Below are positions 1 to 64,000 of a stretch of DNA of 64,000 nucleotides, piece by piece. The position numbers and the translations under genes were made by a program. The stretch lies in the NCBI GenBank assembly GCA_963816145.1, contig CAWFJP010000030.1, forward strand, positions 128,001-192,000. The letters are read 5' to 3'. The notes under the pieces are model-generated. The model had not been told where the DNA came from and did not search any database. It saw only the letters and a list, made by a program, of their open reading frames with translations. Numbering within the stretch: the stretch's first letter is position 1; each line of letters opens with the position of its first letter. The stretch comes from an uncultured delta proteobacterium. GTDB taxonomy: Bacteria > Desulfobacterota > Binatia > UBA9968.

Positions 1-448
1 AACGATCCGCAACGATCGCGCTCAAAAGCTCACTCCGATACAACTTAAATATTTCTGGGAAACTCCACACCTGATGCGCCAAAACCGCTGCCGGCGCACC
101 ACCGCGGGTGAATCGCCAACAAACCAGATTACCGCACAGTCTCTGAACTCGGTTCCGTCCATTAGGGTTTTGCCAGGGTGGCGGTCTGCCGGCTATTTCG
201 ATTTCTCACTTTGCTTTCGATCCACGCGCCGTGTGGTTCAGCAATTTTGTTCCCGCTTTTATACTAAGGCCTGTCGCTTCATTTCCTTCAGAAGACCTAG
301 CCAAATCCAAGTGCGAGGATGCGATCTTCCTGAAACGTCAGTGTTTTCCCTCCGAGACATAGGGACAAATCGGACACAGTGAATCTGATAGAAATTTACC
401 GGCCCGCTAACTCTTCCAAAGCACAGCGATATTGAGCGAGGAGAGTTT

Positions 449-464
449 TGGCATATCGTTTGTA
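449..464 (+). promoter_or_regulatory. putative sigma-54 (-24/-12) promoter of the BON/stress gene cluster
   Basis: TGGCATATCGTTTGTA = GG-N10-GT variant of TGGCAC-N5-TTGC, about 65 nt before the ATG at 530. Confidence 0.5.
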
Positions 465-529
465 AGTTAATAAGTTTGAGACCCAGTTCCCGGCCAAACA
501 TAAAAGCAAAATGCCGAAAAGGAGGAGAG

Positions 530-880
530 ATGAAATATTTATTTTGGCTGACGCCCGCCGTTCTAAGTTGCACCTTAATATTGCCGGGTTGCGACAAAGG
601 TCAAAATGATCGCGCGCCGTCATCGGAAAGCGCACCGGGCGCTAACGCGATGAAGATGTCGGATGCCGACTTGGAAAGCGCGATTCGCGCCAAATTAGAA
701 AGCGATGACGCCATCAAACAGGCGAATTTATCGGTGAGCGTCGACGCCGACGCGAATAAGGCAACTTTATCAGGCAAGCTAGACTCCCAAGAACTCAGGA
801 CTAAAGCGATTGAGCTCGCCAAGAGCGCGCAGCCGACTTTAACTATCGAAGACAAGATCGATGTTAAGCCGGCCGCTTAA
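530..880 (+). CDS. BON-domain lipoprotein
   Basis: AGGAGG RBS before ATG at 530; signal peptide with lipobox LPGC; BON pattern D..L...I...L...ISV......ATLSG.... Confidence 0.85.
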   Translation: MKYLFWLTPAVLSCTLILPGCDKGQNDRAPSSESAPGANAMKMSDADLESAIRAKLESDDAIKQANLSVSVDADANKATLSGKLDSQELRTKAIELAKSAQPTLTIEDKIDVKPAA

Positions 881-907
881 GTTGGTCCGAGTAGAGAGCT
901 TCACAGA

Positions 908-2020
908 ATGGCAGCTGCCAAGACAATTCAACTACCAGGGGCAGGAAAGAATATGCAACATATCGCTTCAATCTCTGTCAATGGATTTTCTTGCGCCAGG
1001 GATCTCGCGGCGCCACTTTGTGGGCTCGTGCTAGCCGGCGGCGAGGGACGGCGACTCAAGTCTTACATAAAGCGCTTGCGCGGTGACTCGTTGCCCAAAC
1101 AGTATGTGAAGTTCACCGGCGCTCATTCCATGCTTGAACACACCTACCGTCGAGCTGAAAAACTGATTCCCAGGGAGCGACTATTTACAGTCGTCAACCA
1201 GGCCCATATGAAGCACCAAGCTGTGGTCGATCAGCTCGGTGGGCGGGAGCCGGGCACAGTCATTGTGCAACCGGAAAATCGCGAGACCGGTCCAGGCTTG
1301 CTGCTGCCGTTGATGCACATCTACAAACGCTACGCGAACGCGATTGTCGCCGTGTTTCCGTCCGATCAGTTTATCTGGGAAGAAGACCATTTGATGAGAC
1401 ATGTTCGCCTTGCGCACGCGATCGTCAAGCGTGTTCCGTCCAAGCTCGTTTTACTTGGCATCAAGCCCGATTATGAAGAGTCCGAGTACGGTTACATCGT
1501 GCCCGACTTCGACGCGGCTGCCAACGGTTGGGGGATCTGCACTGTGACAGATTTCGTCGAAAAGCCGGATGTCATACGCGCTCACAGGCTCACTGCGCGA
1601 GGTGCTTTGTGGAACACGATGATGATGGTTTTCAAAGCGAGCGAATTGCTCCAATGGGTGGAGGAACTACGGCCGGAGATGTATCACCCCTTCAAGCACA
1701 TCTACGCAGCGATCGATACGGCATTGGAGAAAGCCATGGTTCGGGAAATCTACGATGGTCTCGAAAGCGTTAACTTCTCGAAGCAGCTGCTCGAACCAAT
1801 GGCGCGACAACATCCGGACCGGCTGGCAGTTCTCCCCGTAAGTAATGTTACTTGGAGCGATTGGGGTAGCGAGTCGCGGATTGTCAAAACCCTAAGGCGA
1901 ATTGGACGTGTGCCGCAGACCCTTGTTGATGCGCCCACGAATGCCAATGAAACCGCCCGGCCGGGTCTGCGACCGCTGCCGTGGCCTGATTTGATATTGC
2001 AATCACGGCCGGGTCGCTAA
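908..2020 (+). CDS. ManC-like sugar-phosphate nucleotidyltransferase (mannose-1-P guanylyltransferase family, no PMI cupin domain)
   Basis: LAGGEGRRL, PKQY, QPENRETGP, FPSDQFI, YGYI, FVEKP, WNT, WSDWG motifs; start may be 953. Confidence 0.85.
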   Translation: MAAAKTIQLPGAGKNMQHIASISVNGFSCARDLAAPLCGLVLAGGEGRRLKSYIKRLRGDSLPKQYVKFTGAHSMLEHTYRRAEKLIPRERLFTVVNQAHMKHQAVVDQLGGREPGTVIVQPENRETGPGLLLPLMHIYKRYANAIVAVFPSDQFIWEEDHLMRHVRLAHAIVKRVPSKLVLLGIKPDYEESEYGYIVPDFDAAANGWGICTVTDFVEKPDVIRAHRLTARGALWNTMMMVFKASELLQWVEELRPEMYHPFKHIYAAIDTALEKAMVREIYDGLESVNFSKQLLEPMARQHPDRLAVLPVSNVTWSDWGSESRIVKTLRRIGRVPQTLVDAPTNANETARPGLRPLPWPDLILQSRPGR

Positions 2021-2049
2021 CGATTCAGCCGCGAGCTGGAGCTCACACT

Positions 2050-2247
2050 ATAGGCACGATTCTAATCATCATACTAATTCTGCTGCTTGTCGGCGCATTG
2101 CCCTCATCGCCAAACGGCAGATGGACCGTTTGGGGGATGACTACAAGCACGAAAGAATCTCACGCCGAGAGTATGAAACCCACAGAAGTCAGATCGAAAG
2201 CGGGTCAATATTCTATTAAAAACCTTGAACCCAATAATGCCGCCTAA
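2050..2247 (+). pseudogene. DUF3309-like small membrane protein, ATA start and divergent C-terminus
   Basis: GGAG RBS, then (I)GTILIIILILLLVGALPS, matching the DUF3309 N-terminus; the second TM helix is absent; not in the ORF track. Confidence 0.55.
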
Positions 2248-2292
2248 CGGTCCCATCGGCCGTTAGCAGCGCCCGCTGAGGAGGAACTCGCT

Positions 2293-2616
2293 ATGAAACG
2301 ATCGGCTCTTACACCCATTATAGGTTCGTTTGCTTTAGCTCTGCTGTTGTCCGTGACTGGCTGCACGTCCATGACCGGTGAAACGGCGGGACAATATGTC
2401 GACGATTCGACGATCACTACTTCCGTGAAAGCCAAGCTGGTAGCGGACAAGGTGGTGAACGTTACCCGGATCGATGTCGACACGACGAATCGTGTGGTCT
2501 CACTCAATGGCGTGGTCGAGTCGCCTGAACAGAAGACACGCGCTGAGCAACTGGCCATGCAAGTGGGCGGCGTGCGCCGAGTGGATAATAATTTGCAAAT
2601 CCAACGGCGCAACTAA
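2293..2616 (+). CDS. OsmY-like BON-domain lipoprotein
   Basis: GAGGAGG RBS; lipobox VTGC; GQYVDDSTITTSVKAKL...IDVDTTNRVVSLNGVV. Confidence 0.9.
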   Translation: MKRSALTPIIGSFALALLLSVTGCTSMTGETAGQYVDDSTITTSVKAKLVADKVVNVTRIDVDTTNRVVSLNGVVESPEQKTRAEQLAMQVGGVRRVDNNLQIQRRN

Positions 2617-2669
2617 CACTGCTCCCGGGCAAATCGACGGTAAATAGGCTTTAAAGGAGAACACCGTAC

Positions 2670-2942
2670 ATGCACGCAGCTGGAAATTATCGATTCCCAC
2701 TTTTGATCGTCGGCGTCGGCCTGGCCATATTGGTAGGGTTTATGTGGTCGCCCCGAGCCGGGAAAGAGCTGCGCGAAGAACTACGGCGCGACAGGGATGA
2801 AGGCGTAAACTTCATGAGCGGCAAACGAGAAAAAGTCCGGGTCGGCGCCGATCGTTGGTTCGCCAAGATTAGCGAATATTTTGGCGGCGCCAAGGCCCGA
2901 CTCCGTGGCCACCTTGGCGAGCAGGCAGATCGGGCAGAATAA
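2670..2942 (+). CDS. YtxH-like general stress protein
   Basis: AAGGAG RBS; TM helix followed by SPRAGKELREEL (APxSGxExR pattern) and a charged helix. Confidence 0.7.
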   Translation: MHAAGNYRFPLLIVGVGLAILVGFMWSPRAGKELREELRRDRDEGVNFMSGKREKVRVGADRWFAKISEYFGGAKARLRGHLGEQADRAE

Positions 2943-3008
2943 CACGATAAAAGGCCACGGCATAGGCGGCGTATCTCCAGGTTTCAAACATGCCATTGGA
3001 CGATGCAC

Positions 3009-3158
3009 ATGTTAATGGCGATCTTCTTTCTTATCTTGCTAATTTGGTTGGCAGGCGTGCTTACCGGGTACACACTGGGTGGTTTGCTTCACCTCCTCCT
3101 ACTGCAGGCATTGATTGTTCTCTACCTCAGATATCTCGAAGCACACACGCGATCATAA
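3009..3158 (+). CDS. lmo0937-family small membrane protein (49 aa)
   Basis: MLMAIFFLILLIWLAGVLTGYTLGGLLHLLLLQALIVLYLRYLEAHTRS; W.lG....Y.lGG..H.LL signature; below the ORF-track cutoff. Confidence 0.75.
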   Translation: MLMAIFFLILLIWLAGVLTGYTLGGLLHLLLLQALIVLYLRYLEAHTRS

Positions 3159-3178
3159 AATGACCCTGGGAGCAAAAT

Positions 3179-3397
3179 ATGAAACCACTCATCCTCGCCG
3201 GTATCGCCTTGATTCTGCTCGGTATCTTAGCGCTGTCCTATAACCGTATATCCTACACCAGCAAAGAAAAAATCCTCGATATTGGTCCAGTCGAGGCGAC
3301 TGCCGAAAAAGAAAAGTCGATACCACTGCCGCCCTTGCTCGGCGGACTAGTTTTAGTTGCAGGAATCGGCCTGGTTGCGGCGGCTTACAAGAAATAG
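3179..3397 (+). CDS. small two-TM membrane protein (DUF3185-like)
   Basis: TM - SYTSKEKILDIGPVEAT..EK.IPLPP - TM; GGGAG RBS. Confidence 0.75.
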   Translation: MKPLILAGIALILLGILALSYNRISYTSKEKILDIGPVEATAEKEKSIPLPPLLGGLVLVAGIGLVAAAYKK

Positions 3398-3443
3398 TCG
3401 AAAATGTTCCATCCAATTTCCCACCAAGAATAAGGAATAAGTT

Positions 3444-4064
3444 ATGTACAAAGCCAAACAATATAATCTAAGCGGCCTCAAAGGGATCTCGGATCAGACA
3501 CTGGAGATGCATTTCAAACTTTACCAAGGCTATGTCAACGAGACCAACAACCTTCACGAAAAGATCGCCCAAATCCTGCGGGATGGCAAGGTCGATCAAG
3601 AAGAAATGCCCGCCTATTCGGAACTCAAACGACGCCTTGGTTTTGAATATAACGGCATGGTGTTGCACGAGTACTACTTCGGCAATTTGAAGAAAGGCGG
3701 AGGCGGAGGACCTGATTCACAATCCTCGTTTATTAAAGCCGCCACCGTTAGTTTCGGTAGCTATAATCTTTGGCAGGCGGATTTCACCGGCGTCAGCAAA
3801 ATGCGCGGCGTCGGATGGGCGATTTGTTATCAGGATCCGACTACGGATCAGTTGTCGAATCACTGGGTCTCCCTGCACGAGATCGGCAATATCGCCGGCT
3901 ATAACCCTGTGCTTGTCATGGACGTTTGGGAGCACGCTTTTCTTCTCGATTATAAACCGGCGGATCGAGCGAAATATATCGAGGCGTTTTTTGCAAACAT
4001 CGATTGGACAATAGTCGACGGGCGACTGCGAAGACCGGCAATTCGGCGCTCTCACGCAGCCTAG
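3444..4064 (+). CDS. Fe/Mn superoxide dismutase family protein
   Basis: metal ligands in LEMHF, VLHEYYF and DVWEHAFLLDY. Confidence 0.9.
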   Translation: MYKAKQYNLSGLKGISDQTLEMHFKLYQGYVNETNNLHEKIAQILRDGKVDQEEMPAYSELKRRLGFEYNGMVLHEYYFGNLKKGGGGGPDSQSSFIKAATVSFGSYNLWQADFTGVSKMRGVGWAICYQDPTTDQLSNHWVSLHEIGNIAGYNPVLVMDVWEHAFLLDYKPADRAKYIEAFFANIDWTIVDGRLRRPAIRRSHAA

Positions 4065-4193
4065 CACAGTGCATATTTTGAAACGCATCCCCGATGGTCG
4101 AGTCGCGGCGGCGACTTATGTTCCTGTCCGGCTCCATACGAACGCAAGTGTCCGATAGGGGATCGCAATGCGATCCGGAAAGCGTAACCCCCT

Positions 4194-4439
4194 ATGACTT
4201 ACGCTAACTCGTTAAGAACCATGGGCCAGTTGCTAGAGTCCGCGAACATTGTCGCTTTCGAGGTAAAAAAAACCGGCCAATACTATATTGTCCAAAGCGA
4301 TTCGTTGACGCGCACGGGCAAATGGATGTTGCGAAACGCCCTTAGCGGGGCCGATGTTTCAGTACCAAACGGCCGCCGATCGGCCGCTGAGCGCTCCTTG
4401 TGTTTCACGCAACCGGATATTTCACGGCTTGACGCCTAG
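4194..4439 (+). pseudogene. hypothetical protein, probably truncated by a premature TAG
   Basis: 81-aa ORF; the frame reads on past TAG as GKRRRREHSSAH. Confidence 0.35.
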
Positions 4440-4623
4440 GGGAAAAGACGAAGGCGAGAACATTCGTCCGCGCACTGATGACGGGTGGAATCACGATGGC
4501 TTTGATGCCCCGCTCGCGGCAGGAATCCTTTGTGCTGTCATCGCCTATGACCGCTGGCGCCTCACGCCACAGCGCGAATAGATCTTGCCCTTTATGGCCA
4601 ACGATCAACGGCTTGCGCACTGA

Positions 4624-6072
4624 TCACTCGGATTTCTTGTAATCGGCTACTTTAATTTCGTGTTTTTTTAACAAATCATAGAAATCCGCCCGATATTTCC
4701 CGGCAATCTCAGCAGCTTTCGACGCTTTACCACTGCAAATCTCCAGCAGCTGAATGAGATATGCTTTTTCAAATTCTGCCCTGGCTTCTTTTAACGACTT
4801 GAGAGCTTCCGGCGTGGGTAACAGATCGGCCTGCGGCAGACCCACTACGGGCGTTGGAACCGCCGGCACTTCTTTCTGTACGACTAGATCGTCGGTAATA
4901 ACATCCTGCTGCGTCATGGTCACGGCATACTCCAAGGTATTCTCCAATTCGCGCACGTTGCCTGGCCAGTCATGCTGCATCAGCTTTTGCATCGCCTTAG
5001 GAGTCAGGCCGGTGACGTTCTTCTTCGTTTGTTGGCAAATCTTTTTCAGCAGATGATCGACGAGATGGGGAATGTCTTCCGCGCGATCTTTTAGCGGCGG
5101 CAGAATCAGGGGAATGACATGAATGCGATAGAAGAGATCTTCACGAAATGTCCCCTTCTTCACTTCCTCGACCAAGTCTTTCTTCGTCGCGACTACCACC
5201 CGAACATCGACTTGAACCGGTTTATCGCTCCCGACGGGATAAAATTCACGTTCTTCCAATGCCCTCAAGAGCTTCACCTGGATGGTGATCGGCATGTCGC
5301 CGATCTCATCGAGAAAAAGCGTGCCTTCATGAGCCTGGGTAAATAACCCCTTGGTGCTGCGCACAGCTCCTGTAAACGCGCCTTTCTCATGTCCGAAAAG
5401 TTCACTTTCGAGCAAGGTTTCCGGGATGGCGGCGCAATTGATCGCGACAAATGGCTTATCCTTGCGTGCGCTCGCAAGGTGGATCGCCTTGGCGATCAGT
5501 TCTTTGCCGGTCCCGCTTTCGCCGTGAATGTAGACCGTGGAGTCGGCATTGGCGATTCGAGTCACCGCCTCGAGCACTCTTTGCATCTTATCGCTCTTGG
5601 CGACGATGTTGGCGAAATCATATTTTTCCTTCAACATGTCTTTGAGCCGGAGGTTTTCGGATGCGAGTTTGCGGCTTTCCAGAGCGCGCTCGATTTGTAA
5701 AAACAGCTCGCGCGGATCAAACGGTTTCGTAAGATAGGTGTAAGCGCCTCGCTTCATCGCCTCGACGGCGCTCTCGATGCTGGCATAACCGGTGAGAATG
5801 ATGACCGGCATCTCCGGATTGACCGAGTGCAAGCGCTCCATCAGCGTCATTCCATCTTGGTCAGCGATACGCAGATCGACGATCGATAGATCGAACTTGC
5901 CCCTCTTGGTCGCGTCGACTGCCGCTTCGGCATCGCCAGCCACCACCACATCGTAATTCGCGCCATTGAGCCGGGCTCTGACTAATTCGAGCAAATTCTG
6001 GTCGTCGTCGACCACCAAAAGTCTTGATGTCGGCATAACGATTCTCTCAATAGCCGTTTTATTTGTATCCAT
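4624..6072 (-). CDS. sigma-54-dependent response regulator (REC-AAA+-HTH), GlrR/QseF-like
   Basis: REC domain, GESGTGKE, GAFTGA, FLDEIGD, WPGNVREL; C-terminal AAEIAGKYRADFYDLLKKH resembles the GlrR HTH; start may be 6036. Confidence 0.92.
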   Translation of the reverse strand: MDTNKTAIERIVMPTSRLLVVDDDQNLLELVRARLNGANYDVVVAGDAEAAVDATKRGKFDLSIVDLRIADQDGMTLMERLHSVNPEMPVIILTGYASIESAVEAMKRGAYTYLTKPFDPRELFLQIERALESRKLASENLRLKDMLKEKYDFANIVAKSDKMQRVLEAVTRIANADSTVYIHGESGTGKELIAKAIHLASARKDKPFVAINCAAIPETLLESELFGHEKGAFTGAVRSTKGLFTQAHEGTLFLDEIGDMPITIQVKLLRALEEREFYPVGSDKPVQVDVRVVVATKKDLVEEVKKGTFREDLFYRIHVIPLILPPLKDRAEDIPHLVDHLLKKICQQTKKNVTGLTPKAMQKLMQHDWPGNVRELENTLEYAVTMTQQDVITDDLVVQKEVPAVPTPVVGLPQADLLPTPEALKSLKEARAEFEKAYLIQLLEICSGKASKAAEIAGKYRADFYDLLKKHEIKVADYKKSE

Positions 6073-6564
6073 ATCCGACCACTAACTCAGCGATAGTGCA
6101 GCGCAAATTTCCGGATTCAATGGTACCGCACCGACATGGAACCGACGGGTGTCAATGTCGCACCTTACTCAGTCAGGAAACCGGCGGCGAGAGGCCGGCA
6201 GGTTAGCTGACAAACTGCGCAATCCTACCCTCGCAACTCTTCGCGTCATCACGGTCTGGCACATAAGACATCAAACGGGGTGCCTCGGTCAACCTGTGAA
6301 GGTCGGCTGTGCACATCGATTCTTTTACACGCGTCATCCAGCCGAGCGCGTCCATCACAATCCGCTTGGGAACCCACCCATGGCAACATTGATTTCTCGG
6401 CTCGCTATAACACCGATCCGTGCGTCAACATGACATCCCATTGACGCAAGCTGGCCAACATCTATTGGGCCAACCCAACTAGTTAGTAAAGAGCTACAAT
6501 ATTATTTACGCCCAAGATACACCCGGTTAAACGGAATGATTCCAACATACTCCACCTGGTCAGT

Positions 6565-6580
6565 ATCAAGCCACGTGCCA
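6565..6580 (-). promoter_or_regulatory. putative sigma-54 promoter upstream of the GlrR-like regulator
   Basis: minus strand TGGCACGTGGCTTGAT (perfect -24 box, TTGA at -12). Confidence 0.55.
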
Positions 6581-6978
6581 CCATGTCCACACGATCTAAA
6601 GCGTGATATTTGCTGAAATTCTCGGTAACAACCCGTGACCCCGCCAATTCCGAATTGAAGGGTTTTTGCTAAGATGAAGGATTTTCTCTAACATTAGCTG
6701 AGGCAACGACCTACCGTTCGTGGTTTATGCAGGGGGAACGAAACAAATTTCCGTCGTAGCCCGCACTGGCCTTTGAATTGCCTTCGTAAGTGATGACAAG
6801 AAACGAAAATGTACTTGGCGAGTTAGATCTGGCTTCAAAAAAAGATGTTGGGTAACGTCGTTTCATAGTGATCGATCGCACAGGGAGATGTTGAGACTTA
6901 AACCCAGAGTGATTAAAGGACAATGACCGTCGGATAGGTTACGGCCAGATTCAATACGAGTGGCAGGAGATTTTCACA

Positions 6979-8160
6979 ACGTTTACACCGTTTTTCAATA
7001 TCGGCATCGCCGATGTCATCGACATTATCGTGGTGGCGGTTCTGCTCTACACAGCGATTGCGTTTCTTAAGCAGACCCGGGCAGCATTCATCATTCGCGG
7101 CATTTTTATTCTAGCCGCGATTTATATTCTCGCACGTTATCTCGATCTGCAGCTTACGGCGTGGCTCTTTCAAGGTTTCTTCGCTATTTTTCTGATCATC
7201 ATAGTGGTTATTTTCCAGGAGGAACTTAGACAGATATTCGAACGGATTGCGGTTTGGAGTCTCGCGCCATCCGGTGCCCCTTCACTGCGTTCGGATGCCG
7301 CTGACATCCTAATCGGCACGATCGCGGACCTGGCCAAGGACAAGATCGGCGCGTTGATCATCGTCGAAGGCAAAGATCCCATCGCCCGTCACATTACTGG
7401 CGGAATCGAATTGGAGGGAAAGATCAGCGAGCCTCTGTTAAAAAGCATTTTTGATCCCCATTCGCCGGGTCACGACGGCGCTGTCATCATCAAGAACGAT
7501 CAGATCGCCCGCTTCGCCGCTCACCTGCCGTTGTCAAAGGATTTCCGCCAACTAGCTCGTGTTGGCACCCGTCACGGTGCCGCCCTTGGCCTGGCCGAAC
7601 TAAGCGATGCTCTGTGCATCGCTGTTTCCGAAGAGCGTGGCAAGATTTCCCTGGCCCGCGATGGACAGCTGCGTCAAGTTGAAAATATGCAAGAGTTGGG
7701 TTCGTTGTTGCAGCGATTCTTACGCGAGAAATACCCGGCGTCGGAGCATCGCGGATTCTCATTTTCGCTAGTACGACAGAACTGGCCGGCAAAACTGGTG
7801 ACGTTCTCGCTTGCAGTCGGGCTTTGGTATGTGTTGGTACCCGGCTCGAGCACCATTGAAGTAACCTACAAACTTCCGGTGCAATTAGAAAATCTGCCGG
7901 CGGATATGCGTGTCCAAGAAGTCCAGCCTCGAGAAATAAAAGCAACATTTATCGGGCCGAAGCGAACCTTTTATTTTTTCGATCCCTCCAAACTCAAGGT
8001 CACGGTCGACCTATCATCCGCGTCAATCGGCCAAAAAACCCTACGACTTTCTGAGCAAAACATCCGCCATCCGCAAAATCTCACGCTACAACAGCTAAAC
8101 CCGGCGATGTTACGAATCTCGATAGCGCAGTCGCCGCGCAAAGAAAGTGACAGCGGTTAA
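6979..8160 (+). CDS. dacA: diadenylate cyclase (CdaA/DacA type, 3 TM + DAC) fused to a TM + YbbR domain
   Basis: FQEELRQIFE, IGALII, HDGAVII, GTRHGAALG, VSEERG; C-terminal YbbR-like beta domain; homology extends upstream of the GTG at 7030 to an ACG at 6979 behind AGGAG. Confidence 0.88.
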   Translation, partial: TFTPFFNIGIADVIDIIVVAVLLYTAIAFLKQTRAAFIIRGIFILAAIYILARYLDLQLTAWLFQGFFAIFLIIIVVIFQEELRQIFERIAVWSLAPSGAPSLRSDAADILIGTIADLAKDKIGALIIVEGKDPIARHITGGIELEGKISEPLLKSIFDPHSPGHDGAVIIKNDQIARFAAHLPLSKDFRQLARVGTRHGAALGLAELSDALCIAVSEERGKISLARDGQLRQVENMQELGSLLQRFLREKYPASEHRGFSFSLVRQNWPAKLVTFSLAVGLWYVLVPGSSTIEVTYKLPVQLENLPADMRVQEVQPREIKATFIGPKRTFYFFDPSKLKVTVDLSSASIGQKTLRLSEQNIRHPQNLTLQQLNPAMLRISIAQSPRKESDSG

Positions 8161-8214
8161 GCAAGCCATTTGTGAGAGCCAACGGGAACCCACTAAATGC
8201 CGCGCGGCGCGATC

Positions 8215-11200
8215 TCAGAGTGGCGCTTGTAAAATGTCGAGCATGCCCCGAATCGGTGCGTCTACCCAATCCGGTCGACTATTGAGCTCATAGGTCAACT
8301 CGTAAATCGCCTTTTGCAGGGTACATAGGTCGAGCAATATCTTGACCTCGTCGTTAGAGGCCGGCAGGAAGCCGCCGCAATTCGCGGACTTCAGATAGCT
8401 GTCGAGAAAACTTGTCGATACCCAATGAACCCAGAATTGTGCCCATGCCACCAAGCCAGGCCGGTCCTCTGGACGGTATTCGCCGGTTTTTAGAGCAAAG
8501 ATCGCCGCGTAATCGATCGACCGCAGCATTGCCGCGACGTCCACCAATGCCGAGCGTTTGGCGCGCCGCTCGGCAAGCGGCCGCGCCGGCTCTCCCTCGA
8601 AATCGATGATGACGAAATCTTTACCGGTATAAAGCAATTGGCCCAGGTGGTAATCGCCATGGCAACGGATCCGCATGGCCGTGATTTTTCTGTCCACCGC
8701 ATCGCGAAAACGCTCGATAATCGTATTTTTCAATGGCAAAAGCATGAGCGCCCCTGCGCGCGTTTCTTCGGGCAGACTCGTTAAGCGCTCGCCGAGCAGT
8801 GTCAAAGCGCGATCTGTTGCGGCGCGCAAACTTTGATAAAGTGACCGTCGATAGAAGTGGGTAAAGGGCTCAGGGGCAAAATCGGGATCTTGGTGGTCCG
8901 ATGCGAGCGCTATGTGTAGCTCGCCGGTGCGCTGACCTAAGAGACTTGCCGATGCGAGAAACGGGCCGATCATTTCTCGGGCCAGGGGGGGGACTTCTTG
9001 GCTCCGATTATCCAATACAGGGGCGCTCGCCCAGCTCAGTTCGTCGGGCTTGGCGCTGCTCGCTACGCAAACTTCAAAATAATCAGTGAGATGGTCGAGC
9101 GTGTAGTTCCACGCGTCACCTTCGTTGCTCACCCAGGCTTGCAAGATCCCGACGGTAGCGATTCCATTAGAGTTTTTGCGAAATTCCAGACTTCCAGCCA
9201 GAGGAGGAGTGTTCCGATAAGCGGTTCGTTCCGTGATGAAGCGCCCGATTTCGAGATCGGGATTGACCCCTTGGTACAATCGGCGAAAGATTTTCAAGAT
9301 AAAGCGCTCGCCATATCTGATCGAAGTGTTGCTCTGCTCCTTGTTCGTCAGTGCGGGTTCCAATTTCGAATCCGATCGCTCCTTGAGACTACGAAAGCAT
9401 TTCGACGGAACGGCCAGGATCTCCGACGACTGACCTCGGAAAGTGCGACGCCGAGACACCGCGTCGAGCAGCGCGTCGGCAAAGCGGCGGTCAAATGCGG
9501 CATCGTAAACTATTCCGTCGCCACCCGCCCCTGCCGCCGTCGCCTTGATTTGTGCGACGACTGCCTCGCTATGAAACTGGCACAGTTCAGCGGCCCGTTC
9601 ACCGGCGGCGAATGCCATCGGCACGAGATAAGTTTCCGGATCGCCGTCACTATAATTAAGTTCGACGGCGACAAAATAGGCCCGGGTGGAATCGAGCGGC
9701 ACGGCGATCGCTTCGACGATCTTGGCGGCGCGAATCTTTCGCGCCTTGCCGCCAAACCAGCGCCGGTTGTACAGATAGCGCGGCAAGATTTTTTCCAGCG
9801 CGGGAGTGGCGTTACCGTTGATGAGTTGATCCCAGACACCGGCGATTTCAATGACCGGCGCCTGCCCGTCCAGTAAAGTCCCGGCAGCACCCCGCGGGGT
9901 TTCCAGCTTGAACCAGTAAAAACCATGTGGACCCAGGGTGATGAAATAGGGCAGATCGCCGATCGGCGGAAACTCGGTTTGGCCGAAAAGCTCGACTGGA
10001 ACTTTCCCCTTAAAAGGCGAAAAATCGAGCTCCACGCACTGCACGAAACGAGACAAATTCGCCACCGTTAAAATAACCTCACTCTCCAGGCGGCGGATAA
10101 AAACCAGGACCCGGCGATTGTTGGGATTGAGAAATTCCGTCGTACCTCTACCGAAGGCGTGAAAGCGTTTACGCAATGTGATCAAACGTTTGGTCCACCA
10201 TAGGATCGAACTCAAGTTTTGCTGTTGCGCCTCGACGTTGACTGCCTCGTAATGGTTTTCCGGATCGATAATGATCGGCAGGAAAAGCCGTTGTGGATTC
10301 GCTTGCGAAAAGCCTGCGTTTCGGTCGGTGCTCCATTGCATGGGCGTGCGCACACCGTTGCGATCGCCAAGATAGATGTTGTCGCCCATGCCAATTTCGT
10401 CGCCGTAGTAGAGCACCGGGGTGCCGGCAAGAGAGAAAAGCAGCGCATTGAGCAGCTCGATTTTGCGCCGATTGTTGCCCAGCAGCGGCGCCAAGCGGCG
10501 GCGAATGCCGAGATTGAGCCGCGCCTTGGGATCGGTAGCGTAGACTTTGTACATATAGTCGCGGTCTTCATCGGTCACCATTTCGAGGGTGAGCTCGTCA
10601 TGGTTGCGCAAAAATAGCGTCCATTGGCAGTTGTCCGGAATCGCCGGCGTTTGATCGAGGATATCGACAATCGGAAAACGGTCCTCCATATGCAAAGCCA
10701 TAAAAATCCGCGGCATCACAGGAAAGTGAAATGCCATGTGGCATTCGTCACCGTCGCCGAAATAAGTGACGGCCTCTTCGGGCCACTGGTTCGCTTCAGC
10801 GAGCAGCATGCGATCGCGAAATGTTCGATCAACATGCCGGCGCAGTTCTTTTAAAAACAGGTGGGTCTCCGGTAGATTTTCACAGGTCGTGCCTTCGCGC
10901 TCGAATAAATACGGCACTGCGTCCAGCCGCAAACCGTCGACGCCCAATCCCAGCCAGAAATCGACGACATCGAAAAGCGCCTGTTTAAGCTCGGGATTAG
11001 CGAAATTTAAATCCGGCTGGTGGGTGTAAAAGCGATGCCAGTAATAAGCCTTGGCCACCGGATCCCAAGCCCAGTTGGACGTTTCGAAGTCCTTAAAAAT
11101 GATGCGCGCTTCCTGGTATTTGTCCTGGGTATCGCTCCAGACATAGAATTCACGCTCTTTGCTGCCCGGGGCGGCGCGCCGGGAACGCTGAAACCAAGGG

Positions 11201-11562
11201 TGCTGATCGGAGGTGTGATTGAGCACCAACTCGGTGATCACCCGCAGCCCGCGGCGGTGCGCTTCACGCATGAACAGTTTAAAATCCTTGAGCGTGCCAT
11301 AGTCCGGATGGATCTCGGTGTAGCCTGCGATATCGTAGCCGTCGTCGCGCAAAGGTGATGGATAAAAAGGCAAGAGCCAGAGCGCCGTGACGCCGAGATC
11401 GCTAAGATAGTCGAGCCTGCCGGTCAAACCCTTGAAATCGCCGATGCCGTCGGCGTTCCCGTCGGCGAACGCGCGCACGTGCAGCTCATAAATCACCGCG
11501 TCCTTGTACCAGAGCGGATTGTCGCCCAACGCAACCGTGGCCGTGTTTTTTTCCCGGTGCAT
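8215..11562 (-). CDS. treS: trehalose synthase TreS fused to maltokinase (Pep2/Mak)
   Basis: [34 protein letters not shown]; C-terminal [22 protein letters not shown]. Confidence 0.95.
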
Positions 11563-11567
11563 GATCC

Positions 11568-13577
11568 TCAGCTGAAATAGTCGAAGTCCTGCTCACGTCG
11601 CACGCGCCGGCGCAAGCGAAAAATATGAGCCGGACAGGAGCGTGGATCGAGCTCAATGTAATTGCTCGTCCCTTGCCAGAGAAAACGCGCGCCAGTCAGC
11701 TGATCATGCGCCTGATAAGATGCGTCGCCGCCGAAGCCCAAAGCCTCGAGGTCGAGGGAAAGCCAGCCGGATTGAACGTGATGCGGATCGAGGTTGACCG
11801 CGACAACAACAACATTCATGCGGTCGCCACTCTGTTTCGAGTAGCAAATGATCTGTTCGTTATCGATGTCGTGAAACGACAAACCTGAGTTACTTTGCAG
11901 CGCGGGGTTTTCCCGGCGAATCCGGTTCACCCGGGCGATGAACTCTTTCAGACTGTCGGCATTCCCGCTGTGCCAATTTTGGATCTGGTATTTTTCCGAG
12001 TCGAGATACTCCTCGCTGCCGGGCTCCCGTGCTCGGTCCACGCAGAGCTCGAAGGCCGGCCCGTAAACTCCGTAATTTGCCCCCAGCGTGGCCGCTAAAA
12101 CTAATCGCGTCATGAACGCCGGCCGGCCGCCAAACTGTAAATACTCGGTTAGGATATCCGGCGTGTTCGGCCACAGGCTCGGACGGAAATATTCGCGCAC
12201 CTCGGATTTGGTGAGCTCGCGAAAATACTGAATCAGCTCCCGTTTGGTGTTGCGCCAGGCGAAATAGGTATAGGATTGGCTGAAGCCCAGTTTCGCCAGA
12301 CGGTACATCACCTTGGGACGGGTAAACGCCTCGGCGAGAAAAATCGTCTCGGCATGATCCTTCTTTACTTCGGTGATCAACCATTGCCAAAACGGCAAGG
12401 GCTTGGTGTGCGGATTATCGACGCGAAATATGCGAATGCCCTGCTCGATCCAGAAATCCACCACACTCTTCAGTTCGTGCCATAATTCCTGCCACCCCTC
12501 GGTGGTGAAATCGAACGGGTAGATGTCTTGATATTTCTTTGGCGGATTTTCGGCAAATTGGATCGTCCGATCCGGGCGACGGCGGAACCACTCAAGATTT
12601 TGCGTTACGTACGGATGGTCGGGGCTGCATTGAAAAGCCAGATCGAGGGCGACCTCGATGCCGTATTCGTTCGCTTTCCTGACCAGTCGCTTGAAATCAT
12701 CGAGGGTGCCAAGCTCCGGGTGAATCGACTTGTGACCGCCTTCCTGAGCGCCGATCGCCCACGGGCTGCCCGGATCATCGGTACCGGCGTCGTTAGCATT
12801 GTTCTTTCCCCTGCGTTGAGTGTGCCCGATGGGATGAATTGGCGGTAGATAAAGAGTGTCAAAGCCCATCACCGCAATGTGCGGCAAGCAGCGTTCGCAA
12901 TCCGTGAAACTGCCATGACGCCCGGGTTCTGGCGAACAGGAGCGCGGAAACATTTCGTACCAGGAACTGAAACGAGCTTTGTCGCGCTCGACCACGACGA
13001 CCAACTCCTTGGCGTAACGGGTGGCGAAACGTCGCTCGGGATACTTTTCTAACAAACCGGCCAAATCACTGCAGAGCGCGCGCTTGAGTTTATCCGCCAA
13101 ACCAAGGTTTTTCGCCCGCAGCATCTGCGCGTATTCTCTAAGTTCCTTTACCTCGGTGCCGGCAGCCCGTTGGCTCGCCGCTTCGACAAGAATCGCGCCC
13201 GCTGCCAAATCCACCTCGGTGTGCTGCTCCACCTCGACTTTTTTCTGCAAGTCGCGGCGCCAGGATTTGAAAGGGTCGACGTAGGCCGTAAGAGTATACA
13301 TGTAGCGACCAAGCTCAGTAACAACGAAGGCGCCTCGCCAGCGGTCGTTGACGATAAGTTCCATTGGCGCTTGGCACCATTGGTCGTCCGGTTCACGGCG
13401 AAACATCAGCGCGCAGGAAATGACTTCGTGGCCGTCGCCAAAAACATCGGCCTCGACCGCCACTGTTTCACCCGGCGTGCGTTTGATGGGAAACAGGCCG
13501 CCGTCAATTTCCGGTTCGACACCCTCGATAACGACACGGCTTCTTCCTTGATCAAAAGTGCTCGAAACTTGCCGCAC
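11568..13577 (-). CDS. glgE: alpha-1,4-glucan:maltose-1-phosphate maltosyltransferase
   Basis: [45 protein letters not shown]; GTG at 13577 follows AGGAGG. Confidence 0.95.
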
Positions 13578-16422
13578 TCGTGCGTTCCTCCTGAAGAACC
13601 GGTTCATCCATCGCACCGGTGCTGAAGAGCAGCGCGACGGGGAACTCTTTGAGCGCCACTTGTAACGGTAAAACTTTCCCCGTCCCGACGGCCAACGCTT
13701 CCGTGTGTCTACCGGTGACAATATTGACCCACTGAGCCGGCGCGTCCTTCGGCAGGTGAACCGCCGTGGAGCGCCAGAAAACGCCGCCCAGCGGCACGGC
13801 ACCGTTGAAAACCGCCGCACCGATCAGGCGCGGCGTCACAGCCACCGCCCAAGCTGATCCCGAGCGCCGGGCGAAGGCGCACACTCGATCGCCAAGTTCA
13901 CCCGAAACATCGAGCGGTAGATAGTCACCGTCGATCATGATCTCGGGGTACGCACGGCGAAAATTGTTTAGTTTATAGGTTAGGTAGAATTTGATCCGCC
14001 CGTCGTGCCAATTTTGACGCAAATCGCGCAGCAACTCCGGGCGGTCTTCTGTTTCGGAATGCTTGAGATTGTCAAGCAGCTGCGCTCGCTTAGCAAAATC
14101 AACTTGCCGCCGGTTGTCGGGATCGACGAAGCTTAAGTCCCACAGCTCGGTCCCTTGATAGAAATCCGCTACACCCGGAACCGTGATCTTAAGCAGAGTC
14201 TGGCCGAGTGAATTATACATGCCGCAGTGAGCAATCTTTTTTGCGACGGGCGCGAACTGGGAAAGAAACCGGTTGCTATCCGCGGGGACGAGCAGCGAGG
14301 TGACGAAATTGGTAAAAGCCTGTTCGTAAGCCAAGTCAGGCTTGAGCCATTCGGTGTGCATCTTAGCCTCGCGCACCGCTTTCACCAGATAGGCGCACAA
14401 GCGCGGTAAAAACTCCGTATGTCCAGTCTCCGAGACGGGATAGGATCCGATCAGTGTCTGATAAAGAAAATGCTCATCGTTGCGGTCCGGTGCCTCTTGG
14501 CCCTTAATTTTGATCTTCTTCCCGTGGTTAATTTTGCTCCAAGCCTTCAGACACTCATCCCACTGGTCCGGAATTTCGGAGAGCACGTTGATTCTTGCCC
14601 GCGCATCTTCGCCCCGTTTAGTGTCGTGGGTCGCAGTCGTGTTCATAGCATGGGGCCAACGCTCTTTACGCCGCTGGATAAAGTCATGAAACTCATCGAC
14701 GTCCACGCCGAATCGATCCGGATCGCCGCCCACTTCGTTTAGCGATAGGAGGCGGTTGTAAACATACATCGTGGTGTCTTCAAAACCTTTCGCCATGAGC
14801 GGACCGGTGAGCTGCTGGAAGCGCATTACAAAGTGGGTCCAACGGGCTTTTTCTTCCGCGCTCAAATGCGCGGCAAAATCGAGAAGCAAGAAGCGTTCGA
14901 TAAAATTCAGTTCAAGCAGCAAACCTGCGTTGGCTTCCTTGGCCCGCGCGATGGCGGTGCCGAGCTCGCAACGGTCCTGAGCGCTGAAACTGTCGGCGCT
15001 GACATAACTGCGGTAGACCGGGAAGAACGTCAGCACCTCCACCAACGCGCGTTTAAGGCCGTAGAGCGTGATGTCGGCAGCGTGACGGTTGCGGCTCGAC
15101 ACGCTTTTCAGAAGATAAGCCAGGCCCTCGATGTCGCCGGCCATATATTTGCCGATAATCAGCCGCTTTTTGTCGCTCATCAGCGCCGAGCAGGAGTCTT
15201 CCAAGCCGGTGAAACGGCTATAAATCTGGCTAAACCGACGGCGCTGTTGGCGCGCACAAAACATTCCGCTGACGAAGTTGAGAAATTCATAACCGGTGGT
15301 TCCTTCGATCGGCCATTGACCCGGCAGCTCCTCCTCGAAACCTAAAATTTTCTCAACGATCAAGTAGATTTCACCGGCCTCGCGCCGCAGTCTTTGGAGA
15401 TAACCGAGCGGATCGTAGAGACCGTCAACGTGATCGACTCTAAGGCCGGTGAACCGGCCCTCGCGCGCCAGCTTGACCGCGAGCGCGTGGGTGTGGCGAA
15501 ATACCTTTTCTTCCTCGACTCTAAGAGAAATCAACTCGTTGATGTTGAAAAATCTCCGGTAATCGAGCTCTTCGGCGGCGACTTTCCAAAACGACAGCCG
15601 ATACCATTGCTGCGCCAACAAGCTGTCGAGTAAATTGAAAGTCTCAGGCTTACCCGGTACGCCGTTGAAGCGATTGACGTTGCTGTCGATAAACTCCTGA
15701 ATCTCGCCGTTATGGCAGTAGAGTTCCCAGAGCATCTGTTTGATAAAGACGATTTGATCGGCCCGTTCGCCGCTTTCCTCTTTTGGTGCGATATTCTTAA
15801 GCGCGTACAGCACGCCGAGGAGCTTGATGAAATCAAGATCGCCGGCGCCGCACCTTTTGCGCAAGCGCGCCAGATTGTGCGTCAGGACATCGCCGTAGGA
15901 CTCGATGCTCAGCGGAAACCTCATCTCATGGTAGCGGATACCGATGCCGTTCTGGCCGAAGTAAAGCGAAATCTCTCCCTTCTCCAAACAATCGCCGTAG
16001 AATTCGCCGAGAAACGGCGCAAGAATCTTAGCTTTCAGGTTTTCGTAGGGGTGGTTCCAATCGATGTCGAAGTAATCCTTGAACCGCGATGCTTCGCCGT
16101 TTTCGAGGACATCCATGAGCATATGGTTTTGCCCGTCATAGGCCATATGGTTGGGCACGATGTCCTGCAACCAACCCAAGTCGTGGCGGCACGCTTGATC
16201 GATCAGCGACGCGAATTCTTGTTCGCTGCCGAGCTCGGGATTGAGACGGTTGGGATCGACGATATCGTAGCCATGCATGCTGCCGGAGCGCGCGTGAAAG
16301 ATCGGCGACGCGTAAATATCACTGACCCCTAGTTCGCGCAGATACGCGACCGCCGCCTCTGCGTCGGCAAAGCCGAACTCTCGGTTGAACTGCAACCGGT
16401 AGGTTGTCGCCGGAATTTTCAT
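13552..16422 (-). CDS. treY: malto-oligosyltrehalose synthase
   Basis: [54 protein letters not shown]-type motif. Confidence 0.95.
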
Positions 16423-18629
16423 AGTAGTGTCCGCTCGGCTTCCATAGCGCGTAGGCTGCCGCGCGCCGCGAAGACGTCCTGTCGTTTATCTTCGCGGGCT
16501 TCGACATGCTTCGGTAGCCGCAGCAAGGCTAGGGACCGGGCATTGAGCTCGTAAACCTCACCGCCACGCATCTGCCGGGGCTTTTTCCGAATGGATTTTG
16601 GATCGTAGGTGTCGAGAATCGATTCCCAACGAACCTTGCGCCGGTGCGCGGGTAAGACGAAGGGAATCGTCTCGTGATGGGCGTTTAACAGAATCAGTAG
16701 TGTGTCGTCGACGATCGGATTGCCGCGTTCATCGGATTCTTCGATGGCGTCGCCCGCGAGGCGGAGCCCGAAACAACGGTTTTCCGCATCGTTCCATTCC
16801 TCATCGGTCATCTCTTTGCCGTCAGGCCGAAACCAAACTAGATCTTTGACTTCTGATCCACGAATCCGCCACCCTTGAAAAAAATGGCGCCGCCGCAGCA
16901 CCGGATGGGCATGCACCAACCGGATGAGATGGCTGGTAAATTCCAGCAGCTCCCGGCGCGTCCGATCGAGTTTCCAATCAATCCACGAAACTCCGTTGTC
17001 CTGGCAATAGGCGTTATTATTGCCCTTCTGAGTGCGCCCTATTTCATCGCCAGCCAATAGCATCGGCACGCCTTGAGACAACAGCAGCGTCGCGAGAAAA
17101 TTTCTTTTTTGCCTTTCGCGCAGCGCGAGCAACTGAATATCATCGGTCTCCCCTTCGGCGCCGCAATTCCAACTGAGATTTTCACTGTGGCCGTCGCGGT
17201 TTTCCTCGCCGTTGGCTTCATTATGCTTGTCGTTATAGCTGACCAAATCCTGCAGCGTGAAGCCGTCGTGGGCGGTGACAAAATTGATGCTGGCGTAGGG
17301 CAGCCGGCCGTTGTGGGCGTATAAGTCGCTCGATCCCGTAAGACGAAAGCCGAGCCCTGCAACTTGTCCACCGTCGCCTTTCCAAAAGCGCCGCACGGTG
17401 TCGCGGTACGTCGCATTCCATTCCGCCCATAGCACAGGAAAATTGCCGACCTGGTAGCCGCCTGGTCCCAGGTCCCAAGGCTCGGCAATCAGTTTCACTT
17501 GAGAGATCACCGGATCCTGCTGAATAATGTCGAAGAAGGCGCCCAAGCGGTCGACGTCGTGGAGCTCCCGCGCCAACGTCGCTGCTAGATCAAAACGAAA
17601 TCCATCAACGTGCATCTCCAACACCCAGTAGCGCAGGCTATCCATGATCATCTGAAGCACTCGCGGATGAGTCATATCTAGGGTATTGCCGCAACCGGTG
17701 TAGTCCATATAGTAACGCCGGTCATTCTCCACTAAGCGGTAGTAAGACGCGTTGTCGATACCGCGGAAGCACAGCGTCGGACCGAGGTGATTGCCCTCGC
17801 CGGTGTGGTTATAGACTACGTCCAAGATCACTTCGATGCCTTCGCGGTGCAACGCGCGCACCATGCTTTTGAACTCCGCCACTTGCTCGCCGGCGGTACC
17901 GCAGCAGGCATAGCGCGTCTCCGGCGCGAAGAAACCGATCGAGTTATAGCCCCAATAGTTGGTTAGACCGCTGTCTTCCAAATGCTTGTCCGCGACAAAT
18001 TGATGCACCGGCATCAACTCCACCGCGGTGATGCCGAGAGACTTGAGATAACTGATCACCGGCGGATGAGCGAGGGATGCGTAAGTGCCGCGTAATTCCG
18101 GCGGCACCGCCGGATGGCGCTTGGTGAAGCCTTTCACATGCAGTTCATAGATGATGGTCTTGTGCCAGGGTGTCGCCGGCGGCGTGTCGTTGCCCCAACT
18201 AAAGGCAGGGTCGATGACAACGCATTTCGCCGCTCCCGCCGCGCTATCCTTTCCGTCACGTGATAGATCCTGATCCGGATGGCCGACGGCATAACCGAAA
18301 AGATCGTCGCTCCACTGAACATCTCCGGTAAACGCTTTGGCGTACGGGTCCAAAAGTAATTTCGCCGCATTGAATCGATGGCCCTGACTCGGCTCGTAGG
18401 GGCCGTCAACGCGATAGCCATAAAACTGTCCCGGACGCGCTTCGGGAAGGTAGACATGCCAAACCTGATGGGTCTGTTCTTTCATTGTCACGCGCAATTC
18501 AGCGCCCTTCGTGTCGAACAAACAGAGCTCGACCTGGGTCGCGTTTTCGGAGAAAAGCGAAAAATTTACGCCGGCGCCGTCCCAGGTCGCGCCCAGCGGA
18601 TAAGGTTTTCCCGGCCAAATTTTCATCAT
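16419..18629 (-). CDS. glgX: glycogen debranching enzyme (isoamylase)
   Basis: [49 protein letters not shown]; start at MMKIW (18629 or 18626). Confidence 0.95.
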
Positions 18630-18646
18630 CTTCCCTACAATCGGAA

Positions 18647-20585
18647 CTAAATTGGGCCCTGCCCTTCCTTGTCGCGGACGAATAGCGCGCACGATTTCGC
18701 CGCGAGCGTGAAACCATTTTCCCCTACGGTGTCGAACTCCTGTGGCGACAAGCTGCCCGCGCCGCGCCAGGTTTGATCCGCGGAATCGACGATCTTGCGC
18801 CAATGGCCGCGCAGAAGCGAAACCGTTACCGTCGCTGCCGCTTCGCCTAGATTCGCCATCAACAACGTCCTGTCATCCGCGCGCCAACGATGCACTGCCA
18901 GCACCCTATCGCTTTCAAAGCCAATCACGTCCAATTCGCTTTTCTCGGCGGTACCGAGAGTTGGAATTGTTTTTCTTAGTGCGATCAGTTGGCGATAATA
19001 TTTCAGGAGAACCATATGCTCACCGGCATTGCGCAGCTCATGATCGAGTTTGGCGCGCAAAAAATTTTTACCTTCCTGAGGATTGGGAACTTCGCCCTGC
19101 CATTGAAAGCCGGAAAACTCCGACTCGCGGCCGCGCCGAACTGCTTCGATCAGCCCGGTATCCGAGTGACTGACGAAATAGGGGAACGGCGACTTCTCGC
19201 CGTACTCTTCTCCCATGAAGAGCATGGGAATAAACGGCGAAAGAATGACCAGACCGGCGGCAAGTTTTAGGTCTTCGAAAGCCACGGTTTGGCTCAACCG
19301 GTCGCCAAGCATGCGGTTGCCCACCTGATCATGGTTCTGCGCAAACACGACGAAGCGTTCGGCCGGAATATCGCTCGAAGAGTTACCATGGCGGCGCCGG
19401 CGAAAGCGCGAATACTCCCCGGAATAGGCGAATCCGTCGCGGTAGGCTTTGACAAATTGAGCGAATCCGCCGTAGTCCTCGTAGTAGCCACTGTGCTCGC
19501 CGGTGAGAAGAGCACGAAGGCAGTGATGGAAGTCATCGTTCCATTGCGCGTCAAGGCCGTAACCACCCTGCTCGCGCGGGCGAATAAGGCGGGCATCGTT
19601 GTCGGCGCTTTCAGCGATCAGAAACATCTGCCTTTTGAGCCGCTCCGCGGTGCAATGAACTTGGCTGCTGAGATCTTCGAGAAAAGTTGTCGGTGCACGG
19701 TCGAGTATCGCGTGCACGGCATCTACGCGCAGCGCGTCGATGTGAAACTCCGTGAGCCAATACAAGGCGTTTTGAATGAAGTAAGTCCTAACTTCGTCGC
19801 TGAACGGGCCGTCGAAATTCAGCGCCGGTCCCCATGGGGTTTGATAGCGATCGGTAAAATAAGGACCGAAGTCGGCGAGATAATTTCCCTCCGGTCCGAG
19901 ATGGTTGTAGACGACGTCGAGAATGACCGCGAGCCCGCGCTGGTGACAGACATTGACGAGCTGTTTCAAGCCTGGCGGTCCGCCGTAAGAGTTTTGCACT
20001 GCAAACGGAAACACCCCGTCGTATCCCCAGTTGCGCCCGCCGGGGAACTGCGCTACCGGCATGAGTTCGATCGCCGTGACGCCAAGCTGGATCAGATATT
20101 CAAGGTAGGCAATGACTGCAGCGAAACTGCCCGTCGGCGTGAAAGTGCCGACGTGCAGCTCGTAAATGATGTAATCTTTAAGCGGCAGCCCGGACCAGCC
20201 CTTGTCGTCCCAACGAAACTTGCCGTCGACTACTTGCGACGGACCGTGAACACCGTCGGGCTGAAAACGCGACGCCGGGTCTGCGCGCTCGGTTTGCGGT
20301 TTCAATTGGTACAAATAAAGATCGCCGGGTTTAACTCCCTGCCACTTTCGCTTCGTGATAACCGCGCTCGGTTTCTTGCATCGGCACGATCCGATTGGTT
20401 CCGAGTAGCCGGACATTGAGCGGCGCCAGATTAGGTGCCCAGACTCGAAACTGGCAAATTGATCCGTCCAAGATGCTCGCTCCGAGCGCTTCTCCTTGGT
20501 CTTGCGTCAGGGTGTGCTCTGCCAATTCCCCGGCTGCCATCGCTGTCGCATCCACACATCTGTTGTTACGTCTCGATTTTGTCAT
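18647..20585 (-). CDS. treZ: malto-oligosyltrehalose trehalohydrolase, split by a 1-nt frameshift near 20338
   Basis: N-terminal FRVWAP segment is in one frame; [39 protein letters not shown] are in another; ATG 20585 overlaps the glgB stop. Confidence 0.9.
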
Positions 20586-22585
20586 GGGGACACGCCTCTG
20601 AAGCTGCTGGGTGGGTCCGCCGAGGTAAGAAACAAAACCGCCAATGGCGGTAAGGTCAGGCATAGCGAGTACCGCCGGCCCTGACAGCCAACCGGTCCGG
20701 CTTCCACACCGCCCAGGTTACCCACGCCGCTGCCGCCGTATTCCTTCGCATCGCTATTGAGTATTTCGCTCCAAAGCCCGTCGCGCGGCGCGCCGACCCG
20801 GTAATTACTGCGAACCACCGGCGTGAAATTACAAACCACTAAGACAGTCGCGTGGTCATGCCGCCCAATGCGCAGCAGGCTTACGACGCTGGCATCGGCG
20901 TCGCTGCAGTCGATCCACGCGAATCCTGCCGGATCGAAATCCAGTTCATGGAGCGCCCCATGGTCGCGGTAGCACTGGTTGAGATCGCCGACCCATTTCT
21001 GCACTCCGGCGTGAAGCGGCATTTCGAGCAGTTCCCAGTCGAGACTTTGATCATGCCTCCACTCGCGTTGCTGGCCGAACTCGCCGCCCATGAACAAGAG
21101 TTTTTTTCCCGGCTGCGCGTACATATAGCCGAGCAGCAATCTTAGATTGGCAAAACGCTGCCATTCGTCGCCGGGCATCTTGTTCAACAGCGAGCGTTTC
21201 CCGTACACCACTTCGTCGTGGGAAAGCGGCAGAATAAAATTTTCTTGAAAGGAGTAAAGCAGTCTAAAGGTCAGGCGCTGATGATGATATTTGCGGTTGA
21301 TCGGATTCTGGCAAAAATACTCCAGGGTATCGTGCATCCAACCCATGTCCCATTTAAGACCGAATCCTAATCCGCCGTTGTCTACTGGACGGGACACCAG
21401 CGGCCACGCCGTGGACTCCTCTGCAATGGTCTGAACATCGGGATAGTTTTCATACACGGTGGCGTTTAGCTGCTTGATAAACTCGATCGCTTCAAGATTT
21501 TCCCTACCGCCGTAGCGATTGGCCACCCACTCACCGTTCCGCCGCGCGTAATCGAGATAAAGCATCGACGCCACGGCGTCGACGCGCAAACCGTCGACGT
21601 GGTACTTGTCGAGCCAAAACAGCGCGTTGCTGACCAAATAACTGCGCACTTCATGGCGCCCGTAGTTAAAACTCCGACTATTCCATTCCGGTTGAATGCC
21701 TTGGCGCGGATCGGCATGGTCAAAAACATGACTGCCGTCAAAATAGGCCAGTCCATGCGCGTCGCCTGGGAAATGGGACGGCACCCAATCGAAGATCACA
21801 CCGATGTTGTTTTGATGCAGCGTGTCGATGAGAAACATTAGATCCTGCGGCGTGCCGTAGTTGGCCGACGGAGCGAAATAACCGGTGATTTGATAGCCCC
21901 ACGAACCGAAAAACGGATGGTCCATCAGCGGCAAGAATTCTACGTGGGTGAACCCCATGCGCTGCATATATTCGGCGAGAACCGGCGCCATCTCACGGTA
22001 GGATAGCGAGCGATTACCTTCGCTGCCGATGCGCCGCCAGGAGCCTAAATGAATCTCGTAGATAGAAATTGGCGCCGATAGCGAATTGCGCGAGCCTCGC
22101 TTGGCCATCCACGCCTTATCGCCCCAGGAATAATTGAGATCCCAGACGATCGATGCGCTCCGCGGCGGGATCTCATTGAAGATGGAAAAAGGATCGGCCT
22201 TTTCCAGCCGCTGATTCATGAAGCGCGAATGGATGAAATATTTGTAGAGCGCGCCCCGATCGACGCCGGCAACGAAGCCTTCCCAGATGCCCGAATTTCC
22301 GCGCGGGTGAAGCTCATCGGTTTCCTTGTCCCAATCGTTGAAACTGCCGGTCACAAAAACTCGCTCGGCGTCTGGCGCCCACACCGCGAAATAGGTTCCT
22401 TGGACTCCTTCGCGGACCCACTCGTGAGCGCCGAGTTTATTGTAAGCCCGCGAATGACTACCTTGGTTGAAAAGATACAGATCGTCATCGGTGAGTGGGC
22501 GGAAGCCAGAGCCAGAGCACATGCCGCTCCGCTCCTTGGCCGCCGCATAGGAATCTGCATTCCTGTCCAGAGTTTCGCTAATCAT
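20582..22585 (-). CDS. glgB: 1,4-alpha-glucan branching enzyme
   Basis: FAVWAP, IYEIHLGSW, SWGYQ, DGLRVDAVASM, AEEST, LSHDEVV. Confidence 0.95.
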   Translation of the reverse strand: MISETLDRNADSYAAAKERSGMCSGSGFRPLTDDDLYLFNQGSHSRAYNKLGAHEWVREGVQGTYFAVWAPDAERVFVTGSFNDWDKETDELHPRGNSGIWEGFVAGVDRGALYKYFIHSRFMNQRLEKADPFSIFNEIPPRSASIVWDLNYSWGDKAWMAKRGSRNSLSAPISIYEIHLGSWRRIGSEGNRSLSYREMAPVLAEYMQRMGFTHVEFLPLMDHPFFGSWGYQITGYFAPSANYGTPQDLMFLIDTLHQNNIGVIFDWVPSHFPGDAHGLAYFDGSHVFDHADPRQGIQPEWNSRSFNYGRHEVRSYLVSNALFWLDKYHVDGLRVDAVASMLYLDYARRNGEWVANRYGGRENLEAIEFIKQLNATVYENYPDVQTIAEESTAWPLVSRPVDNGGLGFGLKWDMGWMHDTLEYFCQNPINRKYHHQRLTFRLLYSFQENFILPLSHDEVVYGKRSLLNKMPGDEWQRFANLRLLLGYMYAQPGKKLLFMGGEFGQQREWRHDQSLDWELLEMPLHAGVQKWVGDLNQCYRDHGALHELDFDPAGFAWIDCSDADASVVSLLRIGRHDHATVLVVCNFTPVVRSNYRVGAPRDGLWSEILNSDAKEYGGSGVGNLGGVEAGPVGCQGRRYSLCLTLPPLAVLFLTSADPPSSFRGVSP

Positions 22586-22592
22586 GGCGTTT

Positions 22593-23894
22593 TCACAACT
22601 CCGCTAGGTATGGGTGTGGTGTTTCGCGGACGAGAGAAGATCCGGCGATACTCAAACTGCCGCGCTGGACGACAACGATATCGTCGTCGGATACAAAATA
22701 ACGCTCGCGATCTTGCTCGAAGTTTGTCCCGATCTCGGTACCAGCCGGAATTGCGTTATGCTTATCGATAATCGCCCGGCGAATCCGGCATCCCCGACCG
22801 ATCTCCACCCGGTCCATAATGATCGAATCTTCGATAAGGGAGTAGCTATTGATCCGCACGTTGCGGCCGATAACCGATCCGCGCACCAGACTGCCGCTGA
22901 TGATGGTGCCTTCGCCGACGATGGAATTGACTGATACGCCGCGCCGGCCGTTCTCGTCGAAAACAAATTTTGCCGGTGGATTATCATAAGCTACGGTGCG
23001 TATAGGCCAGCTCTGATTATAAAGATTAAACGACGGCGCCACCGACCGCAGGTCCATATTGGCCTCGTAGTAGGCCGAGAGCGTGCCGACATCACGCCAA
23101 TAGCTTGGCTCTTCGCTCCGCGAAGTAATGGGAATTCGGTTCTTGCGAAAATCGTAGGCGAACACCTTGGTCTTATTTAGCAGCGTCGGAATGACGTCGC
23201 CGCCAAAGTCCTGGCTCGCGGCCGTTGGCCCCGTTCCCCCGCTCAACGCGTCGCAGAGAACCCGGCTATTGAACAAATAATTGCCCATAGAGCCCAAAGC
23301 ATACTCCGCCTCGCTGGGAATTCGCTTCGGTTCACTCGGCTTTTCCTCGAAGCCGATGATGCGCCAGTCGCGATCGATTTGAATGACACCCAGGCTTCCG
23401 GTCGCGTCCTCGGCTTTTACCGGAAGCGCGGCCACCGTAACTTCCGCCTGCTTAGCCCGATGCTCCGCAATCATCTGGGCTACGTTCATCCGGTAGATAT
23501 GATCGGCGCTGAAGACCGCAACGAGGTCGGGTTTATCTCGCTCGATGAGGTGCTTGTTCTGGTAAACAGCGTCGGCAGTACCGCTGTACCAACCGTCGCC
23601 CGTGCGCATCTGAGCGGGAACCGCTTTTACGAAACGATCCTGCAACAAATCGGAGAGGCGCCAACCCGCCTCCAGATGATCGATGAGCGATTGCGATTTA
23701 AATTGCGTGAGCACATAGATTCGGCGGATGCCAGAATTGACAAAGTTGGAAAGGACAAAATCGATAATGCGGTATTTCCCACCAAAGGGAACAGCTGGTT
23801 TGGCGCGGTCATTGGTCAGTGGGAAAAGCCTCTCTCCTCGTCCACCTGCCAGGACGATGCCAAGAACATTGTCGTTGTTTCGCTCTTTTTCCAT
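22593..23894 (-). CDS. glgC: glucose-1-phosphate adenylyltransferase
   Basis: LAGGRGERLFPLT..RAKPAVPFGGKYRIIDF, GTADAVYQN, YWRDVGT, left-handed beta-helix C-terminus; start 23894 (alternative 23915). Confidence 0.95.
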   Translation of the reverse strand: MEKERNNDNVLGIVLAGGRGERLFPLTNDRAKPAVPFGGKYRIIDFVLSNFVNSGIRRIYVLTQFKSQSLIDHLEAGWRLSDLLQDRFVKAVPAQMRTGDGWYSGTADAVYQNKHLIERDKPDLVAVFSADHIYRMNVAQMIAEHRAKQAEVTVAALPVKAEDATGSLGVIQIDRDWRIIGFEEKPSEPKRIPSEAEYALGSMGNYLFNSRVLCDALSGGTGPTAASQDFGGDVIPTLLNKTKVFAYDFRKNRIPITSRSEEPSYWRDVGTLSAYYEANMDLRSVAPSFNLYNQSWPIRTVAYDNPPAKFVFDENGRRGVSVNSIVGEGTIISGSLVRGSVIGRNVRINSYSLIEDSIIMDRVEIGRGCRIRRAIIDKHNAIPAGTEIGTNFEQDRERYFVSDDDIVVVQRGSLSIAGSSLVRETPHPYLAEL

Positions 23895-24068
23895 TGTTTT
23901 GTTGCCTGCGAGCACGTCGGCTTTCTCGCTCCATAGCCACGCTGATGGCTGCAGAATTGAGGGTTGAACAGGTTCTCAACTACGCGCCATTAGCGCGGTC
24001 GCGGGATTTCGAAAATTGCCGTGACCATCTGGAACCACCAATCCAACACAAAGTAATCCCTGACAGGC

Positions 24069-24083
24069 GCAAGAAAGATACCA
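24069..24083 (-). promoter_or_regulatory. sigma-54 promoter of the glg/tre operon
   Basis: minus strand TGGTATCTTTCTTGC (GG-N10-GC). Confidence 0.7.
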
Positions 24084-24174
24084 GCGCCGACGAAGGTGAA
24101 AGTGCTCGAAAGTAAAGGAATCGGACTTGTCGGAGAAGTAAATGGCGCCTGGAGTGACGGGTTTTTTCTACTTT

Positions 24175-24191
24175 GGAAGAGTTTTTCCTAC
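24175..24191. promoter_or_regulatory. putative enhancer (UAS) for a sigma-54 activator
   Basis: GGAAGAGTTTTTCCTAC, 16/17 identical to 28314-28330; both lie about 100 bp upstream of a -24/-12 box. Confidence 0.55.
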
Positions 24192-24591
24192 AAATCTAAA
24201 GCGTTCTCGATGAACCTAATCCGACGGTGAGATAAGGCAGCCAAAACCCTCGAAGTCACGGAGCCCATTTAAAGATGATTTTCCGAAGCAGCTTCGCCGT
24301 ACATATTCAGGTAGCGGCCAGGAGGGAAGGTCATCTGATTCGTTCAGCGACAGAGAGGCCCCAACAATCAGCGTTCCACATGTTGGCCTGGCATCGCGAT
24401 CCATTCAAGGAAAGATTCAGATAGCAGTTGCTGCGCATCCGCTGATAGCCTGCAGCATTGAAATTAGAATTTTTCGATCACGCCGAAATCTGAAAGTCGA
24501 AAACCGCCGCAAGTCGCCACAACATTCCCGCATCGCAGTAAACAAACACATGCTCGAATTACTAAATTATTGACAGCATACCAATCTTGCC

Positions 24592-25398
24592 TCAATTATC
24601 CTCTTCTGCCGCGGTCCAGTTTGCGGCTTCCTCCGCAGTCAGTGAACCAATCGGGATGTACCGCGCATCCGAATATCCCCACGTCTCAACATCGTCGCGA
24701 TATTGAGTGCGCGACAGCAGCGTGCCCCGGCACACGCGGTTCCTCGACAACGGCCCGCCTTTCTCGATCTGTAGCTGATCCAGCAGAGATCCCATCACCG
24801 GCGAAGGCACCAGAGGATGTTCCGACGGATAAATATATCCAAAAAGAATTAGATGGCTAAGGAGCACCCGCCAGTGTGGTCCAAAACGCTCCAACAGCCG
24901 TCGCCAGTCGAGACGCGCCGCGCACGCACGTATAAGATGCGCGACATCGGCGCCGTCATAGCGTTCGCGCTCCATGACAAACGCCTTGGACCAAATCATT
25001 TCTTCCGGTGGGCAGAAAATCACCGGTACATCGTACACCTCTCCCACAACCGCATGCTCAAACCAGCCACCGTCGACCGCGCAGACACCATTTCCCGAAC
25101 TGAAAATGAGGTCGATATAATCCCGACCGCTGAAAATCTTTCCAAGCCAATGAGGATAGCAAAGCTTAGTTTCAAACTGACTCCCCGCGAGCGTCTTTAG
25201 AGCGAACTCGACGTCCGAAGGCCGCACGAAGATATCCATATCTTTCGTCTTGCGACTGATTCCGGAGTACAACTCCACGGCGTGGCCACCGCCAACGAGA
25301 TATCTAATCTTAGATTCGTTGAACACTTCGAGGACACTGCGGTAAAAATCTTGCCGGTTGGACGTTGTCGACAAAACTGACTCGACGGCTTTACTCAT
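24592..25398 (-). CDS. uncharacterised Pol-beta-superfamily nucleotidyltransferase
   Basis: LVGGGHAV...RKTKDMDIF (GG..A / DxD), IDLIF, WSKAFVMERERYDGAD. Confidence 0.8.
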   Translation of the reverse strand: MSKAVESVLSTTSNRQDFYRSVLEVFNESKIRYLVGGGHAVELYSGISRKTKDMDIFVRPSDVEFALKTLAGSQFETKLCYPHWLGKIFSGRDYIDLIFSSGNGVCAVDGGWFEHAVVGEVYDVPVIFCPPEEMIWSKAFVMERERYDGADVAHLIRACAARLDWRRLLERFGPHWRVLLSHLILFGYIYPSEHPLVPSPVMGSLLDQLQIEKGGPLSRNRVCRGTLLSRTQYRDDVETWGYSDARYIPIGSLTAEEAANWTAAEEDN

Positions 25399-26131
25399 TA
25401 TGTCTCGGCTCCAAACTCTGCGGGATCTCCATTATTCGAAACCCAGGATGGTCCGGAAACACATGTTGTAAGAGCTTCATGGCGACATTGTAAACGGGCA
25501 CACCGTTTTTCGTGCGTCCCTCCGGAGCGCCGTGATGCGCGTGCCCATGAAAGACAGCGGTTACCGGATATCGATTAAGCGGTTCCTCGAGTCTGCTCGA
25601 TCCCAGAAACGGAAATATCTCGGCCGGCTCACCCACCACCGTGGCTTGAATCGGCGAATAGTGCAGCAGAACTATACGCGTTTCCGAGCGCAGCCGTGCC
25701 AGGGCTGATTCTAGCTTCAGTGCCTCATCGATCGCCTCGTGGACAAAACGTTTGACGGTTTCCTCGCCCCAGGGGCCGAGAGCCCGCTCGCCAAAGCCGC
25801 CGCCGAACCCTTTGACGCCGGCAAAACCAACTCCGCCAACCTCACGGGCGTCGCCGTCGAGCACTATGGCACCGGCATCGGAAATAATTCTTTTGACTTC
25901 GTCCGGTTTACCAGACTCAAATTCATGATTGCCGAGCACAGCTAAGACCGGGATTTTCAGGCTGCTTATTTCCTTCGCCAGAACCATCGCCTCTTCGGGC
26001 AAACCATAATCAATAAGATCACCACACAGCAGAAGCACGTCGGCACTTTGAGCGATCTGCATAATCAGGGGTCGCATCCAATCATGCGAAGTATTGTTGC
26101 AATGCAGGTCTGCGAGAGCGGCGATGCGCAT
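25391..26131 (-). CDS. calcineurin-like metallophosphoesterase
   Basis: ADLH, GDL, GNHE, HY, HGHAH motifs; overlaps the next gene by 8 nt. Confidence 0.9.
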   Translation of the reverse strand: MRIAALADLHCNNTSHDWMRPLIMQIAQSADVLLLCGDLIDYGLPEEAMVLAKEISSLKIPVLAVLGNHEFESGKPDEVKRIISDAGAIVLDGDAREVGGVGFAGVKGFGGGFGERALGPWGEETVKRFVHEAIDEALKLESALARLRSETRIVLLHYSPIQATVVGEPAEIFPFLGSSRLEEPLNRYPVTAVFHGHAHHGAPEGRTKNGVPVYNVAMKLLQHVFPDHPGFRIMEIPQSLEPRHNE

Positions 26132-26179
26132 GTCCTTCTCCCGGAAGTTTCTCGTCTGCCAATGGGCGCGATCGAAACG

Positions 26180-26524
26180 TTATCGCGTGCCTTTTGGCTG
26201 CCACTTTTTGGCGGTTCTAAGACTGCGCTTCTTCAAATTGATCGGCGCATCCGCGTGCGTAGAGGTTGCGCGCCGAGCCAAGCCCGGGGTCACCGCAGCC
26301 GTTCGACGCTTGCTGCCCGCATTTTTTTTCGCACTACCTCTTGGTCCTTTACCGTAGCCGGAGCCACCTGGTTTATTGCCACCGCCATCGGTCTTGTTGA
26401 CGGTCGCCCAAGCGCGGCTCATGGCCTCACGTTCGCCAATCCCCTCGCGCTCGTAACCGAGCTCTATATGTCTGGCTTGGCGCTTTTGTTTGTCTGTGTA
26501 CTTTGCCTTACTACCGCTGGCCAT
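26180..26524 (-). CDS. small basic stress-associated protein (family often labelled plasmid stabilization protein; ChaB-like)
   Basis: YTDKQKRQARHIE.GY...G....EA..RAWATVNK..GGG signature, K/R-rich tail. Confidence 0.8.
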   Translation of the reverse strand: MASGSKAKYTDKQKRQARHIELGYEREGIGEREAMSRAWATVNKTDGGGNKPGGSGYGKGPRGSAKKNAGSKRRTAAVTPGLARRATSTHADAPINLKKRSLRTAKKWQPKGTR

Positions 26525-26649
26525 AACGCTATCCCCATATCGCTATTTGCTCGGTGTGATCTTCGCCGAACACTTCGTCGGGGCCGACGCGTATCCCTTG
26601 ACGGGGAAAATTTCCACCGGCCCTTGGTTCCATTTGTTGAATGTGACGC

Positions 26650-26664
26650 GCAAAAGGCGTGCCG
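26650..26664 (-). promoter_or_regulatory. sigma-54 promoter of the basic protein-phosphoesterase-nucleotidyltransferase operon
   Basis: minus strand CGGCACGCCTTTTGC; related motif GGAGTTTTCCTAC at 26752-26764. Confidence 0.75.
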
Positions 26665-27016
26665 GTCAATTAACTGGCAAATCACCTATAAACGAAGTGT
26701 TTTCCCGAGCTAATTCCGACATGCACGCGCATTTGTCGGAGATTCGCCTACGGAGTTTTCCTACGCGCAGATTCAATTCCGTGGGAATCTCGATATTTGT
26801 GTGGCAAGTTGAAAACAGCAAAGCAGCGCGATCACTGCACGAGGCAGCGTTCAGATAATATGTGTTGTCGCTTCCGGAAGCCTAATCGTGCGACGATGCC
26901 TACGTCCGAGGTCGGTGCACTCACGATGACTGTCAGATAGCCAAGACAAGGTAGAAAGGTATTACGGATCCAATCGCGGGTGTTCTTTGTAGACGCTTCG
27001 ACTGACCGTGGGGCAC

Positions 27017-28081
27017 CTAAATCTCGCTAAACATGCATGAACGCAATGCCTCGATCTTTCTTTTGTAACAGCCCGGGTCGAGAAACCGCAGCGTGGCAGC
27101 GATGCTACTCAACAATGAATTGCCGTCCTGCGGGGTGAAACACACGCCGACCACTTCACGGTCTCCCTTGAGCGCGAGACTTTGCCGGACAACGACCGTC
27201 TGGTTCAAAATTCGACCGAAGAGTCCATGATCGCGCCCGAAGGAAAATACTGAAGCCGAAGAGCTCTTATTGGTCAAAGCGATTCTCGGGTTGGCCTCGA
27301 TCCGCTGTATGACATTCTCTAACGTCGTCGGCCGGCGCAACACCAGATCGAAATGAATCATATGCATATACTGGGTGTTTAACTTCAGTGCCGAGGAAAA
27401 TATATTCAAGTCCAGACCGCGGGTTTTAAACAGATAATGGGCGTCTCGTGCCTGATGTGTGCCAAAACGGCGATCATCATGTTTTCCGGCTTCGGGTGCC
27501 GCGATGAACGCGCCATCCTCGCTCAGATCGTTGGCCCGGCGCATACAAACAAAACGTGCCTCTGCCAAATTGTCTTCCTGTGCCGGCCCCAATGCGATGG
27601 TGTCGATTACTGCGGCCAAGTTATGCGTATTGCAACTCACCACCTGTACGAACCGGTCGCAATCCCTATCGAGTATTGTGTCGTTGATCCCGTGTGCATA
27701 CATTTTACCGAAGCCAAATTCACTGCCTTGGGCAATAAAGCCGCAGCCGTTGGTAGCGTAACGATCATAATATTTCCGCTTGTTTTCATTACCCGCGGGT
27801 GTGCAATCGATCACCACCTTCGCGCGCCCGATCGCATCCTCCGCTTCATAGCAGGGCTCCATGCCGAGGTCGCTGAACGTTCCCCAACGCTCCTTGTCGA
27901 CGCACAGTTTTGCGCCGTGGCCGGCCAGCACTGCCACTTTTGACCGGTCGGTCACCAAGGGAGTTCGTTTATGAAAGGTGATTTCGTCGATACCGAACGG
28001 CTGGCGAAAGTTGGCCAACAGGCCAATCAGCGGCTCGCCGATGGTTCCAGTTCCGACCACGTGGACGATGTTTTTGTGCAT
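27017..28081 (-). CDS. archaeal-type (class II) glyceraldehyde-3-phosphate dehydrogenase homologue
   Basis: Rossmann motif VVGTGTIG, IDCTP, IAQGSE, catalytic VVSCNT, RRAND; AGGAG RBS. Confidence 0.75.
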   Translation of the reverse strand: MHKNIVHVVGTGTIGEPLIGLLANFRQPFGIDEITFHKRTPLVTDRSKVAVLAGHGAKLCVDKERWGTFSDLGMEPCYEAEDAIGRAKVVIDCTPAGNENKRKYYDRYATNGCGFIAQGSEFGFGKMYAHGINDTILDRDCDRFVQVVSCNTHNLAAVIDTIALGPAQEDNLAEARFVCMRRANDLSEDGAFIAAPEAGKHDDRRFGTHQARDAHYLFKTRGLDLNIFSSALKLNTQYMHMIHFDLVLRRPTTLENVIQRIEANPRIALTNKSSSASVFSFGRDHGLFGRILNQTVVVRQSLALKGDREVVGVCFTPQDGNSLLSSIAATLRFLDPGCYKRKIEALRSCMFSEI

Positions 28082-28200
28082 ACGTGCTCCTGTCTCCGCT
28101 TTGCGCGTGACTTGCAGTTTTACATTCAGTTGTTTAGTACGCGGGCGCGAACCATCCCATGAATCTACGGTATGGGATCTTAGGTTCGGTGTGACGGATG

Positions 28201-28216
28201 AGCAACCGTTATGCCA
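28201..28216 (-). promoter_or_regulatory. sigma-54 promoter of the GAPDH-like gene
   Basis: minus strand TGGCATAACGGTTGCT. Confidence 0.78.
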
Positions 28217-28313
28217 ACACCTCGCCGCTTGGTATTCACTCGCTTTGAAACTGTTTTGAGTATCAGCTCGCCGATAAGAGTCGTCAATTCATTAGTGGGT
28301 TTCATACAACCCA

Positions 28314-28330
28314 GGAAGAGTTTTTCCTGC
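28314..28330. promoter_or_regulatory. putative enhancer (UAS) for a sigma-54 activator
   Basis: GGAAGAGTTTTTCCTGC, near-identical to 24175-24191. Confidence 0.55.
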
Positions 28331-28413
28331 GATTTTTAACTCTGTTGAATCTCCGTGATATCTCGGTACTGCGCGGCATGTAACCCACGAACAGCAGAAC
28401 TCAACGTTGCAGA

Positions 28414-28956
28414 TCATAAGACCGTGATGCCTTCCTCCCGATAACGGCGATGCATTCGCTTGACAAATTCATGTTTGTACAAAAAGTTGTCACCCAGTCC
28501 CCGGCCGCTCAATGTCACCGCAAAATCAACCCCCGAAGGATTGAACGCAGAAAAACGGACGAAGGTATCGCGGTGCGAATCTCGTTTGCATAGGGTTTTA
28601 AACATTTCTCGCACGACGTGGCAGGTTACCTGCTCGACTGCTTCCAGGTCGTTGTTGCAGTGCACCCTCAGCTGAACCTAGACCATCGAGTCGTTAGAGT
28701 GGCTGTGAAAGTTGCTGATGTTACTCTGCACGAGTTTGCTGTTGGGCACATAGACCGTAACTTGGGGAAGTTCCCTGATCTGCGTATTGCGCCAGCCTAT
28801 ATGCTCTACATAGCCTTCTTCCCCCGTTGAAAGTCTCACGTATTGGCCGACCTGCAGCGGTTGGTCGGCTTTGATGTATAACCCGGCAAAGAGGTTGCCG
28901 AGCGTGTCCTGAAGCGCGATGACGATTGCCAAACTGCCGATGCCAAGTGTCGTCAC
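28414..28956 (-). pseudogene. MscS mechanosensitive channel remnant (N-terminus deleted, frame broken near 28680)
   Basis: LGIGSLAIVIALQDTLGNLFAG, GYVEHIGWRNTQIR, VPNSKL, then HEFVKRMHRRYREEGI in another ORF. Confidence 0.8.
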
Positions 28957-29129
28957 GCGCCTTTGGTTGCAGCGGAGAATTCGACGGTCTCCTGGCCCTT
29001 GTCGGTCTTCAGCAAAATTTGTTTTTTGCCCTGATCGACCCTCGCCACGGTACCTTCCAGGAGCGCCGCGTAAACGGAAATCGTGGGAACAAACAGCACG
29101 ACGGCCGCAAATGCTAATAGCTTCCTCAT
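28953..29129 (-). CDS. small secreted OB-fold-like protein, probably truncated at the deletion junction
   Basis: AAGGAGG RBS; MRKLLAFAAVVLFVPTISVYAALLEGTVARVDQGKKQILLKTDKGQETVEFSAATKGA (58 aa); not in the ORF track. Confidence 0.65.
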   Translation of the reverse strand: MRKLLAFAAVVLFVPTISVYAALLEGTVARVDQGKKQILLKTDKGQETVEFSAATKGA

Positions 29130-29206
29130 GGTTTATCACCTCCTTTCTCTGTATGTTGTTGAGCGCGCTTAGAAGAAATCGCCGTGTCGCCCAGTGCGGT
29201 ATTTGC

Positions 29207-29221
29207 GCAAGGCCTGTGCCA
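29207..29221 (-). promoter_or_regulatory. sigma-54 promoter
   Basis: minus strand TGGCACAGGCCTTGC. Confidence 0.8.
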
Positions 29222-29498
29222 GATGCCCAGGGTTATTAAATTGCTATAATTTTCATGTCCATTGACGACCGACATGAATGCTCAACGGCTTTTGTAAGGG
29301 TTTTTCCGCTGAAGGAAAGTAGATATTTCCTGCGCTTGATTACCGATAACCGTGATTCACATCGACACTCGACCGCGCCTACATTTCGATGGTTCGCGCG
29401 CGATCATCAATTGCACTCCGTGAAACGCCCATTAAAGAGGTTATTCCCCTTGGTGATTTCGGTTGACCGGGGTAAGCCGCGGCGATTAATAAAAGTCC

Positions 29499-30074
29499 TC
29501 ACAGGTTCGATGGATGGCGAACTGAACCGGCAACGTTGCTCCAGAAGGAAAAAGAGATCCAGGCGAATAGAAGGGAATAGTTTACGATGATGGCCACTTG
29601 TAAAGCGTTCAGCTCGCGGTTGGAAAAAGTACGCCCCAGTGACCAACTCGCAAGTGCGGTCTGCCCGAGCGCGACGAGCGCGAGCGCAATGCGCCGCCGT
29701 TTTGCCACGCGACGCCACTCGATCTGAACATCGGCACTCTCGGATAGTTCACTGCCGATTGGATCGGCGGAAAATGAGTGTGTTCCGGTGCGTTCTTTAC
29801 GGTTAGCCAATCTAGACCAGAGCCGGTGCCACAGGCCGAGTTCAATTTTGCTTGGCGCCATGGGAATACGGCGTGTTTCTGGCGTCGCAAACCGGCTCGG
29901 ACAGTCCTGCCAATAGTTACTAAAATGGTCGCAGTTTTGACTGACCCCGTTCTCATGCTTGGCGCGGTGCTGCGCCAGAATCTGGTGTCGTTGAGACGCT
30001 TGAACGGAGCCTCCCAGTCCGCCTTCGGCAGCTTGTTCCGATTGTCACACTGGTTGATATCTAGATTCGCTCAT
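29499..30074 (-). pseudogene. opgH: OpgH/MdoH glucosyltransferase N-terminal remnant
   Basis: WRRVAKRRRIALALVALGQT...LLFAWISFSFW; catalytic domain absent; ATG overlaps the opgG stop. Confidence 0.75.
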
Positions 30075-30863
30075 GACTCCAGTTGATAGCTCCAAGTTTC
30101 GCTGAGCGCGCGATCACCGGCCTGAAGAAAAGCGCGCAGCTCCAACGGCTTCCCCTTGGGCAGCCTTACCTGGAAACTCAAGCGCCAGCCCCCGTTCACC
30201 GGGTTTCGCAACAGATTTTGTTGCACCAGGGCTTGCGCAGAAATAACCGGGCGCGCACATTCACAGTGCTCCGCTCCCCCGGTTGGACAATGAATGAAAA
30301 GGCGCCGGCGACGCTGGCACTGTCGAGCAACGCGTAAAGCTTTACTACACGAGCTTCGCGCGACGGCCGCGCCAACCAGAACTCCTTGAAATATGGAAAT
30401 TCTTCCCCGGTCGGCAAGCCGGTATCGATCGCCAAACCGCGTGCAGAGAGACCGAACACTTGACCTTTGGCCACCGCGCGAAAATAACTAGCGTTGGCAA
30501 AAACAACCACATGATTAAATTCGCTGTTTTTAAAAAACGGATAAGCGATGCGAAAACCGGCAAAACCCAGATCGGCTAGAATCCGATCGGCGAATTTGTT
30601 CTTACCGTAAGTGAAAAGTTGCTGCGAGAAAGGCAACGCTCGGCTAGCACCGGCATCGATGAGATTGATTCTAACGGTTTGGCTAAAATATGGACCGGTG
30701 CCGGGCGCGAGGGGGGGGCGTCATAACGGCCTCAAGGGTTCGAAGCTGATCATTGTCAGGCGTTCTTCAACCCCAACTCGCGGGTTTGTAAGTGTCGCTG
30801 ATATAATCTTGCTAATGCCTCAAGGTTTTCACAAAGTTAAGCAACAGACTTCAGCACAGCCAT
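30071..30863 (-). pseudogene. opgG: OpgG/MdoG periplasmic glucan protein remnant with large internal deletions
   Basis: LGFAGFRI, SYFRAV..GQVFGLSARGLAIDT...GEEFP.F.EFWL joined almost directly to the C-terminal GWRLSFQ...LSETWSYQL. Confidence 0.85.
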
Positions 30864-31473
30864 GACCGTTTTTTCCCTTTTCTCTCAGTCTAAGTTATAC
30901 CCCGTTCAGACCGGCGGTGCGACAAGCGGTTTCCATGCTTTCGTAATGTCCTAATCGGCTGGCCGTCGGTATGAAACAACCGAACCGATCAACAGACGCG
31001 GTCAAGAACTATCGGCGTTTTCGTAATTACGAAAGGCTGCACATGAGTCTGGGGGTACCACACTCCGTCCTTGGTGTATTTAAACAAGTACGGCCACAGT
31101 CCAGCTATTAACTTTCATCTGAGGCGGAAGAAGCGATTCGAAAACTTATCGTCTAACCAGCATAGCGCAAAGATAAACATGCTGCTCTGTGCCAATCGAG
31201 GGCCAGCTGGGATTTACCCCAGACCGGGCTTTTTTCATGCCTCCATTACGCATTTCAAGGGCGCGATTGCCATGCTGTGAACTTTGCCGGCTCACTATAT
31301 TTCTCAATTTTCTTTCTGAAAACGTTCCCACAATAAAACTTGAAGGTTCAAAACGATTTGGAATCAGCAGCGATCGGAACAAGGGTGTGCCGTCGAAACA
31401 CTTTTTGCCATAGTTCTTAACTTGAAAAAGCGCATGAGCTATCAACCCGAAGGGAGGGTATGGCTAATAACCA

Positions 31474-32775
31474 CTAATTTTGCTGGGCGTCCTTTTTCAA
31501 GTGCGCAGCAAGCGCTGCCAATTTCTCGGCAGGCAAACCGTCGAGCAGCTTTGCCAAATCGTTTTTCTGCCCTTGCGCGGCAACGGTAACCGACGGCCGC
31601 CGCTGCGAGAGATCTTTAAGATACTGTTCCATTGGAAAAATCGAAAGTCCCAATACGTAGTCCGTTGCGGCCTTGCTTGAATCCTCCGAAAGCCGGTAAA
31701 ACTCTGCTTCGTCGTTTAGCAAGTTTCGCAGTGTGGCATCCCACGCGTCTACGTTTTGGTCGGGAATCACCGGTATAGGAAGCCGGTTTTCGTCTCGGCG
31801 TTTCTCATAAGTCTCAATCCGGTGCACAGGCAAGGAGTAATCTACCCCTAGTTTTGCTTCGATTAGTCCACCCACATTACTTGCGAGCACAGGAATTCCT
31901 CGGAGCATCGCCTCTACCACAACCAGACCGAAAGCCTCGCCCCATAAGGATGGCACAAGCAAAATTCGCGTCTGTTTGAAAATCTCATCGATATTTTCGC
32001 TAGGCTGCAGAAGTGTTACATTTGGTAACAATGCACAAGCAGACCGATCGGCGGCATTTGTCGCCCAAGTGGGTACAGCGGCAAACATTACCTCTCGGAA
32101 TCTTCGTGCAAGCTCTAAAAAAATAGGCAGACCTTTAATATTGGAGGGATTGATCATGGTTACGTAGAGATTATCCCATGACCCCAGCGGTGGAAAGGGT
32201 GGCAATCCATAGACCGGCACGCACGCGACAAAGGAATCTAAGCCGCCCCATTTCTCGATATAACTTTTCAGGTATTTGCTGCTGGTTAGAATACCTGCAA
32301 CATCTTCTAGCATTTGCTTTTTGAATCGGTCGACCGTAAAGGCTTCCGGCCCGAACGGTAAAGTCGCCTGACTCTGGGATAAAAATAACGTACGTCGCGG
32401 ATCGATTTCAGTAGCTGCAGCGAGCAGCATATAAGTAGGATCTTCGGAGATGATAATCCAAGTCGGATCAAACTCCTGTATCTGGGCTTTCAAGTGCTCA
32501 TGAAGCCGTGCTCCATTGGCTAAAGCGTAAACTTTTACTCCATTACGGAAAAACACCTGACGGGATGGCGAGAGTTCCAGGATACTCACAGCAGATCTAT
32601 CGTGTCGATTGAGACGTGCAAACGGTTTCAACTCTTCGGCGGGCGTCCCCACTAGAGCGATTGCTCTACATTCATGGCCTCTTTCCGCCAATCCCTCTAA
32701 TAAACACCGACCCACTCGGCTGGCACCATTCAATACTGGCAGGTAGGGTAATTTTTGCGCAAATAGTATTTTCAC
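31474..32775 (-). CDS. GT4-family (GT-B) glycosyltransferase with C-terminal docking-like helix
   Basis: L..GLAERGHE, NPSNIKG, LLVPSLWGEAFGLVVVEAMLRGIPVLASNVGGLIEA. Confidence 0.88.
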   Translation of the reverse strand: MKILFAQKLPYLPVLNGASRVGRCLLEGLAERGHECRAIALVGTPAEELKPFARLNRHDRSAVSILELSPSRQVFFRNGVKVYALANGARLHEHLKAQIQEFDPTWIIISEDPTYMLLAAATEIDPRRTLFLSQSQATLPFGPEAFTVDRFKKQMLEDVAGILTSSKYLKSYIEKWGGLDSFVACVPVYGLPPFPPLGSWDNLYVTMINPSNIKGLPIFLELARRFREVMFAAVPTWATNAADRSACALLPNVTLLQPSENIDEIFKQTRILLVPSLWGEAFGLVVVEAMLRGIPVLASNVGGLIEAKLGVDYSLPVHRIETYEKRRDENRLPIPVIPDQNVDAWDATLRNLLNDEAEFYRLSEDSSKAATDYVLGLSIFPMEQYLKDLSQRRPSVTVAAQGQKNDLAKLLDGLPAEKLAALAAHLKKDAQQN

Positions 32776-32813
32776 TTCGGCCCTGATGAAATGTTCGACG
32801 TTACCACGCTTCT

Positions 32814-35015
32814 CTATTTTTTGCCGCTTATGCTGGTAAGGTCTTTTAATTCGTCCATCGACAAGGCATCCAGCTTATCCAAAATGGCGCCGATTTCCGC
32901 AGGATCAGATTGTCGGAACTGCTCCATAAGTATTGCCTTCGACAGAACCGCCACCGTAAATTCCTGAGTCACGAGCAACCGCGGTGAGAGTTCGACGTCA
33001 AAACTTGCTCGTATACGAGACAACACCTGCATCGCCAAGAGAGAATGCCCTCCCAAGTCAAAAAAATTGTCGTTTATGCCGATTTCCTCAAAACCGAGAA
33101 GCTCGGACCAGATGTTGGCAATTTCTTTTTCGACCGGGGAAGTGGGCGCGACGAATGGCACTGTGAGCTCAGGGCGCGCTCCGCCAAAAGATGAGACGGC
33201 CTCATGGATCGTATTCGGATCATTCAATGTCATGGCGATATGGATCAAGACGTCGTCCCCACCCTGGGGCCTGAATCGCGATCTCGAATCTTGTGGGATC
33301 ACCGGCGCTGATGAAACCCCGTCTGACCCTTCATCGTTTTGGCGTGTCACTTTATCCGGATCCATTTTATAATCGGCCGCCATACTGGCGGTAACTTGAT
33401 ATCGCCAACCACCCTCGCAGACTTCTTTTTTTGCGCTTACTAGGGACTCAAGAAAGTTAGCGGCCGGTTTGTTTTTGGACGTCGGCATGAACCGAAGCTC
33501 CACAGAATCCGCGTCCTTTTCTATGGCTATCGTTCCTAACCTTGCCAACATTTGGTGTTCGACTCCGCGCCCCATCGCGCGGCAGCTGAGCAAGAATGTA
33601 TCTACAATTACCGAGCGTGACAAAACCTGATAAATAATCACGCCGACGAGGCCATAGTCACCAAATCGATCACCAACGTGGACAATCAGAATTTCCTTGC
33701 CTTCCTGCTGCAAGTGTTGCAATTCTGATTCAGACCGCCGAATGGTAGAAACGTTAAATTGGTTCGTCCGGTAAGTGAGGTCGGCGACTCTTGCCAACGA
33801 ATGAGCAGTGGCGGGCGAAATGTCGATTTGTAGTTGGAGCTCTGCGAGAAATTCCCCGAAAGTGAGTGATCGTTGTCGGACCGAGTCGCGCTGAAAATGT
33901 TCTCGATAGAGTTCCGTTCGACGCTTATCTTCAGTGGTTACTTTGCCATGATCAAAAACCCACAGATGATCGAGAAACTGCGGGGTACATTCCGGATCCG
34001 GCGGCAGCTGAATCGCCAAAACGTCAGCGCAGTTCGCTCTTACCTCGCCGCATTCAACCGGGTCATCGTCGATAAGAATAAAGGCATCGAGTCCCAGATT
34101 CAATTCCTTTGCCAACGATCTTAGATTTTCGGACTTAGGCCTCCAGTTGATCCGCGAAGCAAGGAAATGATCCCGCTGCACGAGCATTCCAGGATGGGCG
34201 TCAAATACTGCCTGGACATCTTCCTCATTATTCTTGCTGCAAAGACAGAGAACTATGCCCGCGTCGTGCTGCCGTAGGACGAATTCCTGTAGAGCTTTCC
34301 TCGTCGAATCAATTTGGACGGCCGTCGGCCCATCTTCTCCGCACGCCCCGCCCCATAGAGTATTGTCACAATCGAGGGCGATGACTTTGTGAGGAAGCTT
34401 TTTCAATGCGTAAATCTTCCGCGCGATCATAGTGGCTAGAGCCGTAAAGTACACTGGTGTGTAAGGCACGTGAGCGAGCTTGTCCGTATAATCGTCGCGA
34501 CAGTCTGGAACGGGATAAAGCTTTGCCATATCTTCGTGATGCAGGACGTGTACACCGGCGATCTCTCCAGCCTCCGAGACCAGGTAGTGTTCCATCTTAG
34601 TGATGAAAGCATTTGCCTCCGAATCGGCAGCGCGATGCTGGGATGGAGGGCATAAACACACAAGAAATGTCGTGGGCACTTTCCCTACGGCAGCCCGGAG
34701 ACACTGAAGAAAATCACCGACGTTTCGCTCTATCTCCGATTCAAACGAACCCGGCGCGTCGGTCGCGGGTGCGCCCCCCCAGTCTTCAAGCCGAACCAGA
34801 GTGACGTCTATATCGTTATTGCTGCTAGATAACGAGCCAGGGTAGGTCAGGAGATGTTGGAACAGCTGCCCATACGGCGCAAACTGAATCCGGACAGGTT
34901 GACGTAATTCTTCCATCCAGAAGCGCAGCGGCACTTCGACCGAATCAGCGGTAAACGATGCCGCAATAGTAAGTGAAATTTGTTCGTCGGTCGAACCCAA
35001 AGCGTTTGCGTCCAT
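32814..35015 (-). CDS. FkbH-like glyceryl transferase/phosphatase fused to a phosphopantetheinyl carrier domain
   Basis: HAD motif LDCDNTLWGG, CSKNN, IDDDPVE, RTNQFN, DRFGDYGLVG, FLLSCRAMGR; carrier motif NFFDLGGHSLLA. Confidence 0.92.
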   Translation of the reverse strand: MDANALGSTDEQISLTIAASFTADSVEVPLRFWMEELRQPVRIQFAPYGQLFQHLLTYPGSLSSSNNDIDVTLVRLEDWGGAPATDAPGSFESEIERNVGDFLQCLRAAVGKVPTTFLVCLCPPSQHRAADSEANAFITKMEHYLVSEAGEIAGVHVLHHEDMAKLYPVPDCRDDYTDKLAHVPYTPVYFTALATMIARKIYALKKLPHKVIALDCDNTLWGGACGEDGPTAVQIDSTRKALQEFVLRQHDAGIVLCLCSKNNEEDVQAVFDAHPGMLVQRDHFLASRINWRPKSENLRSLAKELNLGLDAFILIDDDPVECGEVRANCADVLAIQLPPDPECTPQFLDHLWVFDHGKVTTEDKRRTELYREHFQRDSVRQRSLTFGEFLAELQLQIDISPATAHSLARVADLTYRTNQFNVSTIRRSESELQHLQQEGKEILIVHVGDRFGDYGLVGVIIYQVLSRSVIVDTFLLSCRAMGRGVEHQMLARLGTIAIEKDADSVELRFMPTSKNKPAANFLESLVSAKKEVCEGGWRYQVTASMAADYKMDPDKVTRQNDEGSDGVSSAPVIPQDSRSRFRPQGGDDVLIHIAMTLNDPNTIHEAVSSFGGARPELTVPFVAPTSPVEKEIANIWSELLGFEEIGINDNFFDLGGHSLLAMQVLSRIRASFDVELSPRLLVTQEFTVAVLSKAILMEQFRQSDPAEIGAILDKLDALSMDELKDLTSISGKK

Positions 35016-35052
35016 TACCTAATACCTCAAATCCGTTTTCGCAAATCTACAA

Positions 35053-35802
35053 TTAGTCTTTGCGTCTGTTCGGTATCTCGTTGAGCCGCTTGGCTAATAT
35101 GTCCATCAGGCGTTTATAGGAAAGAGGCGGCGCCAAAAAGGAAAAGTCCCGGCTACCGATAGATTCAAACCGAGGCTGCTCGCTAGCGATAGCCGTTTTC
35201 TCAAATTCCGATTTCCATACTTCAGCAAGTTCGGGAAAGCCCAATTTCTGTGCGATATTGCATAAGATGTTTTCGCCCGAATTAAAATAGCCAGCTTGGT
35301 CGCGTTTCTTCACGCCGCAGAAGAGAATGCCCAGATCCAAATAATCTTCCAGTTCGTTCGCCAGACGAATTAAAACAACGTCTCTCTCAAACTGGCTCAG
35401 AGAATCCAACTGAACGCAGATGCTCTGTGCAACCTGCTGGTTCCACCTTAACTCGTTGTACCTTGCGACATACTCTTCCACTTCCGGGCCTACGGCGGCT
35501 CTTACATAGTCTTGTTTTGCAGACGAGAGACCTTGTTTGTTGTCGCCAAAATCACCGCTATCGTACGCGGCATGAAGGAGTCCGGCGGCTATTATGCGTG
35601 GCGCTGAACGAACACTCGTCAGGATACTCGCCGTGCCAACCAAGTGGGCAATGAAGGTTTTCCCGGACCCTCTGAAGCGTCCGGTGAAAAGGGTCATTGC
35701 GAGCTCGTAAGACTTTTTGACAGCAGCTATTTCCTGTTCATCGTACCCGAGGTCATACATCTGATTGAACAGCTGAATATTCGTTTGTGCAAAGCGATAC
35801 AA
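35053..35802 (-). CDS. HD-superfamily (RelA/SpoT/Mesh1 hydrolase-like, DUF6817-type) protein with substituted metal ligands
   Basis: AQTNIQLFNQ, RGSGKTFIAHLVGTASIL, AAGLLHAAY, IRLANELED; likely TTG start at 35802 after AAGGGA. Confidence 0.7.
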   Translation of the reverse strand: MYRFAQTNIQLFNQMYDLGYDEQEIAAVKKSYELAMTLFTGRFRGSGKTFIAHLVGTASILTSVRSAPRIIAAGLLHAAYDSGDFGDNKQGLSSAKQDYVRAAVGPEVEEYVARYNELRWNQQVAQSICVQLDSLSQFERDVVLIRLANELEDYLDLGILFCGVKKRDQAGYFNSGENILCNIAQKLGFPELAEVWKSEFEKTAIASEQPRFESIGSRDFSFLAPPLSYKRLMDILAKRLNEIPNRRKD

Positions 35803-35813
35803 TTTGTTTCCCT

Positions 35814-37298
35814 TCAAAGTGTATGTGCCGATGTTAAATACGGGACGACTCCACTGCGTTCCAACTGAGGCACACTGACGACCTTGCCGGTCACGGCCTC
35901 GACCAGTTTCACCGGCGTACTGCCAAGATTCACGTCGCATAAATCACCGGCGACATAGGCGCTTCCTGCCAAAGGTGCAGAAATCGCGGTTGGCGCCGGT
36001 TGTACCACCTTCCGCAGCGCCGCTGCACTGCGCCAGTTTCCGGTATCGACTGCCAGCCAACATTGATATTGCTGCGGCGATGGCTCAAGAGTCAGGAACG
36101 CGAACGGTCTTATTTTGCGCAGCGGCTCGGCTTCTCTGGTTTCTACACAAACCAGGGTTGGATCGTTGGCTCGGCCTCGCGAGAGAGGGCGGATAACAAC
36201 GCCGGATCGACCCTCACTGGCTTGACGTAGGAGCTGAGGAAGTTTTCCAAAGGTTTCCTGTGCGTCCAAATTCGGCCAAGCCTCGATGGTATCGCTTTTG
36301 TTCTTGACGATGCTGAGATCGAAGCGGTCTCGATCGACCGATAAGAACATCGCCACCATGAGCTCGGCTTGCTCACGAGGCAGCTCGGGTTGATAGCCTG
36401 GCTTGCCATTGGGTACCGTTAGCCCTGTCAGAAACCGACGATGACCGCGGGCAAATTTGATGATCGTTTCCTCGCTCTCGGGCACCGCCTTTTCACTAAA
36501 CCAACGCAACGCGGACACACCCCATTTTGCATTGAAGTGGCGCACCGTTGCTAAGTTCCAGGCCTCGCTCCAACGCAACATAAAGTAGGGAACATCGAAC
36601 CATTCATAAGGAGGCGGTGGCACATAACTAGTAACTGCGCGCGGCTCAATATAAACCGATCCTCCTGCCTCACGCACAGCCATGCCAATGTCGATATGTT
36701 CATGCAGGCTTAAAAGTTTTTCGTCCAGCGGACCGAGACGTTGAAGAATCTCAGTACGTATAAGCATGCAATGGAATTCTGCATAATCCCAAGCGCGTCG
36801 CTGCAGACGATCCTGAACTTGGTCGAGCTTCGTTTCGAAAAGATATTGTTCGTCATACAGAATTCGCTTGCCTTCATGTTCCTTGACGTGCAGAGTGCCG
36901 CCAGCCATGTGAATGGTCTGTTTTTCCAGCTCTCCAATGAGGTAGAGAGGTCCGACGATCCAGGCATCGGTGTCGTTTGCACATCGGACAAGAGCCGCCA
37001 ACCAGCCGGGCCTCACCAGCGCGTCATTATCGATGAATACCGTGTATTTGGTCTTCACTTCGCGCCAGCCAAGGTTGCGAGCTTGGTTGGGAGACAGATA
37101 TCGATCCAGCGAAATTACCCGGAAGCCTTTTCGCTGCGATTCCTCCTTAAGGAATGTTCGCAAGGGCCCCGGGCTGCCTGCGTCGATGTATATTAAGTCG
37201 AACGGAAAGTCTGTGTTTTCATAAATATTGATCAAAGATTGTTGGGCGAAGCTAAATCGTTCGCGAGGAACCACCACGATGGTGACCTGGGATTCCAT
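35814..37298 (-). CDS. GT2-family glycosyltransferase fused to a degenerate RepB DNA-primase-like domain
   Basis: GT-A motifs VTIVVVPRE, NQARNLG, VFIDND, EHID; C-terminal VVIRP...FLTLEPSPQQYQCWL...LAGS. Confidence 0.8.
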   Translation of the reverse strand: MESQVTIVVVPRERFSFAQQSLINIYENTDFPFDLIYIDAGSPGPLRTFLKEESQRKGFRVISLDRYLSPNQARNLGWREVKTKYTVFIDNDALVRPGWLAALVRCANDTDAWIVGPLYLIGELEKQTIHMAGGTLHVKEHEGKRILYDEQYLFETKLDQVQDRLQRRAWDYAEFHCMLIRTEILQRLGPLDEKLLSLHEHIDIGMAVREAGGSVYIEPRAVTSYVPPPPYEWFDVPYFMLRWSEAWNLATVRHFNAKWGVSALRWFSEKAVPESEETIIKFARGHRRFLTGLTVPNGKPGYQPELPREQAELMVAMFLSVDRDRFDLSIVKNKSDTIEAWPNLDAQETFGKLPQLLRQASEGRSGVVIRPLSRGRANDPTLVCVETREAEPLRKIRPFAFLTLEPSPQQYQCWLAVDTGNWRSAAALRKVVQPAPTAISAPLAGSAYVAGDLCDVNLGSTPVKLVEAVTGKVVSVPQLERSGVVPYLTSAHTL

Positions 37299-38823
37299 GT
37301 TGAAGACTCCTACTGATCTAAACGAGAAATACCGCCGAGGTTACTTTGACAATTTTCCATGACGACAGTTCCGTCTCGCCAAAACGAACATAGGATTGTG
37401 GTGTTGTACGCTGATTTAGTACACGATTTGACACATGCCATTTTTATGCTTTTTAGATCCGTGAGCAAGGAGAAAGAGCTTCGAATAAAGTACATCACCC
37501 CGATGTAAGACTGCAAACTACGTTGACTCTAAAGTGCTAGGTGAGAAAGGACTACGGCTCACTGCTCAAAGCGAGCGTTAACTCTAGGAATCTAGGTCCG
37601 TAACGCAGAATTACATGGAAATGGAGGACGATTCATGGCGTACTCGTAGGGATAAATCTTAGCGCCGAATCATACGGAGAACGGCCTGAACAGCCAATCG
37701 GAACGCCTTAGAGAGTGAATAGAAGCAAGTTGCCGGACTTTTGTCCGCGTAATAATGACAAGCCCCAAAAACTACCGATGAAAGCGTCACTCAGGGCTTG
37801 GTTTCGTTGGGCTTGAGGGTCGCGCTTAAGTTCTAAGACGATTCACCCACGATCGATTTTAGAATGGCCTTCAAGAGGTCCTCTAGTTTCCACTCCGTGC
37901 TGCCAGTTTGCCGCAACTTTACCGAAACTAATTGCTGGTATGTGTTTTCGAACGGAAATTGAGTGAGCGTGATGTAACTGTAGGCGCTTGAATTCCTTGA
38001 GTTGACTACCATAGGTTGCACACAGCCCGGCTACCACTCCGGAACTGAAAATCCTCATGTCGCTGATCGATCATGCGCAATGGCGATTGTGTCTTTTATG
38101 TTTCCAGTGTGATTCCAGATGAAGTTAACGGAACCAGAGAAACGGTTCCATCCTCATGCTTATTTACCTCGTTTTTGTCGGTTTTTTCTAGTCGAGTTAT
38201 GTTCTGGAGTTGGCTAGTGTTTTTCGTAATCAGTGGATCGCCGGTTCACCTTCGGCGCATCGCTCCAGATTTTATCGATGATTTGGAATCCCGTCCGATG
38301 AGATGATTTGGCTTTGCGGGCGCATTGTCCGTGTTCAGCCCGCTTTCGCGCACTCAGCGGACCGATCGGGACGAAGACTTCAACTGCAAAAGACTTGCAG
38401 GATATTCTGAACAGGTTACGCGGGACGCCTTACAACTTTCGAAAGCACAACGGAAGCGTTCGCAAGTCCAGCGGCCAACGCAAGATATCCGAGCTCGGCA
38501 TATCCTCCCGACACCGACCGACTGGAGTGATTGCATACGAATTAGCGAGCTCTTGGGAGTGAGACACCATGCTATCAGCGAGCCGAGGGGGAATAGGCTT
38601 AGCGAGGCAAGTATTTTATTCTGGCCGGAGCAAGCGAGCATGGTGAATCGAGACTAGCCCCTTCCCCCCTTTGTCAACAACGGATGCGCACATTGCGCGA
38701 TGTCGGGTTTTTGACAGTTAGTTTGTTGAAAACACCGAAAGCATGTACAAACTGGATAAACGTGAATGCAGTAAAATTGCAGAGTTAGAACCATCGTGAT
38801 TGATGCTTAAAGGGTAACGCAGA

Positions 38824-38868
38824 ACTCTCCCGTCGGGAACACGGGGTCGAGTCCCGTTCGGACCATCA
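38824..38868 (+). other. 3' half of a tRNA-Glu-like gene (degenerate), candidate attachment site
   Basis: CTCTC...GGGAAC ACGGG-GTCGAGT-CCCGT TCGGACCA: T-arm hairpin plus 3' acceptor strand; no complementary 5' acceptor strand upstream. Confidence 0.6.
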
Positions 38869-38998
38869 AGTTTGCTTCCCTTGCCTAAAACGATGCAACA
38901 GCGGCCACACGATCGCGCATCTCAGCTCGGGGCTGTTCCGATGAAGCGCCGGTTGCGCGAATGCAATCTCGACGAAGCGCGGCAAGAAGAAGAACTTC

Positions 38999-40228
38999 AT
39001 GCTTCTAAACACTACCTTCCGCGCCTTTCGCCACCGCGACTACTTGATCTACTGGCTCGGTCTATTTCTTGGCCATACCGGCACATTGGTGCAGACCACC
39101 GCGCAGACCTGGCTGATCTTTCAACTGACCCATTCGCCATTTTATCTAGGCCTAGAGGGACTCTGCCTGGGTTTACCGCGGGTGCTGTTTTCCGCCTTCG
39201 GCGGCGCCGTGGTCGATCGCACGGACCTAAAAACCATTTTTGTCCTGACCCAAATTTCTTTCGTCGCGATGGCGCTGTTTCTCGGCGTGATGCGTCATCT
39301 CGGGCTCATTCAGGTATGGCATCTCCTGCTGGTCTCCGCCCTCACCGGCTTTCTGGTTTCGTTCGAGCAACCGGTGCGCCAGTCGATCCTACATCATCTT
39401 GTGCCACGCGAAGATCTGCCCAACGCCGTCACGCTCTATCAAATGGTTTTCAATGGCTCGATGCTGTTCGGACCTTCGATCGGAGGTTTGCTGATTCCAG
39501 TGATCGATACCAAGGGCTGTTTCTTCCTAGCCACCATCGGCAATCTGCTCGTGTTAGTCACGATATTTCTCATCCGCATACCCGCCACGGAACCGTCGGC
39601 GGCCAAAACCAGTATTACGCGCGACATGATCGAAGGTCTTAAGCTCGCGTGGAAAACCCCGATGTTTCTGGCGCTTCTAACAGTCCTCGCCGTCGTCAGC
39701 TTTTGCACCAAACCCTATACTCAGTTCATGCCGGTGTTCGCGCAGACAATTCTCAACGTCGGCGCCCCCGGTCTCGGCATGTTGCTCATGGCGCCGGGCG
39801 CCGGCGCGATCTTGGGCGGGCTGACCCTCGCCTCGGTGCGCCGTTTTCCTAAACCGCCGCGTTTGCTGTTTGGCCTAGCTGCCGGATTCGGCATCTGCAT
39901 CGTTCTATTCGCCACCTCGCGCAGCTTTCTCTTGTCGCTGGTATTCTTGTTCTTCGCCGGTAGCTTTCAGACCACATTCCTATCGTCGGTCGCCACGCTG
40001 CTACAATTCCACACCAACGAGCACAACCGCGGTCGTATCATGTCGATGTTTGGTCTGATCAATCGCGGCCTCGGCCCAATGGGCAGCTTTCCCTTCGGAC
40101 TGATCGCGACCTGGATTGGCGCCCCTTGGACTGTGGCGATCTGCGGCGCGCTCACCATCAGCCTGGTCGGCTATGTGGTTAATTACCGTGCAAGTTTACG
40201 TGACGCCAAAGCGGTCGGTGAGAATTAA
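38999..40228 (+). CDS. MFS transporter
   Basis: about 12 TM; GGAVVDRTD, FEQPVRQS, RGRIMS. Confidence 0.9.
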   Translation: MLLNTTFRAFRHRDYLIYWLGLFLGHTGTLVQTTAQTWLIFQLTHSPFYLGLEGLCLGLPRVLFSAFGGAVVDRTDLKTIFVLTQISFVAMALFLGVMRHLGLIQVWHLLLVSALTGFLVSFEQPVRQSILHHLVPREDLPNAVTLYQMVFNGSMLFGPSIGGLLIPVIDTKGCFFLATIGNLLVLVTIFLIRIPATEPSAAKTSITRDMIEGLKLAWKTPMFLALLTVLAVVSFCTKPYTQFMPVFAQTILNVGAPGLGMLLMAPGAGAILGGLTLASVRRFPKPPRLLFGLAAGFGICIVLFATSRSFLLSLVFLFFAGSFQTTFLSSVATLLQFHTNEHNRGRIMSMFGLINRGLGPMGSFPFGLIATWIGAPWTVAICGALTISLVGYVVNYRASLRDAKAVGEN

Positions 40229-40469
40229 CTATTGCTGGGAATCATCCCAAGCGATAGCCATCCATGCCGAAACAGCAAATCTGCCAGGGCGAACGAATGT
40301 TATGCTTCAGCGATAGCCAAAGGATCTCGACTTTGTACGCAGCAGAAAAGACGATTTTGTTCGTTGACGATCAAAATGACACTTTGGCAAGTTTCGCGAC
40401 TGCCGCACGGACTCAAAGCAAGGCGAGTCTCTCTTAAAACTACTGATTTAGAGTGGCACCGAAGTCGGC

Positions 40470-41021
40470 CTAAATTTTTCCCTGTGACCTCAGGTGTTCG
40501 ATGCGCTGGCGCACGATCTCACCGAGATCATTTGTCTCCAGCGCATCCGGGACTTGAATTCCTTCGGCGCCCAACTGGGTGAGCTTCTGATTGAGCGCGT
40601 CGAGGCTCGCGCGGATGCGCGCATGCTCTTGCAGATATTGCCGGCATGCGAGGATGTTGTCGTCGACCTCTTCGATGCACTTGCTCAAACGACGGCTTTC
40701 CTGGCTGAAAGTTTGGCGCAGATGATCGACGTTAGCTTGGATAATCTGCTCCTCGACGGGGCGGATCTGCTTGGCGATCTCGCTCTTCATGTCTTGCAAG
40801 GCTTGGAGCAAGCGTTCGTATGATTGTTCTTCCCTCATGAGATCCTCCGGCATCTGGATTTTGACTTCTCTCGTCGCGATGTAGTGCTGCGCCAGTGATT
40901 CCGACACCCGCCGTTTAACCAACACCAACGCCGCCTGGGTTTCATGAATGCGCTCGTCCACCAGGGCTTCGTCGCCGATGAGTTTAACCAACTGTTCCAA
41001 GGGTGCGGTGGCAAGTGTCAT
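40470..41021 (-). CDS. coiled-coil hypothetical protein
   Basis: long helical E/Q/L-rich ORF; start 41021 (alternative 41075). Confidence 0.7.
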   Translation of the reverse strand: MTLATAPLEQLVKLIGDEALVDERIHETQAALVLVKRRVSESLAQHYIATREVKIQMPEDLMREEQSYERLLQALQDMKSEIAKQIRPVEEQIIQANVDHLRQTFSQESRRLSKCIEEVDDNILACRQYLQEHARIRASLDALNQKLTQLGAEGIQVPDALETNDLGEIVRQRIEHLRSQGKI

Positions 41022-41259
41022 GGTTCGATTGGGTTTAACGGACAGTGTTACAGTCCGCCCCAGCTCAAGAGCCATGTATTATCCAGTCGCAGGTGAAACT
41101 GCAAGCATCACCAAATCTAAGGTAAGAATACGAAATACTTGATATTTTAAGAGGTAAAAATCAAAGATAAAGTCGACCTTAACGCACCATCTCGGGTCTC
41201 GTTGGCGCGCATTGACAACGAATGTAAGACGGTCTGGTGCGAGCGCTGGCGCGGCTCGA

Positions 41260-41595
41260 TTAACGTTTGTTTTCAGTAAGCTGGCGCTTCCAGCCGAGGG
41301 TACGCGCCTTCGCGCCGACTTCTTCGGCTTCGGCGATCAGACCCTTCTGTTGATAGAAGATTGACAGGCTCGTATAAGCCAGTTCATCGTCCGGCGCCGC
41401 CGCGATCAAACGTTTCGCGATGTCGATGGCTTGATCAAGTTTTTCTTGGTGCGAATAAGTCATCGCCAGGGCATGCAAAGCGTCGGCGTAATTGGGATCT
41501 TCATCGAGGGCGCGCAAATAAGCGGCAACGGCATCGTCCAAGTGATCCTGGGCGAAATACTCCATCCCCTGATTGTAAAAATCTTCTTTGTTCAC
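41260..41595 (-). CDS. tetratricopeptide repeat protein
   Basis: A...Y..AL..DPNYADALHALA, AYTSLS TPR pattern. Confidence 0.85.
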   Translation of the reverse strand: MNKEDFYNQGMEYFAQDHLDDAVAAYLRALDEDPNYADALHALAMTYSHQEKLDQAIDIAKRLIAAAPDDELAYTSLSIFYQQKGLIAEAEEVGAKARTLGWKRQLTENKR

Positions 41596-41628
41596 TGGGG
41601 CAGTTAGTTGGGCGATTTTGCGCCGAAA

Positions 41629-42750
41629 TTATGAAGCTGCCATGGACAGCCGTTGGACCTGTTCAGGTCGGCATTGCTGCAGCAAGACTTTTTTGAGCAT
41701 CGTCGGATTGACCGGCTTTTTGAAGATGACACCCTGCAAGCCTCCGAGGCAGCTGCGCTTGATGATGTGGTCTTTGTCGTAATTGAATGCCGTCATCAAG
41801 ACGACCGGCAGTCCGGGCATGTTTTTCTTGACGGTTTGGTACAGCTCGTAACCGTCCATGTCGGGCATGACGACATCGCTCAACACGACATCGAAGCGGT
41901 GCCGCCTCAACCACTCCATGGCATGGACTCCGGAGGCCGCGGTCTCGATGCAGCAGCGCTCCGACTCCAAGAGCTGCTTGAGCGACTGGCAGATGCTGGC
42001 GTCATCGTCGACGACCAAAATGTTCAAGCCGCTTAATGGATAACACGCGTCGGGCGACGGCCGGGCACAAGGTTTGTCGCTGGCTGCGGCATCGACATGG
42101 AGATCCGTCATCATCTTGCCGTCGAGGTACTCGGTCGTGCCGTACTCGCCCTCTTCGGCCATTTTGGCCATGCGCGTGGTGATATCTTGTATTTTGCGCA
42201 CCTGAGACGCCACGGAGTCGAGCCGGTCCGACTCGACAATGTAGTCTTCGTCGGTGGCGACGCGCTCGACATACTTCTTCATCAGTTCGGTCTGATTGAC
42301 CAGGACTTCCAAACTATTATTGATCTCGTGGGAAAGCCCGATGGCGATCTCGGCGAGCGTCACCAGTCGGTCGCGCCGGCGGATCTCGCGAATATCCTTA
42401 GCAAAACCAATCGAGCCGATCTCCTGACCCTGATCGTCGTAGATGATCGACGCAGAAATTGCCACTGGCATCTGCTCGCCTCGCTTGGTCTTGAATATGG
42501 TTTCGAAGTTTCTCACCCGCCCCCTGCCTTCGCCATCGCTCGCACGCATCGCCGCCATCACTCGGCGCGCTTCTTCGAGATTGGGATAGATCTCCAGGAC
42601 GTTTTTGCCTAAAACCTCGTCGAACGAAAAGCCGAGATTCTGCCGCGCACCGTCATTGTAGAAAGTAATCGTACCGTGACGATCGACCGAAATAATAATG
42701 TCGGGACAGCTCTCGACGAGCTTCTGAAAGTATTGAACCGGCAGGGCCAT
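41629..42750 (-). CDS. PAS-HisKA-REC signalling protein lacking a HATPase domain
   Basis: PAS/PAC, H-box LSHEINNSL, short EYLDGKMMTDL tail, REC with VVDDD/SDVVMP/KKP. Confidence 0.85.
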   Translation of the reverse strand: MALPVQYFQKLVESCPDIIISVDRHGTITFYNDGARQNLGFSFDEVLGKNVLEIYPNLEEARRVMAAMRASDGEGRGRVRNFETIFKTKRGEQMPVAISASIIYDDQGQEIGSIGFAKDIREIRRRDRLVTLAEIAIGLSHEINNSLEVLVNQTELMKKYVERVATDEDYIVESDRLDSVASQVRKIQDITTRMAKMAEEGEYGTTEYLDGKMMTDLHVDAAASDKPCARPSPDACYPLSGLNILVVDDDASICQSLKQLLESERCCIETAASGVHAMEWLRRHRFDVVLSDVVMPDMDGYELYQTVKKNMPGLPVVLMTAFNYDKDHIIKRSCLGGLQGVIFKKPVNPTMLKKVLLQQCRPEQVQRLSMAAS

Positions 42751-42864
42751 AGAGTCAGATGTTATCTTGTATCATAAGTCGAACGGCGTTATCAATGCAA
42801 GAGTCTTTTGAGACAACCCGTGTACGCGCCATTTTTCTCCCCTTAGTTCACTAACGATACGTTT

Positions 42865-44703
42865 ATGCAACCGACAAAAGATACCCGTCAGTTGAACTGG
42901 TTTCTCGCCTGGGCGGTGGTGTTCTGCGATATCGGCACGTCGGTCTATTACGTTCCCGGCATCATGTACGGCCATGTCAAAGACGCCACGCCGTTTTTCG
43001 TCTTACTGACCACCGGCGGGTTCATCCTGCTCGCGCTGAAATACATCGAAATCAGCTGGCGCAATCCCGAAGGCGGCGGTGTCGTCACCATCACCACCAA
43101 AGCGTTCGGCCCCATGTGGGGATGCTTGGGCGGTATGCTGATCACGGTGGATTATTTTCTCACCACCGCGATCTCGTCGGTCTCCGGCTTTCAATACATC
43201 GGCAGCGCCTTTCCATCCCTCGATGGCCATATCATGGTGCTCGCCTGCATCGGCATCGGCGTCCTCGCGCTGCTCAACCTGATCGGCATTCGTGAAAGTG
43301 CGGGCGTCTCGCTGGTGATGGCCTGCGCGTCGTTCGTCGTCAATATGATCGTCATCGTCATCGCCATCTTCACGATGAATGCCGAACAATGGGGGGCGGT
43401 GCTCAGCCGGCTCGGCACCGGCAACAACATCTCGACCTATCAACTCATGGTCGGTTTCTCCTCGGCCTGGCTCGCCTTCTCGGGCCTTGAGAGCATCAGC
43501 CAACTGAGCCCAACCATGCGGCTGCCATTGCGCCGAACCACCCGCTGGGCCATGGCGGCGGTCATCATCACGATGGTCTTGACATCGCCGGTGTTGACGG
43601 CGCTATCCATTGGCCTGCTTCCGGAACATTTCAAAGCTGCCGAGAGTGAACGGTTTATCTCCGAGCTGGGACGAATCACCGGTGGGCTGGGGATCAAGCT
43701 CGCTGTCGTGCTCACGGCATCGAGCTTGCTGCTGTTCGCCTCCAATACAGCGATCATCGGTTCATATCATGTCTTTCTGGCCCTGGTGAAAGGCGAATTT
43801 CTTCCCAAAATCATTTCCCTGCGAAGCAAGACATTTAATACCCCCTATATCGCCATCGGCATCGCCACGATGATTCCGGTCATGGTGATCCTGGCCAGCC
43901 AAGGCGACATGAAGATATTGGGCGACATGTACGCCTTTGGGTTATTGGGTGCCTTCGTGTTTTCCTCTCTTAGCTTGGACTCGATTCGCTGGAACTTGGG
44001 CCGGCGCGACTTGGGCTTTTGGATCGGCGTCTTGACGACCCTTATGGTCACCGGCGCCTGGGGTGTAAATCTTGTCGAAAAACAGCTGGCGACGTTGTTC
44101 GGCAGCAGCGTCACGTTGATCGGCATGCTGATCGCCGTCGGCGTGCGTCGCTCCTGGTTTGTCGATGCCCTGACCAAGATACCGTTGATTCAACGCCTGC
44201 AAGCGCGCGCCTACCGGGCTTCGGAAGGTCTCGTTGAAGACGAACTCAAAGGCCTGGTCACCCTGGCTGAAGCCGTCGAACTCAAAGCACTCTACCCGTC
44301 GACGACCATGCTGGCCATACGCGACGAAAGCCCGCGGCTCATTCAAGAGGGCATCACGCGGGCCAAAGGCAAAGGCGAGTCGGCAATTTACTGCATCTAT
44401 GTCGAAGAGTGGCCTGGGTTGTTCGCCGGCGACACACCCCATACCCCAAACGAAGAGGGCGTCCAAACTCTACGCGCCACGCTGCAAGCGGTGCGCGAGA
44501 AAAACATCGAAATCATTCCCATATGGACCGTCGCCCACAACGCCGCCGACGCCATCGCCAACGCCGCCAAAGCCCTCGACGTCGATACCGTCTTCATCGG
44601 CGCCTCGCGCCGCTCGGCGTTCTACCACATGTTGCGCGGCCATGTAATCAAAGGATTAATGAAAAAGCTGCCTAGAGACTGCCACTTGATGATCTGCAAT
44701 TGA
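42865..44703 (+). CDS. APC-superfamily transporter (KimA/KUP-like motifs) with C-terminal universal stress protein domain
   Basis: VVFCDIGTS, NPEGGG, VDYFLT, AFSGLESISQ; USP-like ADAIANAAKALDVDTVFIGASRRS...GHV. Confidence 0.85.
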   Translation: MQPTKDTRQLNWFLAWAVVFCDIGTSVYYVPGIMYGHVKDATPFFVLLTTGGFILLALKYIEISWRNPEGGGVVTITTKAFGPMWGCLGGMLITVDYFLTTAISSVSGFQYIGSAFPSLDGHIMVLACIGIGVLALLNLIGIRESAGVSLVMACASFVVNMIVIVIAIFTMNAEQWGAVLSRLGTGNNISTYQLMVGFSSAWLAFSGLESISQLSPTMRLPLRRTTRWAMAAVIITMVLTSPVLTALSIGLLPEHFKAAESERFISELGRITGGLGIKLAVVLTASSLLLFASNTAIIGSYHVFLALVKGEFLPKIISLRSKTFNTPYIAIGIATMIPVMVILASQGDMKILGDMYAFGLLGAFVFSSLSLDSIRWNLGRRDLGFWIGVLTTLMVTGAWGVNLVEKQLATLFGSSVTLIGMLIAVGVRRSWFVDALTKIPLIQRLQARAYRASEGLVEDELKGLVTLAEAVELKALYPSTTMLAIRDESPRLIQEGITRAKGKGESAIYCIYVEEWPGLFAGDTPHTPNEEGVQTLRATLQAVREKNIEIIPIWTVAHNAADAIANAAKALDVDTVFIGASRRSAFYHMLRGHVIKGLMKKLPRDCHLMICN

Positions 44704-44924
44704 AATCGTCTCAATGAAAAACTGCGGCGATCTTATCCTAAGCAATAGCGAAGGATCTCACCTCTCCCAATACTCAACAACTTTGACCGTGGACAATCGC
44801 CATCGTCAGAAAGCGAATAGGGAGCGACTGTCCGCGAATGCAGATAGCAGGTCCCGCCGTGCTAAATAGCACGACCCCGTTGACACCGAAGATTTGAATC
44901 CGATACTCTGCCGACCCTGATCAC

Positions 44925-45818
44925 ATGAAGCGATTTATCCGCATTTCAGTATTCTTGCTGATATCACTCCTGGCTGCTGTCTCATCTGCCGACTTTACCG
45001 GCATAGGCCACGTCCATACGCTCGCGGAGACCAAACAGGTCTTTTTGAATCCTGACTGCCGCTCTACCAGCAGCTGCGATCTCAAGCGATTCACCCTGAC
45101 CAAGGTGGTGAACGAGATTTGGTTCAGCGACAACGCTGATTATCCTACTTACAGTAACGGTGTGATCATGGAATATGAGACCGATTCCGTTGCTGCCCTG
45201 GAGAAATACGCCATCGTGCAGTTCAAAAAAGGCTGCGTATTCGACAGCTACAAGAATCGAGCGGGCAAGATCCAGCGAAACATCACCGACACAGTGGGGA
45301 GCTTTGGCGAGCAAATCCCTTTTTGCTTTCACCGATGGGTGATCGATTCGCTGGACCGCGATCCAGCCTACAATAGCGATCCAGATTACGGCAGATTTTA
45401 CTTATTGCGGTGGAACAATCCTGGATCTTACGACAACCGGACCCAAAAATATTACGGCGCCGAAAAACCGAAAACGCCCGTTGTCTACATGGCCGACTAT
45501 CCCGCTGGCGCCTTTATTTCCCGCACTGGAGTCAGAAATGTCGCACTAGAGTTCAACACCTGCATCTACAAAGCTAGCGACGTTCCCGCAGAGACCAGCA
45601 GAGACAACCTAAACTTTGCCCAGCCCATCAGCTGCTTTGAATGGCAGAACGTTTATGTCTACGACTTTGCCAAGGCAAGATTCCAGAGCGACTTGGCGGT
45701 TCTTCCCAGCTGGGAAGAACCGCCCGCGCCGGTCGAGATTTATCAACGCATGTTCATTGTCACTCTGTTGATGATGATCGTATTCATTGGTTATTTGGGC
45801 TGGCGGAGATTCCGCTGA
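44925..45818 (+). CDS. exported hypothetical protein with C-terminal membrane anchor
   Basis: signal peptide, several Cys, Pro-rich linker, TM helix and WRRFR tail. Confidence 0.75.
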   Translation: MKRFIRISVFLLISLLAAVSSADFTGIGHVHTLAETKQVFLNPDCRSTSSCDLKRFTLTKVVNEIWFSDNADYPTYSNGVIMEYETDSVAALEKYAIVQFKKGCVFDSYKNRAGKIQRNITDTVGSFGEQIPFCFHRWVIDSLDRDPAYNSDPDYGRFYLLRWNNPGSYDNRTQKYYGAEKPKTPVVYMADYPAGAFISRTGVRNVALEFNTCIYKASDVPAETSRDNLNFAQPISCFEWQNVYVYDFAKARFQSDLAVLPSWEEPPAPVEIYQRMFIVTLLMMIVFIGYLGWRRFR

Positions 45819-46061
45819 CACAAAAGCCGATTGGTTCTTATCCTATCACCCAACGCTACGGCTTTGGCTGCACAGCTCGACTTCCCGTCAAGAAGGTCGC
45901 CGCAGGCTGGGCTGGATGCTCGCGTGCATGATCGCGCGCGAGCTCCAGATTGCCGCTAATCGCTTCCGCTAAGCTAGTCATCGCTGGGTAAATCTCTGGC
46001 ACAAACCTCGCCCTCTTCAACTATGTCAGGTGCACGAAATCGCCATAACCAGCTGAATCAA

Positions 46062-46997
46062 TCAAGAAAAAAACGGTCTCAATGCTCGCCGAATGAGCTT
46101 ACTGTGCTCCCAGTTGATTCTTCTCAACCAGGACGGGTAGCGATCTCTTTGAGTCTCCAAAAGATAGCGGACACTACGCACAAAATTAAAGTGGCCAGCG
46201 GAAAAATCCTGGTCCTGTATGGTAAACCCCGCAAGTTCCGCAAGCGTCCGTAAAGTCTTCGGCGAATAGGAAATCACATGGCGGGGCACGTCGAGCGCGT
46301 ACCAACTTCTCGCCAAACAACCGGAAAACCAAATTCTGAGTGTTGGGGACCTTTACATAAACTAATCCATCAGGCCGAAGAATTCGATAAATTTCGTCAA
46401 ACGTGGTTCGGGGATTCGGCAAGTGTTCAAGCACAGTGCTTAAGTGCACGACATCAAAAAAGCTGTCGGTAAAACCAGCAGCCTCAACCGTGCCGTTAAA
46501 CACGTTCAAGCCGAGCGATCGGGCCCGTTGGCAACCGGTTCCGCTAGGTTCAACGGCGAAGGTATTTCACCCCACTGTTTCAATCGAAATAGGTAGGAGC
46601 CTCCTCCCGTGCCGATATCGAGCACTTTACCGGAACCGCGATAAGGGATGGCCCCTTTGGCGGTCACCCACGACAGCACTCTTGCCGCCATCCGAGTAAC
46701 GCGGCTCTTGCGTAAGCTCGATTGTGAAGGATAGCCGTAATGATGTTCCACAATAAAGCGACGCCAATCATGGTGGCGCTTCTTTTGAAGTGATTCACGG
46801 TGGCGAAACCGACCATAATCCGCCGGATAATAGCGCAACAACTCTTGGGCAGTATGCCAAGGTTGAATGAAATAGGCTTGGCAATATTCGCAATGATAGA
46901 TCGAGAACTCGCCGGCAATCCGATGAACTCGGTCTCGACCCGAGAACCGGCGTTGACCGTCCGGCTGACAACACGAAGGACGCTCAATCATACCCAT
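46062..46997 (-). pseudogene. class I SAM-dependent methyltransferase with two frameshifts (~46560, ~46307)
   Basis: C..C zinc ribbon, VLDIGTGGG; AVEPS...FDVV....VLEHLPNP; WYALDVPRH spread over three frames. Confidence 0.8.
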
Positions 46998-47105
46998 CTC
47001 CGTCGTTGTCGAGGCAGCGGCGTTTCGCCGCTGCCCAACAGGAAAAACGATTTCAAGCCGTCGCACCGGTACGGTGAAACAAGCCCCGTTGGACAAACAA
47101 AGGGG

Positions 47106-47480
47106 CTAGGCCTGAACGGAGGATGAAGTGTCGGAAACGGAAGAACGCGGCAAGGCAATCCGGTGGCGACGAGATGCTTTAAGACCCAAAAAATTCAATT
47201 CACGGGCCAAGAAGACTGAAGCTAAGATTTCACTGGAAGACTGGACTTCAGGGAAGATGCCAAACTTCAGTACACCGAAATTTGGCGTAAATACCGGGTT
47301 GATATCGGTGACGTTTTCAGCGATGAAGATCTCGCTCTTGCCCGCCGGTGTTGGTGCACGTTGGGAGCCATCAAGATCCAAGACATCGAACAAAAGGTAG
47401 GAGCTGACGATAATTGAGCAAGCAATATTGAACGCGGAACCACAGACTACGACGCGGGAGAAATACCAACGGATTCATAA
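47106..47480 (-). CDS. hypothetical protein (TM followed by FDVLDLDGS); start uncertain
   Basis: open frame with hydrophobic N-terminal segment and IALPRSS tail. Confidence 0.4.
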
Positions 47481-47544
47481 ATTCGACTTCTTGAGTTTTG
47501 ATCAATCAATGACTCTAGTCAAGATAACCGTCTGCCGCTCCGAA

Positions 47545-47904
47545 TCAACCCCTAGGAACGATGTGCTTAAAGAACTCCTCCGCGACTTCCAGCAATGGGC
47601 TCTCCTTTAGTTCTCTTGTAAGACCTCGGGCCATGACGATCTGACTCCAATCTTCCTGAATGCGGTTCCGAAGCATGTCAATTCGTTGTTGGCTCGCATG
47701 ATGGAGCAGCAATCTTCGGAGCATGTTCACATCCGATTGCAGATCAGTTTCATCATCTTTCAGGTCGATCATCTTCTCGCGCATGCGCCAACACGCGTAA
47801 TCGCAGCCACGGGCATCGAGCACAGCGGCTTCGACAGCATGGGCGATGATCGCTAGCCATGAAATAAATAGACAAGCCGCTATGCGATCTCTTTGAGGAT
47901 CATA
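47545..47904 (-). CDS. hypothetical exported protein, probable 1-nt frameshift just after the start
   Basis: GGGAG RBS + ATG near 47904 lies one base out of frame with the signal-like RIAACLFISWLAIIAHAVEA; sigma-54 box directly upstream. Confidence 0.4.
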   Translation of the reverse strand, partial: YDPQRDRIAACLFISWLAIIAHAVEAAVLDARGCDYACWRMREKMIDLKDDETDLQSDVNMLRRLLLHHASQQRIDMLRNRIQEDWSQIVMARGLTRELKESPLLEVAEEFFKHIVPRG

Positions 47905-47945
47905 GAAATTTCTCCCGTCACGTTATTTGATGTATGGCAAATCTT

Positions 47946-47961
47946 AGCAAGGCGCACGCCA
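47946..47961 (-). promoter_or_regulatory. sigma-54 promoter
   Basis: minus strand TGGCGTGCGCCTTGCT. Confidence 0.65.
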
Positions 47962-48124
47962 GAAACTTTTTCCCGACGCATGAAACCGATTCGAGGATTG
48001 ATACTCCGTCGCGACGAATCCGGGCGTGGGCAAATGGCAACGTGGCGCGCAAAAGCGTCTCAGTTTTACAGTCACCCGGGATCCTCTTCGCATGGTTCAC
48101 AGTGATTTCCCTCATATTGCCGCG

Positions 48125-48140
48125 TGGCATATTGCTTGCT
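48125..48140 (+). promoter_or_regulatory. sigma-54 promoter
   Basis: TGGCATATTGCTTGCT upstream of 48304; divergent from the 47946-47961 box. Confidence 0.75.
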
Positions 48141-48303
48141 GATTAGCGTGCACAAGATTCACAAAGTGCAAAGTCCCGTGTCGAAAGAAGGTGAGTGAAT
48201 AATGAAACGCTTCACAGCCGAGACATTGTGATGGTTCGATAACAGCAACATCGACGATTAGCGCCGCATCGACGGCATTAAAACAGAAAAAGGAGATAGG
48301 ATT

Positions 48304-48612
48304 ATGAAACACATCGGAACTACGTTATCCATGTTGGTTTTGGCTGGCTCTTTGGCTGGCAGCGCGATGGCAGCGGACAATGATGCGCCGGTAAGAGCAG
48401 CGACGGGCGAAAACTATTGCAACATGAGATTTCCCGCGATGACCCAAAAGAGTCTTGCGAGTAATCACCCGCAACTCAAGAACGCGCAGACGGGCGACAT
48501 GATCGACTATTCGGGTCCCTGCGACGAGACCCCGACCGGGAAGGATCAGGTTCAAAAACAGACGCACGAAGAGTCGTTTATGTTTGGCCGAGCTTACGCA
48601 GACGGCGAATGA
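48304..48612 (+). CDS. small secreted two-Cys protein
   Basis: AAGGAG RBS, signal peptide AMA, NYCNMRFPA...IDYSGPCDETPTGKDQV. Confidence 0.85.
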   Translation: MKHIGTTLSMLVLAGSLAGSAMAADNDAPVRAATGENYCNMRFPAMTQKSLASNHPQLKNAQTGDMIDYSGPCDETPTGKDQVQKQTHEESFMFGRAYADGE

Positions 48613-48632
48613 GCCGTGTCGAAACCACCGCC

Positions 48633-48668
48633 GCGCGGCGAGAAATAATCTCGCCGCGCCATTTTTTT
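48633..48668 (+). terminator. rho-independent terminator
   Basis: 11-bp stem GCGCGGCGAGA/TCTCGCCGCGC, then a T7 run. Confidence 0.85.
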
Positions 48669-48933
48669 GAAACCCAACTCGTCGAAATTATCATCTTTCC
48701 GGCCCACCCACTAAGCTGCAAGCGTGTCTAACAATGCACTCCATCATAATAATAGACTTACTCACCGCCAGGAAGCGATCCTCATGTTCCGTAGCGATCG
48801 TATCTAAGTTATCAACCGCCGGCCAATTGCGACCGAAAGGAATTATCATTAAAAGAATCGGTGAGGTCTGAATCACGAGGCTAATATCGGCCGAACCGCG
48901 TCAATATGCGGTTTTCTGTGCGCTGTCTGCCTC

Positions 48934-49480
48934 TTGCTGACCGGCGTCCCTTGCACTGCCGTCGCTGCTGAGCCAATGGACCAACTGAGCTTCACCGTCA
49001 AAAAACTTACCGATCTGCTCGCAGACACACCGGCTGCGAATCGACCGAACGACGAACTGCTCACAAATCTCATCAGGCTTTCTGATCAATGGTTCGAGTT
49101 TGCTGCCATGGCAGCAAGATCACTCGGCAGCCATGGGCCCGAACTATCGCCTGAGGAGCGCCGCCAGTTTGTCGAGGTCTTTACCGTTTATGCGCTGGGC
49201 TCGTACACCGATGGGTTGAAATCGCAAATCAGCGCGAAAATCTCCTTCGACCGCAAAATCCAGAGGGGAGATAACGCCGAGGTCGAAACATCATTGGTAA
49301 CCAGCAACCGCGCAAAGCTTTCGATTAACTACAAACTGCACCGTGTCGGCGAAAGCTGGAAGGCTTATGACGTCGATTTCGAACACGTGAGTGTACTAAA
49401 TACCATTCCTCGCAGTTCAACCAAATCATAGAACGGACATCGCTCGATGATTTGATCCACCGAATGAAGGAACATAGCTC
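48934..49480 (+). pseudogene. MlaC/Ttg2D-like phospholipid-binding protein, frameshifted near 49403
   Basis: F..MAARSLG....LSPEERRQFVEVF, INYKLH...WKAYDV; SQFNQIIERTSLDDLIHRM continues in another frame. Confidence 0.7.
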
Positions 49481-50033
49481 GAACGGTTCATCGGCAGCGT
49501 ATGCGGTTGTGCCGACGGCGTGGGAAGCGGGACGAACTATCCCCCCCGGCCAATGGCAAAGCCACTTTAGTCGAATCGAAGAACGATCTTTACCAGGCCG
49601 CAATTCGCGGTGAAGGGAATGTTCAGCAACGACGGCACGAGAACTCTTGGGAATGAATGACGGCTGGACGAAAACAGTGCTACTCGCCGGAGAATCAGAC
49701 AGTGTTAACGCCGTCAAGATGTCGTGCGACAGAATACCGGGAGATTCCGGCGTGACGGATGCCTTCTATGAATTTGAGCTTAGTGCTGATCTTTATATCA
49801 ACGATCATGTCACTTCGTTCGACACCGGAGTGATCGGCTGAGCTGGCGGGTTGAGCCGCGGCAACGATGGCGCCTTCGGCCCGGTGGAGGCCCAGTTGGT
49901 CGGCCAGATGGTCGGCGGCCATCCCACGGCCAATCCGAAATCACCGTCCGCGAATTTCGTCGCGGCGTCGTTTTCTTTCACTGCGCCGTCGGCCATAAGG
50001 CGAGCTATACGCCGCTGCCATGGCGCATCATGT

Positions 50034-50441
50034 TCAATGGTCGGTTTTGTTCTGCTTCCTGCCCGGCCAATAACTGGCGGGACGCTGAGCGGCTCGTTCT
50101 GCCAACGCGATTTCCTTCCACGCCATCAGCCCCTGGCGCAGATAGGCCGGCGCGAACCCAAGTTCCGTGCAAATATTTTCGAAGGAGAAGAAATAATTTG
50201 GATCCGAGTCCGAGATCCACCGTTCCGCTTCGAGAAATAGTTGCTGCTTTCTGTTACCGTTTGCGCCGAGGTTTCCTTGAAAACAAGCTATCGCATCCCA
50301 CAGCACAGCGAGCATCAGCAGTTTTTCTGACTCTAGACTTAAGGTTCTCATACAGGTGGCACGAAACTGTTCGGGGATGAGAATGTCCGGCTGAAAGATC
50401 GCAAGCGCCTTATCAGAGTCGGGAGCACCAGACGTCGGCAT
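50034..50441 (-). CDS. conserved hypothetical protein (FQPD...EKLLMLAVL.DAI...FSFENIC..LG family)
   Basis: family pattern recalled from Binatia-like genomes; ATG 50441 preceded by GAGAGG. Confidence 0.7.
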   Translation of the reverse strand: MPTSGAPDSDKALAIFQPDILIPEQFRATCMRTLSLESEKLLMLAVLWDAIACFQGNLGANGNRKQQLFLEAERWISDSDPNYFFSFENICTELGFAPAYLRQGLMAWKEIALAERAAQRPASYWPGRKQNKTDH

Positions 50442-50839
50442 ACCTCTCACCCAGCGAAATGAAGCGTCGTTTCTGAGTTGTATGGATTGGCTAGCTGCTT
50501 TCTTGGCCCGCACTCGAATCCCTCCCGGCGTTTTGGTCTTGCTCCTTAGCTTAGAGCAACTGCCGGGCCAGCCGATCTCGGCCGGAATCCCCGGGTGATT
50601 TAATCGGTGCGTCGATTTCAGCCTGCCATTTCGCCACACCCTCCACGCAAATGCGCCCCAGCTCGCTGCCCGACCAGGAATGTTAAGAGTAGCTCCATTA
50701 CGAGGGATAGTGCTGCGCCAGAGCCACAATACCAACCGCACCGACATTTCACCCAGTCATTCTAAGTAAATTGACCTTATGGCTCATCCCAACCATTCGT
50801 CCCGCCTAGCTATCAAGCTGTCTTACAAGTATTTAGCAC

Positions 50840-50855
50840 TGGCTTCGGATTTGCT
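50840..50855 (+). promoter_or_regulatory. putative sigma-54 promoter
   Basis: TGGCTTCGGATTTGCT (GG-N10-GC) upstream of 51027. Confidence 0.55.
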
Positions 50856-51026
50856 CTCTCCAAGAGTAGAACTTGGTGAAATGCATATCCCCGCCGAACC
50901 GAGCGCTGACTATGACCAGTATTTTTCACGTCGACATCGCCTCGACAATGGTTCTTGCCCCGGCGGGTCAGCAGACCCGGTGGCGGCGCATTAATCATTT
51001 GATGACTCAAAAATTTCGCGTATAGA

Positions 51027-51623
51027 ATGTGGCGAATCCCGATCATGAACTTGTGTTTCATCCTGGTCCTGATAACGATTTTAGCGTTACGGCACTCCGC
51101 GGTTGTGTTTGTACCTGACAAATTTTCATATGAGTCTGCTAATAACCGCGGCTTATTCCAGAAGCATCGGATTGTAAGTTCGCTGGGCAATCAAATACAA
51201 GCTGCCCTCGGTAACCTGAGCGATATGGGGCAGCGTTCGCGAATAATTAAAGAATGGTTTCTGGAGTACAAAAACGCCTCGTGGGAAATTCTTCGCGCCG
51301 CCCGCGGCGCCGAATCCGATCTGGTGCAAGCGAGATTTCACATCGCGAACGCAGAAGCTTTTGGCGCCGCGACCGGTCACAAGCAAAGGGCCAAAAAAGA
51401 GCTCATCCGCGCCGATGGCTATTTGCAACACGCTGTTACGGACGTTGCGAGCAATTTGAAGCCCGTCGTGAACGCCATCCGTAAAGAAATTACCGACGCA
51501 AAGTTCGACCTGGAGATGGACCGCCCTGACACCGATATTAATGATGAAAAAATCAAAAACGACTTGGATTCGGTGATCCAATTGCTGCGCGGTAAATCAC
51601 TCCAACCGGTTTCAAAAAGGTAG
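51027..51623 (+). CDS. hypothetical exported/membrane-anchored helical protein
   Basis: N-terminal hydrophobic stretch, amphipathic helices. Confidence 0.6.
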   Translation: MWRIPIMNLCFILVLITILALRHSAVVFVPDKFSYESANNRGLFQKHRIVSSLGNQIQAALGNLSDMGQRSRIIKEWFLEYKNASWEILRAARGAESDLVQARFHIANAEAFGAATGHKQRAKKELIRADGYLQHAVTDVASNLKPVVNAIRKEITDAKFDLEMDRPDTDINDEKIKNDLDSVIQLLRGKSLQPVSKR

Positions 51624-51734
51624 CCGCAACGGCCTTATAGTAAACAGCCGAAGCCGGCTATAACTCCAATCAGTGCACCGTTATGAACTGCTTACTTTAT
51701 GCACGAAATTCCGGCGGGGATCGATTGAATGTTT

Positions 51735-52112
51735 TCAGCGCAGTCGGCCACTGCCGGGCGGCTCACCCAAGGCGAGCTCAACCGCTTCGAGCAATTGCGC
51801 TTTGGTAAAAGGTTTCGATAGTAGCGCAATTCCTTTGCACGCTGTATAGGCCTGCAACGCCTGATCCGCAAAAGCCGATGCCAAGATAATTTTTAAACTC
51901 GGACGCTCTTGCAAAATCGCCTCGGCCAAATCAGCGCCGAGCACTAGCGGCATACGTTGATCGATGATGCATAGATCGAAAGCATCGTCGGTCATCAACT
52001 TGTAAGCGGCAAGACCATCAGCTATACAGACCGCGCCGATACCAACGTCAGCCAGTAATTCTACCAACAACCGGCCGAAGACTTCATCGTCATCGATCAC
52101 CAGTACCCGCAT
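51735..52112 (-). CDS. single-domain response regulator
   Basis: VLVIDDD, IIDQRMP, SKPF; GGGAGG RBS. Confidence 0.88.
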   Translation of the reverse strand: MRVLVIDDDEVFGRLLVELLADVGIGAVCIADGLAAYKLMTDDAFDLCIIDQRMPLVLGADLAEAILQERPSLKIILASAFADQALQAYTACKGIALLSKPFTKAQLLEAVELALGEPPGSGRLR

Positions 52113-52140
52113 CAGGCCTTCCTCCCATCGATGATCTGAG

Positions 52141-52156
52141 TGCAAGGGGAGTGCCG
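52141..52156 (-). promoter_or_regulatory. sigma-54 promoter of the single-domain regulator
   Basis: minus strand CGGCACTCCCCTTGCA, about 30 nt before the ATG. Confidence 0.7.
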
Positions 52157-52259
52157 CAGCGTGGTTCGATGGCGGTGAGCGGATTTAGCCAGCAGAATCG
52201 ATTCGATTAGCGCGACCGCCGATCGGCCGGGTCGCAACTCGCTACCGACGACGTTAATT

Positions 52260-53660
52260 TCACTCGCCTTTCAAAAGCGGCTCGATCTTATAGCGGGCAA
52301 ACATTCGATAGAGAGATCGCCGGTCGACGTTCAGTAGCCTGGCGGTCGCCGACACGTTTCCATGGGTTTGTCTGAGCACATGCAGCACGTAGCGTCTTTT
52401 GACATCCTCAAGGCTCGGAGTGTCAGGAAACAAGAATTGCCCATCTTCCGAAGGCGCAGCTGAAAGTCGTGAATTTTTTGGCTCGCCAACGTCTCGGGGC
52501 AAATCTTCCGGTGTCAAAACCGAGCGATAGGAGAGGGCGACGGCCTGCTCGATGGCGTTTTCGAGTTCGCGAATGTTCCCCGGCCATGTATACGCGCACA
52601 AGAGCGCCATAGCATCGTCGGAAATCATTGGGATCGCCTTGTTATTTTCCTCGCTATACTGCTTGAGAAAGTGCTGCGCGAGCAGCGGGATATCGTCACG
52701 GCGATCGCGTAATGGTGGCAAGTGAATCGCAACAACGTTCAATCGGTAATAAAGATCCTGGCGGAACTCACCCAGCCTGACAGCTTCGGCCAAGTTGAAA
52801 TTGGTCGCGGCGACAACCCGGGCGTCGACTGGGGTCCAATCTTTGCCGCCGACACGGCGGACTTCATGTTCCTGCAGCACTCGCAGGAGCCGGGCTTGCA
52901 AGTTCGGACTGATGCCACCGATTTCGTCGAGGAAGCAGGTGCCGCCCTGTGCTTCTTCGAATACTCCCTTCTTATCGGCAATCGCGCCGGTGAACGCGCC
53001 ACGCACATGTCCAAAAAGCTCGCTTTCGAGAATCGATTCAGTTAAAGCGCCACAGTCTACTGCCACAAAAGGCCGGTGCGCCCGCGGGCTATGTTCGTGA
53101 ATCGCGCGCGCGATCATTTCCTTGCCGGTGCCGCTTTCTCCCAGAATCAGCACGGTGCTTTTCGCCGGAGCGACCCTGGCCACAGTCTTATAAACTTCCA
53201 GCATGGCTGGAGTCTTGCCGATAATTTTGCTGGCTGCTTGGCGCGAAGACATACCCTCGTTGGAATCGAGCGGCTGATCGCCTGGGCGTTGCACGGACCG
53301 GGAAGTCAACGCCCTTTCGACGGTTTTTTGCAGCTCGGCGAGATTCATCGGTTTCGAAATGAAATCGAAAGCGCCATCATGAATCGCCTCCACCGCTGTT
53401 TCGATGGAGCCGAAGGCGGTCATGACGATCACCGGCAGGCCGGGATACTTTTCGTGGACGATACGCGTAACTTCCAAGCCGGACGTACCGGGCATGCGCA
53501 CATCGACGATCAACAAGTCATACGGGCCCTGCGCTAAGCATGCGAGCGCCTGGTCACCCGAAGTCACCTTTTGCACATCGTAGCCCTGGCCTTCCAAGGT
53601 CTCGGCAAAAAGCTGACAACTCACTTCGTCGTCGTCAGCGATCAGAATCTGTGCGTTCAT
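52260..53660 (-). CDS. sigma-54-dependent response regulator (AtoC/ZraR-like)
   Basis: REC, GESGTGKE, GAFTGA, FLDEIG, WPGNIREL, Fis HTH. Confidence 0.93.
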   Translation of the reverse strand: MNAQILIADDDEVSCQLFAETLEGQGYDVQKVTSGDQALACLAQGPYDLLIVDVRMPGTSGLEVTRIVHEKYPGLPVIVMTAFGSIETAVEAIHDGAFDFISKPMNLAELQKTVERALTSRSVQRPGDQPLDSNEGMSSRQAASKIIGKTPAMLEVYKTVARVAPAKSTVLILGESGTGKEMIARAIHEHSPRAHRPFVAVDCGALTESILESELFGHVRGAFTGAIADKKGVFEEAQGGTCFLDEIGGISPNLQARLLRVLQEHEVRRVGGKDWTPVDARVVAATNFNLAEAVRLGEFRQDLYYRLNVVAIHLPPLRDRRDDIPLLAQHFLKQYSEENNKAIPMISDDAMALLCAYTWPGNIRELENAIEQAVALSYRSVLTPEDLPRDVGEPKNSRLSAAPSEDGQFLFPDTPSLEDVKRRYVLHVLRQTHGNVSATARLLNVDRRSLYRMFARYKIEPLLKGE

Positions 53661-54948
53661 TGCGATTCTCTGTTGGCTCTATAACTATCGGCGCGGCGGC
53701 GCTTGGCAGAGATACGGTAATCGTCGTTCCGACCCCCAGCCGACTTTCCACGGCGATCGAGCCGCCATGAGCTTTGACAATTTCTTGACAAATGACCAAA
53801 CCTAAGCCCGTCCCTTTGCCAGGCGCTTTTGTCGTGACAAATAGATCGAAGACTTTCGGCAACATGTCTGGCGATATGCCCACGCCCGTATCGGTGAGCT
53901 TAATGACCACATAGGGTCCTTGATCAGCGATCCCGCCTGCGACGACGCCGGAGATCTTAACCTGACCGCCGCTATCGCAAGCATCGATTGCGTTGTCCAA
54001 TAGGTTGATGAGTACTCGCTGGATGGATGTGCCGTCACCATAAATGACCGGCGAGTCATCGGCGAGCGCCGCGCTTATCTCCACGCCGCGCTGCTTGAAG
54101 ACTGGTTGAAGCAAAAGCAACGTGTCCCGGATCAGCTCGTTGATATCGATTCGCTCCCGCGGTGAACTGCCACGCGTATACGACAAATAGTTTTGGATAA
54201 TATCCCCCATCCGATGGATTTGAGTTTCAATGATCGCTAACCGGCGGCGGGCTCGATCGGGCAGGTTTTCTTGCGCCAGAAGTTGCGCATAACCCAATAC
54301 CGAATTGAGCGGCGTGCCCAAATCATGGGCCACGGTTGCCGTCATCCGGCCAAGCGTGGCAAACCGCTCGACCGGGCCGATCTGCTGTTGCAATCGCAAG
54401 AGTTCCTTCTCAACTTTCCGGCGTTCAACGACCTCGGCTTGCAAAGCTTCGTTGGCCTGCGCTAGCTCGGCGGTTCGCTCCTGAACCCGATCCTCCAGTT
54501 TCGCGTGAGCTTGCCGCAATTCCGCTTCGGCGCGACGTTGGGCATTGGTTAAATAGTTGGTAAGGAATGCAACGATCAAAAAGACGCATAGGCGTACGAG
54601 GGCGTGGGAATCGAGCTCGATCGAAGCGATTGGCGCGATGAAAAGATAATCGAGGGCGAGAGCCGAACACACTGTGGCGACCAACCCTGCGCCGAGACCG
54701 CCGTACCACGCACTCAGCATGACCGCGAGAAAATAAAAGGTGAAATGACTGGGATCGAGCCGCGGCGGCAACAGGGAGGCAAGAAATGAGGCCAGAGCGA
54801 CGGTGGCAAAAGGAACGAAGTAGCGGAACGGAAGCGGCCGGTCGATAACCAGCAGGTTCCGGTATCGCGACAGCAGAGGATGGTGACTTGTCGGACTCAA
54901 AGTGCGCACCGATTCGAGGAACGGATTAAAAGCAGATTTGATTTCCAC
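53635..54948 (-). CDS. sensor histidine kinase with DUF4118 (KdpD-like 4-TM) input
   Basis: F..AV.LSAWYGG..AGL, H-box AHDLGTPL, NLLDNA, DTGVGI, GTGLGL. Confidence 0.92.
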   Translation of the reverse strand: MEIKSAFNPFLESVRTLSPTSHHPLLSRYRNLLVIDRPLPFRYFVPFATVALASFLASLLPPRLDPSHFTFYFLAVMLSAWYGGLGAGLVATVCSALALDYLFIAPIASIELDSHALVRLCVFLIVAFLTNYLTNAQRRAEAELRQAHAKLEDRVQERTAELAQANEALQAEVVERRKVEKELLRLQQQIGPVERFATLGRMTATVAHDLGTPLNSVLGYAQLLAQENLPDRARRRLAIIETQIHRMGDIIQNYLSYTRGSSPRERIDINELIRDTLLLLQPVFKQRGVEISAALADDSPVIYGDGTSIQRVLINLLDNAIDACDSGGQVKISGVVAGGIADQGPYVVIKLTDTGVGISPDMLPKVFDLFVTTKAPGKGTGLGLVICQEIVKAHGGSIAVESRLGVGTTITVSLPSAAAPIVIEPTENRNERTDSDR

Positions 54949-55028
54949 GATTTCGGGTCCGAGCCGGCTAGCGGAGCCAAAAAATAAAGCCGCAGTCGCC
55001 GCGATCTCACCCTAAAGCGAGCTAGATG

Positions 55029-55044
55029 TACAAATTTCATTCCA
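55029..55044 (-). promoter_or_regulatory. possible sigma-54 promoter of the HK-RR operon
   Basis: minus strand TGGAATGAAATTTGTA (GG-N10-GT variant). Confidence 0.35.
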
Positions 55045-55226
55045 CCGGTCCTGAAGACGATTCCGATGATTCCCGCTCATGGAATGTCTACTTGATGCCA
55101 TGCGCCACTGCAAGAACGCCACACCCATCCGACATTTTTGCCTCAATCCGCTGCACGACTGAGTATGGATGGACGATTAAAGACAAGCTCCAGAGGTGTC
55201 CAGCAGCCAACATCATCTCTCATTAC

Positions 55227-55242
55227 TGGCCTCTCCTTTGCT
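55227..55242 (+). promoter_or_regulatory. sigma-54 promoter
   Basis: TGGCCTCTCCTTTGCT 30 nt before ATG 55272. Confidence 0.65.
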
Positions 55243-55271
55243 CGGTGGCTCATGCAGGAGGGAAACTAAAC

Positions 55272-56282
55272 ATGAAGAATCCGATCCTGGACAGATTCTA
55301 CAACCGCAATCGCTTCGCCGTCATACTCGCGGGCGGGGATGGAATGCGGCTTCGGCCTTTTGTGCGTAAACTGCGTGGGGATTTGTTGCCCAAGCAATAC
55401 GTGAAATTCTTCAACCAACAGTCGTTGCTCGAAGCAACGCTCCAGCGGATACGCCGATTGGTCCCGGCAGAAAAACAATTTGTCGTCGTCACCGAAAATC
55501 ATTTCGATCACCCTGAGGTCGCGGAGCAACTTAACAGCCATCCCGCGGTCGGCGTTACAATACAGCCCAGAAACCGGGACACCGGCTTGGGTTTACTTTT
55601 GCCGCTTGCGCAATTACATCGACGGCATCCCGACGCCATCGTCGCGGTCTTTCCATCAGACCACTTTATCGAGCAGGAGGGTTTGTTTCTCACCCATGTC
55701 GAAGCCGCCTACAATTTCGTCGAACGCGAAAACTCGAAAATAGTGCTGCTCGGGATCGCTCCCACCGCGCCGGAAACCGACTACGGCTACATCCTTCCGA
55801 GTAACCGGTGGCACAACGCGTTTCCATTCGGAGCCAGAGAGGTGGCGCGATTCGTCGAAAAACCCGACGCCATTCTGGCCCGCAAACTCATACTGCGAAG
55901 CGGCTTCTGGAATACCATGGTGATGATTTTCAAAGTCAGCACGCTGATCGAGCATGTCCGCAAGATCGTTCCGCAGGCGTATCGCATGTTCGAGGGAACG
56001 GACAAGGCCGGAATCGCGGCCGAATTTGAAAAGCGCATCGAGCAGGCCTTTGACGAGATCGCGCCGTTTAATCTTTCCAAAGATCTGTTGGAAACGCTCG
56101 CCGCGCAACAAGGCCGCGCGCTCGTGGTCTTACCGGTTCGCGGCGTTCACTGGACCGATTGGGGTTCGGAGGAACGCATCATGAAAACCGTGAAACTCCA
56201 TAAAGAAACGCGAATCGGCCTGGAGTCATCGGGTGCCGCCTTCAATTCTTTGCTCAGGGAATTTGTAGCGGGATCGGCCTAG
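55272..56282 (+). CDS. ManC-like sugar-phosphate nucleotidyltransferase, paralogue of 908-2020
   Basis: LAGGDGMRL, LRGDLLPKQYV, QPRNRDTG, FPSDHFI, YGYI, FVEKP, WTDWGS; AGGAGG RBS. Confidence 0.88.
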   Translation: MKNPILDRFYNRNRFAVILAGGDGMRLRPFVRKLRGDLLPKQYVKFFNQQSLLEATLQRIRRLVPAEKQFVVVTENHFDHPEVAEQLNSHPAVGVTIQPRNRDTGLGLLLPLAQLHRRHPDAIVAVFPSDHFIEQEGLFLTHVEAAYNFVERENSKIVLLGIAPTAPETDYGYILPSNRWHNAFPFGAREVARFVEKPDAILARKLILRSGFWNTMVMIFKVSTLIEHVRKIVPQAYRMFEGTDKAGIAAEFEKRIEQAFDEIAPFNLSKDLLETLAAQQGRALVVLPVRGVHWTDWGSEERIMKTVKLHKETRIGLESSGAAFNSLLREFVAGSA

Positions 56283-57439
56283 GGCGCGCCGAAGCATTTT
56301 GTCGCATTGTCCCAGAGCATTTTTCCCATGACCTCGGCTCCGAGGGATTGCCACGCCAGCACCTTGTTCGTCGATTCGGGAAAGCGCGATTCGGCGTGGG
56401 GATAATCGGATGAATACATCAGCACGCCGTCGCCAAGAAAATCGCTGACCATGCGCGCCATCTTCTCGCCTTCGTGGATCACCACGCTGGCGAAAAATCG
56501 CCCACCGGTCATGTATTCGCTGGGTTTATGGGCGAGGTTCGCCGGCAAGGCATAGGGCATATATTCGCATTGATCGTCCATCCGTGCCGCCCAAAACGGC
56601 AGCCAGCCGAAACCGGATTCGAGAATGCAGTAACGAATGTTCGGATAGCGGTCCATGATGCCTGCGCCGAAAAACGCCGTCACGGCGCGCATGGCGCCCC
56701 AAGGATGCGAAGCGGTGCGGCCGATGAACGGGTTGTCCCACAGATCGCGGTACCCGGGATAACCGGCGGTAAAACTATGATGCGCCACACATAATCCAGC
56801 CTCGTTGGCCGCGGCCCAAATCGGCTCCAGCACCGGGTGATCGATGGGCATGCCTTCAGCCAGGTTGGGATGGATGCCCGCGGCCCAGGGCGCGCGCGCC
56901 CAAGCTTTGATTTCCTGCACCGAAGCCTCGACGGCACGGCTGGTGACCACGATGAGCGATTTCAGCCGGTGCGGATACTTGCTGCAAAAATCGTCGGTGA
57001 AACGGTGGTTGGCGCGAATGAAGCCGACTTCAACCTCCACTTCATCGGTTGCCGGCGGCAGACCGGGCAGCATGAGCTGAACGTCCACACCCTCCTCGTC
57101 CATGTCGCGAATGCGCGCGCCAGCGTCATCATCAGCCCCGCCGGGCGTTGGGAAACGGCTCCCCATGAACGTCGGGAAATGCGGCTCGACATGTTCTCGC
57201 GGTCCCGCCTCGCCCAACACCCGCAGTTCCTCGCGCCAACCGGCACGTTTGATAAACCGGTAGCGGTGGCGATAGGGCGGCTCGAGTTTCTCACCGGCCC
57301 AGCCGATGCGAAAGGGCACCTTGCAGCTCTCCCACTCCGGCAACCGCCGGCGCATGGCGGCATCGAAGTACGGTTCCAAAGTTTCCGCCGATGGACTGAG
57401 ATGGGTATCCGAATCGTAAATCTTGAAACCGTTGCGCAT
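56279..57439 (-). CDS. amidohydrolase_2 family protein
   Basis: DSDTH, DMDEEGVD, ESGFGWLPFW, SSDYPHAE. Confidence 0.9.
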   Translation of the reverse strand: MRNGFKIYDSDTHLSPSAETLEPYFDAAMRRRLPEWESCKVPFRIGWAGEKLEPPYRHRYRFIKRAGWREELRVLGEAGPREHVEPHFPTFMGSRFPTPGGADDDAGARIRDMDEEGVDVQLMLPGLPPATDEVEVEVGFIRANHRFTDDFCSKYPHRLKSLIVVTSRAVEASVQEIKAWARAPWAAGIHPNLAEGMPIDHPVLEPIWAAANEAGLCVAHHSFTAGYPGYRDLWDNPFIGRTASHPWGAMRAVTAFFGAGIMDRYPNIRYCILESGFGWLPFWAARMDDQCEYMPYALPANLAHKPSEYMTGGRFFASVVIHEGEKMARMVSDFLGDGVLMYSSDYPHAESRFPESTNKVLAWQSLGAEVMGKMLWDNATKCFGAP

Positions 57440-58026
57440 GAGTGCTCCTTCCTCGTGTGGCTAGCAACCCGTGTGAAGCTATCCATAACACGACTACCAG
57501 CGCCAGTGAACATTGGGTGCCTCGCCCATCCCATTTACAACTGACTTTGTTGCCAAAGAAAAAATCCTACAGCTCGGTTGGAAGCGTAAAAACCAATAGA
57601 TCGCCATCACTTAACATCAACGCGAAGCAAAATTTCGATGATTTTATGCATCACCTTACTATATTTATCGTCATGTGTTATGCTTGCGCTACTGATTGAC
57701 GAAGAAAAGACAACTCCATTTGAAGATTCGCGGAATTCGAAGTTGATCTCCAACCGAATTCTGGTTTGACTCTACTCGTCAGGGTCCTGCCGGTAGTTTT
57801 TCTCAGTTGGTCCAGAAAGCGTTTATCTCCCGTTAGCTGATCGCCACAGTGAGATGACGGCGATGGCAGCGGAATTGCTCGTTTAGTTCTCTGTTAATCC
57901 AGCCTGGTTAGGAGTAGCTACCCGGGCCGAGTAGCTATTGCCGCCTATTTCCGGAAACGCCGCCGGGTGGTGACACGGAAAAACCAGCGGGCCAAATTGG
58001 TATGCTCGTGTCAAATGTTATGAAAC

Positions 58027-59330
58027 TTGAAAGTAGGTAGATTGGCTGATCAAAAAACCGGTATTCAATTGCTCCTGCGTGCTCTGGCTTCAAGAAACTA
58101 TCGCCTTTATTTCACTGGACAAGCACTGTCGCTGATCGGCACGTGGATCCAACAAATCGCCATGCGATGGCTGGTGTATCGGCTGACCAAATCTGAATTG
58201 TTGCTCGGCGTCGTCGGATTCGCCAGCGACATTCCCGTCTTCGTTCTGGTACCCGTTGCTGGGGTGATCGCCGACAAATTCAAACGCCACCGGATATTGG
58301 CGATCACTCAATCTCTGGCGGCGCTCCAAGCATTTATCCTTGCGATTCTCGTGCTCACCGGCCACATCGCGGTTTGGCACATTGTCGCACTGGGCGTTTG
58401 CTCGGGGATCGTCAACGCGTTCGACATACCGGCACGCCAGGCGTTCTTGGTGGACGTGGTTGAGAACAAGGAGGATTTAGGCAACGCCATCGCGCTGAAC
58501 TCCTTCATCTTCAATGGCGCACTGCTGATCGGGCCGTCGATAGCGGGTGTGGTGATCGCCTTTTTCGGCGAAGCGCCATGCTTCATTTTGAATGGCGTAA
58601 GCTATCTGGCTCTGATCGGTGCGCTCTTCATCATGAAGATTCCCGAGAGAACAATAGCCTCCGCTAATCTTAAGATTGGCCGGGGAATCCTGGAAGGGGC
58701 GAGTTACGCGTTTCGTTCGGTTCCGATCAGATCGATCTTACTGCTGGTCGCTCTGGTCAGCTTTATGGGAGTTTCTTACGTACTGCTCATGCCGGTATTC
58801 GCTGCAAGTATTCTGCGCGGCGGTCCACAAACATTTGGCTATCTTATGTCGGCGACCGGCGTCGGGGCTTTGGCGGGCGCGGTCTTTTTGGCGTCGCGCA
58901 AGAATATTATCGGGTTAGCCAAACTGATTGTTGTCGCAGGTGTCTTGTACGGTATCGGGCTCTCCGCTCTATCCTTGTCGCATTACTTAACTGTTTCATT
59001 GTTGATAGCCGTCATGATCGGTACGACATTGATGTTGCAGATGGCCTCCAGCAACACGATCCTGCAGACCATCGTCGATGATGCCAAGCGCGGCCGGGTG
59101 ATCAGTCTCTTTGTCATGGCGCGCCGGGGCGTCGAAGCATTTGGCAGCTTATTGGCTGGCCTTCTCGCCCACAACAAATTGGTACGCCGAACACCTTTTT
59201 GATCGGCGGCATAGTTTGCGTGCTCGCCTCCCTCGCTTTCGCGAGCAAAATATCCTTGCTGAAAACTACCAGCAAATCCTTCTACGCAAATCAGCGAGCC
59301 ATAAAGTTAGCCACCGGACCTGTCCCATAG
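58027..59330 (+). CDS. MFS transporter, frameshift near 59177 before the last TM helix
   Basis: GVIADKFKR, FDIPARQAF, RGRVIS; IGTPNTFLIGGIVCVLASLAF continues in another frame to TAG 59330. Confidence 0.85.
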
Positions 59331-59449
59331 CTCACGTGTGAACTTAGCCATTCCCGACTGCGTATGGCGGCATCGAAGGAAAGACTCCAGGGTTTCGGCT
59401 AAAGGATTGAGGTGCGTGTCCGAATCGAAGATCTTACAACTGTGGCGCC

Positions 59450-62400
59450 TTACCCCACCGCCCTCTTCCGCACATCGTCGAGAATCAAAACCAGCTCGTC
59501 CACATCCTTCGACTCGAATACCCCGTCGACCCCGCGCGGACTGAAGTCGGTGTACGGTGAATCGTAGAGCAAGCGCGCATCCATCGAACCATGCTCGGTT
59601 AGGTGATCAATGATCAAGTTCAGGAATTCAATTTGATTCGCACCCAAGGTTCTCCCGGTGAGAAACCCACTCAGAGATTTCTTGGCGGCTTCACGGTCCA
59701 GGCCGATCAATGAACGGACAAACAAACCTAACCCCTCGCTGGTCTCCTTAGCTTTTTGCACATCCTCGACGTTGCCGATTCCGCTCTCCGAGAGCATGCG
59801 CTCCAACTCTGCCAAGTCAGTCGAAGTCAGCGGTTCATTCATGCGCAGCTTATAGACTGAGAGGTGATTTTCATTGGCTTTGAGAAACTGACGCGCCTTG
59901 GCGCGGAATCGTTCGAAATCGCTCGGAGTCGAGAGCCCTGGCAAGGTGAATTCTCTTTCGCTGCCCATCAAGTCTTCGAAGTCGGTATAGATCGGCTTGC
60001 GCTGCTTTTTCTCGATCAACTTCACCAGCGAACGGAGCCTGCGTCTGACATTTTCCAAAATTGGCACCGTGACGTTCTGCCACCAGTCGTCGGTCTGCAG
60101 GTCGAGAATCAGCGGCAACTCGGCCTGAATCATCGGAATGCTGGATTTATCCTGGAGCAGACCGGCAATGCCCTTTACCTGATCGCGCAGGCGGGCAAAC
60201 CAAGGCTCCTGGCGTAAGACCGCGAGCTGCAAATTGAGAATCAGCAAGTCGAAGCGCTTCGCCTCTTCGTCTTCGGCATCGAGCTCGGTCGGCAAGCCTG
60301 CCACTTCGTGCGACAGCTCAGTGTACGCAACGCCGTCTAGTTGACTCCACGCGATTGTCGAGGCGTATTTCTCGACCAGCCGCCGTTTGGGCCGGACGAC
60401 GAAGTTGTTCAGATTCATCGCTGCCACTTCCATGCGCAGCAATTCCGCCGTCGCGCGCCGCACCTCATCGTCTGAGGATCCGGCGCCGAAGGTCGCGCCG
60501 GCCTCACCGCTCTGCCCGCCACCATCCTGTGTTGGTTCAACCGACACCTTCTTGTCCAGCTCGCCAATCAACTCCAGCCGCGCGTTAAACAAGCGCTTGG
60601 CCAACGATCCACTGAGATTGCCCTCGGTGACCGGTAGCTGTTGGCTGAAGTATTCGAGGTTCTGGCAATAGTCGAAAACGTAAAAAAACTCTTTGTCCTT
60701 GCCCGGCCCGAACAAGTCGGGACACAACCGGGTTCCCCGCCCGAGCATCTGCCAGAACTTAGTCTTTGAACGCACCAGCTTGAAGAAAACCAGGTTGACC
60801 ACCTCGGGGATATCGATGCCGGTATCGAGCATATCCACGGAGATCGCGATAAGCGGCTCTTTGGCGAGGATGGAGAAATTATCGATCAGGTTTTGCGCAT
60901 ACTCGGTCTCGAAGTCGATGACCCGGGCGAACTCGCCTTTGTAGTGCGGGTAATTAAGATTGAACCGCTCAGCGATGAACTGCGCGTGATCGTGATTTTT
61001 GGCAAAGACGATGGTCTTGCCCAGGCGATCGCCGCCGGCGACTTTGAGGCCGCGCGTCATCAGATGTTCCAGCACCTTGTCGACGGTATCTTTGTTGAAC
61101 AGCCAGCGGTTGACCGCTTCGGCTTCGACCCGATTGGGGATGCTACCGTCGTCGTTCCAGTCGAGCGCATCCCACTCTTCTTTCTCTTCCTCGGAAAGTT
61201 GTTCGTAGGAGATCCCTTCGCGCTGGAATCGCAGCGGCACCGACACCGCTTTGGGCGGCACCAGGAAGCCGTCTCTAACCGCTTCGTCGAGCGTGTAGTT
61301 ATCGGTCGGCACGCCGCTTTCAAGGTTGAACAATCTGTAAGTATTGCGATCGACTTCGTCCTTCGGCGTCGCGGTGAGCCCGACCAACAAGGAATCGAAG
61401 TACTCGAAGATCGCGCCGTATTTTTGGTAGACTGAGCGGTGCGCCTCATCGATGATGACCAGATCGAAATGACCGACGCCGAAGCGCCGCTGGTCGTCAC
61501 GCGACTCCTCGATCAAACCCATCATCGTTGGATAAGTCGATACATAAACACGGCCCTCGGTATCCTTCTCCGTCACGAGATTCACCGGCGACGTATCCGG
61601 AAGAAAGTTCTTAAAAGCGTTCACCGCCTGGCGCACCAGCGCCACCCGGTCGGCGAGGAACAACACGCGCTTTGCCCAGTTGCAGCGCATCAACAGCTCG
61701 CACAGCGCGATTACGGTCCGGGTTTTGCCGGCGCCCGTGGCCATGGTCAGCAAAGCCTTGCGGTCTAGATCCCGTTCGAAGGCTTCACCGACGCGCCGGA
61801 TCGCCCGCGATTGGTAATAGCGCTCGACAATCGACTCGTCGATTTTAGCGTCGGCGAGGCTCTTGCGCGCTTCACGCCGTTGGATCAGCAACTCCAACTC
61901 AGGCTTCTTGTAAAAGCCTTGCACCGGCCGCGGCGGATAACTCAGCTCGTCCCACATCCAGTGGTCGTAACCGTTGGAGTAAAAGATTATCGGCCGTTGG
62001 CCGAACTGTTTCTCCAGGCAGTCCGCGTACAGCTTGGCTTGCTGTTGACCGACCCTTGAGTCGCGTTTGGTCCGTTTCGCCTCGACCAGGCCGAGCGGCT
62101 TGCCATCGTCGCCCCACAGGACGTAATCGACAAAGCCTTCGCCGGTATTGTTGGGCATGCCGGTGACGGGAAACTCCCGGTCTTGCGGATCGGCGAGCGC
62201 CCAGCCTGCTTCCTTCAGCAGCAGATCGATGAAGTAGTCGCGAGTTTCGGCTTCCGAATAGTCGTGATCGTCGGCCCGCGCGGCGTTTTGCTTTTTGGTC
62301 TCGGCGACTTCGATCCGCAATCTTTGCAGTTCGTCATCCAACGCCTTCTTGCCCGATAATAGTTGGGAGAGTTTTTCGTCGCGCTCGCGCAAGTCGCTCT

Positions 62401-62872
62401 CTAACTTCTGCAGTTGTTCGAGCGTCTGCGGCGAGGCGGCGCTGCTCTTCGGGAGCAAATCTGGGTTGAAGGAAAGATCGTCCGCCGGCTTCGCGCCACG
62501 CCCATAGCTGCGCGCCAGCCAGAACATGAAGTGAAACAGTTCCTTCGCCGCCGCTAACGCGTCGAGTTGGCGCACCGGCTTATGGCTGTGAACCGCGAGA
62601 TTACCGAGGTCTTTGACGACTTTGATTTTGGCGAAGATCGCCGGGCCGACGGCGTTGCGAAAGGACGGCGCGTGAATCAGCGCGCTGAGATGGTCTTGAT
62701 AGGGAAGTTTGAGAGCCGCGTCGTGTTTATAAAGCCACTGCACCGCCAGCTCCAACGCCCGGCGGGCATGGAAGCAAGAACTGCGCGAGTCCGGATAAAC
62801 CAGCGACTCCGCCTGCGCCGCCGGATCGAACAGTTCCGGCCATTCATCTTTAAGGAAGTCGAAAAAGCTCAC
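59450..62872 (-). CDS. hsdR: type I restriction endonuclease R subunit (EcoEI/EcoAI-like, N-terminal DUF4145)
   Basis: VDYVL...VEAKR nuclease motif, MATGAGKT, DEAHRS, GLTATP, QMLGRGTR, EcoEI_R_C-type tail. Confidence 0.95.
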   Translation of the reverse strand: MSFFDFLKDEWPELFDPAAQAESLVYPDSRSSCFHARRALELAVQWLYKHDAALKLPYQDHLSALIHAPSFRNAVGPAIFAKIKVVKDLGNLAVHSHKPVRQLDALAAAKELFHFMFWLARSYGRGAKPADDLSFNPDLLPKSSAASPQTLEQLQKLESDLRERDEKLSQLLSGKKALDDELQRLRIEVAETKKQNAARADDHDYSEAETRDYFIDLLLKEAGWALADPQDREFPVTGMPNNTGEGFVDYVLWGDDGKPLGLVEAKRTKRDSRVGQQQAKLYADCLEKQFGQRPIIFYSNGYDHWMWDELSYPPRPVQGFYKKPELELLIQRREARKSLADAKIDESIVERYYQSRAIRRVGEAFERDLDRKALLTMATGAGKTRTVIALCELLMRCNWAKRVLFLADRVALVRQAVNAFKNFLPDTSPVNLVTEKDTEGRVYVSTYPTMMGLIEESRDDQRRFGVGHFDLVIIDEAHRSVYQKYGAIFEYFDSLLVGLTATPKDEVDRNTYRLFNLESGVPTDNYTLDEAVRDGFLVPPKAVSVPLRFQREGISYEQLSEEEKEEWDALDWNDDGSIPNRVEAEAVNRWLFNKDTVDKVLEHLMTRGLKVAGGDRLGKTIVFAKNHDHAQFIAERFNLNYPHYKGEFARVIDFETEYAQNLIDNFSILAKEPLIAISVDMLDTGIDIPEVVNLVFFKLVRSKTKFWQMLGRGTRLCPDLFGPGKDKEFFYVFDYCQNLEYFSQQLPVTEGNLSGSLAKRLFNARLELIGELDKKVSVEPTQDGGGQSGEAGATFGAGSSDDEVRRATAELLRMEVAAMNLNNFVVRPKRRLVEKYASTIAWSQLDGVAYTELSHEVAGLPTELDAEDEEAKRFDLLILNLQLAVLRQEPWFARLRDQVKGIAGLLQDKSSIPMIQAELPLILDLQTDDWWQNVTVPILENVRRRLRSLVKLIEKKQRKPIYTDFEDLMGSEREFTLPGLSTPSDFERFRAKARQFLKANENHLSVYKLRMNEPLTSTDLAELERMLSESGIGNVEDVQKAKETSEGLGLFVRSLIGLDREAAKKSLSGFLTGRTLGANQIEFLNLIIDHLTEHGSMDARLLYDSPYTDFSPRGVDGVFESKDVDELVLILDDVRKRAVG

Positions 62873-62940
62873 GGGAAATCCACCGCCGGGCTATCGGCAA
62901 ATAGTTTCACATAAGGATCGTAGCGAAAGCGACCGCCTCG
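62869..62940 (-). pseudogene. C-terminal relic of a second Fic-family gene
   Basis: RGGRFRYDPYVKLFADSPAVDFP* resembles the R..RFRY.PY..LF end of Fic-wHTH proteins; its TGA overlaps the hsdR GTG. Confidence 0.5.
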
Positions 62941-63095
62941 GACATATGATTCAGCGACGAGTTCGGCCATATTATCGTTTGCATGCAGTATAGATCGCTA
63001 TTGGCTCCATATTATAGGCAGCGTGATATTTGGAAGTCACCTATATGATGGTCTCTTATTACCAAGCGGGCGCAATATGGCCAGCCTATAAGCCT

Positions 63096-63158
63096 GTCAT
63101 CCGGTCACGGATGACTGTAACAACATGTCACAGCTCCATGTCATAGCTTGTCACAGCT
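63096..63158. repeat. three TGTCAYAGCT direct repeats plus an 8-bp hairpin at the fic 3' end
   Basis: repeats at 63126, 63139, 63149; GTCATCCG-gtca-CGGATGAC at 63096-63115. Confidence 0.65.
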
Positions 63159-64000
63159 CCCCGAGTACATAGTGTCGGTTGGGATCGGTCGGTCCAGTTG
63201 CCACCTCCCGAAGCAGCCCTTTGTCGAGCATCGCTTTGAGGTCCCGTTGCAGAGTGCGGCGGTTGACCTCGGGAAAGTTGCTTTCCAGCTCGCTTAACGT
63301 CAACTTGCCGTAGGCGAGCAAGTGATCGAGCGCTCCGGTCTGCCGCGGATTGAGCCGATGCGCCCTGGCCACCACGTCAGTGCGTATCGCGATCTCGCCG
63401 CGCGCTTTCACTTCGTCCAGCTGTGTGGCCAGCCCGCCGACAAAAAACTCCAGCCAGCCGGTCAGATCCATGCCCTGCTCTCGGACACCCTGAATCGCCC
63501 GGTAGAAAGCGCTCCGGTCGCGGTCATAATACTCGCTGATCGTAAACAGCCGCTTGAAGTCGTAACCCGCCCGGTAAAGACACAGCGTCGACAGCAGCCG
63601 CGAAGTGCGCCCGTTGCCGTCGACAAAGGGATGAACATGCACCAGTTGAAACTGCGCGATACCTGACATCAGCACGGGATGGATTGCCGACTCTGCGCGC
63701 AGCCAACTCACGAGCTCCTGCATCAGCGGCGCCACCTCTTCGGGCGGTGGCGGCGTGTAAATGATTTCACGAGTTCGGCTGTTCGCGACGTAATTTTGTA
63801 TCTTGCGATACGCGCCGGGGCCGCCCTGCCCGCCTCGCACTCCCTCCACGAGCCGCTTGTGAATCTCGCGGATCAGCCCCTCAGTGATCGGCTCGCCGCT
63901 TTCAAGATACTCTGAGACTAGATTGAACGCTTCGCGATAGTTCAGCAACTCGCGCACGTCGTCGGGCTGCGCCTCGTCGACCTTCTTGCCGGCCCACAAC
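63151..64000 (-). CDS. Fic-family protein with C-terminal DeoR-like wHTH (5' end outside window)
   Basis: [12 protein letters not shown] catalytic motif; [13 protein letters not shown]. Confidence 0.93.

Follow-up and report, generated by a model that had tools for sequence, protein, structure and literature searches.

A horizontally acquired four-gene cassette in an uncultured delta proteobacterium, proposed to build a glycosylated small molecule on a carrier protein

The cassette described here is horizontally acquired, and we put the chance that it is a working unit that uses a carrier protein to assemble a small glycosylated compound at about even. It occupies positions 31474-37298 on the minus strand of a 64,000-nucleotide stretch of contig C30 (the window; contig positions 128001-192000) from an uncultured delta proteobacterium of the Binatia. 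Its invariant core is a gene pair encoding a GT2 glycosyltransferase with a RepB'-primase-like extension and an FkbH protein fused to a peptidyl carrier domain (PCP). FkbH enzymes are known for feeding polyketide and peptide assembly lines with units derived from glycerate; the pair described here is often free of any assembly line, and in it a glyceryl-carrier protein is hard-wired to a glycosyltransferase with a captured DNA-primase fold. The most probable product is a small molecule that derives from glycerate, is glycosylated on the carrier and may also be trimmed by oxidation. A literature search found no description of the cassette or of its core gene pair, in keeping with a sequence-only reading of this DNA that had not recognized the combination as a described pathway.

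Layout and distribution of the cassette

The four genes are intact, tightly packed and look cotranscribed in the open reading frame listing (first listed at 31474-32775, 32814-35015, 35053-35940 and 35814-37298, all on the minus strand). As listed, the DUF6817/HD_4 frame and the GT2 gene share 127 nt. The frame actually begins at a TTG (35802) with a Shine-Dalgarno-like AAGGGA in front, which yields a protein identical in length to database cluster P0124 and to the relatives and leaves intergenic gaps of 11, 37 and 38 nt. The features are as follows.

37299..37836, minus strand: noncoding leader/promoter region, conserved and traveling with the cassette (nucleotide homology to L096, L097 and L095)
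35814..37298, minus strand: GT2 glycosyltransferase with RepB'-primase-like C-terminal domain, 494 aa, P0001 (PF00535, 48.6 bits)
36444..37298, minus strand: GT-A catalytic domain of the former, residues about 1-285 (VIA-align, Foldseek)
35844..36383, minus strand: RepB'-primase-like (AEP) domain of the same protein, residues about 306-485 (family profile, VIA-align)
35053..35802, minus strand: DUF6817/HD_4 protein, 249 aa from a TTG start, a possible mono-iron oxygenase of the SmaX type (PF20680, HD_4)
32814..35015, minus strand: FkbH-PCP fusion protein, 733 aa, P0003 (TIGR01686, PP-binding)
34401..35015, minus strand: FkbH N-terminal domain, residues 1-205 (no Pfam family)
33438..34391, minus strand: FkbH/HAD-IIIC core, residues 209-526 (TIGR01686 209-526, TIGR01681 210-326)
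32946..33125, minus strand: peptidyl carrier domain, residues 631-690, with GGHSL serine (PF00550)
31474..32775, minus strand: GT4 glycosyltransferase, 433 aa, GTG start, P0004 (PF00534, 49 bits)
31492..31539, minus strand: helix motif at the C-terminus of GT4, GLPAEKLAALAAHLKK, like those preceding starter condensation domains (motif comparison)

Cassette GC content is 51.1%, compared with a genome mean of 56.4% (standard deviation 2.05 in 5.8-kb windows), which places it within the lowest 2.1% of 7656 genome windows. The sequence-only reading had named exactly these four tightly spaced genes, set them in relatively AT-rich DNA and called all four domains, the primase-like one included, and it was right on each count. 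Nucleotide homology to L096, L097 and L095 runs upstream as far as 37812-37836 and stops there; an Rfam search of this leader returned no family, and the count of promoter-like sites, one at 37697-37669, is no higher than chance expectation. Three small contigs from one RNA library map inside the FkbH and GT2 genes; they may be DNA carry-over and give a weak hint that these genes are transcribed. Broken genes (MscS and MdoG fragments and a transposase fragment) surround the cassette, and the window neighborhood holds trehalose and alpha-glucan genes (TreS-Mak, GlgE, TreZ-like and others).

The core pair is present in three copies in this genome (on contigs C5 and C14 and in the window), linked in all three, and the C14 copy is a bare pair amid the housekeeping genes for EF-P, CarD and IspD. 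A neighborhood search recovered the co-occurrence elsewhere on which the sequence-only reading depended. FkbH-PCP follows GT2-RepB' in 12/12 genome loci with the C-terminal extension and in 17 of the 18 metagenome loci with enough flank, the sole exception being a truncated version (L099); six more metagenome loci end too early downstream and were left out of that count. GT2 relatives lacking the extension do not lie beside FkbH, except in one locus (L063). The complete four-gene order is identical in L096 and L097, with 85-94% amino acid identity, and dN/dS against these two is 0.16-0.25 for all four genes; homology of the close relatives is limited to window positions 31422-37836, outside which the flanks differ. 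The recurring order, the differing flanks and the dN/dS values therefore argue for a working mobile cassette rather than a relic. Among 400 other genomes of the phylum, the RepB' extension returned a single weak match (E 5.6e-4) with two internal stops, so effectively none of them carries it. The GT2-RepB'/FkbH pair is common: its relatives in metagenomes of soils and wetlands exceed 1100 and come from Acidobacteriota, Chloroflexota, proteobacterial and other lineages. The cassette stretch itself recurs in 19 DNA runs on soil and wetland samples, which belong to at least 17 studies.

The encoded proteins

FkbH-PCP scores 296.6 bits against TIGR01686 (cut-off 146.65; E 2.1e-88), and its carrier domain scores 50.9 bits against the PP-binding family PF00550 (E 1.8e-13). 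The protein has the HAD motif I aspartates (DxDxT), a cysteine in the C-terminal half and a carrier with a phosphopantetheinyl serine. D215, D217, T219, C478 and S658 are invariant in 12/12 aligned relatives, and we take the D215, D217 and C478 positions to be catalytic. The same 12 relatives keep the carrier motif GGHS(658)L, the tail 'LS.DE...L' behind it and the N-terminal domain, which has no Pfam match at E<=10; the PDB match 3slr, whose chain has about 215 residues before the matching part, covers query residues 203-355 (the HAD core) alone. Two phosphopantetheinyl transferases (PPTases), encoded on contigs C17 and C1, are available in trans.

The GT2 protein continues for about 230 residues beyond its PF00535 match, and over 1100 relatives share its full length (about 490-500 aa). 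In its AF2 model (pLDDT 88.9, pTM 0.90), residues 1-280 match GT-A enzymes, best of all ppGalNAc-T1 (VIA-align Z 20.3, rmsd 4.1, 250 residues aligned), and Foldseek concurs on this fold; GpgS and MpgS rank 49 and 44 among the structural matches, with Z 12.5-12.8. The D-N-D motif at residues 90-92 reads D/E, N, D in 115/115 relatives, and the Pfam match, the fold and this DxD-type metal/nucleotide motif together mark a GT-A glycosyltransferase.

The extension has the catalytic-domain fold and signature motifs of RepB'/AEP primases (PF16793). Its family profile matches the RepB' structures 3H25 (E 1.2e-7) and 3H20 (E 3.4e-7), and its model superposes on 3H20 with Z 13.3 and rmsd 3.6 over 161 residues (VIA-align). 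Pfam found no match in the window's own RepB'-like piece, and a precomputed PF16793 match exists in 7 among the 120 relatives listed. At the positions of RepB' D77-D78 the window protein has E386-T387 in place of the acidic catalytic pair; of 115 relatives, 107 have D/E at the first of these positions but just 49 have D at the second. The helical-bundle C-domain PF22448, found in true RepB relatives, has no match in the window protein, which ends at residue 494. Most likely, this domain is an exapted recognition or docking module, not a primase.

The DUF6817/HD_4 protein scores above cut-off for both of its families (PF20680, 41.2 bits against 25.2; HD_4, 31.3 bits against 27.2). H53, H77, A78 and N149 are invariant in 120/120 relatives, with A78 after H77 and N149 at the Asp position of Rel; the protein thus has neither the His-Asp dyad nor the metal-binding Asp further along that classical HD phosphohydrolases possess. 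The sequence-only reading had taken it for an apparently inactivated pseudo-HD fold. That view finds no support: the H..HA..N pattern, compared by way of the Rel alignment, appears to match the metal triad reported for the active DUF6817 oxygenase SmaX (PMC12186529). All 120 relatives keep this candidate 2-His-1-Asn triad, and the window protein is probably not dead. The gene is optional, being absent from the C5 and C14 copies and from many other loci. Members of the GT2 clade and DUF6817 are adjacent in eight loci without FkbH, and Candidatus Nitrotoga has true GT2-DUF6817 fusion proteins (P0376, P0378). Two of the loci without FkbH are of polysaccharide type, L080 with Bac_transf, WecG, a flippase and sulfotransferases and L036 with two GT4s and one sulfotransferase; the enzyme might therefore act on a compound of the sugar type instead of glycerate. 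No gene for an Fe(II)/2OG hydroxylase partner was found in the cassette or among the window neighbors scanned.

GT4 belongs to Pfam GT-B group 1, with 46 bits against PF13692 beside its PF00534 match, and shares 50% identity with the GT4 part of a GT4-C-A-PCP fusion (L016). The motif 'LS.E+LELLA.LL+K' ends 9 of the 10 stand-alone GT4 relatives compared (L018 lacks it), stands ahead of the C domains of L013, L018 and L104, and sits at the fusion junctions of L016 and L063. By analogy with NRPS/PKS docking helices, we take it to be a putative docking element.

Proposed route and competing explanations

FkbH/OzmB proteins load glycerate from 1,3-bisphosphoglycerate onto a carrier. In the proposed route, FkbH-PCP would place such a glyceryl unit as a thioester on its own phosphopantetheinylated carrier, a step suggested because of family membership and intact catalytic residues, with the chemistry known from OzmB and FkbH. 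GT2, its dedicated partner, would glycosylate a hydroxyl of the tethered unit; we infer the donor sugar, the acceptor hydroxyl and, for both glycosyltransferases, action on the tethered rather than the released acid. The DUF6817 protein, as a putative SmaX-type single-iron oxygenase, might carry out oxidative tailoring of the sugar or of the intermediate, C-C cleavage beside a hydroxyl being one example. GT4 would dock via its helix motif on the C-terminal tail of the carrier and add a second sugar. Release could occur by hydrolysis to a free glycosyl-glycerate-type product or by hand-over in trans to a condensation domain, a task that in about half of the related loci would fall to a co-encoded C-A-PCP-TE module; the window has no release enzyme (TE, C or hydrolase). 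In a version of this route that we consider improbable, the plasmid-primase domain would have been exapted as an adaptor through which the GT-A enzyme recognizes the glyceryl thioester on the FkbH carrier, and the DUF6817 iron oxygenase would cleave C1-C2 or C2-C3 in the bound alpha-hydroxy acyl group, freeing for instance glycosyl-glycolate by oxidation. Cleavage off the carrier would therefore need no thioesterase and, if true, would represent a new off-loading logic for carrier-protein pathways. Carrier-dependent glyco-modification, as the sequence-only reading had proposed, remains the best interpretation.

That reading had also stated that the window lacks KS, C, A, TE and PPTase genes, and this was borne out: the surroundings of all three genome copies proved free of C, A and TE out to 20 kb (tblastn, E<=1e-8), no KS was found on contig C30, and both PPTases are encoded on other contigs. 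Nor does the window contain further carrier domains, all carrier matches of C30 lying outside 128001-192000. Its proviso that homologous loci might always sit within larger NRPS/PKS clusters is true in part. NRPS parts flank the pair in 7 of 13 genome loci, whereas the other six have none within 9 kb and the three copies of this genome have none either. A small NRPS with a single module, C-A-PCP-TE, accompanies the pair in roughly half of the related loci, and in two of these the second glycosyltransferase is fused to a C domain (GT4-C-A-PCP in L016, GT1-C-PCP-TE in L063).

These associations bear most directly on a possible but unlikely alternative, in which glycosyl-glyceryl-S-PCP primes an NRPS or PKS encoded elsewhere and the product is a glycosylated N-glyceroyl peptide or polyketide, with no free glycoside. 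Starter C modules, GT-C fusions included, lie beside the pair in related loci; the closest relative, L095, has the last domains (KR-ACP) of a PKS module roughly 1 kb upstream of its copy of the cassette; the window GT4 retains the pre-C-domain helix motif; and this NRPS-rich genome has dozens of carrier domains and a GT4 paralogue on C31 that adjoins an NRPS. Against such a supply role stand the missing C, A and TE genes around all three copies, the absence of any C/A remnant downstream of GT4, the bare C14 pair among housekeeping genes, and the 6 of 13 genome loci free of NRPS parts; no cognate acceptor module was identified.

FkbH-like proteins are known from glycan loci, and the GT2 clade occurs with DUF6817 in the polysaccharide-type loci L080 and L036, which lack FkbH. 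Both observations speak for an improbable reading in which glyceryl-S-PCP is an acyl donor, the glycosyltransferases building a glycan or glycolipid to whose sugar hydroxyl or amine the glyceroyl group is then moved. However, neither the window nor the 13 FkbH-linked genome loci contain an acyltransferase, initiating transferase, flippase or polymerase, and the strict coupling of the RepB' extension to FkbH-PCP fits direct action on the carrier better.

There is a small chance that the product is a compatible solute of the glucosyl- or mannosyl-glycerate type, carrier dependent and released by hydrolysis; the sequence-only reading had raised this option first, and it would be a special case of the preferred route. 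Di-glycosyl-glycerate solutes are known, and glycerate plus two sugars would match them; the trehalose/alpha-glucan genes and the MscS and MdoG fragments near the cassette point the same way. However, the flanks of this island change from one relative to another, which leaves its neighbors with little weight. Known solute routes need no carrier protein, GpgS and MpgS stand low among the GT-A structural matches, and NRPS parts, docking motifs and exporters point to secondary metabolism.

An inactive relic of a larger NRPS/PKS cluster is very unlikely: the broken genes around the cassette, the frequent NRPS parts in related loci and the proof from L099 that truncated versions exist are outweighed by four intact frames with catalytic residues, by the dN/dS values, by identical boundaries of the four-gene set inside different flanks, and by its recurrence in 19 soil and wetland runs. 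Nothing supports the role in antiphage defense or nucleic acid modification floated by the sequence-only reading, in which the glycosyl-glyceryl group is moved to DNA or nucleotides, and we regard it as hardly credible: although the primase fold binds single-stranded DNA in RepB', HD folds often handle nucleotides and GT4 exceeds the PF20706 'GT4-conflict' cut-off (29.1 against 26 bits), GT4 gains more from the generic GT4 model (49 bits), conservation fails at the second primase Asp, the helical C-domain of primases is missing, the HD-like protein lacks phosphohydrolase Asp residues, PADLOC matched none of the four proteins (E<=0.01), and the related loci are of NRPS type (NRPS parts, a PPTase in L013, exporters) rather than defense islands.

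If the preferred explanation is true, the cassette offers a compact and transferable way of making glycosylated hydroxy-acid building blocks and is a clear example of metabolism recruiting the fold of a replication enzyme. It would also place the recently discovered single-iron HD oxygenases of the SmaX type in a second biological context, probably with another class of substrate. The two-gene and four-gene minimal versions are small enough for direct reconstitution.

Relation to known systems

The RepB'-like domain shares its fold and the signature motifs IRP, ETSP..YQ.W and LAG with the RepB' primase of plasmid RSF1010 (3H20/3H25; PF16793), and bona fide RepB primases are its next relatives. 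Unlike RSF1010 RepB', it sits behind a GT-A glycosyltransferase without the helical C-domain and is encoded in a biosynthetic operon rather than a replicon. FkbH-PCP has the HAD-IIIC core, DxDxT motif, SCR cysteine and carrier of FkbH/OzmB-type enzymes (TIGR01686) from methoxymalonyl-ACP, tetronate and glycerate-primed NRPS systems. It differs in being fused to an NRPS-type PCP and always lying beside (before or after) a GT2-RepB'-like gene, in a cassette that lacks KS, FkbI/K-type oxidoreductases and an O-methyltransferase, and in many cases no assembly line accompanies it. Papers on aeruginosin and suomilide reportedly name FkbH together with glyceric acid. Pactamycin PtmJ is reported to glycosylate a carrier-protein-bound intermediate, and early steps of myxoglucamide assembly are reported to depend on a glycosyltransferase (PMC13638107). 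In both of these systems, as in the proposed route, a glycosyltransferase probably acts while the product is being assembled, before release; neither system is known to have FkbH, a primase-like domain or GT-C fusions, and the enzymes seem unrelated.

The closest solved folds to the DUF6817 protein are the (p)ppGpp hydrolase domains (HD_4) of Rel, SpoT and SAH (Foldseek E about 2e-5, TM 0.5-0.6; phmmer E 1.5e-5). Unlike these, all 120 DUF6817 relatives have HA in place of the HD dyad and Asn in place of the Asp of the LADRLHN motif, positions that we take to be Mn ligands of Rel. SmaX is annotated as DUF6817 (HHpred 99.7%). It is reported to be an unusual HD-domain oxygenase with a single Fe(II), bound through H39, H63 and N143, which turns beta-hydroxy-Asp into aminomalonate and has an Fe/2OG hydroxylase as its working partner (PMC12186529). 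Both proteins combine DUF6817 with HD_4, have no Asp after the second His and occur in natural-product clusters, NRPS ones included. The His-His spacing is 24 in each, the correspondence with H53/H77/N149 being taken via the Rel alignment, whereas His and Asn lie 72 residues apart in the window protein and 80 apart in SmaX. Positions of SmaX substrate residues, matched by spacing only, differ in the window protein (G45, S82 and D153). Finally, unlike SmaX, the window protein has no peptide precursor and pairs instead with a GT2 glycosyltransferase, a pairing that in Nitrotoga takes the form of a fusion.

Gene content and setting of the cassette

The four minus-strand ORFs named in the sequence-only reading are confirmed, at identical coordinates, by the ORF listing, and were assigned to families with Pfam and NCBIfam.

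Cassette genes and neighboring features of the window
35814-37298, minus strand: GT2 glycosyltransferase, 494 aa (PF00535, 48.6 bits)
35053-35940 as listed, minus strand: DUF6817/HD_4 protein (DUF6817, 41.2 bits; HD_4, 31.3 bits)
32814-35015, minus strand: FkbH with an NRPS-type peptidyl carrier domain, FkbH-PCP (TIGR01686, 296.6 bits against a cut-off of 146.65; PF00550, 50.9 bits)
31474-32775, minus strand: GT4 (PF00534, 49 bits)
8215-23915, minus strand: TreS-maltokinase fusion (1115 aa), GlgE, two more alpha-amylase-family proteins, GlgX/isoamylase-like, GlgB-like and GlgC
28678-29139: MscS beta-domain fragment
30196-30636: MdoG fragment, 146 aa, matching positions 85-219 of 478 only
38999-40228, plus strand: MFS_3/EntS-like exporter

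As listed, the DUF6817 ORF extends 127 nt into the GT2 gene. Its start is a TTG at 35802, preceded by AAGGGA, which yields a product of 249 aa, also the length of its relatives and of the exact-match database cluster P0124; the gaps between the cassette genes then measure 11, 37, and 38 nt. GC content is 51.1% versus 56.4 ± 2.05% for the genome, placing the cassette within the lowest 2.1% of 7656 windows. The window spans C30:128001-192000 of a host genome that is 7.8 Mb long and rich in NRPS. Within the window, tblastn recovered no C, A, or TE domain, and neither a KS nor a carrier domain beyond that of FkbH-PCP was found; two PPTases are encoded outside it, on contigs C17 and C1. The 205-residue FkbH N-terminal domain, searched alone against Pfam, matched no family at E ≤ 10, nor did an Rfam search of 28000-42000 at E ≤ 1, and promoter/terminator signals in the cassette region were no more numerous than expected from shuffled sequence. 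Small contigs from the RNA run X20 cover 7 of 30 bins, too sparsely for operon structure.

The trehalose and alpha-glucan genes at 8215-23915 are ordinary and lie outside the cassette. DNA at 28100-31450 is low in GC, with broken genes and several ORFs without family. The exporter gene diverges from the cassette, with 1.7 kb of gene-poor DNA between them; as it falls outside the block common to the metagenome loci L096 and L097, it probably does not belong to the unit.

The GT2/FkbH-PCP pair and its primase-like domain

Searching the whole genome with the four proteins (tblastn) uncovered two further pairs of FkbH-PCP and a GT2 with a C-terminal extension, at 41-49% identity. One, at C5:140564-144351 (L009, G000:C5:133001-152000), is followed by an EryCIII-like GT1; the other, at C14:269252-272952 (L010, G000:C14:262001-281000), is a bare pair flanked by housekeeping genes, EF-P on its upstream side and CarD and IspD on the other. 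The DUF6817 gene is single copy. The neighbors of the C5 pair (ApbA-like reductase, the EryCIII-like GT1, DUF5924, and an NMT1-like binding protein) are common to the reference loci L015, L019, and L020.

Among 8000 candidates scored, 1101 GT2 relatives were retrieved at E ≤ 0.001; of the 120 listed, the majority have lengths of 480-520 aa and query coverage of 96-100%, and seven have a precomputed PF16793 (RepB_primase) match. We compared 79 loci from reference genomes and 37 from metagenome contigs. FkbH-PCP follows the extended GT2 in all 12 reference loci that have the extension, there either directly or behind the DUF6817 gene, and in 17 of 24 such metagenome loci, six of the others ending too early. 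In the remaining one, L099, which lacks FkbH-PCP, the DUF6817 frame passes into a TrmB-like C-terminus, indicating a deletion junction. GT2 relatives without the extension have no adjoining FkbH, with L063 as the sole exception. Linkage of the extended GT2 to FkbH-PCP is obligate, L099 being the one exception, and DUF6817, the second glycosyltransferase, and the NRPS module are facultative.

Several arrangements stand beside this pattern. Loci L024-L090, mostly cyanobacterial, harbor the same GT2 clade without the extension, in many cyanobacteria as tandem copies that number two or three and stand 2-5 kb from each other, with FkbH not nearby. A two-GT2 variant is represented by L112 (extended GT2, DUF6817, extended GT2, FkbH-PCP) and L120, which runs from extended GT2 through DUF6817 to a GT2 and the contig end. 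We discarded P0374 (1816 aa; C-PCP-TE, GT2, FkbH) as a Rosetta-stone fusion, as matches to the window GT2 and FkbH-PCP stop midway with unrelated sequence between them; it reads as a read-through call over frameshifted or adjacent genes, and hence as another case of the gene order.

Searched alone against Pfam, the GT2 extension (~230 residues) had no match at E ≤ 10. A profile of 23 family members matches the catalytic domain of the RSF1010 primase RepB' (3H25, E 1.2e-7; 3H20, E 3.4e-7). In the AF2 model (pLDDT 88.9, pTM 0.90), residues 306-485 superpose on 3H20 (Z 13.3, rmsd 3.6 Å, 161 residues), and residues 1-280 form a GT-A domain whose best match is ppGalNAc-T1 (Z 20.3), in agreement with Foldseek; with the full model, Foldseek returned GT-A matches only, the primase match being seen only by the exhaustive aligner. 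Exhaustive phmmer with the primase-like domain alone gave 131 representatives, of which 27 were Pfam-scanned: RepB primases account for 17, several of which also have PF22448, the helical C-domain; six are GT2 proteins, and four have no family.

The catalytic D-N-D motif of the glycosyltransferase is intact in the window protein and present as D/E, N, D in 115/115 relatives. The appended domain retains the IRP, E(T)xP..YQ.W, and LAG motifs of RepB', but its acidic pair is not kept: D77 corresponds to E in the window protein (acidic in 107/115 relatives) and D78 to T (Asp in 49/115), and the primase helical C-domain is missing. These losses mark the domain as a domesticated primase fold, constrained for something other than priming. 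Given the strict co-occurrence with FkbH-PCP, the most economical reading is a recognition or docking module. A complex prediction for FkbH-PCP with GT2 residues 265-494 scored 0.00, which, obtained without controls, speaks neither for nor against binding.

NRPS kinship and the proposed pathway

The sequence-only reading had asked whether homologous loci always sit inside larger NRPS/PKS clusters. A census combining Pfam scans of flanks with tblastn of C, A, and TE pieces found that seven of the 13 genome loci have NRPS parts adjoining the pair.

Genome loci with NRPS parts adjoining the pair
L012: three A-PCP proteins; also a TPP enzyme
L013: PPTase, C-A-PCP-TE, A-PCP
L015: C-A-PCP-TE
L016: GT4-C-A-PCP fusion, 1515 aa
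L018: C-PCP-TE
L022: A-PCP
L063: GT1-C-PCP-TE fusion

Seven metagenome loci (L100, L101, L103, L104, L105, L114, and L121) also have such parts. None occur inside 9 kb in L014, L017, L019, L020, L021, and L023, the three copies of the pair in this genome have none inside 20 kb, and downstream of the window GT4 no C/A remnant appears even at E ≤ 10. The NRPS module therefore comes and goes. Homologous loci do not always sit inside larger clusters, but the cassette's kinship with NRPS biosynthesis is clear.

Two terminal motifs, readable as docking elements of the kind known from NRPS/PKS systems, add to this link. A helix 'LS.E+LELLA.LL+K', with the form GLPAEKLAALAAHLKK in the window GT4, is the C-terminal end of nine of the ten stand-alone GT4 relatives printed (the L018 tail lacks it), and recurs before the C domain at the module N-termini of L013, L018, and L104 and at the fusion junctions of L016 and L063. 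An 'LS(D)DE(V)..L' tail ends 12/12 aligned FkbH-PCP proteins. Helix and tail may form a docking pair that carries the loaded carrier to GT4 or a C domain. The single GT4 paralogue in the genome (42% identity; L011, G000:C31:236001-252000) has the same C-terminal helix, and this GT4 clade seems NRPS-associated even without FkbH; the paralogue gene is preceded by those for an A-PCP-C-A-PCP NRPS and a 414-aa protein without family.

FkbH enzymes draw on 1,3-bisphosphoglycerate to charge a carrier thiol with a glyceryl unit. By this chemistry, FkbH-PCP would load its own carrier; GT2 would then glycosylate the tethered unit, the DUF6817 enzyme would perform iron- and O2-dependent tailoring, and GT4, docking via its own tail, would add a second sugar. 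Release might occur by hydrolysis, by an oxidative step, or by transfer in trans to a C domain. The catalytic motifs this scheme calls on are intact, and we consider the sequence of a carrier-bound glyceryl unit glycosylated, tailored, and glycosylated again about as likely as not. A cassette acting purely as starter-unit supplier to a distant assembly line is possible, if rather unlikely, and its use as a glyceroyl donor in glycan decoration improbable. A compatible-solute route, a sub-case of the glycosylation scheme, appears slightly less probable still.

Mobility and selection of the four-gene unit

In the 12 genome loci with the extension, DUF6817 lies between GT2 and FkbH-PCP in L012, L014, and L017, and GT4 follows the pair in L013, L016, L018, L021, L022, and L023; L018 and L022 hold all four families in arrangements other than that of the window. 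Among the closest relatives of the window, its exact gene order is complete in L096, at 85-94% amino acid identity, and in L097 save for a GT4 cut at the contig end; L095 and L098 agree as far as their contigs reach. Nucleotide homology between the window and L096 spans 31422-37836 and ends on both sides, defining a unit of four genes with an upstream leader of ~540 nt. Outside this unit the relatives diverge, with a Tex-like S1/HHH gene downstream in L096 and a PKS module end (KR-ACP) upstream in L095. Each cassette gene is under purifying selection (dN/dS 0.16-0.25 versus L096 and L097), and the stretch is present (at least half its words) in 19 DNA runs on soils and wetlands, which come from 17 or more studies. 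Among 400 other genomes of the phylum, the GT2 extension gave one weak match (E 5.6e-4) with two internal stops and is thus effectively absent. Together, these data depict a selected, horizontally moving cassette; that it is a decaying relic is very improbable given the dN/dS values and the same unit in differing flanks. Equally far-fetched is the defense or DNA-modification role raised in the sequence-only reading, as PADLOC matches none of the four proteins.

A CAP12/Pycsar-type TIR effector gene (L018:16512-17687), ~3 kb downstream of the L018 cassette, is taken as incidental. The repeat search gave no convincing cassette-flanking repeats. An inverted pair (28111-28140/41076-41105; 30 nt, 70% complementary) brackets a 13-kb low-GC region (51.6% GC), one arm abutting a weak PF21804 transposase-like fragment (40470-41075, E 9e-4); both may derive from a degraded composite element or from chance. 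In run X1, one low-depth contig (2.0) continues from 39806 into 30372, with three letters inserted at the join. A 9.4-kb segment with the cassette, circular or repeated in tandem, would account for this, as would an assembly chimera.

The DUF6817 protein and known systems

The DUF6817 protein resembles Rel/SpoT hydrolase domains in sequence and fold, but H77-A78 takes the place of the HD dyad, and in the LADRLHN motif N149 stands for the Asp. This pattern holds in 23/23 locus-derived and 120/120 database relatives, with 13 more invariant positions (Q6, T7, Q10, R44, K48, T57, Y80, F85, E109, W120, E150, E152, and D156), which is not that of a decayed enzyme, contrary to the earlier label of an apparently inactivated pseudo-HD protein. 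SmaX, matched by HHpred to DUF6817 and HD_4 only, is reported to be an oxygenase that depends on Fe(II), binds one iron through H39, H63, and N143, and splits a C-C bond of an alpha-hydroxycarboxylate; its homologues occur in RiPP clusters and 52 NRPS clusters (PMC12186529). The window protein belongs to the same family and likewise lacks the Asp; its H53, H77, and N149, placed through alignment to Rel, are candidate counterparts of the SmaX triad, with the two His again 24 residues apart, and it is therefore read as probably an active SmaX-type oxygenase. His-Asn spacing is 72 versus 80 in SmaX, the SmaX substrate-residue positions, matched by spacing, are occupied by other residues, and the SmaX Fe/2OG partner has no counterpart.

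The partner of the DUF6817 protein is GT2. Eight loci have GT2-DUF6817 pairs without FkbH, including the polysaccharide-type L080 (Bac_transf, WecG, flippase, and sulfotransferases), L036 with two GT4 genes and a sulfotransferase, and L025 with a second GT2 behind the pair. Among the ~950-aa Candidatus Nitrotoga proteins P0376-P0378, Pfam-scanned P0376 and P0378 are true fusions of GT2, TPR repeats, a SEC-C motif, a second GT2 of the clade described here, and DUF6817, whose H, HA, and N residues are all kept in P0376; P0377 has a similar precomputed domain set with DUF6817 missing. These pairs and fusions suggest that the DUF6817 substrate may be the product or sugar of GT2, rather than glycerate as such.

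Each of the four families is already known. Searches of open-access text turned up no description of this gene combination, nor of a GT2-RepB' fusion as dedicated partner of an FkbH carrier protein. We class the cassette with FkbH-primed, carrier-dependent natural-product pathways, among which two of its parts are unusual: the primase fold, which has been exapted, and a probable SmaX-type oxygenase, here in a second context for such enzymes.

Follow-up and report, generated by a model that had tools for sequence, protein, structure and literature searches.

The accessible portions of two papers on primases of the archaeo-eukaryotic (AEP) type, PMC8567376 and PMC5862659, place AEP primase domains in replication, repair and mobile-element contexts only. 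The member most relevant here is RepB' of the IncQ plasmid RSF1010 (PF16793, RepB_primase; catalytic domain in PDB entries 3H20 and 3H25), whose family belongs to the PrimPol-PV1 group of AEPs. As described in the available part of PMC8567376, its residues Asp77, Asp78 and Asp134 are required and Arg145 is important, the helix bundle is required for dinucleotide formation, and Trp50 is tied to the handling of hairpin DNA. In RepB'-like enzymes a Gln replaces the motif-II His (PMC5862659, in its available part).

Two further systems bear on the locus described below. Polypeptide GalNAc-transferases (GT27) are eukaryotic Golgi enzymes with protein substrates, in which a GT-A catalytic domain is followed by a non-catalytic C-terminal domain, a ricin-type lectin that helps to choose the acceptor. 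FkbH/OzmB-type glyceryl-ACP systems are hosted by polyketide and NRPS pathways, and supply methoxymalonyl-ACP, tetronate or glycerate starter units; to our knowledge, none of them is paired with a GT2 glycosyltransferase carrying a primase-like domain. Nor did the titles and abstract openings of the literature searched describe any glycosyltransferase-AEP fusion or such a glycosyltransferase-FkbH pairing.

Exactly such an arrangement is present in the stretch of DNA analysed here (the window; 64,000 nt of assembly GCA_963816145.1, contig CAWFJP010000030.1, positions 128,001 to 192,000 of the forward strand). One of its open reading frames encodes a single polypeptide with a GT2 glycosyltransferase, followed by a domain whose ancestor was an archaeo-eukaryotic primase of RepB' type (IncQ-plasmid-like) (Table 1). 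An earlier note, made from the letters alone, had quoted strings from this translation as lying in one uninterrupted frame, and all of them are indeed there, in one frame with no stop. The note had placed the domain at residues ~310-494; it does lie there, but it begins at about residue 296 (window 36413), ahead of the position 36371 at which the note had started it, where codon 310 (Q310) begins. The full-length two-domain protein was modelled by AlphaFold with a pLDDT of 88.8 and a pTM of 0.88; judged by this pTM, the primase-like domain is apparently packed rigidly against the GT2.

Table 1. Features of the glycosyltransferase gene and its cassette (window positions).
Feature	Position	Strand	Remarks
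Whole ORF, GT2 + RepB'-like (AEP) domain	35814..37298	-	494 aa plus stop
GT2 (GT-A fold) catalytic region, residues 1-295	36414..37298	-	Pfam, Foldseek, alignment
DxD motif D90-N91-D92 inside FIDNDA	37020-37037	-	
GT2 family-specific block HEHID	36690-36704	-	
GT2 family-specific block PYFMLRWSE	36564-36590	-	
Degenerate RepB'-type AEP primase-like domain, residues 296-494	35817..36413	-	199 aa; profile, model
Glu386-Thr387, columns of RepB' Asp77-Asp78 (motif I)	36138..36143	-	
Y411-Q412-C413-W414, motif II with RepB'-type Gln (RepB' Q106) kept	36057..36068	-	
A441-P442-L443-A444-G445-S446, Pro442 at the place of RepB' Arg145 (motif IV)	35961..35978	-	
HD-domain protein (Pfam DUF6817 / HD_4), next gene	35053..35802	-	
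FkbH-ACP protein	32814..35015	-	733 aa; FkbH domain 209-526, phosphopantetheine-binding domain 631-690
GT4-type (Glycos_transf_1) glycosyltransferase, last cassette gene	31474..32775	-	Pfam

The glycosyltransferase part is a GT2 by profile (PF00535, Glycos_transf_2; 48.6 bits against a curated cut-off of 23.3, residues 18-185), with its DxD metal/nucleotide-sugar motif intact and the DNDALV block conserved in the alignment of homologues. It has no close relative that has been characterised, and its best NCBIfam match, MftF, scores 57 bits where the cut-off is 280. The GT-A fold was confirmed by Foldseek with the full-length model, which gave at least 500 matches at E<=0.001; all matches listed are polypeptide GalNAc-transferases (best E 2.7e-13; about 1e-13 over the GT-A part). 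These enzymes share the plan of the window protein, although at 12-17% identity no GT27 membership is claimed for it, and their C-terminal domain is a lectin and not an AEP fold. Much closer in sequence is a sister group of GT2s of about 330-365 aa, from cyanobacteria and some Acidobacteriota, with 45-57% identity to the window GT2 across residues ~1-270. Sister and fused GT2s have the family motifs DExLLSxHEH and FMLRWSE in common, and both adjoin genes for GT4 and GT28-like glycosyltransferases. Unlike the fused forms, however, the sisters have no primase-like domain, and their clusters instead contain an ABC exporter, a histidine phosphatase, an epimerase, a UDP-glucose dehydrogenase and an OprB porin.

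For the C-terminal domain, the window sequence taken alone is uninformative, giving no Pfam match and reaching PDB 3H25 only at E=1. The comparison with Pfam RepB_primase thus failed for the window copy itself but succeeded for its family: PF16793 was reached by 6 of 33 scanned homologues (E limit 0.1; best E 2e-7), and a profile built from the C-terminal domains of 14 homologues found RepB' in the PDB with E values of 4.5e-7 (3H25) and 9.6e-7 (3H20). The structural comparisons gave the same answer. The isolated domain was modelled with a pLDDT of 88.0 and a pTM of 0.84, and the best Foldseek match of this model is RepB' (3H25, E 1.1e-6); among 48,161 representative chains aligned with VIA-align, the best is RepB' 3H20 (Z 13.8, rmsd 4.0, 162 residues aligned), with the RepB' chains at Z 13.8 and 13.3, the AEP domain of the S-2L PrimPol at 9.7 and the rest at 7.2 or below. 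RepB_primase clusters also account for 22 of 30 language-model neighbours of the domain. The resemblance to RepB proposed in the earlier note is therefore confirmed to be far above chance level. At 20% identity, RepB' and the window domain have in common the xRFDL strand, V-x-IRP, the motif-I strand, LE-x-x-P-x-x-YQ-x-W (motif II with Gln) and LAG, but the window domain follows a glycosyltransferase and belongs to a chromosomal biosynthetic cassette, not to a plasmid replication module.

The domain profile collected 658 proteins at E<=0.001, and among ten matches scanned, eight contain PF16793 (five of them also RepB_primase_C) and two are GT2 proteins. The nearest relatives outside the fusion clade are canonical RepB-type primases of chromosomes and plasmids, such as P0045, P0053, P0055, P0057 and P0063 (E 2.6e-48 to 1e-15), which carry PF16793, keep the DD pair, a GAD-type motif III and the Arg, and usually retain the C-terminal helical domain; no scanned member has a glycosyltransferase fused to it. 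These canonical relatives connect to the RepB primases of small mobilizable plasmids, as seen with P0063, whose RepB/MobA matches come from 32 plasmid records, of which 31 are mobilizable. No direct plasmid donor emerged: neither the window domain nor P0045, the canonical relative nearest to it, had a tblastn match among 72,556 plasmids, and plasmid RepB genes were reached only from P0063, a more distant canonical member.

The fold is preserved, whereas the catalytic residues are not, as becomes clear when 41 fused domains are compared with 92 canonical RepB-type domains (40 and 77, respectively, for motif III). The first motif-I column is Asp in 92/92 canonical domains, but Asp in only 24/41 and Glu in 13/41 of the fused ones; the second is Asp in 89/92 canonical domains, against Asp in 15/41 and Thr in 12/41. 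The motif-III Asp (RepB' D134) is found in 74/77 canonical and 16/40 fused domains, and the window segment upstream of LAG, at the motif-III place, contains no Asp. The motif-IV Arg, present in 89 of 92 canonical domains, is Arg in 7, Pro in 11 and His in 12 of the 41 fused ones. The Gln of motif II is retained in both groups (38/41 fused, 90/92 canonical), and is the only one of the primase motif residues compared that survives in the window copy. The replacements that the earlier note had named, Glu-Thr for the DD pair, Pro/Gln/Gln for the Thr/Gly/Asn of ETSPGN, and Pro for the Arg before LAGS, are all real when set against the 92 canonical domains. The helix-bundle domain is missing as well: the protein stops at residue 494, directly after the primase-like domain, and has no PF22448 match. 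The captured domain has thus lost the helix bundle and, within the window clade, also the three catalytic aspartates and the arginine that binds the nucleotide. Set beside the RepB' residues described in the available part of PMC8567376, these motif counts support the catalytically inactivated fold that the note had proposed, and on its sequence the window domain cannot be a primase. What the fused forms do keep includes the Arg of IRP (29/41), the AG of motif IV (G in 40/41) and the polar residues of the former active site (Q 38/41, Y 39/41, E 35/41). Conservation that is particular to the fused forms is strongest in the first helix and strand past the linker, EQAELMVAMFLSVDRDRFDL.

The fusion is neither unique nor decaying. 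It is present in Acidobacteriota, Chloroflexota, Pseudomonadota and the window's own lineage, and three paralogues of the fused protein occur in the window genome. Among 35 database relatives, 31 carry a GT2 domain and the remaining four are truncated fragments; the 33 aligned homologues contain no stop or frameshift. For all ten pairs of five close sequences, dN/dS is 0.12-0.25 in the primase-like domain (0.03-0.14 in the GT2 part), so that the check for purifying selection suggested in the note speaks against neutral decay. A single branch (SH-aLRT 99) separates 22 fused from 67 short forms in the GT2-domain tree, and one branch again (support 97.8) separates 45 fused-type from 93 canonical domains in the primase-domain tree. 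Taken together, these data show that the primase-like domain was captured once, and then kept under purifying selection in several phyla. Profile matches of 169-258 aa that looked like free-standing fused-type domains were rejected as such and read as truncated gene calls, since they start at an internal Met of the fusion (MTGL..., MLRWSE..., MIALFQS...).

What distinguishes the fused loci is the FkbH-ACP gene, which lies just downstream on the same strand in 28/30 of them, but was found in 0/67 loci of the short forms. The two fused loci without it have 31 and 1672 bases remaining after the gene, and each of the three paralogues in the window genome has an FkbH-ACP gene of its own. As linkage and fusion trace to a single event, the contrast of 28/30 with 0/67 counts as one phylogenetic observation, not as 97. 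The window partner matches TIGR01686 with E 2.1e-88 (296.6 bits against a cut-off of 146.65), and its HAD DxD (D215, D217), Cys478 and Ser658 of GGHS are invariant among 13 partners; the FkbH domain, HAD DxD, conserved Cys and ACP are the features that it has in common with the FkbH/OzmB-type systems. By homology, it would convert glycolytic phosphoglycerate to glyceryl-S-ACP. Further neighbours of the fused loci are glycosyltransferases, HD hydrolases and NRPS modules; several loci encode A-T, C-A-T-TE and C-T-TE proteins, a PPTase and alpha/beta hydrolases, the NRPS modules being a feature shared with known FkbH systems. The window cassette differs in having no thioesterase, condensation domain, PKS or NRPS gene, and with neither a thioesterase nor a condensation domain it offers no evident route by which a product would leave the carrier, a point against the mechanism preferred below.

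The explanation we prefer, with a probability of about 0.45, is that the domain assists the glycosyltransferase as an accessory module without catalysis of its own, which arrived together with a changed supply of acceptor and helps to recognise or position the carrier protein. The change in acceptor supply is deduced from the position of the fused GT2s, which, unlike their domain-less sisters, sit directly upstream of the FkbH-ACP gene. In the proposed scheme, the FkbH-ACP would produce carrier-bound glycerate, and the GT2, with the neighbouring GT4 or GT28-like enzyme, would glycosylate the glycerate hydroxyls on the carrier or just after release, while the dead primase domain would aid in recognising or positioning the carrier protein or its glyceryl-phosphopantetheine arm. 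In loci with C-A-T-TE or A-T NRPS modules, the glycosyl-glyceryl unit may then be condensed with an amino acid. The lectin domain of the GalNAc-transferases offers an architectural parallel for such an acceptor-selecting role. Perhaps a shade more tentatively, we suggest that the dead primase domain represents a novel type of module, one that docks the carrier protein and enables an ACP-tethered acceptor to be glycosylated. Bulk charge provides no obvious complementarity, since the ACP domains (median pI 4.5) and most of the fused primase-like domains are both acidic. Complex prediction of the primase-like domain with the whole FkbH-ACP scored 0.00 in two runs without controls, which speaks neither for nor against docking, and a search for longer proteins that join the primase-like domain to FkbH or another domain gave no hit among 1832 candidates, which is weak evidence against a partnership.

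The domain may instead be purely structural, stabilising, capping or oligomerising the GT2 and recognising nothing, with the FkbH-ACP coincidence an accident of one ancestral operon. The single origin of both fusion and linkage is what such an accident would leave, the high pTM of the two-domain model points the same way, and the conserved segment past the linker could simply be the GT2 interface. We nevertheless consider this unlikely, though worth keeping in view, because the sister GT2s function without any such domain at 67 loci, the polar residues of the former active site are still conserved, and the FkbH-ACP linkage has survived transfer among at least four phylum-level groups as well as in three paralogues of one genome. 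Those polar residues (Gln412, Tyr411 and Glu405 in the window protein) also count against the carrier-recognition reading, since they suggest a possible surviving ligand pocket and would fit equally well a vestigial site for an NDP-sugar, NTP, phosphoglycerate or alarmone, through which the GT2 would gain a second site for a substrate or be switched allosterically. Consistent with such a pocket are the retained YQxW of motif II, IRP Arg and motif-IV AG, as well as the next gene in the window, whose HD-domain product has weak similarity to RelA/SpoT hydrolases and which has counterparts in 14/31 clustered loci. In the window clade, however, neither the aspartates that bind metal nor the Arg that places the incoming nucleotide has survived, and the HD gene goes with the GT2 rather than with the primase-like domain, since it is also found beside domain-less short GT2s (L032, L034, L037, L076); small-ligand binding is thus rather improbable.

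The earlier note had gone further, and read the inactivated fold as a module binding ssDNA or nucleotides that hints at glycosylation of nucleic acids. A fold that directs the glycosyltransferase to ssDNA or RNA could build on the hairpin ssDNA binding of the parent RepB' domain (PMC8567376, available part), on the good preservation of the fold, and on the pI of the window copy (7.9-8.2, near neutral to slightly basic). Yet no DNA- or RNA-related gene lies beside any fused locus examined, the conserved partners (FkbH-ACP, glycosyltransferases, HD hydrolases and NRPS modules) are thiotemplate and sugar enzymes, and most of the fused domains, unlike RepB', have an acidic pI (median 5.5 for 41, against 8.85 for 92 canonical domains). 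The profile alignment to RepB' also puts a non-aromatic position of the fused family in the Trp50 column, and the helix bundle is absent. This step of the note is therefore unsupported, and we regard nucleic-acid targeting as very unlikely. Scarcely better, and if anything slightly worse, are the prospects of a domain that still holds a nucleotide or short nucleic acid, with the GT2, HD, FkbH-ACP and GT4 cassette building a glycosyl-glyceryl group or putting it on the nucleotide or nucleic acid. Such a thiotemplate-fed modification would be without known precedent, and carrier docking is much more likely. Almost no credence can be given to a chance read-through into decaying plasmid debris or to a still-active primase-polymerase, for which homology alone, and nothing more, can be cited: debris is contradicted by the dN/dS values, by the GT2 domain in all but truncated relatives and by the single clade across several phyla, and activity by Glu/Thr in place of D77/D78, the missing motif-III Asp, Pro in place of R145 and the missing helix bundle.

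In contrast to the replication, repair and mobile-element settings of AEP primases, an inactivated RepB'-type domain is here joined to a sugar transferase and selected in a carrier-protein-based biosynthetic cassette in several phyla; an old replication fold thus seems to have found a second use away from DNA replication. If its role as a module for acceptor or carrier-protein recognition is true, it would represent a new type of glycosyltransferase accessory domain and a clear instance in which metabolism has exapted a fold from replication, and the conserved pair of GT2-AEP and FkbH-ACP would point to products of soil bacteria, glycosylated and derived from glycerate, that form an as yet uncharacterised family.

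An Rfam search of window positions 26000-42000 found no family, and promoter and terminator scans of 31000-39200 gave nothing above shuffled sequences. The longest version of the HD reading frame starts at 35940 and would overlap the 3' end of the GT2 gene; this overlap was rejected, and since the homologues begin at the equivalent of TTG 35802, the HD gene probably starts there, clear of the GT2 gene. Between the fused gene and its FkbH-ACP partner, the stop-start gap is at most 30 bases, or the genes overlap, in 14 of the loci listed.

The product of the first gene of the cassette (Table) is read in one uninterrupted frame whose translation contains all the strings quoted in an earlier note on this DNA, and codon 310 begins at position 36371. 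Residues 18–185 match the Pfam model Glycos_transf_2 (48.6 bits against a cut-off of 23.3), with D90-N91-D92 as the DxD motif of this family 2 glycosyltransferase (GT2). AlphaFold models the full-length protein confidently as one body (pLDDT 88.8, pTM 0.88), which suggests a fixed arrangement of its two domains; the top structural matches of this model are the polypeptide GalNAc-transferases (E about 1e-13), which choose their acceptors via a non-catalytic C-terminal domain.

Taken alone, residues 310–494 matched no Pfam or NCBIfam model, and their single PDB match was 3H25, the RepB′ primase of plasmid RSF1010 (E=1). The resemblance to RepB′ is real, as five agreeing lines of evidence indicate. 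A word-indexed search with residues 300–494 gave 35 homologues (E≤0.001), 31 with a precomputed GT2 domain and four with a precomputed RepB_primase (PF16793); among the 33 taken for alignment (P0003 and P0004, near-copies of P0002, were omitted), six reached PF16793 when scanned singly (best E 2e-7). A profile of 14 C-terminal domains, 23–44% identical to the window domain, matched both RepB′ chains in the PDB (E 4.5e-7 and 9.6e-7), the next match having E 0.32. The AlphaFold model of the domain (pLDDT 88.0, pTM 0.84) had three Foldseek matches at E≤0.001, namely 3H25, 3H20 (also RepB′) and the AEP domain of cyanophage S-2L PrimPol, and VIA-align against 48,161 representative chains gave RepB′ Z scores of 13.8 (162 residues aligned at 20% identity, rmsd 4.0) and 13.3, S-2L PrimPol 9.7 and other AEPs 5–6.5, the row below S-2L PrimPol being a RuBisCO-activase domain (Z 7.2, 78 residues matched). 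Among 1.84 billion representatives the profile found 658 proteins (E≤0.001), of which 318 reached E≤1e-10; eight of ten scanned carry PF16793, five of them together with the helical domain RepB_primase_C, and the remaining two are GT2 proteins. By language-model features, 22 of the 30 neighbours of residues 296–494 lie in RepB_primase clusters (top score 0.95). The likeness to an AEP-fold RepB primase that the earlier note had proposed, with AlphaFold and Foldseek as checks, is thus borne out by profile, model, structure and language-model matches, and the domain is a member of the RepB′ family of AEPs by descent.

P0063, a canonical member (profile E 2e-24), matches 32 plasmid records at ~30% identity, with genes for a 'DNA-primase RepB domain-containing protein' and MobA, 31 of the 32 being predicted mobilizable, which identifies the family as that of plasmid RepB. 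Neither the window domain nor P0045, its closest canonical relative, had a match in the same plasmid collection. In the canonical primases closest to the fused domain (P0045, P0053, P0055, P0066 and P0089; 572–663 aa), an unannotated module of ~300 N-terminal residues, which no Pfam model matches, precedes RepB_primase and RepB_primase_C. P0183 (749 aa) has two GT2 stretches and then a partial primase-like match (profile positions 4–154; residues 548–700), and may represent another type of GT-AEP fusion.

Passages of PMC8567376 describe D77, D78 and D134 of RepB′ as required for nucleotidyl transfer, R145 as a residue on which normal activity depends, and a separate helix-bundle domain as needed for making and extending the first dinucleotide; in passages of PMC5862659, the motif-II His is replaced by Gln in RepB′-like enzymes, which have a motif-IV Arg. 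When 41 fused-type and 92 canonical domains were aligned to the profile, the D77 column held Asp in 92/92 canonical domains, and Asp in 24/41 and Glu in 13/41 fused ones (E386 in the window); the D78 column, Asp in 89/92, and Asp in 15/41 and Thr in 12/41 (T387); the Q106 column, Gln in 90/92 and in 38/41 (Q412); and the R145 column, Arg in 89/92, and Arg in 7/41, His in 12/41 and Pro in 11/41 (P442). Asp occupies the motif-III place in 74/77 canonical segments, 16/40 fused ones and not in the window protein, which ends directly past the primase-like domain, the helical domain being absent. These counts, with the protein end, indicate that motif III and the helix bundle have been lost family-wide (Asp still standing at the motif-III place in 16/40), and that in the window sub-clade the two aspartates of motif I and the arginine have gone as well, in agreement with the replaced catalytic DD and Arg noticed earlier. 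The fused domain shares the descent of the RepB′ family but fails four of its functional hallmarks, and the annotation 'primase' is therefore inappropriate for the window domain; judging from its sequence, the protein would be unable to prime.

DNA was recovered for four close metagenomic relatives (79–93% identical), and Nei-Gojobori dN/dS over all 10 pairs of the five sequences was 0.12–0.25 for residues 296–494 and 0.03–0.14 for residues 1–295. Fused genes are present in Acidobacteriota, Chloroflexota, Pseudomonadota and MAGs labelled delta-proteobacterial, and the window's own genome holds three copies (47–49% identity). The unpublished genome G005 is not needed for any of the conclusions. 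The domain as debris, a unique and neutrally decaying fusion, is rejected on these grounds: purifying selection and further GT2-RepB fusions, both raised earlier as checks, were found. One relative's fused gene (L029, the same as L018) is split into ORFs of 374 and 132 aa, as is its adjoining GT4 (172 and 282 aa); either this copy is decaying or the assembly contains frameshifts.

The GT2-part tree (285 columns, IQ-TREE quick, LG+G4; 22 fused and 67 short rows, the latter lacking the domain) omits L029 and the near-duplicate or truncated metagenome loci L099, L101, L104, L108, L110, L111 and L113; one branch divides fused from short (SH-aLRT 99). The primase-like-domain tree (138 rows, P0002–P0004 dropped) places 38 fused domains and 7 fragments against 93 canonical ones across one branch (support 97.8). 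The simplest reading of these unrooted trees is that the domain was captured in one event.

Table. Features of the window and of related loci
Feature	Coordinates	Strand	Remarks
GT2-AEP-like (cassette gene 1)	37298-35814	-	494 residues
HD-domain protein	35053-35802	-	DUF6817 / HD_4
FkbH-ACP	32814-35015	-	733 aa; TIGR01686 E 2.1e-88 + PP-binding
FkbH-ACP acidic tail	32814-32912	-	last 33 residues, past ACP
GT4-type glycosyltransferase	31474-32775	-	
MdoG-matching ORF	30196-30636	-	146 aa; profile positions 85-219 of 478
MscS beta-domain-matching ORF	28678-29139	-	153 aa; internal family part only
Glycogen-type gene run	18647-23915	-	alpha-amylase family protein, CBM48 / alpha-amylase branching-type enzyme, GlgC-like nucleotidyltransferase
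Upstream region	37299-38998		1.7 kb; short ORFs only, 62-110 aa
MFS_3-type transporter gene	start 38999		divergent to cassette
Second GT2-primase-like gene	G000:C5:140627-141913 (L011 8565-10097)		49% identical; own FkbH-ACP gene follows
Third GT2-primase-like gene	G000:C14:269261-270709 (L012 8253-9761)		47% identical; own FkbH-ACP gene follows
Split fused gene, relative G019:C46	L029 7995-9495		
Sister GT2, Chlorogloeopsis fritschii PCC 6912	L053 7989-9062		member of the family of about 340 aa

The window cassette consists of four minus-strand genes, for the GT2-AEP-like protein, the HD-domain protein, FkbH-ACP and the GT4-type glycosyltransferase (Table). Neighbours were examined for 30 partly non-independent fused genes (16 genomic, 14 on metagenome contigs). 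An FkbH gene lies downstream on the same strand in 28 of them, five of these 28 being cut by a contig end; just 31 and 1672 bases remain past the other two. The 13 partner FkbH-ACPs compared all keep the HAD DxD, the Cys and the Ser of the ACP. An HD gene occurs in 14/31 clustered loci of the fused set; in the window, HD homologues begin at TTG 35802, 12 bases past the GT2 stop, and a 127-base overlap of the two ORFs is probably unreal. Further neighbours are a GT4 or GT28/EryCIII-like glycosyltransferase, NRPS pieces (A-T, C-A-T-TE, C-T-TE), a PPTase and alpha/beta hydrolases. The C5 copy in the window's genome is preceded by a ketopantoate-reductase-like gene and continues with a GT28/EryCIII-like glycosyltransferase, NMT1-like binding proteins and a DUF5924 protein. 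Among the genes adjoining the fused loci, none for replication, repair or nucleic-acid modification was seen; of the earlier reading, the inactivated and reused primase fold stands, and nucleic-acid glycosylation is unsupported.

FkbH or primase-like matches were found in none of the 67 short-GT2 loci (ORFs ≥80 aa; most loci with 8 kb each side), which have GT4 (56/67), a GT28-like enzyme (46/67), an MsbA-type ABC exporter (43/67), histidine phosphatase (36/67), epimerase (28/67), OprB porin (23/67) and UDP-glucose dehydrogenase as neighbours. This conserved cluster (L032–L098) is cyanobacterial in 62/67 cases, and we know of no described product for it.

By FkbH/OzmB chemistry, FkbH-ACP would supply carrier-bound glycerate, and glycosylation of an ACP-bound intermediate has a precedent in PtmJ of pactamycin biosynthesis. 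From the conserved gene order, we infer that the primase-like domain may be a non-catalytic accessory module of the GT2, and that it may have been gained when the acceptor changed to a glycerate tethered to a carrier protein. Partners of the fused GT2 conserve the acidic tail of FkbH-ACP (median pI 4.1, Asp720 near-invariant), which resembles a docking peptide and is a candidate site of contact with the GT2 or with the domain added to it. Against docking, however, linkage and fusion amount to one historical event, the ACP domains and most fused domains are alike acidic (median pI 4.5 and 5.5; 7.9–8.2 in the window), no joined GT2-AEP-FkbH protein was found, and no enzyme for release is obvious in the window cassette. 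Room should be left for a small-ligand pocket in the old active-site region, where Gln, Tyr and Glu are kept.

In titles and abstract openings we found no description of a GT-AEP fusion or of the GT2/FkbH-ACP pairing, although the supplementary family tables of PMC5862659 might include fusions. The architecture is undescribed rather than undetectable, since the Pfam annotations precomputed for database proteins reveal it.

As for the rest of the window, neither an Rfam family nor a promoter signal exceeding that of shuffled sequence was found in the upstream region, and a link of the glycogen-type run to the cassette is not evident. The MdoG- and MscS-matching ORFs, just downstream of the cassette, look like gene fragments from their partial matches.
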